Shown: one piece after another, positions 1-64,000 of the stretch
How positions within the stretch are numbered: the stretch's first letter is position 1
Layout: every line of letters begins with the position of its first letter
Origin: Planctomycetota bacterium
Lineage (GTDB): Bacteria > Planctomycetota > B15-G4 > SIAN01
Assembly: GCA_031409275.1 (NCBI GenBank)
Contig: JANNXA010000014.1
Span: 192,001 to 256,000, forward strand
DNA length: 64,000 nucleotides
Reading direction: 5' to 3'
Translations under genes and position numbers: made by a program
The notes under the pieces: generated by a model
What the model saw: the letters and a program-made list of their open reading frames with translations, nothing else
Databases searched by the model: none
What the model was told of the DNA's origin: nothing

Positions 1-1
1 A

Positions 2-940
2 CTCGAGGCGGGCGCGCGGATCGAGGTCAACCCGGAGAAGCGCGACCCTCGCGACTTCGCCCTCTGGAAGATCGACTCCCACCACCAGATGCAGTGGGAT
101 GCGCCGTGGGGCCGCGGCTTCCCCGGCTGGCACATCGAGTGCTCGGCGATGTCGAAGAAGTACCTCGGCGACACCTTCGACATCCACACCGGTGGCGAGG
201 ACAACGTCTTCCCCCACCACGAATGCGAGATCGCGCAATCGGAAGGGGCGAACGGCAAGCCCTTCGTGCACCACTGGCTGCACGTGCGCCATCTGCTGGT
301 CGACAGCACGAAGATGAGCAAGCGACTCGGCAACGTGCACACCGTCGAGGGGTTGAAGGCGAAGGGCTACAGCGGGGACGCGCTGCGCATCGCGCTGCAG
401 AAGGCGCACTACCGCGAGCCGCTCAACTTCACCCTGACGGGCCTCGACGAGGCCGAGAAGAAGGTCGCCCGTTACCGCGACCTCGCCCAGCGGCTCGGCG
501 CGGACGCCGCGGATGCCCCGGCCGGCCGCGCCGCGCCGGACGTTGCGGCCGCCCTCGCCTCGTTGCGCGCGCGTTTCGGCGCGGCGCTCGACGAAGACTT
601 GAACGTCTCGGTCGCGTTCGCCGTGATCGATGAGGCGGTGGCCGAGGCCAATCGGCGCGCGCGCAAGGGCGCCGACGCCGCCGCCCATCTCGCCCTGCTG
701 CGCGAGTTGTGGGGAGTGTTCGGATTGGTCGAGAAGTCGCTTGAATCGGCGGCCCTTGAAGATGCCGACGTTCTCGCCTTCATCGAAGAGCGTGAGGCGG
801 CGCGCAAGCGCCGCGACTTCAAGCGAGCCGACGAGCTCCGTGTGCTGCTGAAGCAGCGCGGGATCGAACTGCTCGATGGCAAGGACGGCGTACGCTTTCG
901 ACGAACCGCCGGCGGACCGACGCCACCGGCGCACGCTTGA
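2..940 (+). CDS. cysS: Cysteine--tRNA ligase (5' end outside window)
   Basis: RDFALWK, WGRGFPGWHIECSAMS, DIHTGGEDNVFPHHECEIAQS, KMSK-like KMSKRLGN and C-terminal ARKRRDFKRADELR. The frame is open from base 2. Confidence 0.97.
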   Translation, partial: LEAGARIEVNPEKRDPRDFALWKIDSHHQMQWDAPWGRGFPGWHIECSAMSKKYLGDTFDIHTGGEDNVFPHHECEIAQSEGANGKPFVHHWLHVRHLLVDSTKMSKRLGNVHTVEGLKAKGYSGDALRIALQKAHYREPLNFTLTGLDEAEKKVARYRDLAQRLGADAADAPAGRAAPDVAAALASLRARFGAALDEDLNVSVAFAVIDEAVAEANRRARKGADAAAHLALLRELWGVFGLVEKSLESAALEDADVLAFIEEREAARKRRDFKRADELRVLLKQRGIELLDGKDGVRFRRTAGGPTPPAHA

Positions 941-958
941 GAACTGGGAGACGATTCG

Positions 959-2215
959 ATGAAGCTGGCCCCGACGCTGCTCGTGCTCGCTGCTTTCGGA
1001 GTGCTGCTCTGGGTGAGCACCAAGAAGCCGGCGAACGCTGACCCCGGCGCCTCCGCACCCGCCGCCCAGCACGGCACGGCCTCCGGTCACGGGGACCACG
1101 CCAGCAGCGCCGATGCCGGCCACGCAGCACCACCGGCCGCAACCGGTCACGATGCCGCCGCAGGTCACGATGCCGCCGCAGCTCCGACCGAGCTCGTGAA
1201 GGTCATCCCCGCGACGCCGCTGATCCCGGCGCCGCCGCGCAACCCCGACAGCGTCGTGGTCACGGTGCGCGACCCCGCCAACCAGGGGCAGCCGCAGATC
1301 GAGGTGATGCTGCTGGACGCGAGCGGCGCGACGGTCGCCAAGAAGCGCTCGGACGCGAACGGTCGCGCCGCGTTCGACAAGGTCGCCGCGGGCCGCTACC
1401 GCGTCGTCGCCTACGACCCTGACTACCTCTACACGGCGCGCGGCGAAGCGACCGTCGATGCGAAGTCGGGCGCCTATCAGGAAGCCGAGCTGCGCGTGGA
1501 ACGTGGCCGTTGCGGCATTCGCGGCATCGTGATGGACGGCGGCCAACGACCGCTCGTCGATCGCAAGGTGACGCTGAACGCGGGAGGCGCCGACTTCGCC
1601 GTCAACACCGACCCGAAGGGTCGCTTCCTGGTGAACGGCCTCGTCGCCGGCACCTGGACCGTCGCCGCCGACGGGTTCGCCGACCAGAAGCAGACCGTCC
1701 GCCTCGCCGATGGGACCGTCGGCGAAGTCGCACTCACGCTGGCGAGCACCTGCAGCGTCGAAGTCGAACTGACCGGTTCGCACCTCCACCCGGCCCACTT
1801 CGTCGGCGGCGAGACCGCCTTCCTGCGCCCCGCGGGCGACTCGTCGGCGGGCGCCGAGCTCGCGCGGGCGATGGCGCTCTTCACCGACGGCGGACATGAG
1901 CACGCCAACGTCGCGCGCGCCCGCTTCGACGGATTGAAGCCAGGTTCCTATCAGCTCGACGTCGTCGATTCGAAGGGGGCGAGCCTGATCAACCAGTCGA
2001 CGAAGTTCGGTCGGCCGGTTCCGCTCGATCTGGTCGAAGGCACGTCGCGCACGGTTCCGCTGAAGACGGTCGCGGCGGCGCGCAGCAGCGGCGTCGAGGT
2101 CCCGACGCTCGCGATCCTCATCATGTGCGCCGTGATCGGCGGCATGATCCTGCTCACGCCGGTCCTCTTCCCGCCGCCGCTCGTCGCCAAGCGCCCGCTC
2201 GGGATGCAGCGCTGA
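959..2215 (+). CDS. Membrane-anchored carboxypeptidase-regulatory-like (Cna/transthyretin-fold) repeat protein with His-rich linker
   Basis: N-terminal hydrophobic helix, His/Ala-rich linker, repeats such as SDANGRAAFDKVAAGRYRV and TDPKGRFLVNGLVAGTWTV, and a C-terminal TM helix. GGGAG SD upstream. Confidence 0.75.
   Translation: MKLAPTLLVLAAFGVLLWVSTKKPANADPGASAPAAQHGTASGHGDHASSADAGHAAPPAATGHDAAAGHDAAAAPTELVKVIPATPLIPAPPRNPDSVVVTVRDPANQGQPQIEVMLLDASGATVAKKRSDANGRAAFDKVAAGRYRVVAYDPDYLYTARGEATVDAKSGAYQEAELRVERGRCGIRGIVMDGGQRPLVDRKVTLNAGGADFAVNTDPKGRFLVNGLVAGTWTVAADGFADQKQTVRLADGTVGEVALTLASTCSVEVELTGSHLHPAHFVGGETAFLRPAGDSSAGAELARAMALFTDGGHEHANVARARFDGLKPGSYQLDVVDSKGASLINQSTKFGRPVPLDLVEGTSRTVPLKTVAAARSSGVEVPTLAILIMCAVIGGMILLTPVLFPPPLVAKRPLGMQR
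1145..1180 (+). repeat. Exact 18-bp tandem duplication GGTCACGATGCCGCCGCA x2 (GHDAAA x2)
   Basis: Read directly at 1145-1162 and 1163-1180. Confidence 0.9.
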
Positions 2216-2306
2216 GCGCGCGGCTCGCGACCCGCTTTTCACGAAGGGCGCGCATCGCGGTTCTCTAGCGGGGTGGCGGTGATGGGCCGCCCCCACTGGA
2301 GACCGC

Positions 2307-3434
2307 GTGGCACCTCTCCCTCGTCTCGCCAGGCGGCTCGCGCTTGCCGCAATCGTCGCCGCCGCAGGTGGCTCGTCGCTCCTGCACGCCAACGGCGGCA
2401 TCGATGGCGCGCGTCGCACGTTCGCCGAGGGGTTCACCCCGTTCCCGCATGACGGCGCTGCCAACGGCGTCTTCGACGCGCTGCGGATGATCGATGAGGA
2501 CGGCGACCTCACCGTCTTCCACTTCGACGATGGCGTCCCCTGGAACGAGGCGCTGGCCGGACTGCCGCATCCCGATCGCGGCACGCTGACCTACCTGCGC
2601 TCGCTCTCGCCGACCGGCAACCGCATCTACGTGGCCGCCACCCCCATCGCGATCACGCGCGATGGACTGACCGCGTACTACCCCAATCAACCACTGCCGC
2701 CGCCATGGGACGCACTCGCGTTCGACGATCCATCGGTCGTCGCGGCGTTCCGCAACCACTGCGAGGAGCTGCTCTCGATCTTCCAGCCCGATTGGTTCGC
2801 GCTGTCGATCGAGGCGAACCTCCTGCACACCCTGGCGCCGGCGAAATGGGCTGCGTGGAGGTCGCTCGCGCAACAGACGGCCGCCGCGTTGCGACTCTCC
2901 CATCCCGGCCTGCCGCTGTTCGCCACCGTGCAGGCCGACGAGTTCTGGCTGCGTCTCACCGATCCGCCCGACCCGTGGACCGGTTTGACCCAGCCGCAGG
3001 CGGCGGCGGAGGTGGTCGCGCTCTCCGACTGCGTGGCGGTGAGCAGCTACCCGGTCCAGCTGACGTTTCGCGGCCACGTCGCGGAATTGCCGCCCGGCTA
3101 CCTCGAGGTCGTGCGCGCGCTCGACGGCCGCAAGCCGTTCCTCATCGCCGAGACGGGCTGGCCGGGCGAGAAGCTCGACGCGCCGTGGCCCTACACGCTG
3201 CGCACGACCGCGCTCGACCAGAGCGACTGGGTCGACTGCCTGCTTTCCGCAGCCGAGCGCCACGACGCGCTCTTCGTGAACTGGTACCTGACCTGGGACT
3301 ACGACGACCTTTGGAACTCCGGCACGATCACGCAAGACGCGATCGGTCGCTTGTTCCGCGACATGGGGCTGCGCGATGGGCTCGGCCGCGCACGGCCGGG
3401 GCTCACGCGCTGGCGCCGCTGGCTCGCGCGCTGA
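2307..3434 (+). CDS. Secreted clan GH-A-like glycoside hydrolase (TIM barrel)
   Basis: Signal peptide (RRLALAAIVAAAGG), putative acid/base motif SIEAN, nucleophile motif IAETGWP, and VSSYP. GGAG SD before a GTG start. Confidence 0.65.
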   Translation: MAPLPRLARRLALAAIVAAAGGSSLLHANGGIDGARRTFAEGFTPFPHDGAANGVFDALRMIDEDGDLTVFHFDDGVPWNEALAGLPHPDRGTLTYLRSLSPTGNRIYVAATPIAITRDGLTAYYPNQPLPPPWDALAFDDPSVVAAFRNHCEELLSIFQPDWFALSIEANLLHTLAPAKWAAWRSLAQQTAAALRLSHPGLPLFATVQADEFWLRLTDPPDPWTGLTQPQAAAEVVALSDCVAVSSYPVQLTFRGHVAELPPGYLEVVRALDGRKPFLIAETGWPGEKLDAPWPYTLRTTALDQSDWVDCLLSAAERHDALFVNWYLTWDYDDLWNSGTITQDAIGRLFRDMGLRDGLGRARPGLTRWRRWLAR

Positions 3435-4061
3435 TCAGCGACGGCGCGGCGACTTGCCGCTGCGGCCCTTGGGAGCGCGCAGCTTCTTGAACGGTCGCAC
3501 CTTCTTGCGCGCGGGCAGCGGCGAGCCAGGGCCCGTGTCGGCCGCTCCACCATCCTCGATCGGCGCGTCCGCTTCGTCGCCGGTGTCCGCTTCGTCGCCC
3601 TCATCCGCTTCGTCGTCGCTGCCCGCGTCGCGGGCGGCAGCGTCCGGTGCGGCCGCGTCCGGCGACGGCAGCGCGCCATCCGCGGGCAGCGCCCCTTCGG
3701 CCGGGATTTCCGGCGGGCGCTGGTCGCGCAGTTGATGCAGCAGCTCGCCCATCTTGATCGCACCTTCGACCGACTCGTCGTATTCGAAGGAGATCTGCGG
3801 AGCGTTGCGCGTGCGCAACCCCTCGGCGACACGCCGCTGCACGAAGAGCTTCGAGCTCTCGAGCGCGTGCTTCGTCTTGCTGCGGTCGCCTTCGCTGCCG
3901 AAGACCGACCAGAAGATGACGCAGCTCGTGAAGTCCGGCGCCAGCTTGACGCGCGTGACGGTCACGAACCCCATCCGCGGGTCTTTCAGCTCGAACAAGA
4001 TGACATGAGCCGCGCGCTTGCGGATCAACTCGGTCAGGCGAAGGTTCACGCGGCTCGACAT
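3435..4061 (-). CDS. rbfA: 30S ribosome-binding factor RbfA with long acidic/basic C-terminal tail
   Basis: ELKDPRMGFVTVTRVKLAPD and LRTRNAPQISFEYDESVE; lies downstream of infB. ATG at 4061 chosen over the ORF-track start at 4157. Confidence 0.95.
   Translation of the reverse strand: MSSRVNLRLTELIRKRAAHVILFELKDPRMGFVTVTRVKLAPDFTSCVIFWSVFGSEGDRSKTKHALESSKLFVQRRVAEGLRTRNAPQISFEYDESVEGAIKMGELLHQLRDQRPPEIPAEGALPADGALPSPDAAAPDAAARDAGSDDEADEGDEADTGDEADAPIEDGGAADTGPGSPLPARKKVRPFKKLRAPKGRSGKSPRRR
3568..3621. repeat. Three imperfect 18-bp units (core TCCGCTTCGTCG) encoding the acidic RbfA tail DEADEGDEADTGDEAD
   Basis: The core recurs at 3568, 3586 and 3604. Confidence 0.8.
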
Positions 4062-4267
4062 CGTCACGACCCGAAAGAGAGCACCGCCGATCGACGGCTG
4101 CGCACGGATTTGGAAGGCGCCCAGTTGAGCGGACGGCGCCGCCGCCGCAAGAGGCACCGGGGCGCGCGGCCCCGCGGACGTCCCGCCGAACCGGCTCCGC
4201 CGACTACGATCGCGATGCGCAACGGTGGCCGACTCACCGGCAACCGTCGCGCGCGGAGGCCCTGTCG

Positions 4268-4552
4268 ATGATGGAAGTCGGGATCCTGCAGTTCACCGTG
4301 ATCTTGCGCGGCAGCCATTCGCTGAAAGAGAAGCGCCACGTCCTGAAGTCGATCAAGGACAAGCTGCACGCGCAGTTCAACGTCTCGGTGGCGGAGGTCG
4401 ACGACCACGACGTCTGGCAGAAGGGGACGCTCGGCGTAGTGACCTGCAGCAACGACGCCACGCGAGTCCGCTCGCTGCTCGACAAGATCGTGATGATGCT
4501 GCGGCTTCACCCGGTCGCCGAGCTCGTCGACCACCAGATCGAGCTGCTCTAG
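4268..4552 (+). CDS. DUF503 (YlxP-family) protein
   Basis: HSLKEKRHVLKSIKDKLHAQFNVSVAEVDDHDVWQ is the DUF503 signature. GGAGG SD upstream. Confidence 0.93.
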   Translation: MMEVGILQFTVILRGSHSLKEKRHVLKSIKDKLHAQFNVSVAEVDDHDVWQKGTLGVVTCSNDATRVRSLLDKIVMMLRLHPVAELVDHQIELL

Positions 4553-4656
4553 GAGCAGGAGTCGCCGCGACCGCGCTGAACGGTGATCGCGACGAGGGGG
4601 TAGATCCGCGCCGCGCGCTCCGCCGCAATCTCGCCGCGCGCCACAAGGAGTCCGAC

Positions 4657-4839
4657 ATGCCTCCGCAACCGTATCCAGGCTACGCGATGGGCTGGGGCAC
4701 GCTCGCCCTCGTGAACGCGGGGCTGGCGCAAGGCAAGGGACGCAGCGGCTTGAACTGGTTCCTCGCGTCGCTGCTGCTCGGACCGGTGGCGACGTTCCTC
4801 CTCGTCGCCTTCTGCGACGACCTCCGCGGAAAAAAATAG
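4657..4839 (+). CDS. Small (60 aa) membrane protein
   Basis: AAGGAG SD then ATG at 4657. The sequence GWGTLALVNAGLAQGKGRSGLNWFLASLLLGPVATFLLV resembles a widespread small two-helix family. Confidence 0.75.
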   Translation: MPPQPYPGYAMGWGTLALVNAGLAQGKGRSGLNWFLASLLLGPVATFLLVAFCDDLRGKK

Positions 4840-4850
4840 TCGCACAGGAA

Positions 4851-4887
4851 GAGTGGCGGCGGCCCCCGTTGCCAGGAGCCGCCGCTC
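4851..4887. terminator. Stem-loop between the convergent small ORF and infB
   Basis: GAGTGGCGGC...GCCGCCGCTC forms a 10-bp stem with one G-U pair. There is no strong U-tract. Confidence 0.5.
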
Positions 4888-4929
4888 GTTCGTTCCGATT
4901 CGATCGTCGCCACCGCTGCGCGGCGTGGA

Positions 4930-7761
<2,832 letters not shown>

Positions 7762-7821
7762 GCGGCGACTCCTCGGCAATCAGCTCAATTCACTTCGAAA
7801 CGAACTAGTCCACGCCCCGAA

Positions 7822-8904
7822 TCACGACGAGACACTGCTCTCGTCAGCCGGAGGCGTCGGCGGTGGCAGATCGGACGGCGGCGCCACCGCCTCGGACGTC
7901 GCGGGACGCGCCGGCGCCGCATTCGGCATGCCGGGAGATCCCGCTTCCCCTGGCCCCACCAGCGAGCCGTCCGCGCGGATCGCCTGGAGGTTGATCTCCC
8001 AGCCGGTCAGCCGGCTGGCGAGACGAACGTTCTGCCCGCGCCGACCGATCGCGAGCGAGAGCTGATCCTCGGTGACGCGGACGGTGGCGACGTTGCGAGA
8101 CGGGTCGAGCTTGATGTCGGCGATCTCGGCCGGCCGCAGCGCGTTCAGGATCAGCGCCTCGACCGACTCGTTCCATCGGATGATGTCGATCTTCTCGCCG
8201 TTCAACTCTTCGGTGATCGACTTGATGCGCGTGCCGCGGATGCCGACGCAGGCGCCGATGCAATCGACACGCATGTCGGCCGAGGCCACGGCGATCTTGG
8301 TTCGATAGCCCGGCTCGCGCGCCACGCGCTTGATCTCGATCACCCCGTCGGAGATCTCGGGGACCTCGACTTCGAAGAGGCGGCGCACGAGGTCGGGATT
8401 GGTGCGCGACAGGATGATGCGAACGCGCAGGCCGACCTTCTTGACCTCGGTGATCAGCGCCTTGACTCGGTCGCCAACGGCATAGTTCTCGCTGCGAACG
8501 ATCTCGGAACGGGGCAGGATGCCTTCGCACTTGCCGAGGTTGACGATGTAGTTGCCCGCCTCGACCCGCTGCACGGTGCCGGTGACGAGCTGGCCGATCT
8601 TCTCTTCGTACTGGCCGAGGACGACGTCCTGCTCCGCCTCGCGGTGGCGCTGGATCATCACTTGCTTGGCGACCTGCGCGCCAATGCGGCCGAGGTCGAG
8701 GAGTTCGACCTTTTGATCGCCCTTGAAGGCTTCCACCTTGCCGGTGCGGCGATCGATGTGGACCTGCAACTCGTCGCCCACTTCGAGCTTCTTGCGCGCC
8801 GCGCTGGCGAGCGCAAACTCAAGCGACTGGAACAGGTACTCCTTGTCGATGTCCTTGTCCCGGTGGAGGGCGTCGATGATCCGAAGAATCTCTGCGCCGT
8901 CCAT
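7822..8904 (-). CDS. nusA: Transcription termination/antitermination factor NusA
   Basis: LGRIGAQVAKQV, S1 domain, AREPGYRTKIAV, GACVG and LSLAIGRRGQNVRLAS. ATG at 8904. Confidence 0.98.
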   Translation of the reverse strand: MDGAEILRIIDALHRDKDIDKEYLFQSLEFALASAARKKLEVGDELQVHIDRRTGKVEAFKGDQKVELLDLGRIGAQVAKQVMIQRHREAEQDVVLGQYEEKIGQLVTGTVQRVEAGNYIVNLGKCEGILPRSEIVRSENYAVGDRVKALITEVKKVGLRVRIILSRTNPDLVRRLFEVEVPEISDGVIEIKRVAREPGYRTKIAVASADMRVDCIGACVGIRGTRIKSITEELNGEKIDIIRWNESVEALILNALRPAEIADIKLDPSRNVATVRVTEDQLSLAIGRRGQNVRLASRLTGWEINLQAIRADGSLVGPGEAGSPGMPNAAPARPATSEAVAPPSDLPPPTPPADESSVSS

Positions 8905-9028
8905 GAAGGGACCCCCCGTGCTCCGGAGCCTTGTAGCAGCGCGCCGGTGTCCGGAGGTCGGCGTGCCACGCATCTCCCGAAACGCCGGCATCTCCGCCCC
9001 TCTCGCCATCGCGAGCTGGACGGAGACG

Positions 9029-9054
9029 AAAAAAAGTGGGCAGGGCCCACTTCT
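9029..9054 (-). promoter_or_regulatory. rimP-leader-like terminator/attenuator hairpin upstream of nusA-infB
   Basis: The minus strand reads AAGTGGGC-CCT-GCCCACTT-TTTTT: an 8-bp stem with GGGC/GCCC core plus U-tract, in the 5' leader of nusA. Confidence 0.8.
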
Positions 9055-9082
9055 TTGCGCGGCTCCAGGAAAAAGCGGGGGG

Positions 9083-9112
9083 ATGGTAACGAGCCCCCCC
9101 CTCCCTGGTCAA
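9083..9112 (-). promoter_or_regulatory. Sigma70-type promoter of the nusA-infB operon
   Basis: TTGACC (9112-9107), 18-bp spacer, TACCAT (9088-9083), about 30 nt upstream of the leader hairpin. Confidence 0.7.
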
Positions 9113-9121
9113 CCGAGCGTT

Positions 9122-11101
9122 TTGCGAGCACCCGTCGCAAACTGGCTACAGCGAACAGCTTGGGACAGCTCCTCACTGAGAACCACGTGCCTGCTAGCGG
9201 CTCTCGGGACGGTCCTTGGAGCCATCGCCGCCTCGCCTCTGCGCGCCGCCTCGCCGGCACCGCGACAAGATCCACGCCCGCTCTCCGCACTCGTTACGTC
9301 CGGTCGCGATTGGGTCCTCGCGGAGCCGACTTCGGCCGCGGAGCTCGCCGCGCGACTGAGCGAGGAACTCGGCGGCGCCGCGGACGACGCGCTCGAGTTT
9401 CGGCGCCGCGTCCCGTGGTTGGCCACCCTGCCCGACGGTGGCGCGAGGATCGCGGCGCAGGCGCTCGGGAATCGACGGGGCGCTGACCGACTTTGGATCG
9501 AGAGCGCGACCTGCGACGTGCCGCGGCGGGCCCGCGAGCTTCTCCGCGCCGCCGACGAGCGCGCGGCCGCAGGCGAGCTCGCCCTTCCGATCGCAGCGAC
9601 CATCGCCTGGAGCCGTGGCCGCGTCGAAGGGCTCGACGGCGCGGTCGATCTCTTCGAGGCGGCGCTGCTGCCGACGCATGAGCGCGCCAGCTACGCGCGC
9701 GACGCGTTCTCACGACTCGTCACCGCCGGGTGGCGCCGAGGCGACATGGAGGAAATCGCTCGTCTGCAGGTGGCGCTCACGGTGCGGCATCCCGAACTGA
9801 CCACGCTGCACCTCGATGCCGCGGCCGCCCTCCTCCGTGCCGGCGATCTGGCGTCGGCGCACCGGGAGTTCGACCAGGCCGAGGCCTCGGCATTCGGGCG
9901 CGTCGACACCGCCGCGATGCTTCACTACGGCAGCGCCACCCTTGGCCGCGCCTGGTGCCTCCTGCTGGAAGCGAAGCCTCAGCAGGCGCTCGCGCTGCTG
10001 ACGAAGGCCGACTTGCTGCCCAGGAGCGCGCTCGCGCAGGAGGATGCACTCGACGCACTGAAGCTGCGGTTTGCGATGGTGGCTCACTTCATCCGCGCCG
10101 ATGCCGGCGACCTCGATCCACGCCCGCTCGCCGGAGCATTGGCGCTCGCTCCCGTCGACCAGTCGCGCTCGATCGCCAACGACGCCTGGTTCGGCCCTTT
10201 CGGCCCCCTGTTCGGGCGCGACCTCCTGCGTGACCGCGGCCGAGCCGAGGCGTGGTGCTCTGCAGCGATTCCGTTGCTGGCAGCGCTCGAATCAAGCCAT
10301 GACCGCCACGGTCACGGATTGCTCGGTCGCAGCGTCGATGACGATGAGACTTCTGCTGCGCGGCCGGTGGCGTGGTGCTTCCTCAGCGTCTCCGAGGAGT
10401 GGTTGGTCGGCGCCGGCGATCCCGACGCCGCCGCCGCATTGCTTGCGCCACGCCTCGCCGCTCTCGCCGCAGTCGCCGACTGGAGCAATCGCGAACTCGC
10501 CTGCGAGGCGCAGCTTCTGTTGGCGCGCATCGAACTGCACCGCGGCGATGCCGTAGCCGCGATGGCCGCGGCCGAAGCCGCCTTGCGCGGCGCGCGCGAG
10601 CTGCAAGTGGGGCTCGCGGCCGACTACTGGCAACGCCACGCCGCGGGCGAAGCTCCGCCGCCGCCAAGCGCGCAGCTGATCGGCCGCAGCGACCTGCCCT
10701 ACTCGAACCTCGTCGTTCGCGCGCTGGTTTCGCGCTCCGGGGTCAAAGCGACGCTGCTCGGCGACGCGCGCGGCGCCGCCGAAGACCTGTTCGAAGCGGG
10801 GGCCGGCTGGCCGTTCGACGGCGATCGTTGGCTGCGGCACGCGACCGACTTCGCCCGTCGCGGACGCTTCGAGGAGGCGCGCGCTTGCGCCGAGCGTGCC
10901 GACGCGACTCCCGACCGCGCCTACGACTTCGCATGCTGTCGCGCGCTGTGCGGCGAGTCGGAGGCCGCACTCGCGCTGCTCGATCAGCACCTCGCCTGGG
11001 CCGGTCGTACGCCGGCGACTCGCGCGCTCGAAGTCCGCTACGCTGCGCAAGATCGCGACCTCGCGTCGTTGCACGCGGATCCCCGTTTTCCGCGCCGCTA
11101 G
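9122..11101 (+). CDS. Secreted TPR-like helical repeat protein with TPR end-of-group C-terminus (start uncertain)
   Basis: Signal-like LLAALGTVLGAIAASPLRA, Ala/Leu-rich helical repeats, and C-terminal YDFACCRALCG...DRDLASLHADPRF. The ORF-track start at 8723 overlaps nusA and is rejected. Confidence 0.65.
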   Translation: MRAPVANWLQRTAWDSSSLRTTCLLAALGTVLGAIAASPLRAASPAPRQDPRPLSALVTSGRDWVLAEPTSAAELAARLSEELGGAADDALEFRRRVPWLATLPDGGARIAAQALGNRRGADRLWIESATCDVPRRARELLRAADERAAAGELALPIAATIAWSRGRVEGLDGAVDLFEAALLPTHERASYARDAFSRLVTAGWRRGDMEEIARLQVALTVRHPELTTLHLDAAAALLRAGDLASAHREFDQAEASAFGRVDTAAMLHYGSATLGRAWCLLLEAKPQQALALLTKADLLPRSALAQEDALDALKLRFAMVAHFIRADAGDLDPRPLAGALALAPVDQSRSIANDAWFGPFGPLFGRDLLRDRGRAEAWCSAAIPLLAALESSHDRHGHGLLGRSVDDDETSAARPVAWCFLSVSEEWLVGAGDPDAAAALLAPRLAALAAVADWSNRELACEAQLLLARIELHRGDAVAAMAAAEAALRGARELQVGLAADYWQRHAAGEAPPPPSAQLIGRSDLPYSNLVVRALVSRSGVKATLLGDARGAAEDLFEAGAGWPFDGDRWLRHATDFARRGRFEEARACAERADATPDRAYDFACCRALCGESEAALALLDQHLAWAGRTPATRALEVRYAAQDRDLASLHADPRFPRR

Positions 11102-11127
11102 CGCCCACCCCCCAAACTCCCCCCTCG

Positions 11128-11337
11128 ATGTCGGCCCCCATCACCATCGAAATCAACGGCGAAGCGCGCACCCTGCGCGCGCCGCTCACCGTGCGCGAGT
11201 TGCTCACCGAGCTGGCGCTGCCGGTCGAGCGCCTCGCGATCGAGCTCAATCGCGGCCTGCTTCCGCGAACCGAGTTCGAGCGAGCGCTTGCGGACGGGGA
11301 TCGTCTCGAGATCGTCACTTTCGTCGGAGGCGGTTGA
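11128..11337 (+). CDS. thiS: Sulfur carrier protein ThiS
   Basis: 69 aa, IEINGE...LAIELN...GDRLEIVTFVGGG with C-terminal di-glycine; 3 nt upstream of thiG. Confidence 0.96.
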   Translation: MSAPITIEINGEARTLRAPLTVRELLTELALPVERLAIELNRGLLPRTEFERALADGDRLEIVTFVGGG

Positions 11338-11340
11338 CCC

Positions 11341-12159
11341 ATGTCGAGGCGCGATCCATCTCCCGAGTCGGCGCTTTCCGACGAGCCGCTGCGGATCGGT
11401 CGCCACGAGTTCCGCTCGCGACTGCTGCTGGGAACGGGCAAGTACCCGAGCCACGACGTGATGCGCGCCTGCCATGAGGCGGCCGCCACGGAATGCGTGA
11501 CCGTCGCGGTGCGACGGGTCGACCTCTCGGGACGCGAGAAGAGCCTGCTCGACTGGATCGACCGCGGCCGCATCACGCTGCTGCCCAACACCGCCGGCTG
11601 CTTCACGGTCGAGGACGCGCTGCGCACCGCGCGCCTCGGCCGCGAGGCCGGCCTCTCGGAGCTGGTGAAGCTCGAGGTGCTGGCTGATCCGGGGACGCTG
11701 CTGCCCGATCCCGTCGCGACGCTCGAAGCGACGCGCCAACTGGTGAAAGAGGGGTTCGTCGTGCTGGCCTACTGCTCCGACGATCCGATCCTCGCGCGCC
11801 ATCTCGAGCAGGCGGGCGCGGCGGCCGTGATGCCGCTCGGCTCTCCCATCGGCTCGGGCCAGGGAATCAACAACCCGCGCAACATCCGCCTCATCAAGGA
11901 TTCGCTGCGGGTCCCGGTCCTGGTCGATGCCGGCGTCGGAACGCCATCCGACGTGACGCTGGCATTCGAGCTCGGAATCGACGGCGTCCTGCTGAACAGC
12001 GCGATCGCGCTGGCACGCGATCCGGTGCGGATGGCGGCCGCGATGCATCACGCGGCGCTGGCAGGTCGGCACGGCTTTCTCGCTGGACGCATCGCCGTCA
12101 CCGAGCACGGTCGCGCCAGCAGTCCCGAAAGCGGCAAGATCGCGGCGGCCACCCGATGA
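11341..12159 (+). CDS. thiG: Thiazole synthase ThiG
   Basis: [35 protein letters not shown] and DAGVGTPSD. Confidence 0.98.
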
Positions 12160-13058
12160 GCGGCACCCAGCGCCGCCGCGTCGACCCCGCGCTGCTCGGC
12201 GAGCAACGGCTCGCCAGCAGCCTGGTCGCGCTCGATTTCGCCAGCGTCCATGCCGCCGCGGCCGAACGTCCGCGCGTCATCGTTCGCGGCGGGCCGTGCC
12301 GCATCTGCAGCGGGCGCTTCGGACCGGTGATCGACACCACCGAGCTGTTCCGCGGCACCTGCTTCCTGACCGCCCATGCGCTGATCGACGGCGCGCTGGT
12401 GCTGAAGCAGGTGACCAGCACCAAGCACCGCGAAGATCTCGACAGCGTGCCGCCCATGGACGCGATCACCGTCATCGAGGCGCTCGCTCGCGCCGAGTCG
12501 TTCCTCGCCACCTGCGGAGACGACCGCTTCCCCGAAAGTTCGCCCGGCCGGCGCGGCTACGTCTCCATCGCGAAGCGCCACCGCGAAGGAGCCCACGGCA
12601 CGCAGATGCTGACGCTGCACCCGCAGCCGCCACCGTGGCTGCTGCGCGAACGCGAGTTCGTGGCGCGCTACGGCGCCGGCCGACCGTCCGTGCTGGAAAC
12701 CAAGACACCCGCCGAGCTCATGGTCGGCGAGTTCCGTGGCGGGCTCGCGGCGGCGATGCCGGCGGCACCGCGACGCGCGTTCGAGATGTTCATCTGGTTC
12801 CGTCCCGGCGCGACGGGAGCGCTCTCCGACTTGAGCGGCAATCAGCGCTGGGGTGTGGCGCAGGCGATCCGCGAATTGACCGGGGCGCTGCGCCTCGAGC
12901 TGGCCGTGCGCGGGCTGCCGGCCGACTACGGCTGGCGACTCGTCGCTGGAGCGGACATCGAGCCGTACGTGCACATCCTGACGCCGAAGACGCTCGAGGT
13001 CGTCGACGGCCCGAGCGAGTGGGTGGAACGGCTGCGGGCTCACATCGGCGTCGAGTGA
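12156..13058 (+). CDS. Hypothetical protein, probably a divergent GalT/HIT-superfamily homolog
   Basis: ATGA overlap with thiG. The order of motifs RP...[29 protein letters not shown] and [10 protein letters not shown] parallels galactose-1-phosphate uridylyltransferase, but HxHxQ is not intact. Confidence 0.6.
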
Positions 13059-13074
13059 CGCGGCGGCGACGCGA

Positions 13075-14157
13075 TCAGTCGACGCGCCACGCCGGCAACC
13101 AGGTCGCGCCCTGGAATTCGAAACCCTTGGCCGCGAGCTTCGCCGCGAAGTCCGGCAAATGGGCCGCGCCGTAGAAGAGCGCGAGCCAGCGACCCGGCGC
13201 GCCGTTCGTCAGTTCGTCGTCGAGCACCGTCAGCGCGGCATCGTTGCGCCAGTCGATCAGCACGTCGGTCAGCCCTTTCATCTGCAGCGCCATCATCGAG
13301 TCGGCCATCGCCAGCGCACCGGCGACCTGCCGCTTCAACATCGACCGCATCCGTGCATCGGCGCCCGCCTTTGCGAGGTCGAACGTGCCGAGCATCATCT
13401 TCAGCAGCCCTTGCACCAACGGGTTGTCGGTCGGCAATGCGACGCCGCGCGCGTCGAGCTCCTCGGTCAGCGCGACGAAGTCGACGTCGGCGTTGCGCCA
13501 GAAGCGGCGGCGATAGTCGAGGCCGTCCTTCTGGAACGTGAGGCCGAGCGCATCGTTCAGCATCAGCTGCAGTTCGAAGAGCGCGTCCATGCGGGCGACC
13601 TGCTCGTCGCTCGGCGGCGTCGAACCGCTTTTCGCGCCGACCCCCTCGAACAAGACCACGTCGCACGAATCGAGCACGTCCTGCAACTGGTCGTAGTAGC
13701 CGCGGTCGGCGATGTGGATGGCGCCAACGAGGAACAGCGTGGTCCGCGTCGGTTCGTGGAAGTAGCGCCCGATGCCGACCTCGAGAGCGCCCGGCGCCGT
13801 GCTCGTCGGAGCCGTGAAGCGCGTGAAGCTCTTCGGGGGCTGCTCGAGCGTCGACACCAGCCAGAGCGGCGCGAACAGATCGGCCGGCCCGTCGGCGCGT
13901 ACGACGGTGCGCACGAGGTGGCGCGGAAGTTCGAGCTCGCCGCGTTCGCGATCCTGGAAGCGGACGCGATGGGCCTGCGTATCGAGGAGCGTTCCGACCA
14001 GTTCGCGACCGCTCTTCAGGATCACGCGATCTTCAGCGCGCGCGGCGCGAGCAGCCCCGCCAGCCAACGCGGCCACGACCAGCAGCGAAGCCGCGACGAG
14101 AGCGCCGCCGAAGCGAGACCTTGGGTTGCACCCGCGCGGCCGGTGGATCGAGCTCAT
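13075..14157 (-). CDS. Secreted TraB/GumN-like domain protein
   Basis: Signal peptide ending ARA, N-terminal DRVILKSGRELVG module, and putative metal-site motifs LVGAIHIA, VLFEGV, WRND and FYGAAHLPD. Confidence 0.6.
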   Translation of the reverse strand: MSSIHRPRGCNPRSRFGGALVAASLLVVAALAGGAARAARAEDRVILKSGRELVGTLLDTQAHRVRFQDRERGELELPRHLVRTVVRADGPADLFAPLWLVSTLEQPPKSFTRFTAPTSTAPGALEVGIGRYFHEPTRTTLFLVGAIHIADRGYYDQLQDVLDSCDVVLFEGVGAKSGSTPPSDEQVARMDALFELQLMLNDALGLTFQKDGLDYRRRFWRNADVDFVALTEELDARGVALPTDNPLVQGLLKMMLGTFDLAKAGADARMRSMLKRQVAGALAMADSMMALQMKGLTDVLIDWRNDAALTVLDDELTNGAPGRWLALFYGAAHLPDFAAKLAAKGFEFQGATWLPAWRVD

Positions 14158-14207
14158 GGCACGCAGACTCCCGCATCGGGCACGGGCAACCGCCCGCGCG
14201 AGGCGAC

Positions 14208-14852
14208 TCACGCTATCCGAGCGTCGCGTGGGAAGCGTCCGTCGCGAAGGAAGGCCACCACGTACTCGTGGACCTTGCGGCTGCCGAGCACCGAAGTGTG
14301 CGTCGCGAGCAGTCGCACGTGGTCGCGCTCGCCATCGAAGTGGGTGCTCGGCTCAGGGACCAGATGGTCGAGGCGGGCCGCGATGACGCCGCACGCGATC
14401 CCCGGCAAGGGCGTCAGCGTGCGTGCTCGACTGTCGTCGCGATCGCGCAGCTCGCGCAACACGGGCACGAGCGGCCCGAGGAAGGGCGCGAGCCAGCGCG
14501 CGACCAGCGAGCCGCGATTCGGCGGCACCAGCATCACGACACGGCCGAGGCCGCGCGGACGCTCGATCGCCAGCGCGGCGCGCGCCACCAGGTTGCCGAG
14601 GCTGTGGCCGACGATGTGCAGCCGACGGCAACCCGGTTCGGCGGCGAGGCGCTTGAGTTCTGCCGCGAACGCACGCCCGTGCTCGTCGATCGAGCCGCGC
14701 ACGCTCGGATAACCGAAGCGGACCGTGCCGAAGCCTGCACGTTCGAGCGCACGCGCCAACGAGCCGAGCGAACGGGTCGTCCGCAGCAGCCCGTGCACCA
14801 GCACCACCCGCTCCTCGCGCACGGACCCGACGCTTCCCGCTTTCTGCGCCAC
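14208..14852 (-). CDS. Alpha/beta hydrolase (lipase/esterase family); start uncertain
   Basis: VVLVHGL, nucleophile elbow IVGHSLG, PPNRGS, DHLV and ATHT. Confidence 0.85.
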   Translation of the reverse strand: MAQKAGSVGSVREERVVLVHGLLRTTRSLGSLARALERAGFGTVRFGYPSVRGSIDEHGRAFAAELKRLAAEPGCRRLHIVGHSLGNLVARAALAIERPRGLGRVVMLVPPNRGSLVARWLAPFLGPLVPVLRELRDRDDSRARTLTPLPGIACGVIAARLDHLVPEPSTHFDGERDHVRLLATHTSVLGSRKVHEYVVAFLRDGRFPRDARIA

Positions 14853-14917
14853 ATGGTGCTCCCGGGCGAAAACACTAGTCTTCCGCGTCCTCGCGTCGAG
14901 CTGCGCCCGGAGAAGAC

Positions 14918-16021
14918 ATGCCCGTCTCGCTGATGGCCCTGCTCGCTTCGCTGCTCCTCCTGCAGACGCCGCCGTCCGATCCATCGCCCGCCGCATGCGA
15001 TGAGGCGCTCGCGACCTTCGAGAACTCGCTCGCCGACGTGCAGGCCGCGACGCTCGCCGACCTTGCCGCCGCGCTCAAGGCACTGCCGGCCGCGCCCCTC
15101 CGGCAACTGCGCGATCACGCCAGGAAGACGCTCACGGTCGAGCTGCGACCGGGCCCGCCTCCATGGTTCGATCCGGTGGAATACGCCGGCGCCGAGGCGG
15201 CGCGAGGCCGGGTCGTGCGCAAGCCGGTCGATCCCGCCGGCGAGGATGCGGCAGCGCAACGCGGCCGCTTCCGGCCGTGGGAGAACGACCCGCCGTTCGC
15301 GATTCGCGTCGAATGGGACTTCGCCAGCGACCGCGCCGTCAAGAACAGCGACGCTCCGCTCGACAGCTTCGGCCAGCTCTTCAATGCGCTGAACGGCTAC
15401 GACCAGGACGCCGACGTGCTGGTCGCATGGCTGCTGTCGCGCTTCGACTTCGAGAAGAAGTTGGACGCCAAGGCGAGCTACTTCGCCCATTCCTACTGCG
15501 ATCTCGGCGGCCGCATCTATCCGGAGATCTCGCTCTACGACGCCTGGTCGTCGGGCACCGGGATGGACATGCCCGACGTCGACACCATCGCGTGGGCGCG
15601 ACTGCTGATGAAGGACAAGTCCTACGTCGCACCGCTGCCGGCCGACGCGCGCCGCCAGAAGCTCTACGACTCGCTCAGCGCCGGCTTCCTCGAGTACTTC
15701 CGCTACCGCATCTGGATCGAGGGGGCGGCGCAGATCTTCATCAACCCGGACGCGCCGTTGCGCGAGGCGCACGAGCCGATGCGACGCCGGCTGCTCCATC
15801 TCTTCACGGTCTGCAAAGGGGAGGTCGAGTCGATCGCCAAGCGGCTGAAGGAGCTCGGCACACGCGACCGCTTCATCGAGGCGATGGACGCCGAGATCGC
15901 GGCCGACCCGCGCGCCGACTCCGCCATCGCGCGATTCGTCGAGAAGCGCGTGCAGGAGCGCTGGACCGTCGCGCGCGCCTGCTACTCCGTCCTGCGCGCA
16001 CACGGCCTCCTCTCCGAATGA
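14918..16021 (+). CDS. Secreted hypothetical protein
   Basis: Signal-like MALLASLLLLQ and strong high-GC3 coding bias; no family recognised. Confidence 0.8.
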   Translation: MPVSLMALLASLLLLQTPPSDPSPAACDEALATFENSLADVQAATLADLAAALKALPAAPLRQLRDHARKTLTVELRPGPPPWFDPVEYAGAEAARGRVVRKPVDPAGEDAAAQRGRFRPWENDPPFAIRVEWDFASDRAVKNSDAPLDSFGQLFNALNGYDQDADVLVAWLLSRFDFEKKLDAKASYFAHSYCDLGGRIYPEISLYDAWSSGTGMDMPDVDTIAWARLLMKDKSYVAPLPADARRQKLYDSLSAGFLEYFRYRIWIEGAAQIFINPDAPLREAHEPMRRRLLHLFTVCKGEVESIAKRLKELGTRDRFIEAMDAEIAADPRADSAIARFVEKRVQERWTVARACYSVLRAHGLLSE

Positions 16022-16067
16022 GCGCTCGGCTCGTGCCGGCGCCGCGGCGGACCGTAAGCTGACGCCG

Positions 16068-16958
16068 ATGAGCTCGAATCGCCCGAACCTCCCGCTGCTT
16101 TCGCCCGCCCCGGCCGCGCACGGCGCGCCCGTCGAGGCCGTCGCGCCATCGAGCGAGCAGCTCGCGCGCCTCCACTCCGGACTCGATGCGCTCGGGAGCG
16201 TCGCGGTCGCGTTCTCAGGCGGGATCGACTCGACCTTGGTCCTGAGAGTCGCCCGCGACCGTCTCGGCGACCGTGCGGTCGGCGTGATCGGCGTCTCCGC
16301 GTCGCTGCCGCCGGGCGAGCTCGAGGAGGCGCGCGCACTGGCCAAGGCGATGGGCGCGACGCTGGTCGAGATCGCGACCGGCGAGATCGCCGACCCCGAC
16401 TACGCGGCCAACCCGGTCAATCGCTGCTACTTCTGCAAGAGCGAGCTCTACCGCCACGTGCTGCCGTGGGCGCGCGCCCAGGGGTTCAACCACGTCGCCG
16501 ATGGAATGAACACGGACGACCTCGGCGATTTCCGTCCGGGCACGAAGGCCGCCGACGAGGCCGGGGTCCGCCATCCGTTGCTCGACGCGGGTTTCGGGAA
16601 GGCCGCCATTCGCGGCCTGGCGCGGCAGCTCGGACTCGAGAACTGGGACAAGCCGGCACTCGCCTGCCTCTCGTCGCGCGTGCCGCACGGCACGGCCATC
16701 GCTCCGGCCATGCTCGACCAGATCGGCCATGCCGAGTTGCTGATCCGACGCCTCGGCTTCGCATCGGTCCGCGTGCGCTGGCATGGGGACGTCGCGCGAA
16801 TCGAGGTTCCCGCGCACGATCTCGAGCGGCTCCTCGCCATGCGCGAGCAGGTGGTGGCCGACGTCCGCTCCACCGGCTTCCGCTTCGTCTCTCTCGATCT
16901 CGACGGTTATCGGACCGGATCGCTGCACCGAACCACCGTCGCGCCGCGCGAGCGCTGA
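16068..16958 (+). CDS. larE: LarE-family ATP-dependent sulfur transferase (PP-loop)
   Basis: AFSGGIDS PP-loop, NRCYFCK, DFRPG, KPALACLSSRVPHG and GYRTGS. Confidence 0.93.
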   Translation: MSSNRPNLPLLSPAPAAHGAPVEAVAPSSEQLARLHSGLDALGSVAVAFSGGIDSTLVLRVARDRLGDRAVGVIGVSASLPPGELEEARALAKAMGATLVEIATGEIADPDYAANPVNRCYFCKSELYRHVLPWARAQGFNHVADGMNTDDLGDFRPGTKAADEAGVRHPLLDAGFGKAAIRGLARQLGLENWDKPALACLSSRVPHGTAIAPAMLDQIGHAELLIRRLGFASVRVRWHGDVARIEVPAHDLERLLAMREQVVADVRSTGFRFVSLDLDGYRTGSLHRTTVAPRER

Positions 16959-17048
16959 CGCCATCACGGCGTCATGACGGCGCGTCCCGCGACGTCGAGG
17001 ACGCCACGGGCCGCGCGCGAAGAACGACGGAAGACGAGGCGCTTCGGG

Positions 17049-20000
17049 TCAGCTGCCCGACGGTCGCAGGTACGGGATCGCGATCGTTTCGACGTTCGGC
17101 AGCAGGAACGTGGACTTGCTGCCCACCAGCGTCGCACGGAACGCCACGTTCTGCCGCGTGTCGCAGGTGTCGACGCTGGTCGAGAAGCCGGTTCCGCCGG
17201 CCCCCTTGATCCCGTTCGATCCCTCGAATTCGAGCGTGACGGAGGTTCCGACCGGTTGGGTCGACGGAGGCGGATCGAGGATCGCCGGGAAGTAGTCCGG
17301 CAACAGCGTGTTGGTCGGGAAGACGCGCACGTACGGCGACGTGATCCGCGACGTCGTCTTCACGTAGTCGAAGACCGCGAGGTAGCGCGAGTTGTCGCCC
17401 GGAATCGGACTGATCGAGGTGGCATTGCCGGTCGCGCAGCGCGCCGCCACGGAGCCGTTGATGTTGTCGGGATTCAGCTTCGACGCCGGCGATCCTTGCG
17501 AGCCGACGCGCCAGCGCGGCTTGCCGAGGAAGTCGATCAGGCAGCCGATGACGAACGAGAAGCCGTTCTGTCCCGAGACCACCGTGTTCTGCGGGCGGAC
17601 GCGAACTTCGAAGAGCAGGCTGTCGCCGCCGACGTTCGCGTTGTTCGAGGTCCGGTAGTCGTCCCACTCGTTGCTGCCGCAGGAGTAGGTGCTGTTGACC
17701 GTCGTGCGCAGGTCCTTCTCGGCCTGCGGGATGTCGCCGTTGTTGTACTGGAACGGCACCGTGAACTCGGGCCACGGGTGCCAGGCGTTGCCGTCTCCCG
17801 GCGGCGTGAAGAGGTTGCCCTGCGTCACGCGGTACTTCGTTCCCGGCTGCACGCAAGTGACCAGCGTGTCCCAGTAGTTGGGGCCGTCGTCGCCGAAGCA
17901 GGTGGCGTTCGCACACGGACTCGTGCCGCCATCGATCAGGTCGATGAAGGAGGTGTAGTCGAACGGAACGCTCATGCCGCTGTCGGGAAACGAGGCGGCG
18001 CCCGTGTTGTTCTGCGAGATCGGGCGCATCGGCGAGTGCGCGCAGTGGATCGAGATGTCGTCATAGGTGTCGGTCGTGACGTTGCCGCCGATCGGCGCCC
18101 AGCTCACGCGGTACAGGTCGAGCAGCGTGCCCGCGAGCGCCACGCTGTTGGGCGAGCAGTCGAAATCACGCCACACCGTCTGGAAGCGTGCACCGTCGTG
18201 CGGCTGTCCTTGCGCCGTCACATTCGAATTGAGCGGCTCCGGCAAACCGGTGAAGAGCTTCGAGAACTGTCCTTCCGGTGGAAAGAACTCGTCGTGGATC
18301 TTGGTGACGAAGACGACCGGCGAGCCGGCCAGCACGCCGTTGGTCTGCAGATTCACGTCCGGGATCGGTCGGTAGTAGTTCGGCTGGTCTCGGTAGCCGA
18401 CGCCCGGCAGCCCGGTGGCGGGATCGATGCCGGTGACCGGACGGCCGCGCATGCGATGCACGATCACGCCCCAGCTCCGCGCGACCGGGGGATTGGGCTG
18501 CGTGATTGCCGCCTCAGCGGCAGTGAAGGTCGTGGTGTAGAGGATCGCGGGTTGCGCCGGATCGAAGCGCGAGTCGGGGAAGCCCACCGGCTGGCCGCCG
18601 AGGTCGACGATGCCGCGAACGCCGTCATCGAGGAACGTCGTGTAGGCCGATGAGCCGAGCTTCTGCTGCAGGTAGCTCGCGCGCGGCACGCTGGTGATCG
18701 CGAGCTGGAGGTTCTTGCTGTTCTTGCCCCACCCGACCACCTCGAAGGTGCCGGCGGCCTGGTCGACGCGGATCGGGCGGATGGTCGCGACCGTCTGCGT
18801 CGAGTCGAGCGAGACGTCGGTCAGCAGTTCCTGGAGTTCGCCGCCATCGGGACTCGCCGAAACGCGAAACGTCTCCCATTGCAGGAACGAATCGTCGGCC
18901 ATCGGCTCGGTGAAGCGCACGCGCAATTCGCAGAAGGTGGGCAGCGTGTTGCGCAGGTCGAGCGGGCCCGCTACGACGTTGCCGGAGCCGTCGATCTCCC
19001 ATGCCTCCACGAAGTTCGCGAGGCTCGCGTTCGCTCCGTTCTGCGGATTGTCCGCATCGAAGCGGGTCGGATCGATCGGGTCGGTCAGCTCAGGCTCGAA
19101 GAGCTCCGCTCGCTCGAGGCGGCACGTGTCGCCGTCCTGCGGCAGCAGCGTGAAGAGTCCGTTGATGGTCACGGTGTCGACGCTGTTGCCGGAGATGACG
19201 TGCGTCTCCTCGGCGGGAGCGCCCGGCCGCAAGACGAGCTTCGCACCGGCCCATTCGCCGCGCCCCGACTTCGACAGCGTCGAGAACGAAGCGCCGGCGA
19301 ACCGGACGCTGCTCGCGCCGGCCACGTCGCCGCCCACGAGGTCGACGACACGCGTGTCCGCGAGCGTACGCACGATGCGCGGCACCGAGACGTCGGGCAG
19401 GAAGCCGTTGTAGGTCTCGTTGGTCGGGATCAGCTGGTTCTGCGCGATGAAGTCGAGGACGCGGTTGCCCGGGTTGATGCCGATGGGCGTCGCCACTTCA
19501 CCGAGCCCGTCGGTGCGCGCGCCAAGGAACGCGCCGCCGGTCGAGCGCAGGACGCTCGGCCCGGTGCGCGGGAGTCGCAGCTTGAGGAAGCCGGTCGCGT
19601 CGGCGCGCGGCTCGCCGCTCGGGCCGAAATTGACAGGGCTCTCCGGGAATCCCACGCTCGTCGCGCCAGACGGGTTGATCCAGATCGTGCGCGCCCCAAC
19701 CTGGGTGATCTCCACGGGGACCGGCGTGCCATCCTGTTGACGCACCTGCACCGAGCCCGCGGTCACGAGCGCACCGTTGGCGTCGATCTCGTCGGCGCGC
19801 AGCGAGCTCGCGTCGATGGGCGCGCTGAACTCGAGTTGGAGCACGCAGTTGCGAGGGATCACTCGCGGCAGGTAGCTCGAACCAAGTCCGAGCGACTGCG
19901 GAGCATCGAGGTCGACGCCGCCCGCCAGCGGCTGCAGCGTTCCCGGTAGCGCCAGACCGGTCACGGCATCGATCTCGACCGTCGTCAGCGGGCTCACGAG

Positions 20001-20174
20001 GCGCGGACCGCTGCCCTCATCGACGAGGCGTCCGTAGTTCACATCGTTCAGGCGGAACCCTGAACTCTTGGTGCCGGCTGGCGATCCACCGCCGCCCGAG
20101 CACGCGCCGATCGCAAACAAGGCGGCGGTCGAGAGCACGCCCAGGAGTCGGGGAGGACGGTTCGAGCGGAACAT
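17049..20174 (-). CDS. Large Ig-like-domain lipoprotein, paralog A (1041 aa)
   Basis: GAGGAG SD plus ATG at 20174; lipobox AIGAC followed by SGGGG; Ig-like motifs LQLEFSAPID, LRVRFTEPM and GIVDLGGQP. Confidence 0.85.
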   Translation of the reverse strand: MFRSNRPPRLLGVLSTAALFAIGACSGGGGSPAGTKSSGFRLNDVNYGRLVDEGSGPRLVSPLTTVEIDAVTGLALPGTLQPLAGGVDLDAPQSLGLGSSYLPRVIPRNCVLQLEFSAPIDASSLRADEIDANGALVTAGSVQVRQQDGTPVPVEITQVGARTIWINPSGATSVGFPESPVNFGPSGEPRADATGFLKLRLPRTGPSVLRSTGGAFLGARTDGLGEVATPIGINPGNRVLDFIAQNQLIPTNETYNGFLPDVSVPRIVRTLADTRVVDLVGGDVAGASSVRFAGASFSTLSKSGRGEWAGAKLVLRPGAPAEETHVISGNSVDTVTINGLFTLLPQDGDTCRLERAELFEPELTDPIDPTRFDADNPQNGANASLANFVEAWEIDGSGNVVAGPLDLRNTLPTFCELRVRFTEPMADDSFLQWETFRVSASPDGGELQELLTDVSLDSTQTVATIRPIRVDQAAGTFEVVGWGKNSKNLQLAITSVPRASYLQQKLGSSAYTTFLDDGVRGIVDLGGQPVGFPDSRFDPAQPAILYTTTFTAAEAAITQPNPPVARSWGVIVHRMRGRPVTGIDPATGLPGVGYRDQPNYYRPIPDVNLQTNGVLAGSPVVFVTKIHDEFFPPEGQFSKLFTGLPEPLNSNVTAQGQPHDGARFQTVWRDFDCSPNSVALAGTLLDLYRVSWAPIGGNVTTDTYDDISIHCAHSPMRPISQNNTGAASFPDSGMSVPFDYTSFIDLIDGGTSPCANATCFGDDGPNYWDTLVTCVQPGTKYRVTQGNLFTPPGDGNAWHPWPEFTVPFQYNNGDIPQAEKDLRTTVNSTYSCGSNEWDDYRTSNNANVGGDSLLFEVRVRPQNTVVSGQNGFSFVIGCLIDFLGKPRWRVGSQGSPASKLNPDNINGSVAARCATGNATSISPIPGDNSRYLAVFDYVKTTSRITSPYVRVFPTNTLLPDYFPAILDPPPSTQPVGTSVTLEFEGSNGIKGAGGTGFSTSVDTCDTRQNVAFRATLVGSKSTFLLPNVETIAIPYLRPSGS

Positions 20175-20432
20175 CGGTGGCTCCTCGCGGATGCGGCCAG
20201 CGAGGAGCGTCGACCCACGGATGCGATCGAGGGCGCGGCTCGGCGGCCACTCTCCCTTACTGCGCAGCGTGTGCCGTTCGTGCCACTGCAGCTTCCCGGG
20301 GGAAGCACGCGCGCCGCTCCACCGATCGTGCGACACCGAACATGTTCCAGCTCGCAGCGCTCGCGCTCCGCCCGGGCGCCCCGCGCCCATGGGGACGTCC
20401 GCGGTGAAGCGCGTCAGCGACCGCGAGCCTGC

Positions 20433-20450
20433 GCGGCGATGGATCGCCGC
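20433..20450. terminator. Short hairpin downstream of lipoprotein paralog B
   Basis: GCGGCGAT-GG-ATCGCCGC, about 10 nt after the stop codon. There is no U-tract. Confidence 0.35.
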
Positions 20451-20459
20451 CGACCGCGC

Positions 20460-23400
20460 TCAGCTTCCGGAAGGCCGCAGGAACGGGATCGCCACGGTGT
20501 CGAGGTTCGGGAGCAGCAACGATTGCTTGTTGCCGACCAGAGTCGCGCGAAACGCGATGTTGCCCTTGGTGTCGGCGATATCGACGACAGTCGAGAAACC
20601 GGTTCCGCTCGCGCCCTTCGTCGAAGTCGCCCCTTCGAACTCCAAGGTGACCGAGGTACCGACCGGCTGCGAGGAGGGCGGCGGATCGATGATCGCCGCG
20701 AAGTAGTCAGGGAGCACCGTGTTCGTCGGGTAGACGCGGACGTAGGGCGAAGTGATCCGCGACGTCGTCTTCACGTAGTCGAAAACGCCGAGGTAGCGCG
20801 AGTTGTCGCCGGGCACCGGCGCGGTCGAGGTCGTGTTGCCTTTGGCGCAGCGGGCTGCCGGCTGGTTGAGGTTGTCGGGGAAGAGCCGGGTCGTCGGCGA
20901 CCCTTGCGAACCGACCCGCCATCGCGGGTTGCCAGCGAAGTCGATGAGGCAGCCGATGACGAACGAGAAGCCGTTGCGACCGGTGACCGTCGTCGTTTGC
21001 GGACGCACGCGCACCTCGAACAGGAGGCTGTCGCCGCCAAGGTTCCCGAAGCCGCCGCTTCGATAGTCCCCCCACTCCTCGCCGCAGCCGTTGTAGGTGC
21101 TGTTGACCGAACTGCGCAGGTCCTTCTCGGCCTGCGGGATATCGCCGTTGTTGTACTGGAACGGCACGGTGAACTGCGGCCACGGATGCCAGGAGTTGCC
21201 GTCACCGGGCGGCGTGAAGAGGTTGTCCTGCGTCACACGGTATTTGGTCCCCGGCTGCACCGTCGTGACCAGGGTGTCCCAGTGGTTGGGCGCATGATCG
21301 GAACCGCAGAAGGCGCCTGGGCACGGGTTCGATCCGCTGCCGTCGATGAAGTCGATGAAGGTCGCGTAGTCGAACGGAATGCTCATGCCGCTCGAGGGAT
21401 AGGAAGCTCCGCCGGTGTTGTTCTGGGAGATCGGCCGCATCGGCGAGTGGGCGCAGTGAATCGAGATGTTGTCGTAGTTGTCGGTCGAGACGTTGCCGCC
21501 GATCGGCGCCCAGCTCACTCGGTAGAGGTCGAGCAGCGTGCCGGCCAGCGCAGCGCTGTTGGGCGAGCAGTCGAAATCGCGCCACACCGTCTGGAAGCGA
21601 GCTCCATCGTGCGGCTGATTCTGCGCCGTGACGTTGGAAGCAAGCGGTTCCGGAAGGCCGGTGAAGAGCTTCGAGAACTGCCCTTCCGGCGGGAAGTACT
21701 CGTCGTGGATCTTGGTGACATAGACCACCGGCGAGCCTGCCAGCAGGCCGTTGGTCTGCAGGTTGACGTCCGGAATCGGTCGGTAGTAGTTCGGCTGATC
21801 GCGATAGCCGATGCCCGGCAGCCCCGTCGCCGGATCGATGCCGGTGACCGGCCGTCCGCGCATGCGATGGACGAGCACGCCCCAGCTCCGCGCAACCGGA
21901 GGATTGGGCTGGGTGATCGCCGCCTCGGAAGCGGAAAAGGTCGTGGTGTAGCGGATCTCGGGTCGGGCGGGATCGAAGCGCGAGTCAGGGAACCCCACCG
22001 GCTGTCCGCCGAGGTCGACCACGCCGCGAACGCCGCTGTCGAGGAACTCGGTGTACGCCGAGGAGCCGAGCTTCTGCTGGAGATAGCTTGCGCGCGGCAC
22101 GCTGGTGATCGCGAGCTGGAGGTTCTTGGTGTTTTTGCCCCAGCCCACCAGCTCGAAGGTGCCGGCAGCCTGGTCGAGTCGGATCGGGCGGATGATCGCG
22201 GTGGTCTGCGTGACATCGAGCGCCACGTCGGTCAGCAGTTCCTGGAGTTCGCCGGCGTCGGGGCTTGGCGAGACGCGGAACGTCTCCCACTGCAGCACCG
22301 AGTCGTCGTCGATCGGCTCGCTGAAGCGAACGCGCAGCTCGGAGAAGGTCGGCAGCGCGTCACGCAGCGAGATCGGCCCCGCCACGACATTTCCCGCCGC
22401 GTCGATCTCCCATCCCTCGACGAAGCTCGCGAGGCTGGTGTTCTCGGCGTTCTGGGGGTTGTCGGCGTCGAAGCGCGTGGTGTCGATCGGATCGGTGAGC
22501 TCAGGCTCGAAGAGCTCGATTCGCTCGAGCTGGCACGCATCGCCATCCTGCGGTGGCAGGACGAAGTTCGACTCGACGCTGATCGTGTCGACCGTGTTGC
22601 CGACGACGACCCGCGTCTCCTCGTCGGGCGCACCTGGCCGCACCACGAGCTTGGCACCGGCCCACTCCCCGAGACCGCCCTTCGCCAGAGTTGAGAACGC
22701 GGCCGCGATGAACCGCACGCTCGCCGCGCCCACGACGTCACCGCTGCCGAGATCGACCACGTGCCGATCCGCGTAGGTCCGCACGATCCGCGGCACCGAA
22801 ACGTCGGGCAGGAAACCGTTGTAGGTCTCGTTGGTCGGGATCAGCTGGTTCTGCGCGATGAAGTCGAGGACGCGGTTGCCGGGATTGAGGCCGACGGGGG
22901 TCGCCAGTTCGCCGAGCCCATCGGAACGCGCGCCCAGGAAGGCACCTCCCGTCGAACGGAGGATGCGCGACCCGTTACGCGGCAGGCGCAGCTTGAGGAA
23001 TCCCGTCGCGTCGGCGCGCGGCTCTCCGGAAGGCCCGAAATCGACGGGACTCGGCGGGAAACCGATGCCGCTCGCGGCGACGGGATCGATCCAGAGGGTG
23101 CGCGCGCCCGCCAACGTGACGACGACTGGAATCGGCGTTCCGTCCTGCAACCGAACCTGCACCGAGCCGGCGGTGACCAGCGCCCCGTTGGCGTCGATCA
23201 CATCGGCGGCGACCGAGGCCGGATCGATGGGAGCCGAGAACTCGAGCTGCAGGATTCCGTTGCGCGGCACCACGCGCGGCAAATAGCTCGATCCGAGGCC
23301 GAGCGACTGGAGGGAATCGACGTCGCCTCCCGACGCCAGCGGGGCGAGCGTGCCCGGAACGATGCGGCCGGTCGTGAGGTCGGTGTCGACCGTGGTGAGC

Positions 23401-23588
23401 GGACTCACGAGCCGCGGCCCGCTGCCGTCGTCGACGAGTCGACCGTACTTCACGTCGTTCAGGAGAAAGCCCGAGCTCTTCTTTCCTTGCGACGTTCCAC
23501 CGCCTCCGCCTGAACAGGCGGACACCGCCAGCAGCCCAGCGGAGGCCAGAACGAGCTTCGGCGATCGTGCGCGAAGGGAGTTCAACAT
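20460..23588 (-). CDS. Large Ig-like-domain lipoprotein, paralog B (1042 aa)
   Basis: ATG at 23588; lipobox AVSAC-SGGGGG; colinear with paralogs A and C over the full length. Confidence 0.85.
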   Translation of the reverse strand: MLNSLRARSPKLVLASAGLLAVSACSGGGGGTSQGKKSSGFLLNDVKYGRLVDDGSGPRLVSPLTTVDTDLTTGRIVPGTLAPLASGGDVDSLQSLGLGSSYLPRVVPRNGILQLEFSAPIDPASVAADVIDANGALVTAGSVQVRLQDGTPIPVVVTLAGARTLWIDPVAASGIGFPPSPVDFGPSGEPRADATGFLKLRLPRNGSRILRSTGGAFLGARSDGLGELATPVGLNPGNRVLDFIAQNQLIPTNETYNGFLPDVSVPRIVRTYADRHVVDLGSGDVVGAASVRFIAAAFSTLAKGGLGEWAGAKLVVRPGAPDEETRVVVGNTVDTISVESNFVLPPQDGDACQLERIELFEPELTDPIDTTRFDADNPQNAENTSLASFVEGWEIDAAGNVVAGPISLRDALPTFSELRVRFSEPIDDDSVLQWETFRVSPSPDAGELQELLTDVALDVTQTTAIIRPIRLDQAAGTFELVGWGKNTKNLQLAITSVPRASYLQQKLGSSAYTEFLDSGVRGVVDLGGQPVGFPDSRFDPARPEIRYTTTFSASEAAITQPNPPVARSWGVLVHRMRGRPVTGIDPATGLPGIGYRDQPNYYRPIPDVNLQTNGLLAGSPVVYVTKIHDEYFPPEGQFSKLFTGLPEPLASNVTAQNQPHDGARFQTVWRDFDCSPNSAALAGTLLDLYRVSWAPIGGNVSTDNYDNISIHCAHSPMRPISQNNTGGASYPSSGMSIPFDYATFIDFIDGSGSNPCPGAFCGSDHAPNHWDTLVTTVQPGTKYRVTQDNLFTPPGDGNSWHPWPQFTVPFQYNNGDIPQAEKDLRSSVNSTYNGCGEEWGDYRSGGFGNLGGDSLLFEVRVRPQTTTVTGRNGFSFVIGCLIDFAGNPRWRVGSQGSPTTRLFPDNLNQPAARCAKGNTTSTAPVPGDNSRYLGVFDYVKTTSRITSPYVRVYPTNTVLPDYFAAIIDPPPSSQPVGTSVTLEFEGATSTKGASGTGFSTVVDIADTKGNIAFRATLVGNKQSLLLPNLDTVAIPFLRPSGS

Positions 23589-23747
23589 CGGCGAGTCCCC
23601 AGGATCGGGAGCGGTAACGACCAGCGGCGCCAACCGCGGAGATCATGGCACGATCGAACCGAAAACGATGTCGAGCGGGCCATGGGGCCCGCTCGACAAG
23701 AAGAAAGTGCTTAGCAGAGCAGGTCAGATCAAGCGACCGGCTCGCGA

Positions 23748-26700
23748 TCAGGTGCCGGAAGGCCGCAGATACGGGATCGCCACGGTGTCGCAGTTGGGAA
23801 GCAGCAAGGTCGAAATATTGCCGGTCAGTGTGGCGCGGAACGCGACGTTGGGCTTGGTGTCGCAGATGTCGACGCTCGTCGAGAAGCCAGTGCCGGACGC
23901 GCCCTTGATGGTGGTGGCCCCTTCGAATTCGAAGGTGACCGAAGTGCCGACCGGCTGGCTGCTGACCGGCGGATCGACGATCACCGGGAAGTAATCCGGC
24001 AGCAGCGTTCCGGACGGGAAGACGCGGACATACGGCGAGGTGATGCGTGAGGTCGTCTTCACGTAGTCGAAGACGCCGAGGTAGCGCGAGCTGTCGCCCG
24101 GGTTCGGCGTCGCGGACGTCTGATTGCCGACGGCGCAACGCGCGGCCGCCGAGGTGTTGATGTTGTCGGGCTGCAGACGCGATGTCGGCGAGCCTTCCGA
24201 ATGCGCGCGCCAGTCCGGCTTGCCGGACGCATCGATCAGGCAGCCGATGACGTAGGAGAAGCCGTTGAGGCCGGTGATGAGGCCTTGCTGCGGCCGGATG
24301 CGCACCTCGAAAAGGAGGCTGTCGCCGCCCTTGTTGTCGACGAAGGGATCGGAGTTGTAGTCGCGGTAGTCGACCCAGGGGTTCCCGCCCTGGCAGGTGA
24401 AGTCATCGTTGATCGACTTGATGAGGTCTTTTTCCGCGGTCGGGGTGTCGCCGTTGTTGTACTGGAAGCGCACGTCGAAGGTCGGCCACGGATGCCACGC
24501 GTTTCCGTCGAACGGCGGCGTGAAGAGGTTGCTCTGGGTGATCTTGTACTTCGTCCCGGGCTGGACCACGGTCACCAGGGTGTCCCAGTAGTGCGGCCCG
24601 TCGTTCGACGAGCAGGTGGTCCCGGCGCACGGGTCGTTGCCGCCGCCATCGAACTCGTCGACCCAGGTCGCATAGTCGAACGGGACGCCGAGTCCGCTCT
24701 GCGGATAGGTCGCAGCCGCGGTGTCGTTCGCCGAATTCGGTCGGATCGGCGAGTGCGCGCAATGGACCGAGATGTTGTCGTAGCTGTCGGTGCTGACGTT
24801 GCCGCCGATGGGCGCCCAGCTCACGCGGTAGAGATCGAGCAACGTCCCGGCGAGACCAAGGCTGTTGGGCGAGCAGTCGATGTCGCGGAACACCGACTGG
24901 AAACGCGCGCCGTCGTGCGCCGAGTTCTGCGCCGTCAGGTTCGTGGTGATCGGCTCGGGCAATCCGTTGAAGAGCTTCGAGAACTGGCCGATCGGCGGCG
25001 GGAAGAACTCGTCGTGGATCTTGGTGATGTAGACCACCGGCGAGCCGGCGAGCAGGCCGTTCGTCTGGAGATTCACGTCCGCGATCGGCAGGTAGTAGTT
25101 GGTCTGGTCCCGGAAGCCGACGCCGGGCTTCCCGGTGGCCGGATCGAGACCGGTCACGGGCCGTCCGCGCATGCGGTGCACCATGACGCCCCAGCTGCTC
25201 ACGACGGGTGGCACCGGCTGCGTCGACGCCGTCTCAGCCGACGTGAACGTCGTGAAGAAGCGGATCGCTGGGGACGCCGAATCGAAGCGCGACAGCGGGA
25301 ACCCAAGCGGCTGACCGCCGAGGTCGAGCACTCCGCGAAATCCGAGGTCGAGGAACGAGTCGTACTCTGCGGTCGTCAGGAACTGCTGCAGGAACGTGGC
25401 GCGCGGAATCGTCGAGATGGTCAGCTGGAGGTTCTTGGTGTTCTTGCCCCAACCGGTGATCTGGAACGTTCCCGCCGCCTGATCGACGCGCGCCGGACGG
25501 ATCGTCGCAACGGTCTGCGTCGAGTCGAGGAAGACCTCGGTCAGGAGCTCCTGGGTTTCGCCGCCGTCAGGATTCAGCGAGACACGGAAGGTCTCCCACT
25601 GCCGGAAGGAGTCGTCCGCCATCGGCTCGCTGAAGCGAACTCGCAGCTCCGAGAAAGAGGGCACCGCCGTACGCAAGCTGGTCGGACCGGCGACGGCGTT
25701 GCCGGCGGCGTCGATCTCGTAGACCTCGACGAAATTGGCGAGGCTCGAGTTGTTGAGGTTCTCCGGGTTGTCGGCGTCGAACAGCAACGGATCGATGGGA
25801 TCGGTGAGATCGGGCTCGAAGTACTCGGTCCGCTTCAACTCGTAGGCGTCGCCGTTCTGGGGCTGCGTTGCGAACGCCGTCGACAGCACGAGCGTGTCAC
25901 CGTCGTTCGAGACGATCGAGAGCGTCTCCTCGCTCGAGGTCCCGGGTCGCAGGACGAGGCTCGCGCCCGCCCACTCGCCGAGGCCGCCATTGGAGCTGGT
26001 GTTGTCGTTGGAAGAGACGTCGTTCAGCGAGGTCGCCGTGGCGCTGTCACCCGCGAGGGTGTCGAAGGTCCGCGGCACGTCGTAGATGCGCACGATGCGC
26101 GGGATCGACAGGTCCGGCAGGAAGCCGTTGAAGGTTTCGTTGGTGGGGATGAGCTGGTTCTGAGCGATGAAGTCGAGGACGCGATTGCCGGGGTTGACGC
26201 CGATCGGCGTGGCGACTTCGCCGAGCCGGTCCGAGCGCTGCCCGAGGAATGCGCCGCCGGTCGAGCGCAGGATGTTCGCGCCCGTTCGCGGCAGTCGCAA
26301 CTTGAGGTAGCCGGTGGCGTCGGCGCGCGGCTCGCCGCTCGGCCCGAAGTCGACTGGACTTGCCGGGAATCCCACCTGACCGTTGGCAACCGGGTTGATC
26401 CAGATCGTGCGCGCGCCGACAAGGCGCACCTCGACCGGCACCGGCGTCCCATCTTCGAGGCGCACTTGGACCGAGCCTGCGGTGACCAACGCGCCGTTGC
26501 CGTTGATGGTGTCGGCGACGACCGACGCCGCCGCGACGGGCGCGGAGAATTCGAGCTGAAGGACCGCGTTGCGCGGCACGACCCGCGGCAAGTAGCCCGT
26601 CCCGAGACCGAGCGACTGCGGAGCGAAGACGTCGACGCCAACCGCGAGTGGCTCGAGCGTTCCCGGGATGAGGTCACCCGTGATCGGATCGACCTGCGCC

Positions 26701-26894
26701 GTCGTCAACGGGCTGACGAGCGACTCGTTCACGCCGTCGTCGATGAGGCGGCCGTACTTGACGTCGTTCAGCAGGAACGAGGCGCTCTTGCCGCCGGCCG
26801 AACTCGACCCGCCGCCCCCGCCGCAGTTCACGATCAGGCCGCTCGCTACGAGCAACGTCGCCCAGGAGCCGACTCGCTTCGAACCCATGCTCAT
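23748..26894 (-). CDS. Large Ig-like-domain lipoprotein, paralog C (1048 aa)
   Basis: GGGAG SD plus ATG at 26894; lipobox-like LIVNC-GGGGG; colinear with A and B and ends PYLRPSGT. Confidence 0.85.
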   Translation of the reverse strand: MSMGSKRVGSWATLLVASGLIVNCGGGGGSSSAGGKSASFLLNDVKYGRLIDDGVNESLVSPLTTAQVDPITGDLIPGTLEPLAVGVDVFAPQSLGLGTGYLPRVVPRNAVLQLEFSAPVAAASVVADTINGNGALVTAGSVQVRLEDGTPVPVEVRLVGARTIWINPVANGQVGFPASPVDFGPSGEPRADATGYLKLRLPRTGANILRSTGGAFLGQRSDRLGEVATPIGVNPGNRVLDFIAQNQLIPTNETFNGFLPDLSIPRIVRIYDVPRTFDTLAGDSATATSLNDVSSNDNTSSNGGLGEWAGASLVLRPGTSSEETLSIVSNDGDTLVLSTAFATQPQNGDAYELKRTEYFEPDLTDPIDPLLFDADNPENLNNSSLANFVEVYEIDAAGNAVAGPTSLRTAVPSFSELRVRFSEPMADDSFRQWETFRVSLNPDGGETQELLTEVFLDSTQTVATIRPARVDQAAGTFQITGWGKNTKNLQLTISTIPRATFLQQFLTTAEYDSFLDLGFRGVLDLGGQPLGFPLSRFDSASPAIRFFTTFTSAETASTQPVPPVVSSWGVMVHRMRGRPVTGLDPATGKPGVGFRDQTNYYLPIADVNLQTNGLLAGSPVVYITKIHDEFFPPPIGQFSKLFNGLPEPITTNLTAQNSAHDGARFQSVFRDIDCSPNSLGLAGTLLDLYRVSWAPIGGNVSTDSYDNISVHCAHSPIRPNSANDTAAATYPQSGLGVPFDYATWVDEFDGGGNDPCAGTTCSSNDGPHYWDTLVTVVQPGTKYKITQSNLFTPPFDGNAWHPWPTFDVRFQYNNGDTPTAEKDLIKSINDDFTCQGGNPWVDYRDYNSDPFVDNKGGDSLLFEVRIRPQQGLITGLNGFSYVIGCLIDASGKPDWRAHSEGSPTSRLQPDNINTSAAARCAVGNQTSATPNPGDSSRYLGVFDYVKTTSRITSPYVRVFPSGTLLPDYFPVIVDPPVSSQPVGTSVTFEFEGATTIKGASGTGFSTSVDICDTKPNVAFRATLTGNISTLLLPNCDTVAIPYLRPSGT

Positions 26895-27143
26895 GCTTTC
26901 GACTCCCAACAACGAACGATCGCCGCAGAGGCGTCACGCCCCGCGGGATCCGATGGCCCGTTTCTCTCTCGCTTGCGGCAACTCCCGAGTAGCCGCCCGA
27001 GCGCTCCCTGCAACATCCCGCGAGGAAGTCGTCACGACACGCGGCAGTGTAGCGGTGAAGCCGCGCTAAGATGCCGCGCCCTCCGCGGCCTGGCCAGCCC
27101 CCACCGGCCCACCGGCGCCGCCCTCCTCGGAGCTGTCTTCCCC

Positions 27144-28247
27144 ATGGCCAAGCCGTCCGCCGCCGCCACTTACGCCCAGTCCGGGGTGAGCTTCGACCGC
27201 AAGGAGACGTTCCTGGGCGCGCTGCTGCGCTGGGTCAAACGAACCGAGACGATCCCGGCCGCCGGCCAGCGACCCCTTCTCCCGAACGGCTACTACGCGA
27301 GCGTCCTCGACATCGGATTGCCGACGGCCATCGCGCTGACCACGGACGGCGTGGGCAGCAAGATCCTGATCGCGGAAGCGGCCGGCGACTTCTCCTCGCT
27401 CGGGTTCGACGTCGTTGCGATGAACGTGAACGACCTGCTCTGCGTCGGAGCGATGCCGGTCGCGCTCGTCGATTACATCGCCATGCAGGCTCCGCCGACC
27501 GCCGTCGGTGAAGCGCTCGGCAAGAGCCTCTACCTCGCGGCCAAGCAGGCGGGGATCTCGATCCCTGGCGGCGAGCTCGCGCAACTCCCCGACATGATCT
27601 GCGGCCTCGCCCCGGGACAGGGGCTCGACCTCGCCGCTGCCGCCATCGGCACCGTGGAGAAGGAACACGCCAGCAATGGCCAGGGCATCGAGCCGGGCGA
27701 CGTGCTGATCGGCATCGCGTCGAACGGCGTGCACAGCAACGGCTACACGCTCGTGCGCGAGATCTGCTTCAAGCGCCGCAAGTTCAAGATCGACCTCGCC
27801 GTCCCGGAGTTCGGCGGCACGCTCGGTGCCGAGCTGCTGCGCCCGACCGCGATCTACGTCCCGCAGTTCCGCGCGCTCGCCGCGAAATCGCTGCGCCCGC
27901 GCGCGGCGATGCACATCACCGGCGGCGGCTACCTGAACCTGCTGCGCGCCGCCACGAAGAACATCACCTTCGTCATCGACACGCCGCCCGCGATCCCGCC
28001 GGTCTTCACCTTCCTCCAGCGCGAAGGCAAGGTGACCGACGAGGAGATGCACCGCGTCTTCAACCTCGGCGTCGGCATGGTCCTGGTCGTGCCGGCGGCC
28101 AACGTCACCGCGACGCTCGCCGTGCTCGGCAAGCGCGGCTGGCCGAAGGCGAGCGTGATCGGACGCGTCGAGAAGGGGCGCGGCAAGAGCGTCCGCTTCC
28201 CGACCCGCGAGCTCGTCGGCCGCGGCGACGAGTTCACGCGCAGCTGA
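27144..28247 (+). CDS. purM: Phosphoribosylformylglycinamidine cyclo-ligase (AIR synthetase)
   Basis: TYAQSGV, TDGVGSK, AMNVNDL, SNGVHSNGYTLVR, HITGGG and EMHRVFNLGVGM. The true start is ATG 27144, not the ORF-track start at 24201. Confidence 0.96.
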   Translation: MAKPSAAATYAQSGVSFDRKETFLGALLRWVKRTETIPAAGQRPLLPNGYYASVLDIGLPTAIALTTDGVGSKILIAEAAGDFSSLGFDVVAMNVNDLLCVGAMPVALVDYIAMQAPPTAVGEALGKSLYLAAKQAGISIPGGELAQLPDMICGLAPGQGLDLAAAAIGTVEKEHASNGQGIEPGDVLIGIASNGVHSNGYTLVREICFKRRKFKIDLAVPEFGGTLGAELLRPTAIYVPQFRALAAKSLRPRAAMHITGGGYLNLLRAATKNITFVIDTPPAIPPVFTFLQREGKVTDEEMHRVFNLGVGMVLVVPAANVTATLAVLGKRGWPKASVIGRVEKGRGKSVRFPTRELVGRGDEFTRS

Positions 28248-28263
28248 GGCCGGCGCTCGCGGT

Positions 28264-30402
28264 TCAGCGCGGCCCCTTCAGCGCCGCAGGAACCATCCGT
28301 AGCCCCGGCTCGTCGATCTCCGCTTCGATCACCGGACGCACCTGCGCGTCGATCGCAGCGGCACCCGGCAACTCGTCAGCGACGGCCACCGCGGCGAACC
28401 AGTGCATGGCGTAGGTGATCCAGCTGGCGGCCGGCACCGGTGGCGGCGTGAATCCGCCGCGCGGGCGCCACGTCTCGGGTCCGAGGCCGGCGCTGCCGTC
28501 GACCCCGTTCGGCAGCGACGGCTGCTTGCCCGGGTCGAACTGATGGTCGAGGTTCACTCGCAGCCACCACGCGCACTCGGCGAAGCTGCCGATGAAGCGG
28601 CGGCTGTCCGCGACCTGCTTCCACTCGCCGCGCTCGAGGGTCGGAACGAAGGTCGAGACCGGGAACGAATAGGAGAGTGCGGTGGCGCCGTTCTCCCAGC
28701 GGACGGTGGTTCCATCCGGGGCGCGCCACGTCTCGCCGACGCTCGCGTACGCACGCGCGAAGTACTCCGCCTGCCACTCCCACAAGAAGCGCGCATCGGC
28801 GTTGCCGAGCAGTCGATCGGTCCACCAGCAGGAGGTCGCAACCCAGGTCGCCTGCCACGGACTCCAGAACGTGGCGCAGACCCACGTCTTGCGGCCGCTC
28901 GACTGGAAACCGCCGCTCCCCCACGTATGCAGCGGGGCGGGCGACTGCTCGATCGTGGCGCGCAGCTCGGCGAGGTTGTCGGTCACCCGCTTCCGGAAGT
29001 AGCCCTTCAACGGATGGGCGTCGGGCAGCAACTGCGCCGCGAGCATCGTCGTGCGCAGCGACCACGCGAAGTCGCGCGAGCCGGGATAGCGATAGCGGCC
29101 GTCATGCGGCCAGTCGTAGAAGCAGTAGGCCGCCAGCGCGGCGAACTCCTCCTCCGCGAAGCGCTCTCCGGTCAGCAAGAACGAGAGCGCGCCGAGCAGC
29201 GGCGAATGCGAGCGATCGGCCGTCTGCGGGCACTTGCGCTTGGTGGCGCGCTTCTCCAGCGCCTTGGCGGCGCCGAACTCGACGCCCATGGTCCCGTCGC
29301 GTCCGCGCACATGGATCGGAAACGAGGCGGCACCGTTCCAGTCTGCGGCGCGCAACAGGTCGTCGGCCACGACGCTCTTCGAGTTGAGCGCGAGCGCGCC
29401 CCATGACGGGATCGGCCCGATGTCGCCGCGATCACCGGTCGAAGGCATGTAGCGCGCGATCGGACCGGGATCGAGCGGGATGCCGACCTCGTAGCGCTTC
29501 GCATCCAACGATCCGTTCTGATCGCCGTCGATCAGTCGCCGCGCCAGCTCGTCGGCGCGTGCCGGCGCCAGCGGATGGCGCGCGTCGTACGGCGGGATCC
29601 ACCCGTGCAGCGTCAGGTAGGCCAGGTCTTCGCGTACGCGCACGTTCGGTGGCTCGCCACCGACGTGGCGGCGCACCGCGAAGCGCGTCCGATCCCAGAC
29701 GATGCCATCGCGCAGATCGGCCAGCACCTCATCGCCCGCGATCACCACGAGGCGCGCGAACTCGACGTCATCCGGCGGCGGCGCGCCGCTACCGCCGAGC
29801 GCGGTGTTCTCCAACACGACCTCGACGCGCGCCCCTTCGATGCCGGCGAGCTGCCGCCACCGGACACGCACCGAGAGGCGCGGCAGCTCGCCCTCCGGAC
29901 TGCGCAGCGTGGCCACCTGCTCGAGTTCGCGCGCGAGCGGCCCGTCGACCGGTCCGCGCGCGTTCGCCCGCTCCGGTGCCGGCGCTTCCACGATCGCGGT
30001 GAAGCGCGCTCCATCGCGCGCCAGCAGTTCGACGGCGACGGGCGGCGCCGGCCCGCGCTCGAGGAATGGCTCCTGGCGCGGCGGCGCGGGCGACGGCACC
30101 AGCCACACCTCGCGCGTCGCATTCGGCGCGAGGTCGAGCGGCAAGGTCACCAGCGCGTGCTGCAGCGAGCCGTCGCGGTGGCGCGAGAGCAGATCGACCT
30201 GCGCAGCGACCACCGCCGGCTTGCCGTCGGCGCTGCCATCGCGCACCACGACGCACAGTTCGCCATCGTGGAAACGGCCAGGCGCGAGCAGCGCCGACAA
30301 CGTCACCGGCAACGCCTTCGCGCCGCGACCGGATCGATCGGAGACCTCGAAGCGCACCTCGTCGCCAAAGAGCGCGGCGCACAGCAGCAGCAGGGCATGC
30401 AT
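28264..30402 (-). CDS. Secreted hypothetical protein with N-terminal beta-sandwich and putative (alpha/alpha)6 barrel (possibly polysaccharide lyase/YetA-like)
   Basis: Short signal peptide; motifs HRDGSLQHA, MPSTGDRGDIGPIPSW, DRSHSP...FLLTGERFAEEE and RDFAWSLR. TGATG coupling to the upstream gene. Confidence 0.6.
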   Translation of the reverse strand: MHALLLLCAALFGDEVRFEVSDRSGRGAKALPVTLSALLAPGRFHDGELCVVVRDGSADGKPAVVAAQVDLLSRHRDGSLQHALVTLPLDLAPNATREVWLVPSPAPPRQEPFLERGPAPPVAVELLARDGARFTAIVEAPAPERANARGPVDGPLARELEQVATLRSPEGELPRLSVRVRWRQLAGIEGARVEVVLENTALGGSGAPPPDDVEFARLVVIAGDEVLADLRDGIVWDRTRFAVRRHVGGEPPNVRVREDLAYLTLHGWIPPYDARHPLAPARADELARRLIDGDQNGSLDAKRYEVGIPLDPGPIARYMPSTGDRGDIGPIPSWGALALNSKSVVADDLLRAADWNGAASFPIHVRGRDGTMGVEFGAAKALEKRATKRKCPQTADRSHSPLLGALSFLLTGERFAEEEFAALAAYCFYDWPHDGRYRYPGSRDFAWSLRTTMLAAQLLPDAHPLKGYFRKRVTDNLAELRATIEQSPAPLHTWGSGGFQSSGRKTWVCATFWSPWQATWVATSCWWTDRLLGNADARFLWEWQAEYFARAYASVGETWRAPDGTTVRWENGATALSYSFPVSTFVPTLERGEWKQVADSRRFIGSFAECAWWLRVNLDHQFDPGKQPSLPNGVDGSAGLGPETWRPRGGFTPPPVPAASWITYAMHWFAAVAVADELPGAAAIDAQVRPVIEAEIDEPGLRMVPAALKGPR

Positions 30403-31589
30403 CAGCGTTGGAACGACGGCAGGTAGCCGAACGGAACGGCGAGCGTCAGCGCCGCCATCGCGGTGGCGTAGACCTCACCGAACAGCTCGTCGGAGAAGAC
30501 TCCGTCCTTGGACTCGCGCTCGGCTGCGTTCACCAGCGCCGGGTACCAGCCACGGAAGTGACGCAGATCCTGGTACTGCCAGTAGGCCTGCGTGGCGTAG
30601 AAGCGCCCGTACCAGGGCCACTGTTCCGGCTCGGAGCCGAAGCGCACCAGCGGGTCCTTCTGGCGCATGTACTCGATCCCGAGATCGACGAACTTGCTGT
30701 CGTAGTCGCCCACCGCGTTCAGCGACGAGACCGCCGCGGCAGTGAGCGCGAACGACGTCAGGTTGTCGTTCAGCATGTAGCGGAAGCCGCCGAACCGCGG
30801 ATCCTCGGGCTGCCGCACCTGGGAGTCGCGCAGGTACTTGACCGCCTGCGCAATCACGCCGGCATCGACGCGCATCCCCGCTTCCTTCGCCGAACGCAGC
30901 GCCTGCAACACGGTGACGGTGACCGACCCTTCGTGAAAATTCTCCGGCTCGAGGCGGTAGCCCCAGCCGCCGGTCGAGTGCTGCGCCAGCTCGATCGCGT
31001 GGACGGCGCCCTGCAGCGTCTTGCGCAGCCGATCGCGCTGATCGACGTTGTCCGCGCCCATCGACATTCCATCCGCCATCGCGACCGCCCAGGTGGCGTA
31101 ACCATGGCCGTGCATCTGCGACGTGGCGAAGCCTGGATCATTGAACTTGGCGACGACGTGCGGGCCGACGACGCGCGTGCAGGTGCACTCCTGCACCGTC
31201 GCTTGCGCCAGCAGCCAGTTCAGCAGCGCGCGCAGCCGCGCCCCGTGGCCATCCTCGCCCTCTTCCGCGGTGTGGCCTCCCGCCATGAAAGCGAGGATCG
31301 CCAACGAGGTTGCCGCCACCGTCGGTTGCTGCGAGGAGCGCGTCATCTCCAGCGCACCGTTGCTGCGCACTCGCGCCGCCAGCCACGTCAGCGCTCGATC
31401 GACGAGGCGGCGCGCCTGCATCAGGTCGCGCGCTTCGCTCGGCTCGCTGGCAGCGAAGGGGTGGTCATCGCCGCCGCCGCGAACCACCGCGCCGGCGCGC
31501 GCGTTCGCTGCCGCCGCGATGGTCGCAGCGATCACCGCCACCACCGCCGCTGCGCCAGCTCCTGCTGCTCGCGCCATGCTCCGCTTCAT
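30402..31589 (-). CDS. Secreted prenyltransferase/squalene-oxidase-repeat protein
   Basis: Signal peptide; QW-like repeats AQHSTGGWGY and GGFRY; MHGHGYAT; YGRFYATQAYWQ; C-terminal YLPSFQR. Confidence 0.85.
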   Translation of the reverse strand: MKRSMARAAGAGAAAVVAVIAATIAAAANARAGAVVRGGGDDHPFAASEPSEARDLMQARRLVDRALTWLAARVRSNGALEMTRSSQQPTVAATSLAILAFMAGGHTAEEGEDGHGARLRALLNWLLAQATVQECTCTRVVGPHVVAKFNDPGFATSQMHGHGYATWAVAMADGMSMGADNVDQRDRLRKTLQGAVHAIELAQHSTGGWGYRLEPENFHEGSVTVTVLQALRSAKEAGMRVDAGVIAQAVKYLRDSQVRQPEDPRFGGFRYMLNDNLTSFALTAAAVSSLNAVGDYDSKFVDLGIEYMRQKDPLVRFGSEPEQWPWYGRFYATQAYWQYQDLRHFRGWYPALVNAAERESKDGVFSDELFGEVYATAMAALTLAVPFGYLPSFQR

Positions 31590-31650
31590 GCTCGTCGATC
31601 CTGTCGCGCGCCCCCGCGCCCGTCCTTCCGATCGCGTTCGCTCGTCCCGC

Positions 31651-32385
31651 TCAATCGCGCGACGGCAGTCGGCTCACACGGCGGAAGTACTGCTCCATCC
31701 AGGTGCGGTAGCGCTGCGGAAATTCCTCGGCGCTGCGCCGCTGCAGTGCTTCCGCTTCCTTGTCCGGCAGCATGCCCCAACGACCCGAGAGGTCGGTGCG
31801 CTCGAACTCCCCCGTCGCGCCGGGCGGCGGGCCTTGCTTGGCATCGCGCTGTTCGCCCTTGCTCGGGTCGGCGTCGCCCTTCTTCGGATCGGCGTCGCCC
31901 TTCTGCGGCTCGGGCTTGTCGCCGCCCGGGTTCTGGTCGGGCTTGGGCTGCGGCTGCAACTGGTCGGAATCGGGAGAGCGCGGGCGCTCGGGCGACTTCC
32001 CCTGCTTGCCCTGGCCATCTTTCGGCGGCGGCGGGCTGCCCTCTTCGCCGCTCGGCGGCGACTGCTGACTCGACTCCTCCGACTTCGACATCGCGATCAG
32101 CTCGTCGATCTGCTGCATCACGGCGTCCGACTTCGAGTCGGCCTCGTTCAGCAGCTCCTCGATCCGCTTCTGGTTGGCGGTGAGGGCGGTGTCGACCTTC
32201 GCGGGGTCGGCGCCGTTCAACAGCAGCGCGTCGATCTCCCGCATCGACGTGCGGATCCGGTAGATCAGCTGGCGCGCGCGTTCGGTGTCGGGGTCCATGG
32301 CCTGAGCGTTCGCATCGACTGCGAATCCGCCGGCCGCGGCGGCGAGCGCTCCCGCGATCACGATCCCATGCAGCGTGCGGTTCAT
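31651..32385 (-). CDS. Secreted low-complexity protein with DUF4175-like C-terminal motif
   Basis: ATGA overlap with the upstream gene; signal peptide ending ANA; coiled coil; P/K/G/D/Q linker; terminal WGMLP...FPQRYRTWMEQYFRR. Confidence 0.75.
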   Translation of the reverse strand: MNRTLHGIVIAGALAAAAGGFAVDANAQAMDPDTERARQLIYRIRTSMREIDALLLNGADPAKVDTALTANQKRIEELLNEADSKSDAVMQQIDELIAMSKSEESSQQSPPSGEEGSPPPPKDGQGKQGKSPERPRSPDSDQLQPQPKPDQNPGGDKPEPQKGDADPKKGDADPSKGEQRDAKQGPPPGATGEFERTDLSGRWGMLPDKEAEALQRRSAEEFPQRYRTWMEQYFRRVSRLPSRD

Positions 32386-35120
32386 CGCTCTTCTCCCGGC
32401 TTCTTGGAATCGCCCTCGGGCGGCGTCTCGCCACTCGCCGCGTCGCCCTCGGCGTCGCCCGCCGTCACCGACTCGACGAGCTTCTCGAAGATCTCGGTCA
32501 ACTCCGAATGGCGGTGGCCGAGCCGTTCGAGCAGCGCGAGTCGCGCGGTGAACAGCTCCGGATCCTGCTCCGCGCGCGCGGTGGTCCGCAGCGAGCGGAC
32601 ATCGTCCTGAACGTCCTGCTCGAGTCGCTTGAGCAGCAGCAGCTCGGCGACTGGCGGCACCAGACGCTGCACCTGCTGGCCACCCGACGGCGGCGGCTTG
32701 GGCGGCTCGCCGTTCTTCTGCTCTTCCTGCTTCTTCTTGGCCGCCTCCTGGCGACGCTTGCCCTCTTCGTCGAGCGACTGCAGCAGGCGATCGTAGCGCG
32801 AGACAACGTCGGCCGCGAGCACCTGCACGAACTCGCCCGTCTCCGCATCGCGGCCCGTGAGGCGCTCGCGCAGCTGCGCGAAGTCGGCGTTGTTCTTGCC
32901 GAGCACCCACGGGAAAGTCGGCGACGCCTCGGCCGCGAGCTTGTCGATCAGCTCCTGGTTCTCCTTGCCGATCGCTTCGGCATCGACCGTGAGCTTCTCG
33001 ACGCGCGGCCGCAGCCGACGCGGCAGCTTCTCGGCGCCGGCGCGATCGGTGTCGACCGTGACGAGCCCCTGCTCGAGTTCGGCCGATCGCGTGCGCAGCT
33101 CCTTCAGCTTGTCCTTCAGGCGGAAGAGCATCTCTTCGGAGCGGAGGTCCTGATAGAGCTGCTGCTCCTCCTCGAGCTGCTTCTGCATCTCGTCGAGGTT
33201 CTTCTCGGCCTGCTTCTGCTGATCGACCGCTTCCTCGTCCCCACCCTGATCGAGCTGCTGGCGGGCGCGCTGCATGTTGCGCTGCGCGGAGCCGCCCTGC
33301 TGCTGCCCCTGGTTCTGTTTGCGTTCCTTCATGCGCTGCATGAGGTCGCGCAGCTGCTCTTCGAGCTGGCGCTGCTCTTCGGCGAGCTGCTGGCGTTCCG
33401 CCCGCTCGGCCGCCTCGTCGCGCTTCTCCTGCTGCGCCTGTGCCTGCTGCGCCGCCGCTTGCGCCTGCTGCGCCGCCTTCTCGAGCGCCGCCTCGGCCTG
33501 CTGCTGCGGAGCCTGCGCCTGTTGCGGCTCGCCGCCGTTCAACTGCTCGGTCGCCTTCTGCATCTCCTTCGCGGCGTCCTTCAACGCTTGCTGGAGCGCC
33601 TGCTGCTGCTCGGGCTTCATGCCTCCGGGCGACGGCTTCGCGGACGCCGGATCCGAGGGGTTCTGCCCGTCCGACGGCGGCGTCAGCTGGCGACTCTCCT
33701 GCGCCGCGGCCTCGGCCTGGGCGCGCAGGAAATCCTGGCGAGCCGCGAGCGCTTCGGCCGCGCGCGCCTGCGCCTGCTGCTGCGTCGCTAGCGCTCGCTG
33801 CGCCTGCTCGATCTTCTGCAACGCCTGCTTGGCCGCTTCGAGACCGGGCGCCGCCTTCTGCGCCGCGAGGTCCTGCTGCGCCTGTTCGAGCTCCTCCGCG
33901 GCCTTGGCGAGCGCCTGCTGCGCAGCCTCCGATGCCTCCTTGCGATCGGCCGCTTGCGCGCCCGGCTGCGCGGCGGCCCGCTGCGCCTGCTCTTGCGCGC
34001 TGCGGGCGAGCGCTTCCGCTTGCGGCGCGAGCTCGCGCTCCTGGTTCGCGACGCTCGCCGCGGCGGCAGCGGCATCGGGCCGCTCGCGCCCATCGAGCGC
34101 CTTCTCGAGCGCCGCCTCGGCGGCTTTCAACGCCGCCTCCGCGGACTGTTGCTGCGCCGCGTCGGGACGCGCCGCGCCGGCCGCGGGCGTCGCCGCACGC
34201 AACGCCTCTTCGACTTTGCGCATCTCCTCGCTCAGCGCCGGCGCGCGCTCGACGATCTCGCTGCGCGCCTCTCCCAACCGCTGCGCCGCTTCGAGCAGCG
34301 CCTCCGCCTCGCCGCGCTCGAGCGCACGGCGGGCCTGCGTCAATGCGCTGCTGGCTTCACCCGCCCGCTCGCGCGCCTGCTCTTCGAGCTGCGCGACGAC
34401 GGCCTTCTGCCGCTCCGCAAGCGCGGCCACTTCCTTGGCGAGCGCCTCACGCGCAGCAGCCTCGGCAGCGCGCTCCTCGGGCGTGCCCGGCGGCTGCTCC
34501 GCAGCGGCCTGCGCGCTCTCCTGGGTCAGCGCTTTCTGCTTGGCCGACAGCTCCTCGAGCTTCTTCGCGAAGTCCGCGAGCTTGCGTGCCGGATCGCCGG
34601 TCGACTCTTCCGTCTTCTCGCGCAGCTCCTGCTGCTCACGACGTACGTCGGAGAGCTCCGCGATCGACTGCTTCATGTCGGCGAGCTGCTTCTCGAGCTC
34701 GTTCAGCGCGCGTTGATCGCGCAGCAGATCGAGGACCGCGCTCAGGTCCTTGAGCAGCTGCTCCTGCTGTTCGGGCGACTGCAGATTCTTCGGGTCGGCC
34801 AGCAGGTCGAGCAGCTTGTCCTTGCGCGACTCCAGATTGCGCGCATCGATCTCCCCCATCGCCTTGCGCAGCAGCTCGGCCTGGCGCGCCTTGCCTTCCG
34901 AGTCGAGCTTGGCGGCGAGCCGCTCCATGCGCTTCTTCAGCGAGGAGAGGCGGTCGAAGAGCTGCTCCTGGTCGTTCAGGACGCGTTCGCGATCGTCGTC
35001 ACCGCGCACCGCGGCGCGCGCGGACCACGGCAGCGCGCTGACGACGGCCATCAGCAGGAGCAGTCGCCGCGGGGTGCGTCGTGGCGTGGCGGGCGATGAG
35101 TCGTGGAGACGATGCAACAT
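32382..35120 (-). CDS. Secreted long Gln/Ala/Glu-rich coiled-coil protein (DUF4175-like)
   Basis: GGAGG SD plus ATG at 35120; signal peptide; heptad-rich body; C-terminal RLVPPVAELLLLKRLE. Confidence 0.8.
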   Translation of the reverse strand: MLHRLHDSSPATPRRTPRRLLLLMAVVSALPWSARAAVRGDDDRERVLNDQEQLFDRLSSLKKRMERLAAKLDSEGKARQAELLRKAMGEIDARNLESRKDKLLDLLADPKNLQSPEQQEQLLKDLSAVLDLLRDQRALNELEKQLADMKQSIAELSDVRREQQELREKTEESTGDPARKLADFAKKLEELSAKQKALTQESAQAAAEQPPGTPEERAAEAAAREALAKEVAALAERQKAVVAQLEEQARERAGEASSALTQARRALERGEAEALLEAAQRLGEARSEIVERAPALSEEMRKVEEALRAATPAAGAARPDAAQQQSAEAALKAAEAALEKALDGRERPDAAAAAASVANQERELAPQAEALARSAQEQAQRAAAQPGAQAADRKEASEAAQQALAKAAEELEQAQQDLAAQKAAPGLEAAKQALQKIEQAQRALATQQQAQARAAEALAARQDFLRAQAEAAAQESRQLTPPSDGQNPSDPASAKPSPGGMKPEQQQALQQALKDAAKEMQKATEQLNGGEPQQAQAPQQQAEAALEKAAQQAQAAAQQAQAQQEKRDEAAERAERQQLAEEQRQLEEQLRDLMQRMKERKQNQGQQQGGSAQRNMQRARQQLDQGGDEEAVDQQKQAEKNLDEMQKQLEEEQQLYQDLRSEEMLFRLKDKLKELRTRSAELEQGLVTVDTDRAGAEKLPRRLRPRVEKLTVDAEAIGKENQELIDKLAAEASPTFPWVLGKNNADFAQLRERLTGRDAETGEFVQVLAADVVSRYDRLLQSLDEEGKRRQEAAKKKQEEQKNGEPPKPPPSGGQQVQRLVPPVAELLLLKRLEQDVQDDVRSLRTTARAEQDPELFTARLALLERLGHRHSELTEIFEKLVESVTAGDAEGDAASGETPPEGDSKKPGEER

Positions 35121-35134
35121 GAACCAGCCTCCGT

Positions 35135-37474
35135 TCAGCGGCCACCGCTGCCAGGCAGCGGCGCAACCACACCGCGCGCCCGACGATTGATGTCGTCCTG
35201 GTCGTCGACGAGTCCCTGCCAAAGGTCGAGGATCTCCTGGTAGTCCTCGAACTCCTCCATCTTCTGCAGCAGCAGCGTGTAGATCTCGATCACCTTCTGC
35301 TGCGACGCCTGAGCGCCGACCAGCAATCCCAGCCGATCACCGGCGCGGCCGGCGAGACGCGCGCCGCGCAACTGCTCGAGCGCCCGCTGCGCATGCTGCT
35401 CGCTCGCCTGCAACGCGAGGTCGACCATCACCAACAGGTTGCCAAGCTGCTGCAAGGCACCGAATTCGCCGGCCGCATGCGCCGCCGCCAGCTTCGTGTA
35501 CGGAGCGAAGTCGAAGTTCGGGCCCGCGTCGGCCACCTGCAGTTCCAAGACCAGGAAGCCGACCGCGCGTTCCGCCGTCGGCGTCGGATCGAGCCGATTC
35601 AGCACGAACTCGGCCCCGATCTCGCACAGGTCGCGCGCCGCCTGGCGGGCGCTGCTGCCGACCCGCCCCTGCTCGACCTCGACCGACGTGAGCTCTCGCG
35701 TCTCGATGGCGCCGTCGCCCTGCGCGGCCAGCAGCGCGGCGAGGCCGGCGCTGCGCTCTTCCTGCGACTTCTTGGTCGACAGCACGCTCTGCTTCACGCG
35801 CTGCTGACGATCGTTCAACTTGCGCAGCTTCTCGCTGACGCTCACGACGTCGATCCGGCGGCCCGGCGCGGAGGTGACGTTGTGCGCCGGCGTGCCGGAG
35901 GGCTGCTCGCGGTTGTCGGCGACGGTCGCCGTGTAGAGGATCGACTCGCCCTCGGCGAGGCGCTCGAGCAGCGTTCCCTTGCCAAGTTCGAGGGTGGTGA
36001 GGTCGAGCGTCGAGTCGAGGACGTGCGGCTCGCCCGTGCCCGGAAGCAGCGCGAGCTGTGCACTGCCTTCGCCTTGCAGCGCCAGATGGCGGACCGCCGG
36101 ATCGTCGCCGCGCTTCAGATCGAGAGCGACGACCGTGACGCCGTAGTCATCATCGACGAGCAGCCGGAACGGGACCACCGCCTGCGCGGTCGCCTCGAGG
36201 TCGGAGACGGTCGGCCGCGCGATCTCGAGCACCGGCTTGCGATCGGCGAGCACGGTCAGCGGATAGTCGATCGGATGGAGGTTCTTGAAGCCGTTCTTGC
36301 CGGTGAGGTGCAGGTTGAGCGTCCCCGACTCCTCGGCGAGCACGCTCCCGCGCCACAGCCCCGGCGTCTTCGCGTCGGCGACCAGCGGCCGCGCCGTGCC
36401 GGGATCGCTGTGCAGAGTCAGCTCCGCTTCGCTGACGTCGCCGGCGGTCGCGACCTCGAGTTCGAGGAGCGTGCCGGCCGGCACCGCGAAGTCCTGGCGC
36501 TCTTCCCGCCGCGACGGTCGCTGCGTGTAGGCCGGCGGAGTGATCGTCGCCACTAGCCGTTCAACGGTCGGCGGCGGCACCACCTCCACCACCAGCGCGA
36601 TCGAGTGGCCGGGATCGTCGCCGCCCGCCGCCGACAGCTCCATCGGCCGCGTCGTGTTGCGGAAGCGGTAGCCGAATTCACCGGCGCCACCCTCGCGCGG
36701 CGCCATCCGGATCTCCTCCGAACCGGCGCGCCCCCCTTCACGCACGATCAGCAGCACCTCATCGGGCACTGAACCGCGCGCGCGCACCACGATCGGCAGG
36801 CTCCCGCCGCGCGCGACGAGGACGCGGCGCGCGACGCCGTTGGCATCGCGCTCCACCCGGAAATGGGTCGACTCGGAGGCCGCGGCGACATCGAGTTCGA
36901 GATGCGTTCGGCGCGGCCAGTCGCGATCGGCGCCGACGAATCGTTCGAGGAAGATCCACGCTTCCTCGCGCCGGAGGAGTGCGAAGCCGGCGACCAGCAG
37001 CGTCGCGACCGCCGCCAACCCACCGAGCCGGCGCAGCAACCGCGGCTCGAAGATCGCATCGAAGGCGACGGTCGCCGCGCGCGACGACGTCGCGGTGCGC
37101 CATTGCTCGAGCAGTTCCGGCGAGACGTCGGCGGCGGGCGCGGCCGCCGCTTCGACTTCGACCATCGAAGCGAGCGCACCGTGCAGCTCGGGGTGGCGCC
37201 GCTCGACCGCCAGCGCCATGTCGCGCGCCACCACGCGCTTGCGCAACGGCCGCGCGATCAGCATCCAGAAGCGGACGGCGAAGCTCAGCGCCGCGATCAC
37301 CAGGACGAACTGCCGCGCGCCGACCGGCAGCCAGAGGAAGCGGTCGACGGCGAACTGGAGCACCAGGAAGCCGGCGCACTCGGCCAGGAGCCGCAGCGCG
37401 CCAGCGACGAGCCAGCGGCGGCGGAGGGCCGCTCGCAGCGATTCGAGGCGATCGGTGATGGGATGCAGGGTCAT
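35135..37474 (-). CDS. DUF4175-like membrane protein with periplasmic Ig-like domains and helical tail
   Basis: Three N-terminal TM segments; VERRHPELHGALASMVE; ITPPAYT; DRKPVLEI; DDDYGV. Confidence 0.8.
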   Translation of the reverse strand: MTLHPITDRLESLRAALRRRWLVAGALRLLAECAGFLVLQFAVDRFLWLPVGARQFVLVIAALSFAVRFWMLIARPLRKRVVARDMALAVERRHPELHGALASMVEVEAAAAPAADVSPELLEQWRTATSSRAATVAFDAIFEPRLLRRLGGLAAVATLLVAGFALLRREEAWIFLERFVGADRDWPRRTHLELDVAAASESTHFRVERDANGVARRVLVARGGSLPIVVRARGSVPDEVLLIVREGGRAGSEEIRMAPREGGAGEFGYRFRNTTRPMELSAAGGDDPGHSIALVVEVVPPPTVERLVATITPPAYTQRPSRREERQDFAVPAGTLLELEVATAGDVSEAELTLHSDPGTARPLVADAKTPGLWRGSVLAEESGTLNLHLTGKNGFKNLHPIDYPLTVLADRKPVLEIARPTVSDLEATAQAVVPFRLLVDDDYGVTVVALDLKRGDDPAVRHLALQGEGSAQLALLPGTGEPHVLDSTLDLTTLELGKGTLLERLAEGESILYTATVADNREQPSGTPAHNVTSAPGRRIDVVSVSEKLRKLNDRQQRVKQSVLSTKKSQEERSAGLAALLAAQGDGAIETRELTSVEVEQGRVGSSARQAARDLCEIGAEFVLNRLDPTPTAERAVGFLVLELQVADAGPNFDFAPYTKLAAAHAAGEFGALQQLGNLLVMVDLALQASEQHAQRALEQLRGARLAGRAGDRLGLLVGAQASQQKVIEIYTLLLQKMEEFEDYQEILDLWQGLVDDQDDINRRARGVVAPLPGSGGR

Positions 37475-37477
37475 GCG

Positions 37478-38638
37478 TCAGCGCTGCAGGATCGGGAGGT
37501 AGCGGTACGGTACCTGCAGCACGATGCAGGCCACCGCCGTGGAGAAGTTGCGGCCCGGGCCGACCGGATTGGGCCACGCTCCGTCCGCCGCCTGCGAGAA
37601 GGCGGTGCCGGTCTCGAGCAGCTCGCCCGACACCGAACGCCAGTACGTGTCCCACCAGCGGTCACCGGTGATGAACATCGCCTGAGCCGCGTAGTAGTGG
37701 CCGTACCAGTAGAAGTAGTGGCAGCGCCAGTCGGGCCGCGACACGCGCCGCTGCTGCTCCTGCAGGAACTCGAGGCTGTTGCGCAACGTCGAGGTGTCGT
37801 AGCGCGCCGCGTGGTAGAGCGAGGTGATCCCGGCCGCCGTCAGCGCGAACGAGGAGCGCGACATGTCCTCGTCCTGGTACTGGTAGCGAAACGCCCCTTT
37901 GCCGAGCGCGTAGTAGCCGCCTTCGTAGACGTCATGGAAGCCAGGCCAGCCCGGATCGTCCTGAACCTGGCTCGCCTTCACGTATTCGACCGCGCGATCG
38001 ATCGTGTCCGCCGGCACTCGAATGCCGACGTTGCGCGCCGCGCGCAACGCCATCAACTGGCACACCGTGATCGACATGTCCGACTCGAGCGCGAACGGCT
38101 GGTAGCGCCACGATCCGCGCGTGTTCTGCGAGTTCTTGATCAGGTCGATCGCTTTCTGCAGCGCCGCGCGCACCTCGTTGCTGGTGGTCTGACCGAAGAC
38201 CTCGGCCAGGAACAGCGTCGCGAAGGCGTGGTCGTACATGCGCGATTCGCGATACGTGATGTAGCCCTGGTCGTTCTGGTGGGCGATCAGGAACTTCACG
38301 GCGCGGTCGAGCACGCCGCCGTAGGCACCGCGATCGGGCAGGTGGCCGCCCGCCAGGAACGCCATGCCGCACAACGCGGTGACGCCGATGTGCGGGACGT
38401 CGGCCTCCTGCACCGTGTAGTCCTGGTTGACCTTGAAGCCGACGCTGCCGATCCAGCAGCCATCGCGCTGCTGCGTCTTGGCAAGGAAGTCGAGTCCGCG
38501 ATCGACCGCCGCCACGACGCGCGGAGTGATCTCGGTGGCGACATCGTCGCTCGCCGACGCGCGCCCTCCCGGCGCGATCGATCCGGCGAACAGCGTCGCC
38601 CACAGCGTCGCCGCTGCCACTCGGCCGAGCGTTCCCAT
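37478..38638 (-). CDS. Secreted prenyltransferase/squalene-oxidase-repeat protein
   Basis: GGAGG SD plus ATG at 38638; AVDRGLDFLAKTQQRDGCW, MYDHAFATLFLAE, SQNTRGSWRY, YGHYYAAQAM and C-terminal YLPILQR. Confidence 0.9.
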   Translation of the reverse strand: MGTLGRVAAATLWATLFAGSIAPGGRASASDDVATEITPRVVAAVDRGLDFLAKTQQRDGCWIGSVGFKVNQDYTVQEADVPHIGVTALCGMAFLAGGHLPDRGAYGGVLDRAVKFLIAHQNDQGYITYRESRMYDHAFATLFLAEVFGQTTSNEVRAALQKAIDLIKNSQNTRGSWRYQPFALESDMSITVCQLMALRAARNVGIRVPADTIDRAVEYVKASQVQDDPGWPGFHDVYEGGYYALGKGAFRYQYQDEDMSRSSFALTAAGITSLYHAARYDTSTLRNSLEFLQEQQRRVSRPDWRCHYFYWYGHYYAAQAMFITGDRWWDTYWRSVSGELLETGTAFSQAADGAWPNPVGPGRNFSTAVACIVLQVPYRYLPILQR

Positions 38639-38640
38639 GG

Positions 38641-41600
38641 TCACCTCCACCCCAGCACCCGCAACGTCGACTCCTGGCGCAGCGCAACCCACTCGCCGCT
38701 GACGACCAGATCGTCACGCTGCCCCGGCCGTCCGCCATCGAAACCTTCACGAGCCAGCACCTGTCCGCTCGCCTCGTCCAGCACGATCAGGTCGGTTCGG
38801 TAACGCCCGCCCGCGTGGTACTGCAGCGCGGAGAGCAGCGCCCCGCCGCGTCGCAGCAGCCGGTCCGGCAATATGATCTGCACCGTGTTCTCAGGCACTT
38901 CGAGATCCTGGCGCCAGAGCGATTCACCGTTGCCGGCGACGAGCGCGAGCTGCGCCGGACCGCCCTTCCTCCAATCGACATAGCCCTGCACCCGCACCAG
39001 CGCCTCCTCGCCGAGCACGAGGATCCGGCGGAAACTGTCCGCCACCGCGGGCGGCAGCGGCTGCAGCGGCGAAGCGGCGCCCGTTGCGGGATCGACCAGG
39101 AGGACGCCGGCGTTCGTGGCGACGCCGCCGAGCAAGGCGAGCCCCTCGGCGGCGAGGTAGGTCGTCTTCAGCTTGTAGGCGAGCGGCAACAGGTCGACTT
39201 CGAACGCGACCTCGTCACGATCGAGACGCCAGCCCACCACCCGCGGCACGCCACCCTGCCGTGTCGCCGCTTCGCCCGGCGCCGGCCGGGTGTCCGGCAA
39301 CACGACGACCTGCTGCGCCGGCAGATAGAGCGGCGTGCAGATGCCGCTTGGCGCCGGCTTCGCATCGAGCCGCCGCGCGCCGGTGATCGCGTCGAACACC
39401 TCGACGGTCTGGCCGCGCCGGCCGAAACTCGTCACGATCCCGACGCCAGCGGTGGCCAGCATCTGGCTCGCGCGCGAATCGGTGCCGACGCAGTCGAGCA
39501 TCGCGACGGAAGTGCCGCTGCGCGGCTCGATCAGCGCCAGCGTGACCGGGTCCCCCTCTTCGCCCTGAGTCGGCGGCGTGCGCAACGTCACCAGCAACAT
39601 CCCGCTGGTCGAGGCGAGCTCGGCGGCGTCGCGATCGAGCTCGCGCGTCCAGCGCTCGGCGCCGCTTTCGAGGTCGATGCCGGTGAGCTGCGAGCCGCGT
39701 TTCGTGACGAGGACGCCCGCGACCTGCACGAAGTTGAGCGCGTACTCGTTCTGCCGCGGGCGCCGCAACGTTCGCCGCCACCGCTCCTCACCGGAGGGCA
39801 GCGCGAGGCGCGTCACGGCCAGATCGAAGCCCTGCTCCAGCACCAGCACCGAGTCGAAGTCGGGGGGCAGCGGCTCGCCGCGCAACGGCCGCTCGGAACC
39901 GCCGAGCACGACGCTGTTCGGTGCCAACGTGAGCGTCGCCACCGCTTCGAGGCGACCCGCCGCCGGCAGCGCCACGCGCGTGTCGTTCGCGAGGGTGGCG
40001 AGATCCTCCGGGAGCGGCGACTCGGCGTCGCGCACCAGTCGTGCGACCAGCGCTCGCGCCAGCGGCTCGTTGCCGATCTCGCGCGCGGCACGCGCCAGCT
40101 CCACCTCGGCGGAGCGCTCGAGCGACCGATCGGTGCGGCCGCGCAGGATGCCGGTCCCCACGACGAGCGCGTCGAGCGGTCGCCGTGCCGTGCGCAACAG
40201 CAAGAGCTCCTCGGCCACGTAGCGCGGCGCCGAACGCGCGCTTGGATAGCGGTGCAGCAGCAGCGCCAACCGCTCGACGTCGCCAGCCGCGACCGCGGCC
40301 GCGAACGCGGTCTCCGCCTCGCGGTCGTAGCGCTCGCGCAACGCCGGCGGACCTTTGGCGAACAGCGCGTCGACACGTACCTGCGCGATCGCCGCCGATT
40401 CGCCCGCAGCGAGCATTTCGCTCGGCAGATCGGACTGCAGCCGCTGCAGCTCGGCCAACGCCGATTCGATCGCGCCGCGCCGCTCGTACCGATCGGCAAG
40501 CTCCATCCCGACGCAGATCGCCACCGGCACCGGCCGCGCCGCGAGTGTCGGCACCATGACGCGGGCCGTCGCGAAGGCGTCGCGCAGCCGCGTCAGCCAA
40601 CGCAGCGCGCGCTCGTCCGCAGCGTCGGGCGCCACTTCCGCCAGCAGCTCGAACACCAGATCGGTGCGCTCCTGCGCGTCGTCGGCGAGCGCCTCGGCCT
40701 CGATCAGCGCGGCCGCGAAGCGCTCGCGGTCGCCGCTCTTTCGATACGAGGCGGCCAGTTCGCGCAGGGTGGCGCAGCGGGCCGCGCGCGCGCGCAGCAG
40801 CTCGACGGGAAGCGCGTCGGCCGCGAGTTCGAGCGCGTGCGCCAGCGTGCGGGAGGCCTCTTCGAGCGCCCCCGACTGCCGCTCGAGGCTGCCGATCCGC
40901 GTCAGCAGTTCGAGCGTCTCGCCGCGAGCGAGCTGCGCGCGCAGCTCGCGCAACGCCTCCTCGGGATCGAAGGCGATTCGAACCGTCGTCTGTCCCGCCG
41001 CGAGCAGCAGATCGGGGAAGACCAGCAGGTTCTTCGCCTCGCCCGTGTACCAGGGCTGCCGAGCCAACGGCCGTCCGTTGCTGAGGTCGAGCACGAGGAG
41101 TTCGTCCTCGGTCGCGAGCCAGACGCGACCGTCGGTGAGCGCCGCCGTGCCGCGCAGCTCGAGCGGCCGACCGCGCGGCAAGGTCGCGTCGGGATAGTTC
41201 CAGACCGCGCGGCCGTTGGCGAGGTCGAGCGCGGCGACGCTGCCGCCGCTGGCGATGACGGCACGGTCTGCCGTCACGCCGATCAGCTGCGACGACGGAT
41301 AGTCCGTCTCGGGACTCGCGAGCGGCCGCGTCCAGCGCGTGATGCCGGTGGCTGGATCGAGCGACAAGAGGCGCTTCGAGTCATGCGGCGCGAAGAGGGC
41401 GAGGTCGGGTCCGGCGAGCGCGCCGCGGTTGTACCAATGGACCGGACGCGGCAGGTTGCGGAAGTAGTTGTTCGGCTCGGTGATGCGCAGCGCGTCGTAC
41501 TCCGCGAGCCAGCGCAAGTCGCCGAACGCCGCGTCGACCGCCGCCACCAGGCCGACATTGGTCGACGCGTAGAGCGTGCCGTCGGCGAACGCCGGGCAGC

Positions 41601-43215
41601 CGAGCGTGAACTCCTGGAACGGCATGTTGAACATCGAGAGTTCCTGCTGGCCGGTCGCCAGCGGAACCACGTAGAGCGGCTCGCCGCTCTTCAAGTCGAG
41701 CGCGACGATGTAGGTGTTGACCGCCCCTTCGATGAAGTGGCCGAGCGCGAAGACGACGTCGTCGACGATGGCAGGCGGCGCCTGCACATCGAGCCGCGTG
41801 AGGACGCCCTCGGAATCGCCGCGCTGGCGGCGCAGCGGCCGCTCGAGTCGGTCGCTCACCCGGCTCTTCTCCAGCGGGCGCTGCTCCCACAACAGCGCTC
41901 CGGTCTCCGCATCGAGCGCGACGAGGCCGCGGATCGGGCACGGGTCGTTGATGCGAAAGCCCTGCAGCGTCTTCACGTTGTAGGCCAGCGGCACCTGCAG
42001 GTTGCCCAGCACGACCCCCTGGGCGGCCGAGAGCCCCGCGATCAGCGCCTTGCTCGAGGTCGGGTCGTCGTTGGAACTGCGCGGACTGAAATCCTCGACC
42101 GACAGGAAGCCGTCCTCATCGCGGCCGCGCAGCAGCGCCTGCGGCCCCTCGTACTCCCAGACCAGCTCGCGAGCGAGCAGATCGAAGCACTTCACCGTGA
42201 GCGTGTTGTTCACGTAGAGGCGGTCGCCGAGCCGGATCGGCTGGATCGGCGCGTGGACCATGTCCTTCAGCGGCGAGCGGCCTTCCGACCAGCGCGCGGA
42301 CTCGACTTGCAGGTCGAAGGAGCGGTCGGGGTCGAGCGGCCGCGCCGGCGCGACGCCCTGGCGTGCGCGCGAAGTGTCGCCGCCATAGGTCGGCCAGAGG
42401 TCGCTCGACGGGGCGCGCACGGCCAGCTGCGGCGACGTCGCCAGCGACTGCAGCGTCTGCGATCCACCGGCGACTTCGACCGTCGCACCAGCGGCCGCCG
42501 AGTCCTTCACGAGATCGACCTGCCCGGTCGCCAGCGCGACCAGGGCGCGCGCCTGCGCCGCGAGGATGCCGCTCGCGGCTTCCTCGCCCGGCAACGGCAC
42601 CATCGCGAAGTCGAGCACGCGGCGCGCGTGGTAGGCGGCGACCTCGTTCGCGCCGCGCTCACGATGGAGGCGCGCCAACGCCATCAGCGCCTCCTGGCCG
42701 ACCTTCGCGTTGGCGAAGCGGCGCGCGACGCGACGGAGCGCGAAGAGGTCGCGGTCGGCGCGCGCTCGCTCGAAGGCGGAGCGCCCGATCTGCTCGGCGA
42801 GCCGCGCATAGGCGGCGCGCGCATCGACGGGCGCCTGCATCAACAGCCAGCGCGCGTACTCGGCCGCGCCGACGTAGCGATCGGCGGCGACCTGCAACGC
42901 GGAGGTGCCATGGTCGTCGAGGATCGTCTGCAGCGCGCGCAGCGCGGGCACCAGCGCCCCCTCGCGTCGCAGCGACTCCCAATCGGCGATTCCCTCGCGC
43001 ACTTCCGGCGCTCCCGCGGCCTGGAAGCCGCGGAACTGGTGCTTGTCGGGATCGAACTTCCAGCGCGGATCGGCGATCTGATCCCAACCGCGGAAGTGCT
43101 CCTGGCCCGCAGCCGATCCACCCCCGAGCAGCGAACACGCCGTCACGGCCGCCATCGCCGCGCGGGTCGCGAAGCGGGCGCGAGTCGACCTCGAGAGCGT
43201 CGCGCGGAGGGTCAC
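38641..43215 (-). CDS. Giant secreted PQQ-like/BamB-like beta-propeller plus TPR protein (1524 aa)
   Basis: GTG start overlapping the upstream TGA; signal peptide; WPTYGGDTSR; repeated ALDAETGALLWE-type blades; central TPR region; second propeller at the C-terminus. Confidence 0.85.
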   Translation of the reverse strand: MTLRATLSRSTRARFATRAAMAAVTACSLLGGGSAAGQEHFRGWDQIADPRWKFDPDKHQFRGFQAAGAPEVREGIADWESLRREGALVPALRALQTILDDHGTSALQVAADRYVGAAEYARWLLMQAPVDARAAYARLAEQIGRSAFERARADRDLFALRRVARRFANAKVGQEALMALARLHRERGANEVAAYHARRVLDFAMVPLPGEEAASGILAAQARALVALATGQVDLVKDSAAAGATVEVAGGSQTLQSLATSPQLAVRAPSSDLWPTYGGDTSRARQGVAPARPLDPDRSFDLQVESARWSEGRSPLKDMVHAPIQPIRLGDRLYVNNTLTVKCFDLLARELVWEYEGPQALLRGRDEDGFLSVEDFSPRSSNDDPTSSKALIAGLSAAQGVVLGNLQVPLAYNVKTLQGFRINDPCPIRGLVALDAETGALLWEQRPLEKSRVSDRLERPLRRQRGDSEGVLTRLDVQAPPAIVDDVVFALGHFIEGAVNTYIVALDLKSGEPLYVVPLATGQQELSMFNMPFQEFTLGCPAFADGTLYASTNVGLVAAVDAAFGDLRWLAEYDALRITEPNNYFRNLPRPVHWYNRGALAGPDLALFAPHDSKRLLSLDPATGITRWTRPLASPETDYPSSQLIGVTADRAVIASGGSVAALDLANGRAVWNYPDATLPRGRPLELRGTAALTDGRVWLATEDELLVLDLSNGRPLARQPWYTGEAKNLLVFPDLLLAAGQTTVRIAFDPEEALRELRAQLARGETLELLTRIGSLERQSGALEEASRTLAHALELAADALPVELLRARAARCATLRELAASYRKSGDRERFAAALIEAEALADDAQERTDLVFELLAEVAPDAADERALRWLTRLRDAFATARVMVPTLAARPVPVAICVGMELADRYERRGAIESALAELQRLQSDLPSEMLAAGESAAIAQVRVDALFAKGPPALRERYDREAETAFAAAVAAGDVERLALLLHRYPSARSAPRYVAEELLLLRTARRPLDALVVGTGILRGRTDRSLERSAEVELARAAREIGNEPLARALVARLVRDAESPLPEDLATLANDTRVALPAAGRLEAVATLTLAPNSVVLGGSERPLRGEPLPPDFDSVLVLEQGFDLAVTRLALPSGEERWRRTLRRPRQNEYALNFVQVAGVLVTKRGSQLTGIDLESGAERWTRELDRDAAELASTSGMLLVTLRTPPTQGEEGDPVTLALIEPRSGTSVAMLDCVGTDSRASQMLATAGVGIVTSFGRRGQTVEVFDAITGARRLDAKPAPSGICTPLYLPAQQVVVLPDTRPAPGEAATRQGGVPRVVGWRLDRDEVAFEVDLLPLAYKLKTTYLAAEGLALLGGVATNAGVLLVDPATGAASPLQPLPPAVADSFRRILVLGEEALVRVQGYVDWRKGGPAQLALVAGNGESLWRQDLEVPENTVQIILPDRLLRRGGALLSALQYHAGGRYRTDLIVLDEASGQVLAREGFDGGRPGQRDDLVVSGEWVALRQESTLRVLGWR

Positions 43216-45632
43216 AGCAGGTTGAACTTCTTGCGCAGGATCCATTCGAGCGTCAGCAACGCCATCACCGCGAGCAGCACTTCCGCGCGATCCCAGAGGT
43301 CGCGCCGTTCGGTGCGGATCGGGACACGGCGCGCGTCGCCGTTCAGCGATTCGAGCAGCGCCGGCAGCTCGTGCAGCCCGACGCAGCGGCCACCGCCAGC
43401 GGCGGCGATCGCTTCGAGACGCGGCCGATCGAGCGACGGGTTCACGAACTCGAGCATCGGCACCTGCACTTCGACGGTGCGCTGCGAGAGGCGCTTGCCG
43501 CCTTGCGCGGGGTCCTCGAGCCACAGGCGCAGCGTGCCGGGCGCGTCGGCTCGCAGCGTGCGCGAGTACTCGCCGTCGGCGCTGCGATGGGCGACGAGCT
43601 CTTCCGCGGCCCGATCGCCGCGCTGCACGTGCAGCACCTGCTGATCGGCGCGCGCCGGCCGGAAGTCCTCGTCGTAGATGCGGATCGCCACCTCGATCGG
43701 CTCGCCGAGGTTGTAGCGCTCCTTGTCGGTGCGCAGGTCGAAGCGCTTGTCGGAGCTGCGCAGCTTCTGGATGGCGACGTCGCGGATCGCGGCGCGCCAG
43801 AAGCGCTCCGTGTAGCGATCGGCGTACGGCATGCGCCAACGCCACGTCTCGTCGAATCCGATGTAGAGCGTGCGTCCGGCCGGCACTCGCGTCGCCGCCA
43901 TCAGCACGTGCTCGCCGAAGCGGTTCTTGTTGGTCGGATGGACCAGGATCACCTCGGCGCCCGGCTTCGCGCGCCGCACCGGTGCGTACCACCACATGCC
44001 GGGAAGCCCGACCTCCGCGTCCTCGAAGAGGCGCTGGTTCATCTTCAGGTCGGTTTCGAGCGCGATGATGCGATGCGGCACTTCCCAGTCGGGAAGGTGC
44101 GGGCGGAACTGGCCGCGATCGCGCATCGCCGCCTGCTCTTCCTCGGCATCGCCAAGCTCGACCGGCAGCACGTCGGCGATGGGCGTATCGCGGTAGTCGC
44201 GCGGCGCATGCAGCTGGCCCGCGATCATGATCAAACCGCCGCCAAGCTCGACGAACTCGCGGATCTCGGCCAGCAGGTCGGCGGTGCTGGCGCGCGACTG
44301 GAATCCACGGTCGATGTCGTCGGGCGCGATGTCGCCGAGGATGATCACGTCGTACTGGAACAGGTCCTTGCGCGTCGGCGGGAAGCGCGTCAGCGCCGGC
44401 ACGTCCTTGCTCGACTCCTGGATGAAGTCGACGGCCGCCGACTTGAGCAGGCATTGCGCCTTCAGGTTCTTCGCCCGCAGCAGCACGTCCTTCAGGTAGC
44501 GGTACTGCCAGCGCGGCCGCCCCTCGACGTAGAGGACCTTGATCACTTCGGGCTGCACGCGCAGCGGCACCACGCGAACGTTGTCGTCGACGAACTGCTC
44601 GCCGGGCTTCGGAGTGAACTTCACTTCGAGCTGGAAGTCGCCCTCGCGCGAAGGCTTGAAGTAGATCGTCTCGGTCTGCTGGCCGCCGCGCGCGGTCAAC
44701 GTCAGCCCCTGGCGCGCGAGCTCCGAGCCGCCGATCTTGTCGCTCACGACGATCTCGCCCGGCTCGCCGGCGAAGCCGCGCGCCGACAGCGACACCGAGA
44801 GTGCGACCGTCTCCTCGACCATCGCGAGATCGGGCGCGTCGACCCCGAGCAGCGCGACGTTGTGCGGCTCCGCCGGATTGCCGACGGCGACGGTGTGCAC
44901 GACGATTCCGTCGGCGGCGGCCGCCGCCGCGATCTCGACGGCGTCCTTGCCCTGGTTGCTCTGGCCGTCGCTGACGACGACGAGCGCGGAGAGCTGGCGA
45001 TGGCGCAGCTCGGCGAGCGCCGCCAGCATCGAATCGCCGATCGCCGTCGCTCCGCGCGCCGGATCGGCCGTGCCGCGCATGAGATCGTCGATGGTGGAGA
45101 CGGCGCGATTGCCCGATGCGAAGCCGTAGAGGTGGGCATCGACGCGCTCGTCGAGCTTCGCGAGGGTGTCCACGCCTTCGCGCTTGAGGATGCGCTGGAC
45201 GAGCTCGCCGCGCGCCGTCTGCGCGACCATCGCTTCGTCGAGGCCCGACGCACCGGCGAGCGCGCGGGCGAGGTCGGGCTCGTACTCCTCGGCGCGGTCC
45301 ATCGACAGCGATTCGTCGAACAGCAGCCCGACGGTCGAACGGTGGACGGCGAAGACCTTGCTCTCGCTCACCGGCTGGAACAGCACGAGCAGCAGGATCG
45401 CGATGGCGGCGAGCCGCAACGCGCCGAGCAGCAGCTTGGCGCGGCCGTTGGCGCTCGCCCCTTCCTTGCGGTAGATCGCGCCGACCGCAAGCACGAGCAG
45501 CGGGACGATGACCAGCACGATCACCCACGCCGGCGGCGCCGACGCGAAGGCGTAATCCTCGCTCACCTTCTCCGCGACCGGCACCTGCGCGAGCAGGCCA
45601 AGGAACGCGGGCAGCGTCGACGCCAGGTTCAT
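43212..45632 (-). CDS. Membrane protein with vWA (MIDAS) and class-I glutamine-amidotransferase-like domains
   Basis: ATGA overlap; N-terminal TMs; MIDAS DESLSM...ATAIG...VSDGQSN; VLYVEGRPRWQYRYL; YDVIILGD; GFDETWRWR; C-terminal LEWILRK. Confidence 0.88.
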   Translation of the reverse strand: MNLASTLPAFLGLLAQVPVAEKVSEDYAFASAPPAWVIVLVIVPLLVLAVGAIYRKEGASANGRAKLLLGALRLAAIAILLLVLFQPVSESKVFAVHRSTVGLLFDESLSMDRAEEYEPDLARALAGASGLDEAMVAQTARGELVQRILKREGVDTLAKLDERVDAHLYGFASGNRAVSTIDDLMRGTADPARGATAIGDSMLAALAELRHRQLSALVVVSDGQSNQGKDAVEIAAAAAADGIVVHTVAVGNPAEPHNVALLGVDAPDLAMVEETVALSVSLSARGFAGEPGEIVVSDKIGGSELARQGLTLTARGGQQTETIYFKPSREGDFQLEVKFTPKPGEQFVDDNVRVVPLRVQPEVIKVLYVEGRPRWQYRYLKDVLLRAKNLKAQCLLKSAAVDFIQESSKDVPALTRFPPTRKDLFQYDVIILGDIAPDDIDRGFQSRASTADLLAEIREFVELGGGLIMIAGQLHAPRDYRDTPIADVLPVELGDAEEEQAAMRDRGQFRPHLPDWEVPHRIIALETDLKMNQRLFEDAEVGLPGMWWYAPVRRAKPGAEVILVHPTNKNRFGEHVLMAATRVPAGRTLYIGFDETWRWRMPYADRYTERFWRAAIRDVAIQKLRSSDKRFDLRTDKERYNLGEPIEVAIRIYDEDFRPARADQQVLHVQRGDRAAEELVAHRSADGEYSRTLRADAPGTLRLWLEDPAQGGKRLSQRTVEVQVPMLEFVNPSLDRPRLEAIAAAGGGRCVGLHELPALLESLNGDARRVPIRTERRDLWDRAEVLLAVMALLTLEWILRKKFNLL

Positions 45633-47956
45633 GCGGAATAGGCTCCGAAGCGCCAGGCAAGCAGCGTCTCGAGCAACAGCAGCGCCAGCAGTGCCAGGAC
45701 CAGCTTCTTCCAGATCTCGCCCTGCCGCTCCGGAGCCTGCTCGGCGACGTCGGTCGGGATCTCGCGGGCGTGGTACTGATGGGTGACGCGCGCGAGCAGC
45801 GACGCGACCGCCTCGCGATCGAGGCAGCGCAGATCGCTCTCGCTGGCATCGAGGTTCACCGCGAAGAGTTCCGTCGCCGGCGGGTCCTCGCCGCCGAACT
45901 GCACCTCGAGCGTGTAAAGCCCGGGCACGCGCGTGTCGGCGAAGGCGGGAAGGCGCCACAGTCCGCGCACCGCTTCGCGCGGCGGATCGCGGAACGCGCG
46001 CGCCGCGCCGCCCGGAATCGAGACGGTCCACGACAGCGGCGGCGTCGGATAGCCGCGCGCGATGGCGCCGCCGATGGGCAGCTCATGGTCGCCCGGATCG
46101 CGGACGCAGAGGAAGTTCAGCATGTCCCAGATCAGCGGGAAGTAGGCGCTGGCCACGCGCGTGAAGTTCGACCACGAGTCATCCGTGCCGCTCAAGTTGA
46201 GCCACAGCGTGCGGCCGCGGCCGACACGATGGTCGATCAGCGCCGGCGCTCCGCTGACCTCATGGCGCAGCACGACGCGGGCATCCTTGGGCAGCGCGTA
46301 GCTGCCGTTCGGGTCGGGCTGGAACGGCCAGTAGCGGAAGATCGGGAAGCGCAGGTAGAGACGACGCCGATCGTCGGCGAACGTGCGAACGGCCGGGTGG
46401 AGCTCGTCGGCGATCTCGAGGCGAAACGGCGCGTCGCGCCGCGCGCTGCCGGCGCTCGGGTCGTACTCCTCGCCGATCGGTTCGGCGCCGAGACGAAGCG
46501 GCATCAGGCCGCTGCCATCGCCCTTGTAGAGCCGCTCGTTCCACGTCTCGGCACGCACCTCTTCGCCCAGCAGGAAGAGCGCGCCACCACCGCCGTCGAT
46601 GTAGGCCGCAAGCTCGGGCAGGACGCGCTCGGCCTCGATCTCGCGCACGTCGACGAAGATCACCGCGTCGTACTTCGCGAAGTCGGGCTTCGTGCGCGAC
46701 AGGTCGTACCAGGGCACGACGGTCGGTTCGAACCAGCGGCGCGGGTCGGACGCCTCGAGGTCGTTGAAGAGCGGGTCGAGGATGAGGAGGAGACCGCCCG
46801 CCGAGCCGGCCAGCGGATCGCCGCCCGACGGCGCGCCGTCGACCACCAGCACCGGAAGGCTGCGCTTGACCGGCAGCCGCAGGAAGCGCGCATCGTCGTC
46901 GGCGAGATCGTCCTCATCGACGCGGAACTCGACGCCCAGGTCGCCTTCGCTCGTGCACGAGTGGTAGAGCTCGACGCTCGCCTTGCCTTCCGCGTCGTAG
47001 CGGAACGTGACCGGCCGCTCGACATCGCCGATGCGGAAGCGCCCGCTGCCGTTGGTCGCACGCCCCTGGCGCACGACGCTCGCGGTGAGGCGCAACGACT
47101 GCCCCTGGATCGCCAGCGCTTCGCTCGCGCGCAGGTCGGTGACGGCGACGTTCTCGACCGGCAACAGGCCGTCGGCGAGGTTGACGAGGTGCAGGTCGCT
47201 GCGCTCGCCCAGACGTCGCATGCGACCGACCAGCGCGCCGTTCAGGGCGGCGTCGGCCGTCGCGAGGTCGGAGTTCGCGGCGTCGGAATCGGCAGCGCCC
47301 GCGGCGAGGTCATCGAAGGTGATGCCCTGGAAGTCGGAGAGCAGCCAGACCTCGGGCCGCGCGAGCACCTGCTTGTCGAGCACCTCGTCCAGCAGCAGGT
47401 CGAGCGCCCGCGCAAGATCGGCGCGCTCGTACTGCGGGCGCCCCAAGGTCGCGAGCTTGCGCTCGAAGTCGTCGAATCCCGCCGACACGCAGAGGAGGCG
47501 CGGCTCCTTGGCGAAGGTGAGCAGCGAGATGCGGTCCTGGCGCTCCGCCTTCAATCCGGCCTGCAGGCGGCGCGACTGCTCGATCGCCGCCTGGTAGAGC
47601 GTGCCGTTGCCGGCGCGGCGGCTCATGCTGTACGACTCGTCGAGGACGACGATCACCTCGCGCTGCGGCTCGCCGAATCCGGAGAGGGCGCTGTCGGGCC
47701 CGAAGTAGGGCCGCGCGAAGGCCAGCGCCAGGATGACCGGGATCGCGCAGCGCAGCAACAAAAGCAGCAGGTTCTCGACTTGCAGCTTCTTGCGCCGTTT
47801 CTGGTACGCGGTGAGCAGGAACTCCATCGCCGCCCACGGCACGGTGCGGTAGCGACGGCGATTCAGCAGGTGGATCACCAGCGGAACCGCGAGCAGCGCC
47901 GCGAAACCGGCCAGAGCCGGATTCAGCATCACCAGCAGCGTCATGGCGAAACTCAT
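45629..47956 (-). CDS. BatA (N-terminal double-TM) plus vWA domain protein
   Basis: AVPLVIHLLNRRRYRTVPWAAMEFL...LLLLLRC BatA motif; MIDAS DESYSM...LSDFQ; FAVNLDASESDL; C-terminal TM. Confidence 0.9.
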   Translation of the reverse strand: MSFAMTLLVMLNPALAGFAALLAVPLVIHLLNRRRYRTVPWAAMEFLLTAYQKRRKKLQVENLLLLLLRCAIPVILALAFARPYFGPDSALSGFGEPQREVIVVLDESYSMSRRAGNGTLYQAAIEQSRRLQAGLKAERQDRISLLTFAKEPRLLCVSAGFDDFERKLATLGRPQYERADLARALDLLLDEVLDKQVLARPEVWLLSDFQGITFDDLAAGAADSDAANSDLATADAALNGALVGRMRRLGERSDLHLVNLADGLLPVENVAVTDLRASEALAIQGQSLRLTASVVRQGRATNGSGRFRIGDVERPVTFRYDAEGKASVELYHSCTSEGDLGVEFRVDEDDLADDDARFLRLPVKRSLPVLVVDGAPSGGDPLAGSAGGLLLILDPLFNDLEASDPRRWFEPTVVPWYDLSRTKPDFAKYDAVIFVDVREIEAERVLPELAAYIDGGGGALFLLGEEVRAETWNERLYKGDGSGLMPLRLGAEPIGEEYDPSAGSARRDAPFRLEIADELHPAVRTFADDRRRLYLRFPIFRYWPFQPDPNGSYALPKDARVVLRHEVSGAPALIDHRVGRGRTLWLNLSGTDDSWSNFTRVASAYFPLIWDMLNFLCVRDPGDHELPIGGAIARGYPTPPLSWTVSIPGGAARAFRDPPREAVRGLWRLPAFADTRVPGLYTLEVQFGGEDPPATELFAVNLDASESDLRCLDREAVASLLARVTHQYHAREIPTDVAEQAPERQGEIWKKLVLALLALLLLETLLAWRFGAYSA

Positions 47957-48838
47957 CGGCGCGACGCCTTGCGAGCGCGCCGCGCGAGGATCGCGGTGAG
48001 CGGCACGTCGAGACTCGTCGAGGTGTCGATCGACTCGAAGTCGATGCGTTCCTTGAGGCAACCGCGCTTCAGGTCGCGGCGGAACTGCTCGAGCGCGGCG
48101 AGGTACTCCGCCTTCATCGCGCGCGGGTCGACGATCAGCTCGCCGGCGCCTTCGAGGCCGACGAACTTGTAGAGCGTGTTGCGCGAGAACTCGAAGGTGA
48201 GCTCCTCCGGCATCAGCAGTTGCAGCAGCAGCACGTCGTGCTTGCGGCTGCGCAGACGCGCAAGGCCGCGCAACGTCTCCTCGACCGGCGCGAAGAAGTC
48301 GGAGATGACGACGATCAGGCTGCGCCGGTGGGTGCGCTCGGCGAGGTCGGAGAGCACCGGCAGCAGCGAAGTGCGCGTCTCGGGCGGGCGCGGCCCGGTC
48401 TCGAGCGTGCGGAAGATCGACTGCAGGTGCGCCGGGCTCGTGTGCGGCTCGACGAAGTGATGCACCTGCGTGTCGAAGAGCGCAATGCCGGCTGCGTCGC
48501 GCTGGCGGATCAGGAGGTGCGAGAGCGCGGCGGCGAGCAGCGTCCCGTACTGGAAGCGGGTGGTGTCGAATCCCTCGGGGAAGCGCATCGAACCCGAGGT
48601 GTCGAGCGCGATCAGGCAGCGGAGGTTCGTCTCCTCCTCGTACTGCTTGACGTAGTAGCGGTCGTTGCGCCCGTAGACCTTCCAGTCCAGATGGCGCAGA
48701 TCGTCTCCGGGCACGTACTCGCGGTGCTCGGCGAACTCCACCGATGCGCCGCGATACGGGCTGCGATGCGATCCCTGCAGGAAGCCTTCGACGATCAGGC
48801 GCGCCTTGACCTCGAGGCGCCCGAGTCGATCGACGACC

Positions 48839-49882
<1,044 letters not shown>

Positions 49883-50160
49883 CCGAACTCTCCTCGATCC
49901 GCGGGTGCGCGGCAGCAGGCCGCCGCACCGCCGTTCTGAATCCGAACCTCTCCCCGGGGAGCCGGGGCTCCCCACTATGCATCGACCGTCGACGGGCAGA
50001 AGGGCGATTTTTGCTGCGCGCCTCGAGCACGACCGCCGGCCTGAAATGGGTAGCGCTCTCCGTACGACCGGGAACGGCGAAGAGGCAGATCCGTTGCGCC
50101 GCAATCTTGGCGCTGCCGGCTAATACCTCGTCCCCGCCCGCCTCCAGGGAGCATCGCCTC

Positions 50161-50664
50161 GTGACGCCAACCGCCCCCACTTTGCGCCCGCTCTTGAATC
50201 GGATCGCGCTGCCGGCGCTGATCACGCTCGCCATCACCCTGGCCCGCATCGCTGGCGAACTGGGCTCGCTCCCCAACTGGCTCGCCGGTCGCGGGGCTGG
50301 CGGCAACGGTGCGCTGCTCGGCATCTCCTGGCTGCCGCCGCTGCTCGGCTGGTGGTTCGCGCGCGAGATCGCGGGCCGCAGCGAGCGGCCGAAACGCGAG
50401 CTCGCGAAGACCCTGATCGCCTACGGCTTCCTCGCGCGGTTGCCGGTGCTCCTTCTGACGTGGATGGCGATCGAGCGGGGTTGGGACACCCACCTCACCA
50501 AGTTCGGCAAGGACAACGAGTCCGACCCCGGCACGTTCCTCGCCCGCATGGGCATGGCCGCCGTCGCGCAGCTGGGCTTCTGGGTCTTCGCCTGGACGCT
50601 CGGCACCGGAATGTTGGTCGGGTGGCTCTACCTGCGGCGGCGCTCCCAGCGCGCCGCTACTTGA
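50161..50664 (+). CDS. Four-TM hypothetical membrane protein
   Basis: Four hydrophobic segments; GGGAG SD before GTG at 50161. Confidence 0.7.
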   Translation: MTPTAPTLRPLLNRIALPALITLAITLARIAGELGSLPNWLAGRGAGGNGALLGISWLPPLLGWWFAREIAGRSERPKRELAKTLIAYGFLARLPVLLLTWMAIERGWDTHLTKFGKDNESDPGTFLARMGMAAVAQLGFWVFAWTLGTGMLVGWLYLRRRSQRAAT

Positions 50665-52816
50665 ACAGCAAGGTGAACAGCGAGCTCGTCGAGACCATCC
50701 GATCCCCCGCGATCGCGAGGTCGCCGAAGGTGCCGAACTCGGGATAAGGGACGCCGACGGCCGCCGGCGGTTGGATGGAGGCGAGCAGGCCGCCCTCGAG
50801 GTCGACTCGATAGATGCAGCGGTCGGTCGGCACGAAGAGCCAGCGCCGCGTGATGGCCGGCACGCCGGTGATCCGGTTGCCGCGCAGGACCGAGATCGAC
50901 TGCTCCCACATCGGCACGCCGTCGTGGTCGGTCGCTTCGATCGAGTAGCGCGGGGCGCCGCCGTCGCCGCCTTCGCGCCGCACGAACCAGCAGCGTTTCG
51001 CGTCCGCGCCGAGCAGGCACTGACGCAGCTGCTTCTCGATCGGCTCGTTCAGCAACAGGTCGCCGCGTTCGTTGGGCCAGCGCGCGAGCGAGTAGAGGTA
51101 GTGCGAATCGGCCGGGCTGGCGATCACGCGATCGGCCAGTGCGATCGGCGCGCGACCGAGCCACGGGCCAAGGTCGTGGAGCGCGGCGCGCTCGAAGCGG
51201 TCGCCGTCCGGCGGCACCGCGCGGTGGTAGCGGAACAGCCAGGCCAGCTCGAGATCGCTCGCCCGCAGCGCCGCGATCGCGCCGAGATTGGTGCAGACGA
51301 AGGCCACGCCGCCCTCGACGACGACGGGCGACGGATTCACCCGCCGCGCCTCGTCGGCGCCGAAGCGCGAGGCGACGCGCGGAATCGCGGCGGCGCGCGC
51401 CAGGAAGGTCGCCGTCAGCGGCGCACCGCTCGCCGCATCGAACGCGAGCAGCGCGCACTCGCTCTCCTTCACGCGCAGACGCGAAGCGGCCACCAGCAGG
51501 CGGCCATCGCTTTGCACCGCCGCGCCCGCGAAGACGTGATCGGCGAACTCGGCGCGCGTGGCGAGTTCGGCGCTGGTCACGCGGAACTCGACATACCCCT
51601 CGCGCGCGAGGTCGAGCCGGAACAGGGCGGTCCGGGCCGAGGCTTGTCCATCGCGCCCGAGCTGGCGCGCCTCCTGGCCGGGATCGCGCAGTTCCATCGT
51701 GACGAACAACGCCTCGCCCTCATTCGAGAGCGCGCATCGATCGAGCACGACTTCGTCCTGCTCCGGATCGAGGTGGAGGTCGAAGTCGCTGCGGATCGGC
51801 GCGTAGAGCTCATCGCCCGTGGCGAGGCTCCGGACATGGAGCGCCACGACTCCGCCATCGCCCGCCACCAACGGCTCGAGCGTGATCAGCCGATCGCCGA
51901 CCACCAGAGGCGCGCGCGTCGGCAGGTCCTTCAGCTCCGGCTCATCCTGTGTGGTCTGGTGCTGAACCAACAGGAAGCGGTTGCGATGGAGCGCGTACTC
52001 CGGATCGCGCACCGGCTGCGGAGCGGGAGGCGGCACGAACCAGCGTTCGAAACCCGGCAACGTCGCCCCGAAATCGAATCCGGGTCGCCGCGCCGCGTCG
52101 GCCGTTTCGCGCAGCGTCGTCCAATCGCGCGGCGCATCGCCCGCCGTCGGTGGCAGTGCGACGGTCGCATCGGGCCAGCGGGCAAGCGGCTCGCGGGGAA
52201 GCTCGCGGCCGAGCCGTGCGTACGCTTCGAGCAGCCTTGCCGCCGCCAAGGCACGCGCGGCGCCGGGACCGGCGCTTGGCCAATGGACGAGCCGTTCGAG
52301 GTCGGCGACCGCGGCGCCGAATCGACCCGACAGCAGTTGCCGCACCCCCGAATCGAGCAGCGCCCGTTCACCACTCGCCTGCAGCGGATGGCGCGCCGCG
52401 AAGGTGCGCTGGCGCGCGTCATCCCCGCCCAAGGGTGACTTCTCGGCGATCAGCTCTTCGGCGCGCGCCAGCTCGGCGCGAACGTCCGCCGGCAATCGCA
52501 ACAGGAAGAGGAGCGCCGCGGTCTCCACCGGAACCACCAGCCGTTCGCCGACGCGCACGCGGCCGCGAGTCGCGCTGCGGAGCAGGTTCACGATCTCGTC
52601 GCCGGCCGCCCGCGCCCGCCCCGCCGCCAGGTGCTCCTCGGCGTGATAGAACGCGAGCCGCGCAGCTTCGGGCTCATCGCCGACATCGGTCGCATTGCTG
52701 AAGTCGACCGACTCGGGCAACGTCGATTGAGCGCGCAGCGGCGACGGCGACGCGACGAGGGCGCAACTGAGCGCGAGGAGCCGCGCGAGCAGTCCGCGAC
52801 GAGCGTCACTCCTCAT
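50657..52816 (-). CDS. Secreted PQQ-like/BamB-like beta-propeller protein
   Basis: Signal peptide ending LRA; blades LLAFDAASGAPL, GVAFVCTNLGAIAAL and ASPADSHYLYSL; similar to the N-terminal half of 38641-43215. Confidence 0.75.
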   Translation of the reverse strand: MRSDARRGLLARLLALSCALVASPSPLRAQSTLPESVDFSNATDVGDEPEAARLAFYHAEEHLAAGRARAAGDEIVNLLRSATRGRVRVGERLVVPVETAALLFLLRLPADVRAELARAEELIAEKSPLGGDDARQRTFAARHPLQASGERALLDSGVRQLLSGRFGAAVADLERLVHWPSAGPGAARALAAARLLEAYARLGRELPREPLARWPDATVALPPTAGDAPRDWTTLRETADAARRPGFDFGATLPGFERWFVPPPAPQPVRDPEYALHRNRFLLVQHQTTQDEPELKDLPTRAPLVVGDRLITLEPLVAGDGGVVALHVRSLATGDELYAPIRSDFDLHLDPEQDEVVLDRCALSNEGEALFVTMELRDPGQEARQLGRDGQASARTALFRLDLAREGYVEFRVTSAELATRAEFADHVFAGAAVQSDGRLLVAASRLRVKESECALLAFDAASGAPLTATFLARAAAIPRVASRFGADEARRVNPSPVVVEGGVAFVCTNLGAIAALRASDLELAWLFRYHRAVPPDGDRFERAALHDLGPWLGRAPIALADRVIASPADSHYLYSLARWPNERGDLLLNEPIEKQLRQCLLGADAKRCWFVRREGGDGGAPRYSIEATDHDGVPMWEQSISVLRGNRITGVPAITRRWLFVPTDRCIYRVDLEGGLLASIQPPAAVGVPYPEFGTFGDLAIAGDRMVSTSSLFTLLFK

Positions 52817-53126
52817 CCGTCGCCTCATCGCCGTGCGCCGCCGCCGGCACGATCAGCTCGTTCGACGGCAACCCCGACGCGCCATTCTTCTCGCGCGCGA
52901 TGCGCTCGATCGTCTCCGGGTCGTTGGCGCCGCGTTCGGTGGCGCGCAGCCGCTCGAGCTCGTCGTCGAGCTGCTCCTTCGCACGCACCATCCGCTGATG
53001 CTCGGTATCGAGCTCCGCGTTCTTCTTCAACGCCGGCTGCGCCGTCCGCCAATAGAGCAGTGTCGCTACCAGCAGCAGCGCGAGCGTGAGCCCGAAGTCG
53101 CGGATGAGCTGGCGCGAGCGCGGCAT
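52806..53126 (-). CDS. ftsB: Septum formation initiator FtsB/DivIC-family protein
   Basis: Single TM, leucine-zipper coiled coil, DPETIERIAREKNG motif, and position immediately downstream of eno. Confidence 0.8.
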   Translation of the reverse strand: MPRSRQLIRDFGLTLALLLVATLLYWRTAQPALKKNAELDTEHQRMVRAKEQLDDELERLRATERGANDPETIERIAREKNGASGLPSNELIVPAAAHGDEATDEE

Positions 53127-53127
53127 G

Positions 53128-55736
<2,609 letters not shown>

Positions 55737-55738
55737 TC

Positions 55739-57148
55739 GTGGAGCCCTCCGCACCGCCCGAACGGAGTCCACCGACCGCCGCCGCGCGCTCCGAGCGCGG
55801 AACTGTGCTGCTCGCGCAGCTCTACGGCTTCTGCCTGATGGCGGCCAACGGGCTGCTCAAGCCGCTGCGCGAGAACCTCGGCGTCGAATGCGGCGCGCGC
55901 AACCTCGAGTGGCTCTGGCTCGGGACGCTGGCGGTGACGATCGCGATCCTGCCGCCTTACTGGCGCCTCGCCGCCGCGCGCTCGCGCAAGAGCGTCATCG
56001 CGTGGGTCCACCGCACCGTGTCGCTGTCGCTGATCGCCTTCTACGTCTGGTTCGCGCTCTTCCGCCCGGACCACCTCGCCACCGCGGAGAGCAGCGCCGT
56101 CGGCCGCTTCCGCCTCGACGCCGCGGCGCTCTACGTCTGGATCAGCGTCTTCAACCTGCTGCTGTTGTCGCTGTTCTGGAGCGCGATGGCCGATCGCCAC
56201 AACGCGGCGCAGGGCAAGCGACTCTTCGGCCGCATCGCGATCGGCATCACGGTCGGCGCCATCACCGGTTCGCTCGTCGCAACGCGGGGCGCCGATGCCC
56301 TCAAGACCGACGGGCTCCTGCTGGTGGCGGCGGTTCTGGTCGAGGGAGCGACACAGCTCGGTCGGCGGTTGGCAGGCGACGAGGCGCGCGCAGCGCCGGC
56401 GGCGGCAGCGGGTCGCGACCTCCGCTCGGCGTGGCGAAAGTGGGTCGCCGGCTTCGAAGGGGTCGCGCGCTCCCCCTACCTGCTCGGCCTGATCGGCTAC
56501 CAATTCCTCTCGATCCTCGCGTCGACGCTGCTCTACACGCAGCGCACCGAGCTGATGGGCGCGTCGGGACTCGCCCGCGACGCGCGCACCGCGCTGTTCG
56601 GCTGGAACGATCTCGCCACGCAGACGCTCGCGCTGCTGCTGCAAGGGTTCGTCGCAGCGCGCTTGCTGAGACGCGCCGGCGTCGGCGTGACGCTCGCCGC
56701 GCAGATGGTGGTGGCGCTCGCGGGATTCGTCGTGCTCGGCTTCGCGGTCGACGCGGGCGGCCCGCTCGCCGCCGACGCGACCTGGTGGCGCTGGCTTCAG
56801 ATGCCGGCTGCCCCGCCCAACGTCGCACTGGCCGCGGTGCTGCTGCTCTTCGTGCTGCAGAAGGGGGTCGAGTACGGCCTCTCGAAGCCGGGCCGCGAGA
56901 CGCTCTTCACGGTGGTGACGCGCGAGGAGAAGTACCAGGCGAAGAGCCTGATCGACACCGGCCTCTACCGCGCCTTCGACCAGGTCTCGGTCGTCACCAC
57001 CACGCGGCTGCGCTCGCCCGACAGCGGATTCGGCTTCGCGCTATCGACCTGCGCGTTCATCGTGGCGCCGGTGATGGCGCTCGGCGTCGTGCTCTCGTTC
57101 TGGCTGTCGCGCCAGCACGCGCGCCGCGCCGCTGCTACCTCTCCGTGA
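55739..57148 (+). CDS. NTT/AAA (ATP:ADP antiporter)-family MFS transporter
   Basis: LLKPLRENLG, LFWSAMAD...QGKRLFG and KPGRETLFTVVTREEKYQAKSLIDT; about 11-12 TM segments. Confidence 0.88.
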   Translation: MEPSAPPERSPPTAAARSERGTVLLAQLYGFCLMAANGLLKPLRENLGVECGARNLEWLWLGTLAVTIAILPPYWRLAAARSRKSVIAWVHRTVSLSLIAFYVWFALFRPDHLATAESSAVGRFRLDAAALYVWISVFNLLLLSLFWSAMADRHNAAQGKRLFGRIAIGITVGAITGSLVATRGADALKTDGLLLVAAVLVEGATQLGRRLAGDEARAAPAAAAGRDLRSAWRKWVAGFEGVARSPYLLGLIGYQFLSILASTLLYTQRTELMGASGLARDARTALFGWNDLATQTLALLLQGFVAARLLRRAGVGVTLAAQMVVALAGFVVLGFAVDAGGPLAADATWWRWLQMPAAPPNVALAAVLLLFVLQKGVEYGLSKPGRETLFTVVTREEKYQAKSLIDTGLYRAFDQVSVVTTTRLRSPDSGFGFALSTCAFIVAPVMALGVVLSFWLSRQHARRAAATSP

Positions 57149-59189
57149 GCTCGGCGATCAACCCGTCCGCCCGGTAGACGCGCCGCAGCACCGCCAGCAC
57201 GCCGCGGAAGTCGACGACGGTCGAGCGCGCGTTGGGATCGAACCAATCGGGATGCGAGGTGCTCTCCGCCAGGACGCCGAGCAGCCGGCCGTCGCGTCCC
57301 ACCACCGCACCGCCCGACGATCCATCCAGCGCGTCGCAGCTCGTTTCGAAGGTCGCGGTCACGTCGGCACCGACCTCTGCGAGTTTTCGCCAAGGAGACT
57401 CCGGCGAGAGGCGAGGCAACAGTGCCTGGAATCGCTGGCGGTAGGAGTGACGCCAACTCGCTGCTGGATCGTCCGCTGGCACGCCGCACGCGACGCCGAA
57501 CGAGAAGCTCGCGGTGCCGTTCGCCTCGGCCGGCGTCGCGGAGCTCGACCGCGCGGCACGCCAGCGCTCCTCCTCGTTCGGATCGGCGTCCAGGAAAGAG
57601 GCGCTCAGCGCCGCCTCGGTCGCCACGCGCAACTCGATCCGCAGCGCAGCCAATCGCTTCAGGAGCTCCTCGTAGCGGGCCCTTCGCCCGTCTTCGCCGA
57701 ACCGCAGCGCGCTCCAATCGACCTCGCGTTTGGCCGAGGGCATCGGAGCCAACCAACCGTCGAGCGCCGCCACCAGCCGATCGTCGGGCTCGAACCTCTC
57801 GCGAATCCGCTCCACCACGCACGCGACGAAGCAATCGGCTAGCTCGTCGGAGACGCGCGTATCGGACAACCGACCACCGAGACGCCGGAGCGGCGCCGAG
57901 TCGAGCGAGTAGAGGCGATCGCTCCGCGGCGACAACTTCTCATCATCCGTACCGATCGCCGTCGTCGCGGACTGCGCGAGCACCTCGCACCAGAAGTCAC
58001 GCGCAGCGAACCCCTGGTAGTCCGCGAATCCGCGGGCGAGCACCGATTCCCGCGCCTCCCATGCAGCCAATTGCGTCGGGTCGGAGCTCAGCGCCTCGCG
58101 TCGTCGCGCGAGCGTCGCCGTCGGAGAAACGGGCGCGGTCGCGTCATCGAGCTGCTCCCACCAGGCGCCGACGGATCGCAGCTCGTCGGCGATGGTCTGC
58201 CGCAGCGCAGCTCCCTCGCCGTGGATCGAGACGCCTCTGGTCGTCGCCAACAGCGCCGTCTGCGCCACCTCGAGCAGGTCGAGGCGCAGAGGCAGCCCGG
58301 TCGAGCGCAGGAACTCGAGCTCGGCCACGCTGCGCGCCCGAGCGCTTCGCGCCGGGTGGCCAAGCGTTGCCACGAAGTCGCCTTTTGCCACCGGCGCATC
58401 CGCGGGCCGCAGCCACGCTTCGGGACCGACGGCGACTCCGCCTCGGTAGACCCTCAGCAACGCGACGTCGGCCACCGGCGGCTCGCTTGGGAGCCACCGA
58501 CCTTCGCGAAAGACAGGATCACGGAGGACAGGCTCCGGCAAAAACACCAGGCGCACGTCGTCGAACCGCTCGTAGCGGGCAAGGAAGTACCGCTCCTCGC
58601 CCGCGACCGTCACCAGTCGCACGTGGCTCGTGATCGCGCGGGGATTGGCCGCAACGCGCGCCGCTTCGACTCGCTCCGCCTCGGCGACCAGTCGGGCGAT
58701 CGCCGCATCGTGCGCGCGCCGCGGCGTCCAGAAGTCGGGGTCGCTTCGCCGCGCTTCGCTCACCCACTCGCTCACTCGGTCGCTCACCTCCTCGATCGTT
58801 CCGACCCGCTCGACCACGAGCCCCGGACAGGGCAGCTCGTCGTGACGCGTACTCGCGAGGTATTCCCAGCGCGAGAGGTCGCGTGGAACATTGCGCGCGC
58901 CGCGAAGGAGTTCGGTGACCACGTGCCGGCACGTGAGGATGAGTCCGTTGGGGCCGACGAAACTGCCGCTCCAAGCATGATCCTCGCGCGCACGATTCGG
59001 CACGATCCGCACCGACGCCGCGCGCAGTCCGTCGAAGACCGCCGCATCGACGTCGATGCAAAGCGCCGCGCGCACCGGCGCGATCGGCGGCGGCACGAGC
59101 GGCCAGAAGCCCTCCTCCGCGCGCGCCGAGGCAAGGAGGGCCAGAGGCGCCAGCTGCGTGACCAAGCGAAGCACTGCGGCTGAACTCAT
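57135..59189 (-). CDS. Divergent S46-family (DPP7/DPP11-like) serine peptidase
   Basis: Signal peptide then EEGFW; SGSFVGPNGLILTCRHVV; DVRLVFLPE; ADVALLRVY; LGHP; DALDGSSGGAVVGRDGRLLGV. Confidence 0.75.
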   Translation of the reverse strand: MSSAAVLRLVTQLAPLALLASARAEEGFWPLVPPPIAPVRAALCIDVDAAVFDGLRAASVRIVPNRAREDHAWSGSFVGPNGLILTCRHVVTELLRGARNVPRDLSRWEYLASTRHDELPCPGLVVERVGTIEEVSDRVSEWVSEARRSDPDFWTPRRAHDAAIARLVAEAERVEAARVAANPRAITSHVRLVTVAGEERYFLARYERFDDVRLVFLPEPVLRDPVFREGRWLPSEPPVADVALLRVYRGGVAVGPEAWLRPADAPVAKGDFVATLGHPARSARARSVAELEFLRSTGLPLRLDLLEVAQTALLATTRGVSIHGEGAALRQTIADELRSVGAWWEQLDDATAPVSPTATLARRREALSSDPTQLAAWEARESVLARGFADYQGFAARDFWCEVLAQSATTAIGTDDEKLSPRSDRLYSLDSAPLRRLGGRLSDTRVSDELADCFVACVVERIRERFEPDDRLVAALDGWLAPMPSAKREVDWSALRFGEDGRRARYEELLKRLAALRIELRVATEAALSASFLDADPNEEERWRAARSSSATPAEANGTASFSFGVACGVPADDPAASWRHSYRQRFQALLPRLSPESPWRKLAEVGADVTATFETSCDALDGSSGGAVVGRDGRLLGVLAESTSHPDWFDPNARSTVVDFRGVLAVLRRVYRADGLIAELTER

Positions 59190-59202
59190 CGCGCGCTCCG
59201 AC

Positions 59203-60453
59203 TCACTCCCCGCCGATCGCCACCCTCTTCCAGAGCCCCGACGGCGCCAGCAGCGGAGCGGGCAGCAGCCAGATCACGACCTTCTTGCCGGCGAGCGGCG
59301 CGTCGCGGCGGGAGAGCGCCTCGCGGCACGCGAGCTCCGCTCCGCCCTGCGGCGCGATCACGTCGACCGGCGCGCCGGTGAAGCGCATCAGCTGATCGAC
59401 GAAGGAGGAGTGCAGCTCCTTGTGCATCGACGCGAAGCTGTCGCCGAGCAGCACGATCGCGCTGGCACGCGCGAGCTCGGCCGTCGGACCGCCGCCGCCC
59501 TGCCAGTCGACCGCGTTCACCCCCACCCCTTCGGACGGCGCCCCTTCCGCCTGGCCGATCCCTTCGCCGCGCACCTGCCCGAGGCGGCGCACGACGTTGA
59601 AATCACGCCCCTCCTGCCAGCGCGGCGATTGCGGCAGCGGCAGCTCCGCCGACTCGAACTCGGCGAGGCGCGACGCGACCTGTTGCGCCGCCAGCTCTGC
59701 ACCGCGCGGCGTCCAGTGGTTGTTGCCGCGCAGGTAGAGGCGGGCGCGACGCGGATCAGGATCGGTGCGCTGCGCGGTGAAGGCGGGCACGAGGTCGACC
59801 GACTCGACTCCCGCCTCGGCCAGGAGCGCCAGGAAGCGCGTGGTCGCGGCGACGCGCGGCGGCAACGGCGTCGGAACAGCGCGCGCCGGCAGCAGCAGTT
59901 CCGGCTCGAGCTCGGCGCGCGCCGGGATCGGCACGAAGAGGAGCGTCGCGCCCGCCGCCGCGAGCTGCTGCTGCAGGTCGAGCAGCACCGCGAACGGGTG
60001 ATTGGGTGCATCGATTCGCAGCGCGAGCGGCGACGCATTGGCGGCTTCGCGCGCGTTCCAGTCGAGCCATCCGCGCGCGGCGCTCTTGGGCAGCCAATCG
60101 TCGCCGAAGCGAACGAAGCGCTTGCCGCTCGGTTCCTCCACCAGCGCGCGCATCGCGACGGTGAACTCGTCGTCGAGCGCGCGCGCATCACCTCGCTCGA
60201 GCTCGAGCGCGCGCGCCGACGCGGACGTCGCCTCGCGCGCGAGTCGCTCCGCGCGTGGCACGGCGATTCGCGCCGGCGCGGTGGCGCCTTCGGTTGGCGC
60301 TTCATGGGGCGCCTCGCCGCAACCCGGAAGCAGCAGCGCCAGCACGAGCGCCGGCAGCGGCAGCCGCAGCAGCGCCGCCAGCAACTTGCGCAGCAGCATC
60401 ACGAGCGGGTGCGACGGGCGGCGGCGCGCGACACGACGGCGCACGCTCGTCAC
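59203..60453 (-). CDS. AlgX/AlgJ-like SGNH-type lipoprotein (start 60453 GTG or 60399 ATG)
   Basis: Lipobox LLPGC; LLFVPIP; LYLRGNNHWTPRGA; VLLGDSF; VVIW. Confidence 0.8.
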   Translation of the reverse strand: MTSVRRRVARRRPSHPLVMLLRKLLAALLRLPLPALVLALLLPGCGEAPHEAPTEGATAPARIAVPRAERLAREATSASARALELERGDARALDDEFTVAMRALVEEPSGKRFVRFGDDWLPKSAARGWLDWNAREAANASPLALRIDAPNHPFAVLLDLQQQLAAAGATLLFVPIPARAELEPELLLPARAVPTPLPPRVAATTRFLALLAEAGVESVDLVPAFTAQRTDPDPRRARLYLRGNNHWTPRGAELAAQQVASRLAEFESAELPLPQSPRWQEGRDFNVVRRLGQVRGEGIGQAEGAPSEGVGVNAVDWQGGGGPTAELARASAIVLLGDSFASMHKELHSSFVDQLMRFTGAPVDVIAPQGGAELACREALSRRDAPLAGKKVVIWLLPAPLLAPSGLWKRVAIGGE

Positions 60454-61607
60454 TCGAACAGCGCCACCGGCTTGAACTGCGGGGACGGCGCGAGCGCCGC
60501 CTCCTGCATCAGCCAGATCACGACCTTCTTGCCGGCGAGACCGTCGCCGCGGCGCCGCAGCTTGTCGCGGCATTGCAGCTCGGCACCGCCAGCCGGCGCG
60601 AGCACATCGATCGGCCAGCCGGTGAAGCGGAAGAGCTGGTCATGGAACGCCGCGTTGTACTCCTTGTGGAAGTCCGCGAAGCTGTCGCCGAGCAGCACGA
60701 TCGGCCCGTGCTGCTTGGTCTCCTTCTGCAGTGGCGGCCCGAGCGGCTGGATCGAGTTCACCGCGATCGGCTCTGGGACGGCTCCTGGCGCCTGTCCATT
60801 GCCCTCGGCGTTGAACTCGAAGGGGCGGCGGCGTACCGCGAACGCGCGCCCCTCCTGATAGGGGCCGGGCTTGAACCACGGCATCTGCGCGAGGCGCTGC
60901 GCGACGCGTTGCGCCGCGAGTTCGATGGCGCGCGGCGTCCAGTGCATGTTGAAGCGGTGGTAGAGGAACTGGCGCCGCGGGTCGCTCGCGCCGGCGTCGA
61001 AGCACGCGGCGAACTCGGGCGCGAGGTCGATCACCTCGACTCCAGCTTCGGACAGCGCCTGCAGGAAGCGCGTCTGCGCCGCCACCATGCCGTGAAACGG
61101 CGCGCCGGCATCGGCGGGAGCACCGGCGTCGATGGCGCGCGGAGTCGCCAATCCGGGCACGACCAGCGCAGGATCGAGCTGCAGCCGGGTCGGGAACGAG
61201 ACGTACACGAACTCGATGCCATGGTCGTGGAGCTGGCGCGAGAGGTCGGTGATCGCGGCATACGGGTGGCCGTCGAGCTCGAAGTCGAGCGCCGTCGGCA
61301 GGGTGCGCCCAGTGGCCGGACGATTCCAGGTGAGCCAACGCTCGACGGTGACCATCGAGACCTTGCCGTCCGCCACCGGCCACCACTTGTCGCCGTGCGC
61401 CTGTTCACGCACCGCGGCGAGCGCGGCCGCGAACTCATCGTCGTGGCCGAAGGCCTCGACGGCGGCGTGCGATGCCGCGAGCGTCGCACGGTCCGCCTCG
61501 ACACGAGCGGCTCGCAGCGTCGCGACGTCGGTCGGATCGGACTGCGACACGGCCGCCCCGCAGAGAGCGAGCGCGAGCGTCGTCAGCGCCGCAAACGATG
61601 GCCTCAT
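60450..61607 (-). CDS. Secreted AlgX/AlgJ-like SGNH-type protein
   Basis: GGAGG SD; signal peptide; LYHRFNMHWTPRA; VLLGDSF; KKVVIWL; paralog of 59203-60453. Confidence 0.8.
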   Translation of the reverse strand: MRPSFAALTTLALALCGAAVSQSDPTDVATLRAARVEADRATLAASHAAVEAFGHDDEFAAALAAVREQAHGDKWWPVADGKVSMVTVERWLTWNRPATGRTLPTALDFELDGHPYAAITDLSRQLHDHGIEFVYVSFPTRLQLDPALVVPGLATPRAIDAGAPADAGAPFHGMVAAQTRFLQALSEAGVEVIDLAPEFAACFDAGASDPRRQFLYHRFNMHWTPRAIELAAQRVAQRLAQMPWFKPGPYQEGRAFAVRRRPFEFNAEGNGQAPGAVPEPIAVNSIQPLGPPLQKETKQHGPIVLLGDSFADFHKEYNAAFHDQLFRFTGWPIDVLAPAGGAELQCRDKLRRRGDGLAGKKVVIWLMQEAALAPSPQFKPVALFE

Positions 61608-61627
61608 GTCCTCCCCCGCTCGAATGT

Positions 61628-61650
61628 CGATGGCGCCATCGTAGTACCAT
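61628..61650. promoter_or_regulatory. Perfect 14-bp palindrome next to a TACCAT -10 box in the divergent algX-like/algI-like intergenic region
   Basis: CGATGGCGCCATCG at 61628-61641; TACCAT at 61645-61650 on the + strand. Confidence 0.45.
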
Positions 61651-61696
61651 GCCGTCCCAACCCCGGGCGGCGTCCCGGAGCCACGGCAGGGCCGCG

Positions 61697-63109
61697 ATGG
61701 TCTTCTCGACCCAGATCTTCCTTTTCTACTTCTTGCCGCTGACGCTGCTGGGCAACTACCTGTTGCCCGTGCGTTGGCGAAATCTGTTCCTGACGCTGGT
61801 CAGCTACGTCTTCTACGGCTGGTGGAACCCCTGGTTCGTCAGCCTGATGGCGCTCTCGAGCCTGATCGACTGGTGGGCGGGCGCGATCATCTGCGCGCCC
61901 GGCGCCTCGCCACGAAAACGCAAGGCGGGTCTCTGGTTCTCGCTGGTCTCGAACCTCGCGCTGCTTGGCTACTTCAAGTACGCGATGTTCGCGCAGGAGA
62001 ATTGGAACCGGCTGGTCGAGATCTGCGGCGGCACGCCTAGTCCCGTCGTGCTGATCACCCTGCCGGTCGGCATCAGCTTCTACACGTTCCAGACCATGTC
62101 CTACTCGATCGACCTCTACCGCGGCCAGGCGACGCGCGCGAAGAGCTTCATCGACTACATGTGCTTCGTCTCGCTCTTCCCGCAACTCGTCGCCGGGCCG
62201 ATCGTCCGCTACCAGGACGTGGCCGACCAGCTCCGCTCGCGACCGCAGAAGGGCGAGCTCTTCGCGCAAGGCGCGTTCGTCTTCATGTGCGGCTTCGCCA
62301 AGAAGGTGCTGCTGGCCAATACGGTGAGCCAGGCGGCCGACCTCTGTTTCGACGACGCAACCGCGCTCGGGCAGGGCACCGCGTGGTTCGGGCTGGTCTG
62401 CTTCTACTTCCAGCTCTACTTCGACTTCTCCGGCTACAGCGACATGGCGATCGGGCTCGGCAAGATGCTGGGCTTCACCTTCGTCGAGAACTTCGCCTCG
62501 CCCTACAAGGCGGGCAGCTTCACCGAGTTCTGGCAGCGCTGGCATCTCTCGCTGACCACGTTCCTGCGCGACTACGTCTTCATCCCGCTCGGCGGCAGTC
62601 GCGGCACGAAGTGGCAGACCGCGCGCAACACGATGATCACCTTCCTGCTCGGCGGCCTGTGGCACGGCGCGGCGTGGCGATACATCATCTGGGGCGGCGC
62701 GCACGGGCTGATGCTGGTGCTCGAACGGCTGTCGGGCAAGGGTTGCCTCTGGTGGTTCCTGCCCAAGGTCGCGCGCACCGCCGTGATGGTCGCGATCTTC
62801 CAGTTCAACTGGATCGTCTTCCGCTGCGCCACGCTGCACGACGGCGCGCTCTACCTGCACGCGATGTTCCACGGCAACGGCAGCAGCAGCGGCCAGGCGA
62901 TTCTGGCCGGCCAGATCCTCACGCCGTTCTACGTCGTCGCGCTGCTGGCCTGCGCCGTGGTCGTCTTCCTCGGCACCGAAACGCGCCACCTGGTCGAGAA
63001 GGCGCAGAAGAGCTGGTTCGTGGCGCTCGGCATCGTCGCGGTCTTCGCGTGGAGCGTGCTCGCGCTCTTCTCGCAGGCCGAGAACCCTTTCCTCTACTTC
63101 CGGTTCTGA
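61697..63109 (+). CDS. algI: AlgI-like MBOAT O-acyltransferase
   Basis: MVFSTQIFLFYFLP, LPVGISFYTFQ, FPQLVAGPIVRY, QLYFDFSGYSDMAIG, FWQRWHLSL, GLWHGA and C-terminal NPFLYFRF. Confidence 0.93.
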   Translation: MVFSTQIFLFYFLPLTLLGNYLLPVRWRNLFLTLVSYVFYGWWNPWFVSLMALSSLIDWWAGAIICAPGASPRKRKAGLWFSLVSNLALLGYFKYAMFAQENWNRLVEICGGTPSPVVLITLPVGISFYTFQTMSYSIDLYRGQATRAKSFIDYMCFVSLFPQLVAGPIVRYQDVADQLRSRPQKGELFAQGAFVFMCGFAKKVLLANTVSQAADLCFDDATALGQGTAWFGLVCFYFQLYFDFSGYSDMAIGLGKMLGFTFVENFASPYKAGSFTEFWQRWHLSLTTFLRDYVFIPLGGSRGTKWQTARNTMITFLLGGLWHGAAWRYIIWGGAHGLMLVLERLSGKGCLWWFLPKVARTAVMVAIFQFNWIVFRCATLHDGALYLHAMFHGNGSSSGQAILAGQILTPFYVVALLACAVVVFLGTETRHLVEKAQKSWFVALGIVAVFAWSVLALFSQAENPFLYFRF

Positions 63110-63121
63110 GCGGGGACCACG

Positions 63122-64000
63122 ATGACCGGAACGCCTTCGACCGCCGCCACAAACCCCGCGAACGAACCGCTCGCGCGCGCCGGTGCACCGCTGCGCGCGA
63201 CCGGCTGGCTCTTCGTCGCCCTGCTGTTCGTCTCGCCCTTGGCGCAGCTCGCCTACGAGAAGCGCCGCGACCAGCCGCTGCAGGCGCTCGACTATTTCCG
63301 CCCCTTCGCGCACGGACCCGGCGGTCGCGGCCTGGCGACGTGGAGCCGCGAACTCGGCAACGACCTGATCGACGCCACGCGACTGCGCCGATTCGACAGC
63401 GAACTGCATGACGCCTCCTTCATCACCAAGGAGCTGCTGCCCGGCTACCAATGGCTGCTGACGCGCACCTTCGGCCACGGCAACGAGAAGGTGGTTCCAG
63501 GCCGCGACGGCTGGCTCTTCTTCGCCGACGACCTGAAGAGCGCCTACGGCAAGGGCTACCTCGAAGCGGACGTCGGCGGAGCGGAAGCCCTCGCCGCCAT
63601 CACCGACTTCAAGGGGCAGCTCGACGCGCGCGGCATCGCGCTGCTGCTGATCCCGTCGTACAGCAAGGAGCTGCTCGACGCCGACCGCCTCTCTCGCTTC
63701 AGCGCCGGAGCGCCGTCGGCACCCAATCCCGACCTCGAACGCTTCTACGCCGAGCTCACCGCACGCGGACTCGACTTCGTGCGCATGGACGAGCTGCTGG
63801 CGCAGTGCCGCGCCGCGCAGCCCGACCCGTCCGCGCCGCTGGCCCTGCCGCGCGACACCCACTGGTCGCCGTCGACGATGGCGTTCTGCGCCGGCTCGAT
63901 CGGCGCGCGCGTGCGCGAACTGCTGATGGAGCCGCCACCGGTGGCGCACCGCTACGAGAAGCGCTCGGTGGCGACCTTAGGGCAGGGCGACCTCGTGCGC
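63122..64000 (+). CDS. AlgJ-like O-acetyltransferase (3' end outside window)
   Basis: Translated by hand from ATG 63122 (absent from the ORF track): N-terminal TM, GNEKVVPGRDGWLFF, QLDARGIALLLIP and LPRDTHWSP. Confidence 0.85.
   Translation, partial: MTGTPSTAATNPANEPLARAGAPLRATGWLFVALLFVSPLAQLAYEKRRDQPLQALDYFRPFAHGPGGRGLATWSRELGNDLIDATRLRRFDSELHDASFITKELLPGYQWLLTRTFGHGNEKVVPGRDGWLFFADDLKSAYGKGYLEADVGGAEALAAITDFKGQLDARGIALLLIPSYSKELLDADRLSRFSAGAPSAPNPDLERFYAELTARGLDFVRMDELLAQCRAAQPDPSAPLALPRDTHWSPSTMAFCAGSIGARVRELLMEPPPVAHRYEKRSVATLGQGDLVR

Follow-up and report, generated by a model that had tools for sequence, protein, structure and literature searches.

Three tandem planctomycete lipoproteins as candidate surface adhesins with a predicted phage-like nested head

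Lipoproteins displayed at the cell surface by a T2SS, such as the InvL adhesin of A. baumannii and PulA of Klebsiella, carry a lipobox followed by a Gly/Ser-rich motif. According to the available part of one report (PMC12802150), A. baumannii lipoproteins need this class of motif to be displayed through the T2SS, but it does not suffice by itself; in Pseudomonas, the motif is also reported as a Lol-avoidance signal for inner-membrane retention. Structural counterparts come from phages: the available text of PMC9509320 describes a split topology for the podophage nozzle platform, and that of PMC13433997 describes a CBM16/61-like base and Cwp84-like leg domains in the phi812 tripod. The available part of a preprint on Saltatorellota (10.1101/817700) reports T4P genes without canonical twitching, and the families described here may bear on surface attachment and on the role of type IV pili in deep-branching planctomycetes.

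The window, the whole stretch of 64,000 nucleotides that was analysed, contains three lipoprotein genes, g1, g2, and g3 (Table 1), which are uninterrupted, all on the minus strand, and colinear from end to end. Each is preceded by a Shine-Dalgarno-like site, and the array is flanked by purM and PP-loop enzyme genes; no sigma-70-type promoter was found. The g2 and g3 proteins share 79% identity and g1 shares 69–70% with either, in agreement with the first-pass annotation that its copies A and B are closer to each other than to C, provided that its labels follow the coordinates. Its description of co-oriented, colinear paralogs of ~1040 aa was likewise accurate in its other particulars: a lipobox Cys followed by a Gly run, the five near-invariant blocks that it named, and the C-terminus P(Y/F)LRPSG(S/T) occur in all three, and its two Ig-like segments correspond to sub-threshold Pfam Big_5 matches backed by the structure model. 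The possibility it raised of an assembly artefact is ruled out, because identity at four-fold sites among g1–g3 is 52–60% (synonymous sites near saturation), the longest identical DNA run is 65 nt, and contigs of run X2, possibly the source DNA, cover the array without a single difference, their depth of 15–21 being similar to that of the flanks. The one exception in X2 is a 65-nt piece common to g2 and g3, at a depth of 38. The three genes are old, intact paralogs at single-copy depth.

Table 1. Positions of the array genes and of the domains of the g3 protein in the window.
Feature	Coordinates	Strand	Size or residues	Basis or remark
g1, paralog 1 (P0001)	23748..26894	minus	1048 aa	lipoprotein, Cys24 then GGGGGSS
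g2, paralog 2 (P0002)	20460..23588	minus	1042 aa	lipoprotein, Cys25 then SGGGGGT
g3, paralog 3 (P0003)	17049..20174	minus	1041 aa	lipoprotein, Cys25 then SGGGGSP; protein used for modelling
Terminator-like hairpin, g1-g2 interval	23669..23698	minus	13 bp	consensus match only
g3 Ig1, Big_5-like, conserved insertions	19395..20057	minus	~40–260	Pfam, model, HHalign vs family B Ig1 93–96%
g3 small beta-barrel inserted in Ig2	19095..19376	minus	~267–360	fold search
g3 Ig2, main part	18510..19019	minus	386–555; first strand ~259–266	fold search and Pfam
g3 platform beta-sandwich, N-terminal half	18318..18476	minus	567–619	fold search
g3 jelly-roll tip, variable Cys-rich loops	17358..18317	minus	620–939	fold search
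g3 platform, C-terminal half	17055..17357	minus	940–1040	HHalign vs family B C-terminus 97.4%, E 1.3e-11

The array proteins belong to an unnamed lipoprotein family that is restricted to Planctomycetota, occurs in nearly all relatives from the order (37 of 41), and, in a tree built with FastTree, has duplicated repeatedly and independently. That it matches no characterised family, as first supposed, held in the libraries searched. Pfam gave sub-threshold Big_5 matches in P0001 (residues 404–469, E 0.006) and P0002 (107–169, E 0.0045) and no Big_5 match in P0003, while NCBIfam searched with P0001, PHROGs, and PDB sequences searched with the paralog profile returned nothing; a literature search covering mostly papers outside subscription found none on the family. 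Distant members exceed the Pfam Big_5 cut-off, below which the array proteins score. Proteins with Big_5 (PF13205) Ig-like domains, among them the S-layer protein SbsC, likewise have two Ig-like stalk domains, and Big_5 is a generic module whose match assigns no function. A phage tail protein or prophage remnant was rejected on the lack of a PHROGs match and on the cellular nature of the neighbouring genes.

The lipobox was detected by pattern match in 83 of 101 family members, and the members in f2 are without it. In the array proteins, its Cys follows a hydrophobic stretch; the lipobox of g1 (IVN-C) has an unusual residue at position -1. Gly or Ser fills seven, six, and six of the seven positions after the Cys in g1, g2, and g3, respectively. 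By the criterion taken from the available part of PMC12802150, more than four Gly/Ser among these seven residues, the motif was present in 72 of the 83 lipobox-bearing members and in 6 of 82 crude candidate lipoproteins of the window's own genome. This genome holds 6 secretins, 12 T2SSE-family ATPases, and 21 prepilin motifs over the cut-off; a gspD-E-F-G-type cluster lies on contig C52, and the clustering of secretin, ATPase, GspF-like, and pseudopilin genes on C52 and C55 indicates that a T2SS is encoded. The array proteins thus share with InvL and PulA the order of lipobox and Gly/Ser motif, a large folded multidomain body, and a T2SS in the genome. They differ in that no sequence similarity was found, their domains are others, their export is a prediction, and the planctomycete family was ancestrally linked with a type IVa pilus locus.

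Structure prediction, one of the checks proposed by the first-pass annotation, gave a confident, compact multidomain AlphaFold2 model of the g3 protein (pLDDT 91.9, pTM 0.84), and the tip modelled alone reached pLDDT 94.4 and pTM 0.93. The model disclosed a lipid anchor, a Gly/Ser tether, two Big_5-like Ig domains with a small barrel, and a platform beta-sandwich split by an inserted jelly-roll tip. The fold matches, which cover the small barrel, Ig2, the platform, and the tip, all had Z scores (6–9; CBM-type sandwich 5.9–7.8) in the range that the tool labels common background: the small barrel matched 8vjh_D of the phage Chi tail tip (8.7) and 8rk3_g (8.2); Ig2 matched alpha-2-macroglobulin MG and SbsC Ig domains (~8; SbsC 7.9) and CopC (7.2); the platform matched 9nwi_Y (8.9), 8zkm_E (8.6), 7z47_G (8.5), and CBM61 (7.5), in the class of CBM61/CBM16 sandwiches; and the tip matched 9d93_Pa (7.8), 9euf_0 (7.0), 9kqz_A (6.9), 7tog_A (6.6), and 4ci7_A (5.9), in the Cwp84-lectin-like/AcXE-CBM/PHR fold class. 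Among the best matches of the tip are modules of the type that binds polymers or glycans, together with parts of phage tails. Foldseek of the whole protein against PDB and BFVD gave no coherent match (TM <= 0.17) and of the tip none at E<=0.001; the ESM Atlas yielded no usable match for the whole protein, and its leads for the tip were all <0.9.

A close parallel to the head is the phi812 baseplate chain 9euf_0, which we infer to be the tripod protein. This single chain aligned with platform and tip together over 264 residues, at Z 6.9 and an rmsd of 12.7, with a CBM16/61-like sandwich nesting an inserted Cwp84-like domain in either case. Identity is ~10% at Z 7, however, and the array proteins lack the spine, flap, and fibre trimerisation parts, being cellular lipoproteins on a Big_5 stalk with no PHROGs match. 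Podophage nozzle or muzzle platforms (SU10, T7, crAss001, Pa223, and VP1 tails) also have beta-sandwich halves around an insert, at Z 6–8.9, but the insert here is a jelly roll rather than a beta-propeller, and no sign of a hexameric channel was found. The tip shares its fold class with the Cwp84 lectin-like domain, the N-terminal modules of AcXE and PVA esterase, and PHR (Z 5.2–6.9), from which it differs in its roughly doubled length and its Cys-rich loops, at 5–11% identity. This phage-like nested head did not figure in the first-pass annotation.

We propose with moderate confidence that the paralogs likely act at the cell surface, as adhesins with diversified tips or as receptors that recognise glycans or different polymers. 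The Gly/Ser motif would hold the lipidated protein at the inner membrane, where it may fold in the periplasm with disulfides before a secretin-based machine, either the T2SS of this genome or a pilus system, moves it to the outer surface. There, the two Ig domains are predicted to form a rigid body lifting the nested head, and the tip could bind surfaces and so aid pilus-driven attachment. The domain most divergent between g1 and g2/g3 is the small barrel (45% identity). Differences between the paralogs are concentrated at residues 261–340, 721–760, and 821–840, and tip loop lengths vary across the family; because the tip loops differ among the paralogs, the ligand probably differs as well. 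The earlier interpretation of a variant adhesin repertoire is consistent with this predicted lectin-like tip and its variable loops. Several observations weigh against adhesion. The fold scores are at the background level of the tool, and for the Cwp84 domain carbohydrate binding is not demonstrated in the available part of its description (PMC4089489). The Lol-avoidance role of the motif in Pseudomonas makes a periplasmic location possible, and the lipobox is missing from f2. Furthermore, inter-paralog identity in the tip (70–81%) is barely under that of the platform (80–82%).

Comparison of gene neighbourhoods across Planctomycetota genomes, another check proposed at the outset, placed a homolog in a type IVa pilus locus, no more than ~10 kb from either pilD or a gspC-like gene, for 49 of the 73 genomes compared; the count fell from 50 when a gspC-like label (L042, 22.8 bits) was excluded as a likely unrelated PDZ protein. 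The homolog (family A) directly adjoins a glycine-rich sibling, family B, in 43 of the 73, and lies between gspC-like/coaX and pilD in 16 of 20 families. Neither the pilus locus nor family B was mentioned in the earlier reading. This arrangement would suit A and B as structural accessories of the type IVa pilus or secretin machine, such as a complex of the two at the base or the tip of the pilus that might face the periplasm, a role we consider unlikely. It would also accord with the linkage retained across the 73 genomes (gspC-like 43, coaX 35, obg 34, pilD 33, mnmE 21, pyrB 20), in which pilD and the gspC-like gene keep the link in more genomes than mnmE and pyrB, which lie nearer, with the location of invariant family residues in the Ig stalk, and, by analogy, with phage nozzle platforms and tripods being assembly parts. 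The pilus locus also carries housekeeping genes (rplU, rpmA, obgE, coaX, mnmE, pyrB, and an EF-G-like gene), and since coaX and obg are linked about as often, the association of family A with the pilus may be hitch-hiking, which tells against adhesion too. The link is lost in the window's own family (0/6) and in f2 (0/9). In the window's own genome, the three A genes lie on C14 and B genes on C16 and C27, while the pilus locus on C49 has neither; the array genes have left the pilus locus. This separate expansion of A and B, with unlinked copies, argues against the fixed stoichiometry of an accessory complex. The C-terminal beta-propeller of the type IVa tip adhesin PilY1 was absent from the model, and Pfam and NCBIfam gave no PilY1 match.

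The neighbourhood comparison thereby points to a pair of lipoprotein families in the pilus locus that are large, near-universal, and unannotated, and that expand repeatedly. HHalign supported homology between them in Ig1 and in the C-terminal module (Table 1). Because the comparison of whole profiles supported only Ig1, and not Ig2 (13%) or the N-terminal half of the platform, a full chassis common to A and B is partly presumed. We regard it as doubtful that a modular chassis for adhesins, composed of a lipid anchor, a Big_5 stalk, and a split phage-nozzle-type platform, is ancient and common to many mostly uncultured Planctomycetota families, with different phage-receptor-like tips plugged in (a lectin-like jelly roll in A, a glycine-rich domain in B), and that the A-B pair is a dedicated and hitherto undescribed type IVa pilus adhesion module of tripod-like assembly, amplified into substrate- or prey-recognition repertoires. 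If the structural parallel reflects real descent, phage receptor-binding architecture would be linked to a cellular adhesin.

The other part of the earlier interpretation, subunits of an S-layer-like lattice or fibrous appendage, was not supported and appears improbable, even with near-universal occurrence in the order, the resemblance of Ig2 to the SbsC Ig domain, and a predicted rigid multidomain body in its favour. Several of the named blocks, formerly read as conserved assembly interfaces, are core strands or intramolecular junctions of the compact monomer model, and no S-layer family match was obtained in Pfam or NCBIfam. The codon bias of the paralogs ranks mid-range, at the 68–73rd percentile on a crude scale and reference set. 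The top 40 of this scale include sequences that we take to be EF-Tu, GroEL, and EF-G.

That the proteins are enzymes at the surface, with a tip housing an active site that escaped recognition, seems more improbable still. Polar tip residues (D628, R669, D672, D686, N870, R889, and D927) are kept even in distant members, but they could equally be explained as a metal or ligand site, His residues vary in distant members, and the esterase parts matched are non-catalytic N-terminal modules (chain ranges 2–182 and 9–176).

Switching of phase or antigen, with a single copy of the three expressed at once, is scarcely credible: tandem paralogs with variable loops and a hairpin downstream of g1 that could cause unequal expression would fit it, but every copy is intact with its own Shine-Dalgarno-like site, no long identical tract that could serve conversion is present (65 nt at most), and no notable simple repeats, invertible ends, or recombinase among the neighbours scanned with Pfam were found. 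An antigenic-variation cassette was rejected likewise, no silent copies, recombinase, or invertible or slippery DNA being seen. Terminator-like sites such as this hairpin numbered 3, compared with 5.5 expected in shuffles.

The three tandem lipoprotein genes (g1, g2 and g3) are intact, all on the minus strand and alignable from end to end, as the first-pass annotation had described in calling them co-oriented and colinear, and the alignment located every motif it had named in each of them. Paralogs g2 and g3 share 79% identity, and g1 is 69–70% identical to both; tblastn across the 5.6-Mb genome detected no further close copy. Four-fold-degenerate sites are only 52–60% identical and the longest identical DNA run is 65 nt, indicating that the duplications are old and that no conversion has occurred recently. 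Sequencing run X2, possibly the source DNA, yields contigs that cover the array with zero differences at flank depth. The array is flanked by purM and a gene for a PP-loop enzyme, presumably LarE-like. Nearby window positions (28264–31589, minus; 14918–16021, plus) encode 712-, 395- and 367-aa proteins without Pfam matches, which all three of the same-genus genomes examined conserve next to the array; PHROGs gave no match for the 712- and 367-aa proteins. A single run at 32385–50104 (minus) encodes a MoxR AAA ATPase, DUF58, BatA/vWA, vWA-glutamine amidotransferase-like, 2,400-aa PQQ-repeat and prenyltransferase-fold proteins, and two tandem AlgX-like SGNH proteins adjoin an S46 peptidase at 59203–61607 (minus).

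Features of the array, the g3 model and the sibling family B (Z values lie in the background range of the fold-search tool)
Feature	Position	Strand	Description
g1	26894–23748	minus	intact gene, 1048 aa
g2	23588–20460	minus	intact gene, 1042 aa
g3	20174–17049	minus	intact gene, 1041 aa
g3 Ig1	residues ~40–260		first Ig domain, shared with family B
g3 Ig domain	residues ~259–266 + 386–555		macroglobulin MG domains and Ig domains of SbsC match at Z ~8 (fold search)
g3 inserted barrel	residues 267–360		Z 8.7 to phage Chi tail-tip chain (fold search)
g3 split sandwich	residues 567–619 + 940–1040		fold search
g3 jelly roll inserted in sandwich	residues 620–939		modelled separately, pLDDT 94.4
Family B copy	L074:7867–11097	minus	contig C16, same genome
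Family B copy	L075:8588–11917	minus	contig C27, same genome

Pfam returned only sub-threshold Big_5 matches, in g1 and g2, and searches of NCBIfam (g1), PHROGs and PDB sequences (paralog profile) gave no match. AlphaFold2 modelled g3 from 101 sequences with pLDDT 91.9 and pTM 0.84, disorder being limited to residues 1–35. Seven podophage tail chains aligned to the sandwich through their extreme N- and C-termini (Z 6.0–8.9), and CBM61/16 and Eph domains aligned to it as well. The jelly roll matched a Bxb1 tail-tip chain (Z 7.8), phi812 chain 9euf_0 (Z 7.0), N-terminal modules of two esterases (Z 6.9 and 6.6), the Cwp84 lectin-like domain (Z 5.9) and PHR domains; all these values fall within the tool's background range, so the recurring nested topology, not any one score, bears the argument. 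Chain 9euf_0, which we infer to be the phi812 tripod protein, spans both g3 head domains; the tripod protein is described with CBM16/61-like base and Cwp84-like leg domains (PMC13433997). The split layout of the g3 sandwich is that described for the platform of SU10 (PMC9509320), where the insert is a propeller, whereas in g3 it is a jelly roll. Paralog differences concentrate in the barrel and tip loops, the latter varying in length with co-occurring cysteines.

The profile search collected 101 proteins, the named ones mostly Planctomycetota hypothetical proteins and three with other or unspecific labels; our literature search found no paper on this family (family A). The paralog profile matched 37 of 41 relatives within the order, but only 2 of 19 genomes from the rest of the phylum. 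Among 301 genomes of the phylum, a broader profile, with only two candidates scored in each, matched 94; matches were strong in eight families and elsewhere weak, mostly via the C-terminal module, and two large families had none (0/16 and 0/17). A FastTree phylogeny of 67 rows revealed independent duplications in several lineages, and the g2/g3 divergence appears older than the split from a same-genus genome with two copies at the locus. The array itself is one among many routine expansions; of more interest are family A, which is undescribed, its sibling family B and its locus. Additional copies in two relatives (L042:8295–11816 in G021 and L047 in G009) are broken over two or more frames, representing decayed paralogs or assembly errors. 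Homologs in another family, f2 (L037:7688–14707 and other loci), have no lipobox and carry an extra ~200-aa N-terminal region with a weak PPC match; a protease gene (PHROG match) often follows.

More than four of the seven post-cysteine residues are Gly/Ser in g1, g2 and g3, and in 72 of 83 lipobox-bearing family members versus 6 of 82 crude candidates genome-wide. T2SS surface display of A. baumannii lipoproteins (e.g., InvL) requires this motif class, which is not sufficient, and in Pseudomonas GGG can hold lipoproteins at the inner membrane (PMC12802150). The genome encodes six secretins, with T2SS-type clusters on contigs C52 and C55. Our leading reading, at about even confidence, is that g1–g3 are surface-displayed adhesins, exported via a secretin, historically pilus-tied and duplicated to vary ligand range. 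A lipid anchor and flexible tether would hold the adhesin, with a rigid Ig stalk bearing a lectin-like head; a secretin would carry the lipoproteins to the surface, the family would have an old connection with the type IVa pilus, and duplication could have varied the ligands putatively bound.

Synteny was sampled at 92 loci in 73 genomes (~8–10 kb either side), picked from profile-search matches with preference for long contigs and strong matches. In 49 of the 73 genomes, from 16 of 20 families, a family A homolog had pilD or a gspC-like PDZ gene in its vicinity, after removal of one false label; this was so in none of six genomes of the array's own family and none of nine of f2. Since housekeeping genes of the block stay linked about as often (coaX 35/73, obg 34/73), this linkage is suggestive, not proof. 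The composite order is rne, rplU, rpmA, obgE, pilT/U-type ATPase, gspC-like, coaX, mnmE-like, pyrB, A, B, Big_5-type protein, pilD, OmpA-domain lipoprotein, EF-G-like, pilT, pilB, pilC, pilin. The A-like genes of some distant families, assigned from chassis and position, are shorter (~700–900 aa) and have weak tip scores. A directly adjoins B in 43 of the 73 genomes. Family B consists of lipoproteins whose core is 20% glycine; it was found in 39 of 41 relatives within the order, and it expands too. Ig1 (HHalign 93–96%) and the C-terminal module (97%) are common to A and B, the tip is not. In the array's genome, C49 still carries the pilus locus (secretin, pilMNO-like genes, pilT/U, pilB, pilC, pilin); A and B, which occupy the equivalent site in relatives, are missing from it. 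At this locus (L073, C49:137200–155296), rplU, rpmA, obgE and coaX are interleaved with type IVa pilus genes and a GspC-like PDZ membrane protein. That the A–B pair is a structural accessory of the type IVa pilus is unlikely, if the best placed of the alternatives.

A lattice or appendage built from g1–g3 is somewhat less likely again: codon bias reaches only the 68–73rd percentile by a crude measure, and several conserved blocks, proposed earlier as assembly interfaces, are core strands of the monomer in the g3 model. A hidden enzyme is improbable, and a switching system more so.

Both family B copies in the array's genome have a lipobox and Gly run, a Big_5-like stalk and family A's C-terminal module; their glycine core possibly forms polyglycine-II. 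Relative G006 has many B matches, among them a tandem row of five on a single contig. Another tandem trio, of Cys-Gly-run lipoproteins of ~1,000–1,100 aa with a YVTN-type beta-propeller, lies at C22:42322–53478 (L076:6323–17479, plus) and may belong to this surface repertoire as its third member. At C16:47022–51547 and C16:96186–98714 lie genes for more paralogs of Cys-Gly-run lipoproteins, whose bodies are rich in repeats and propeller-like.
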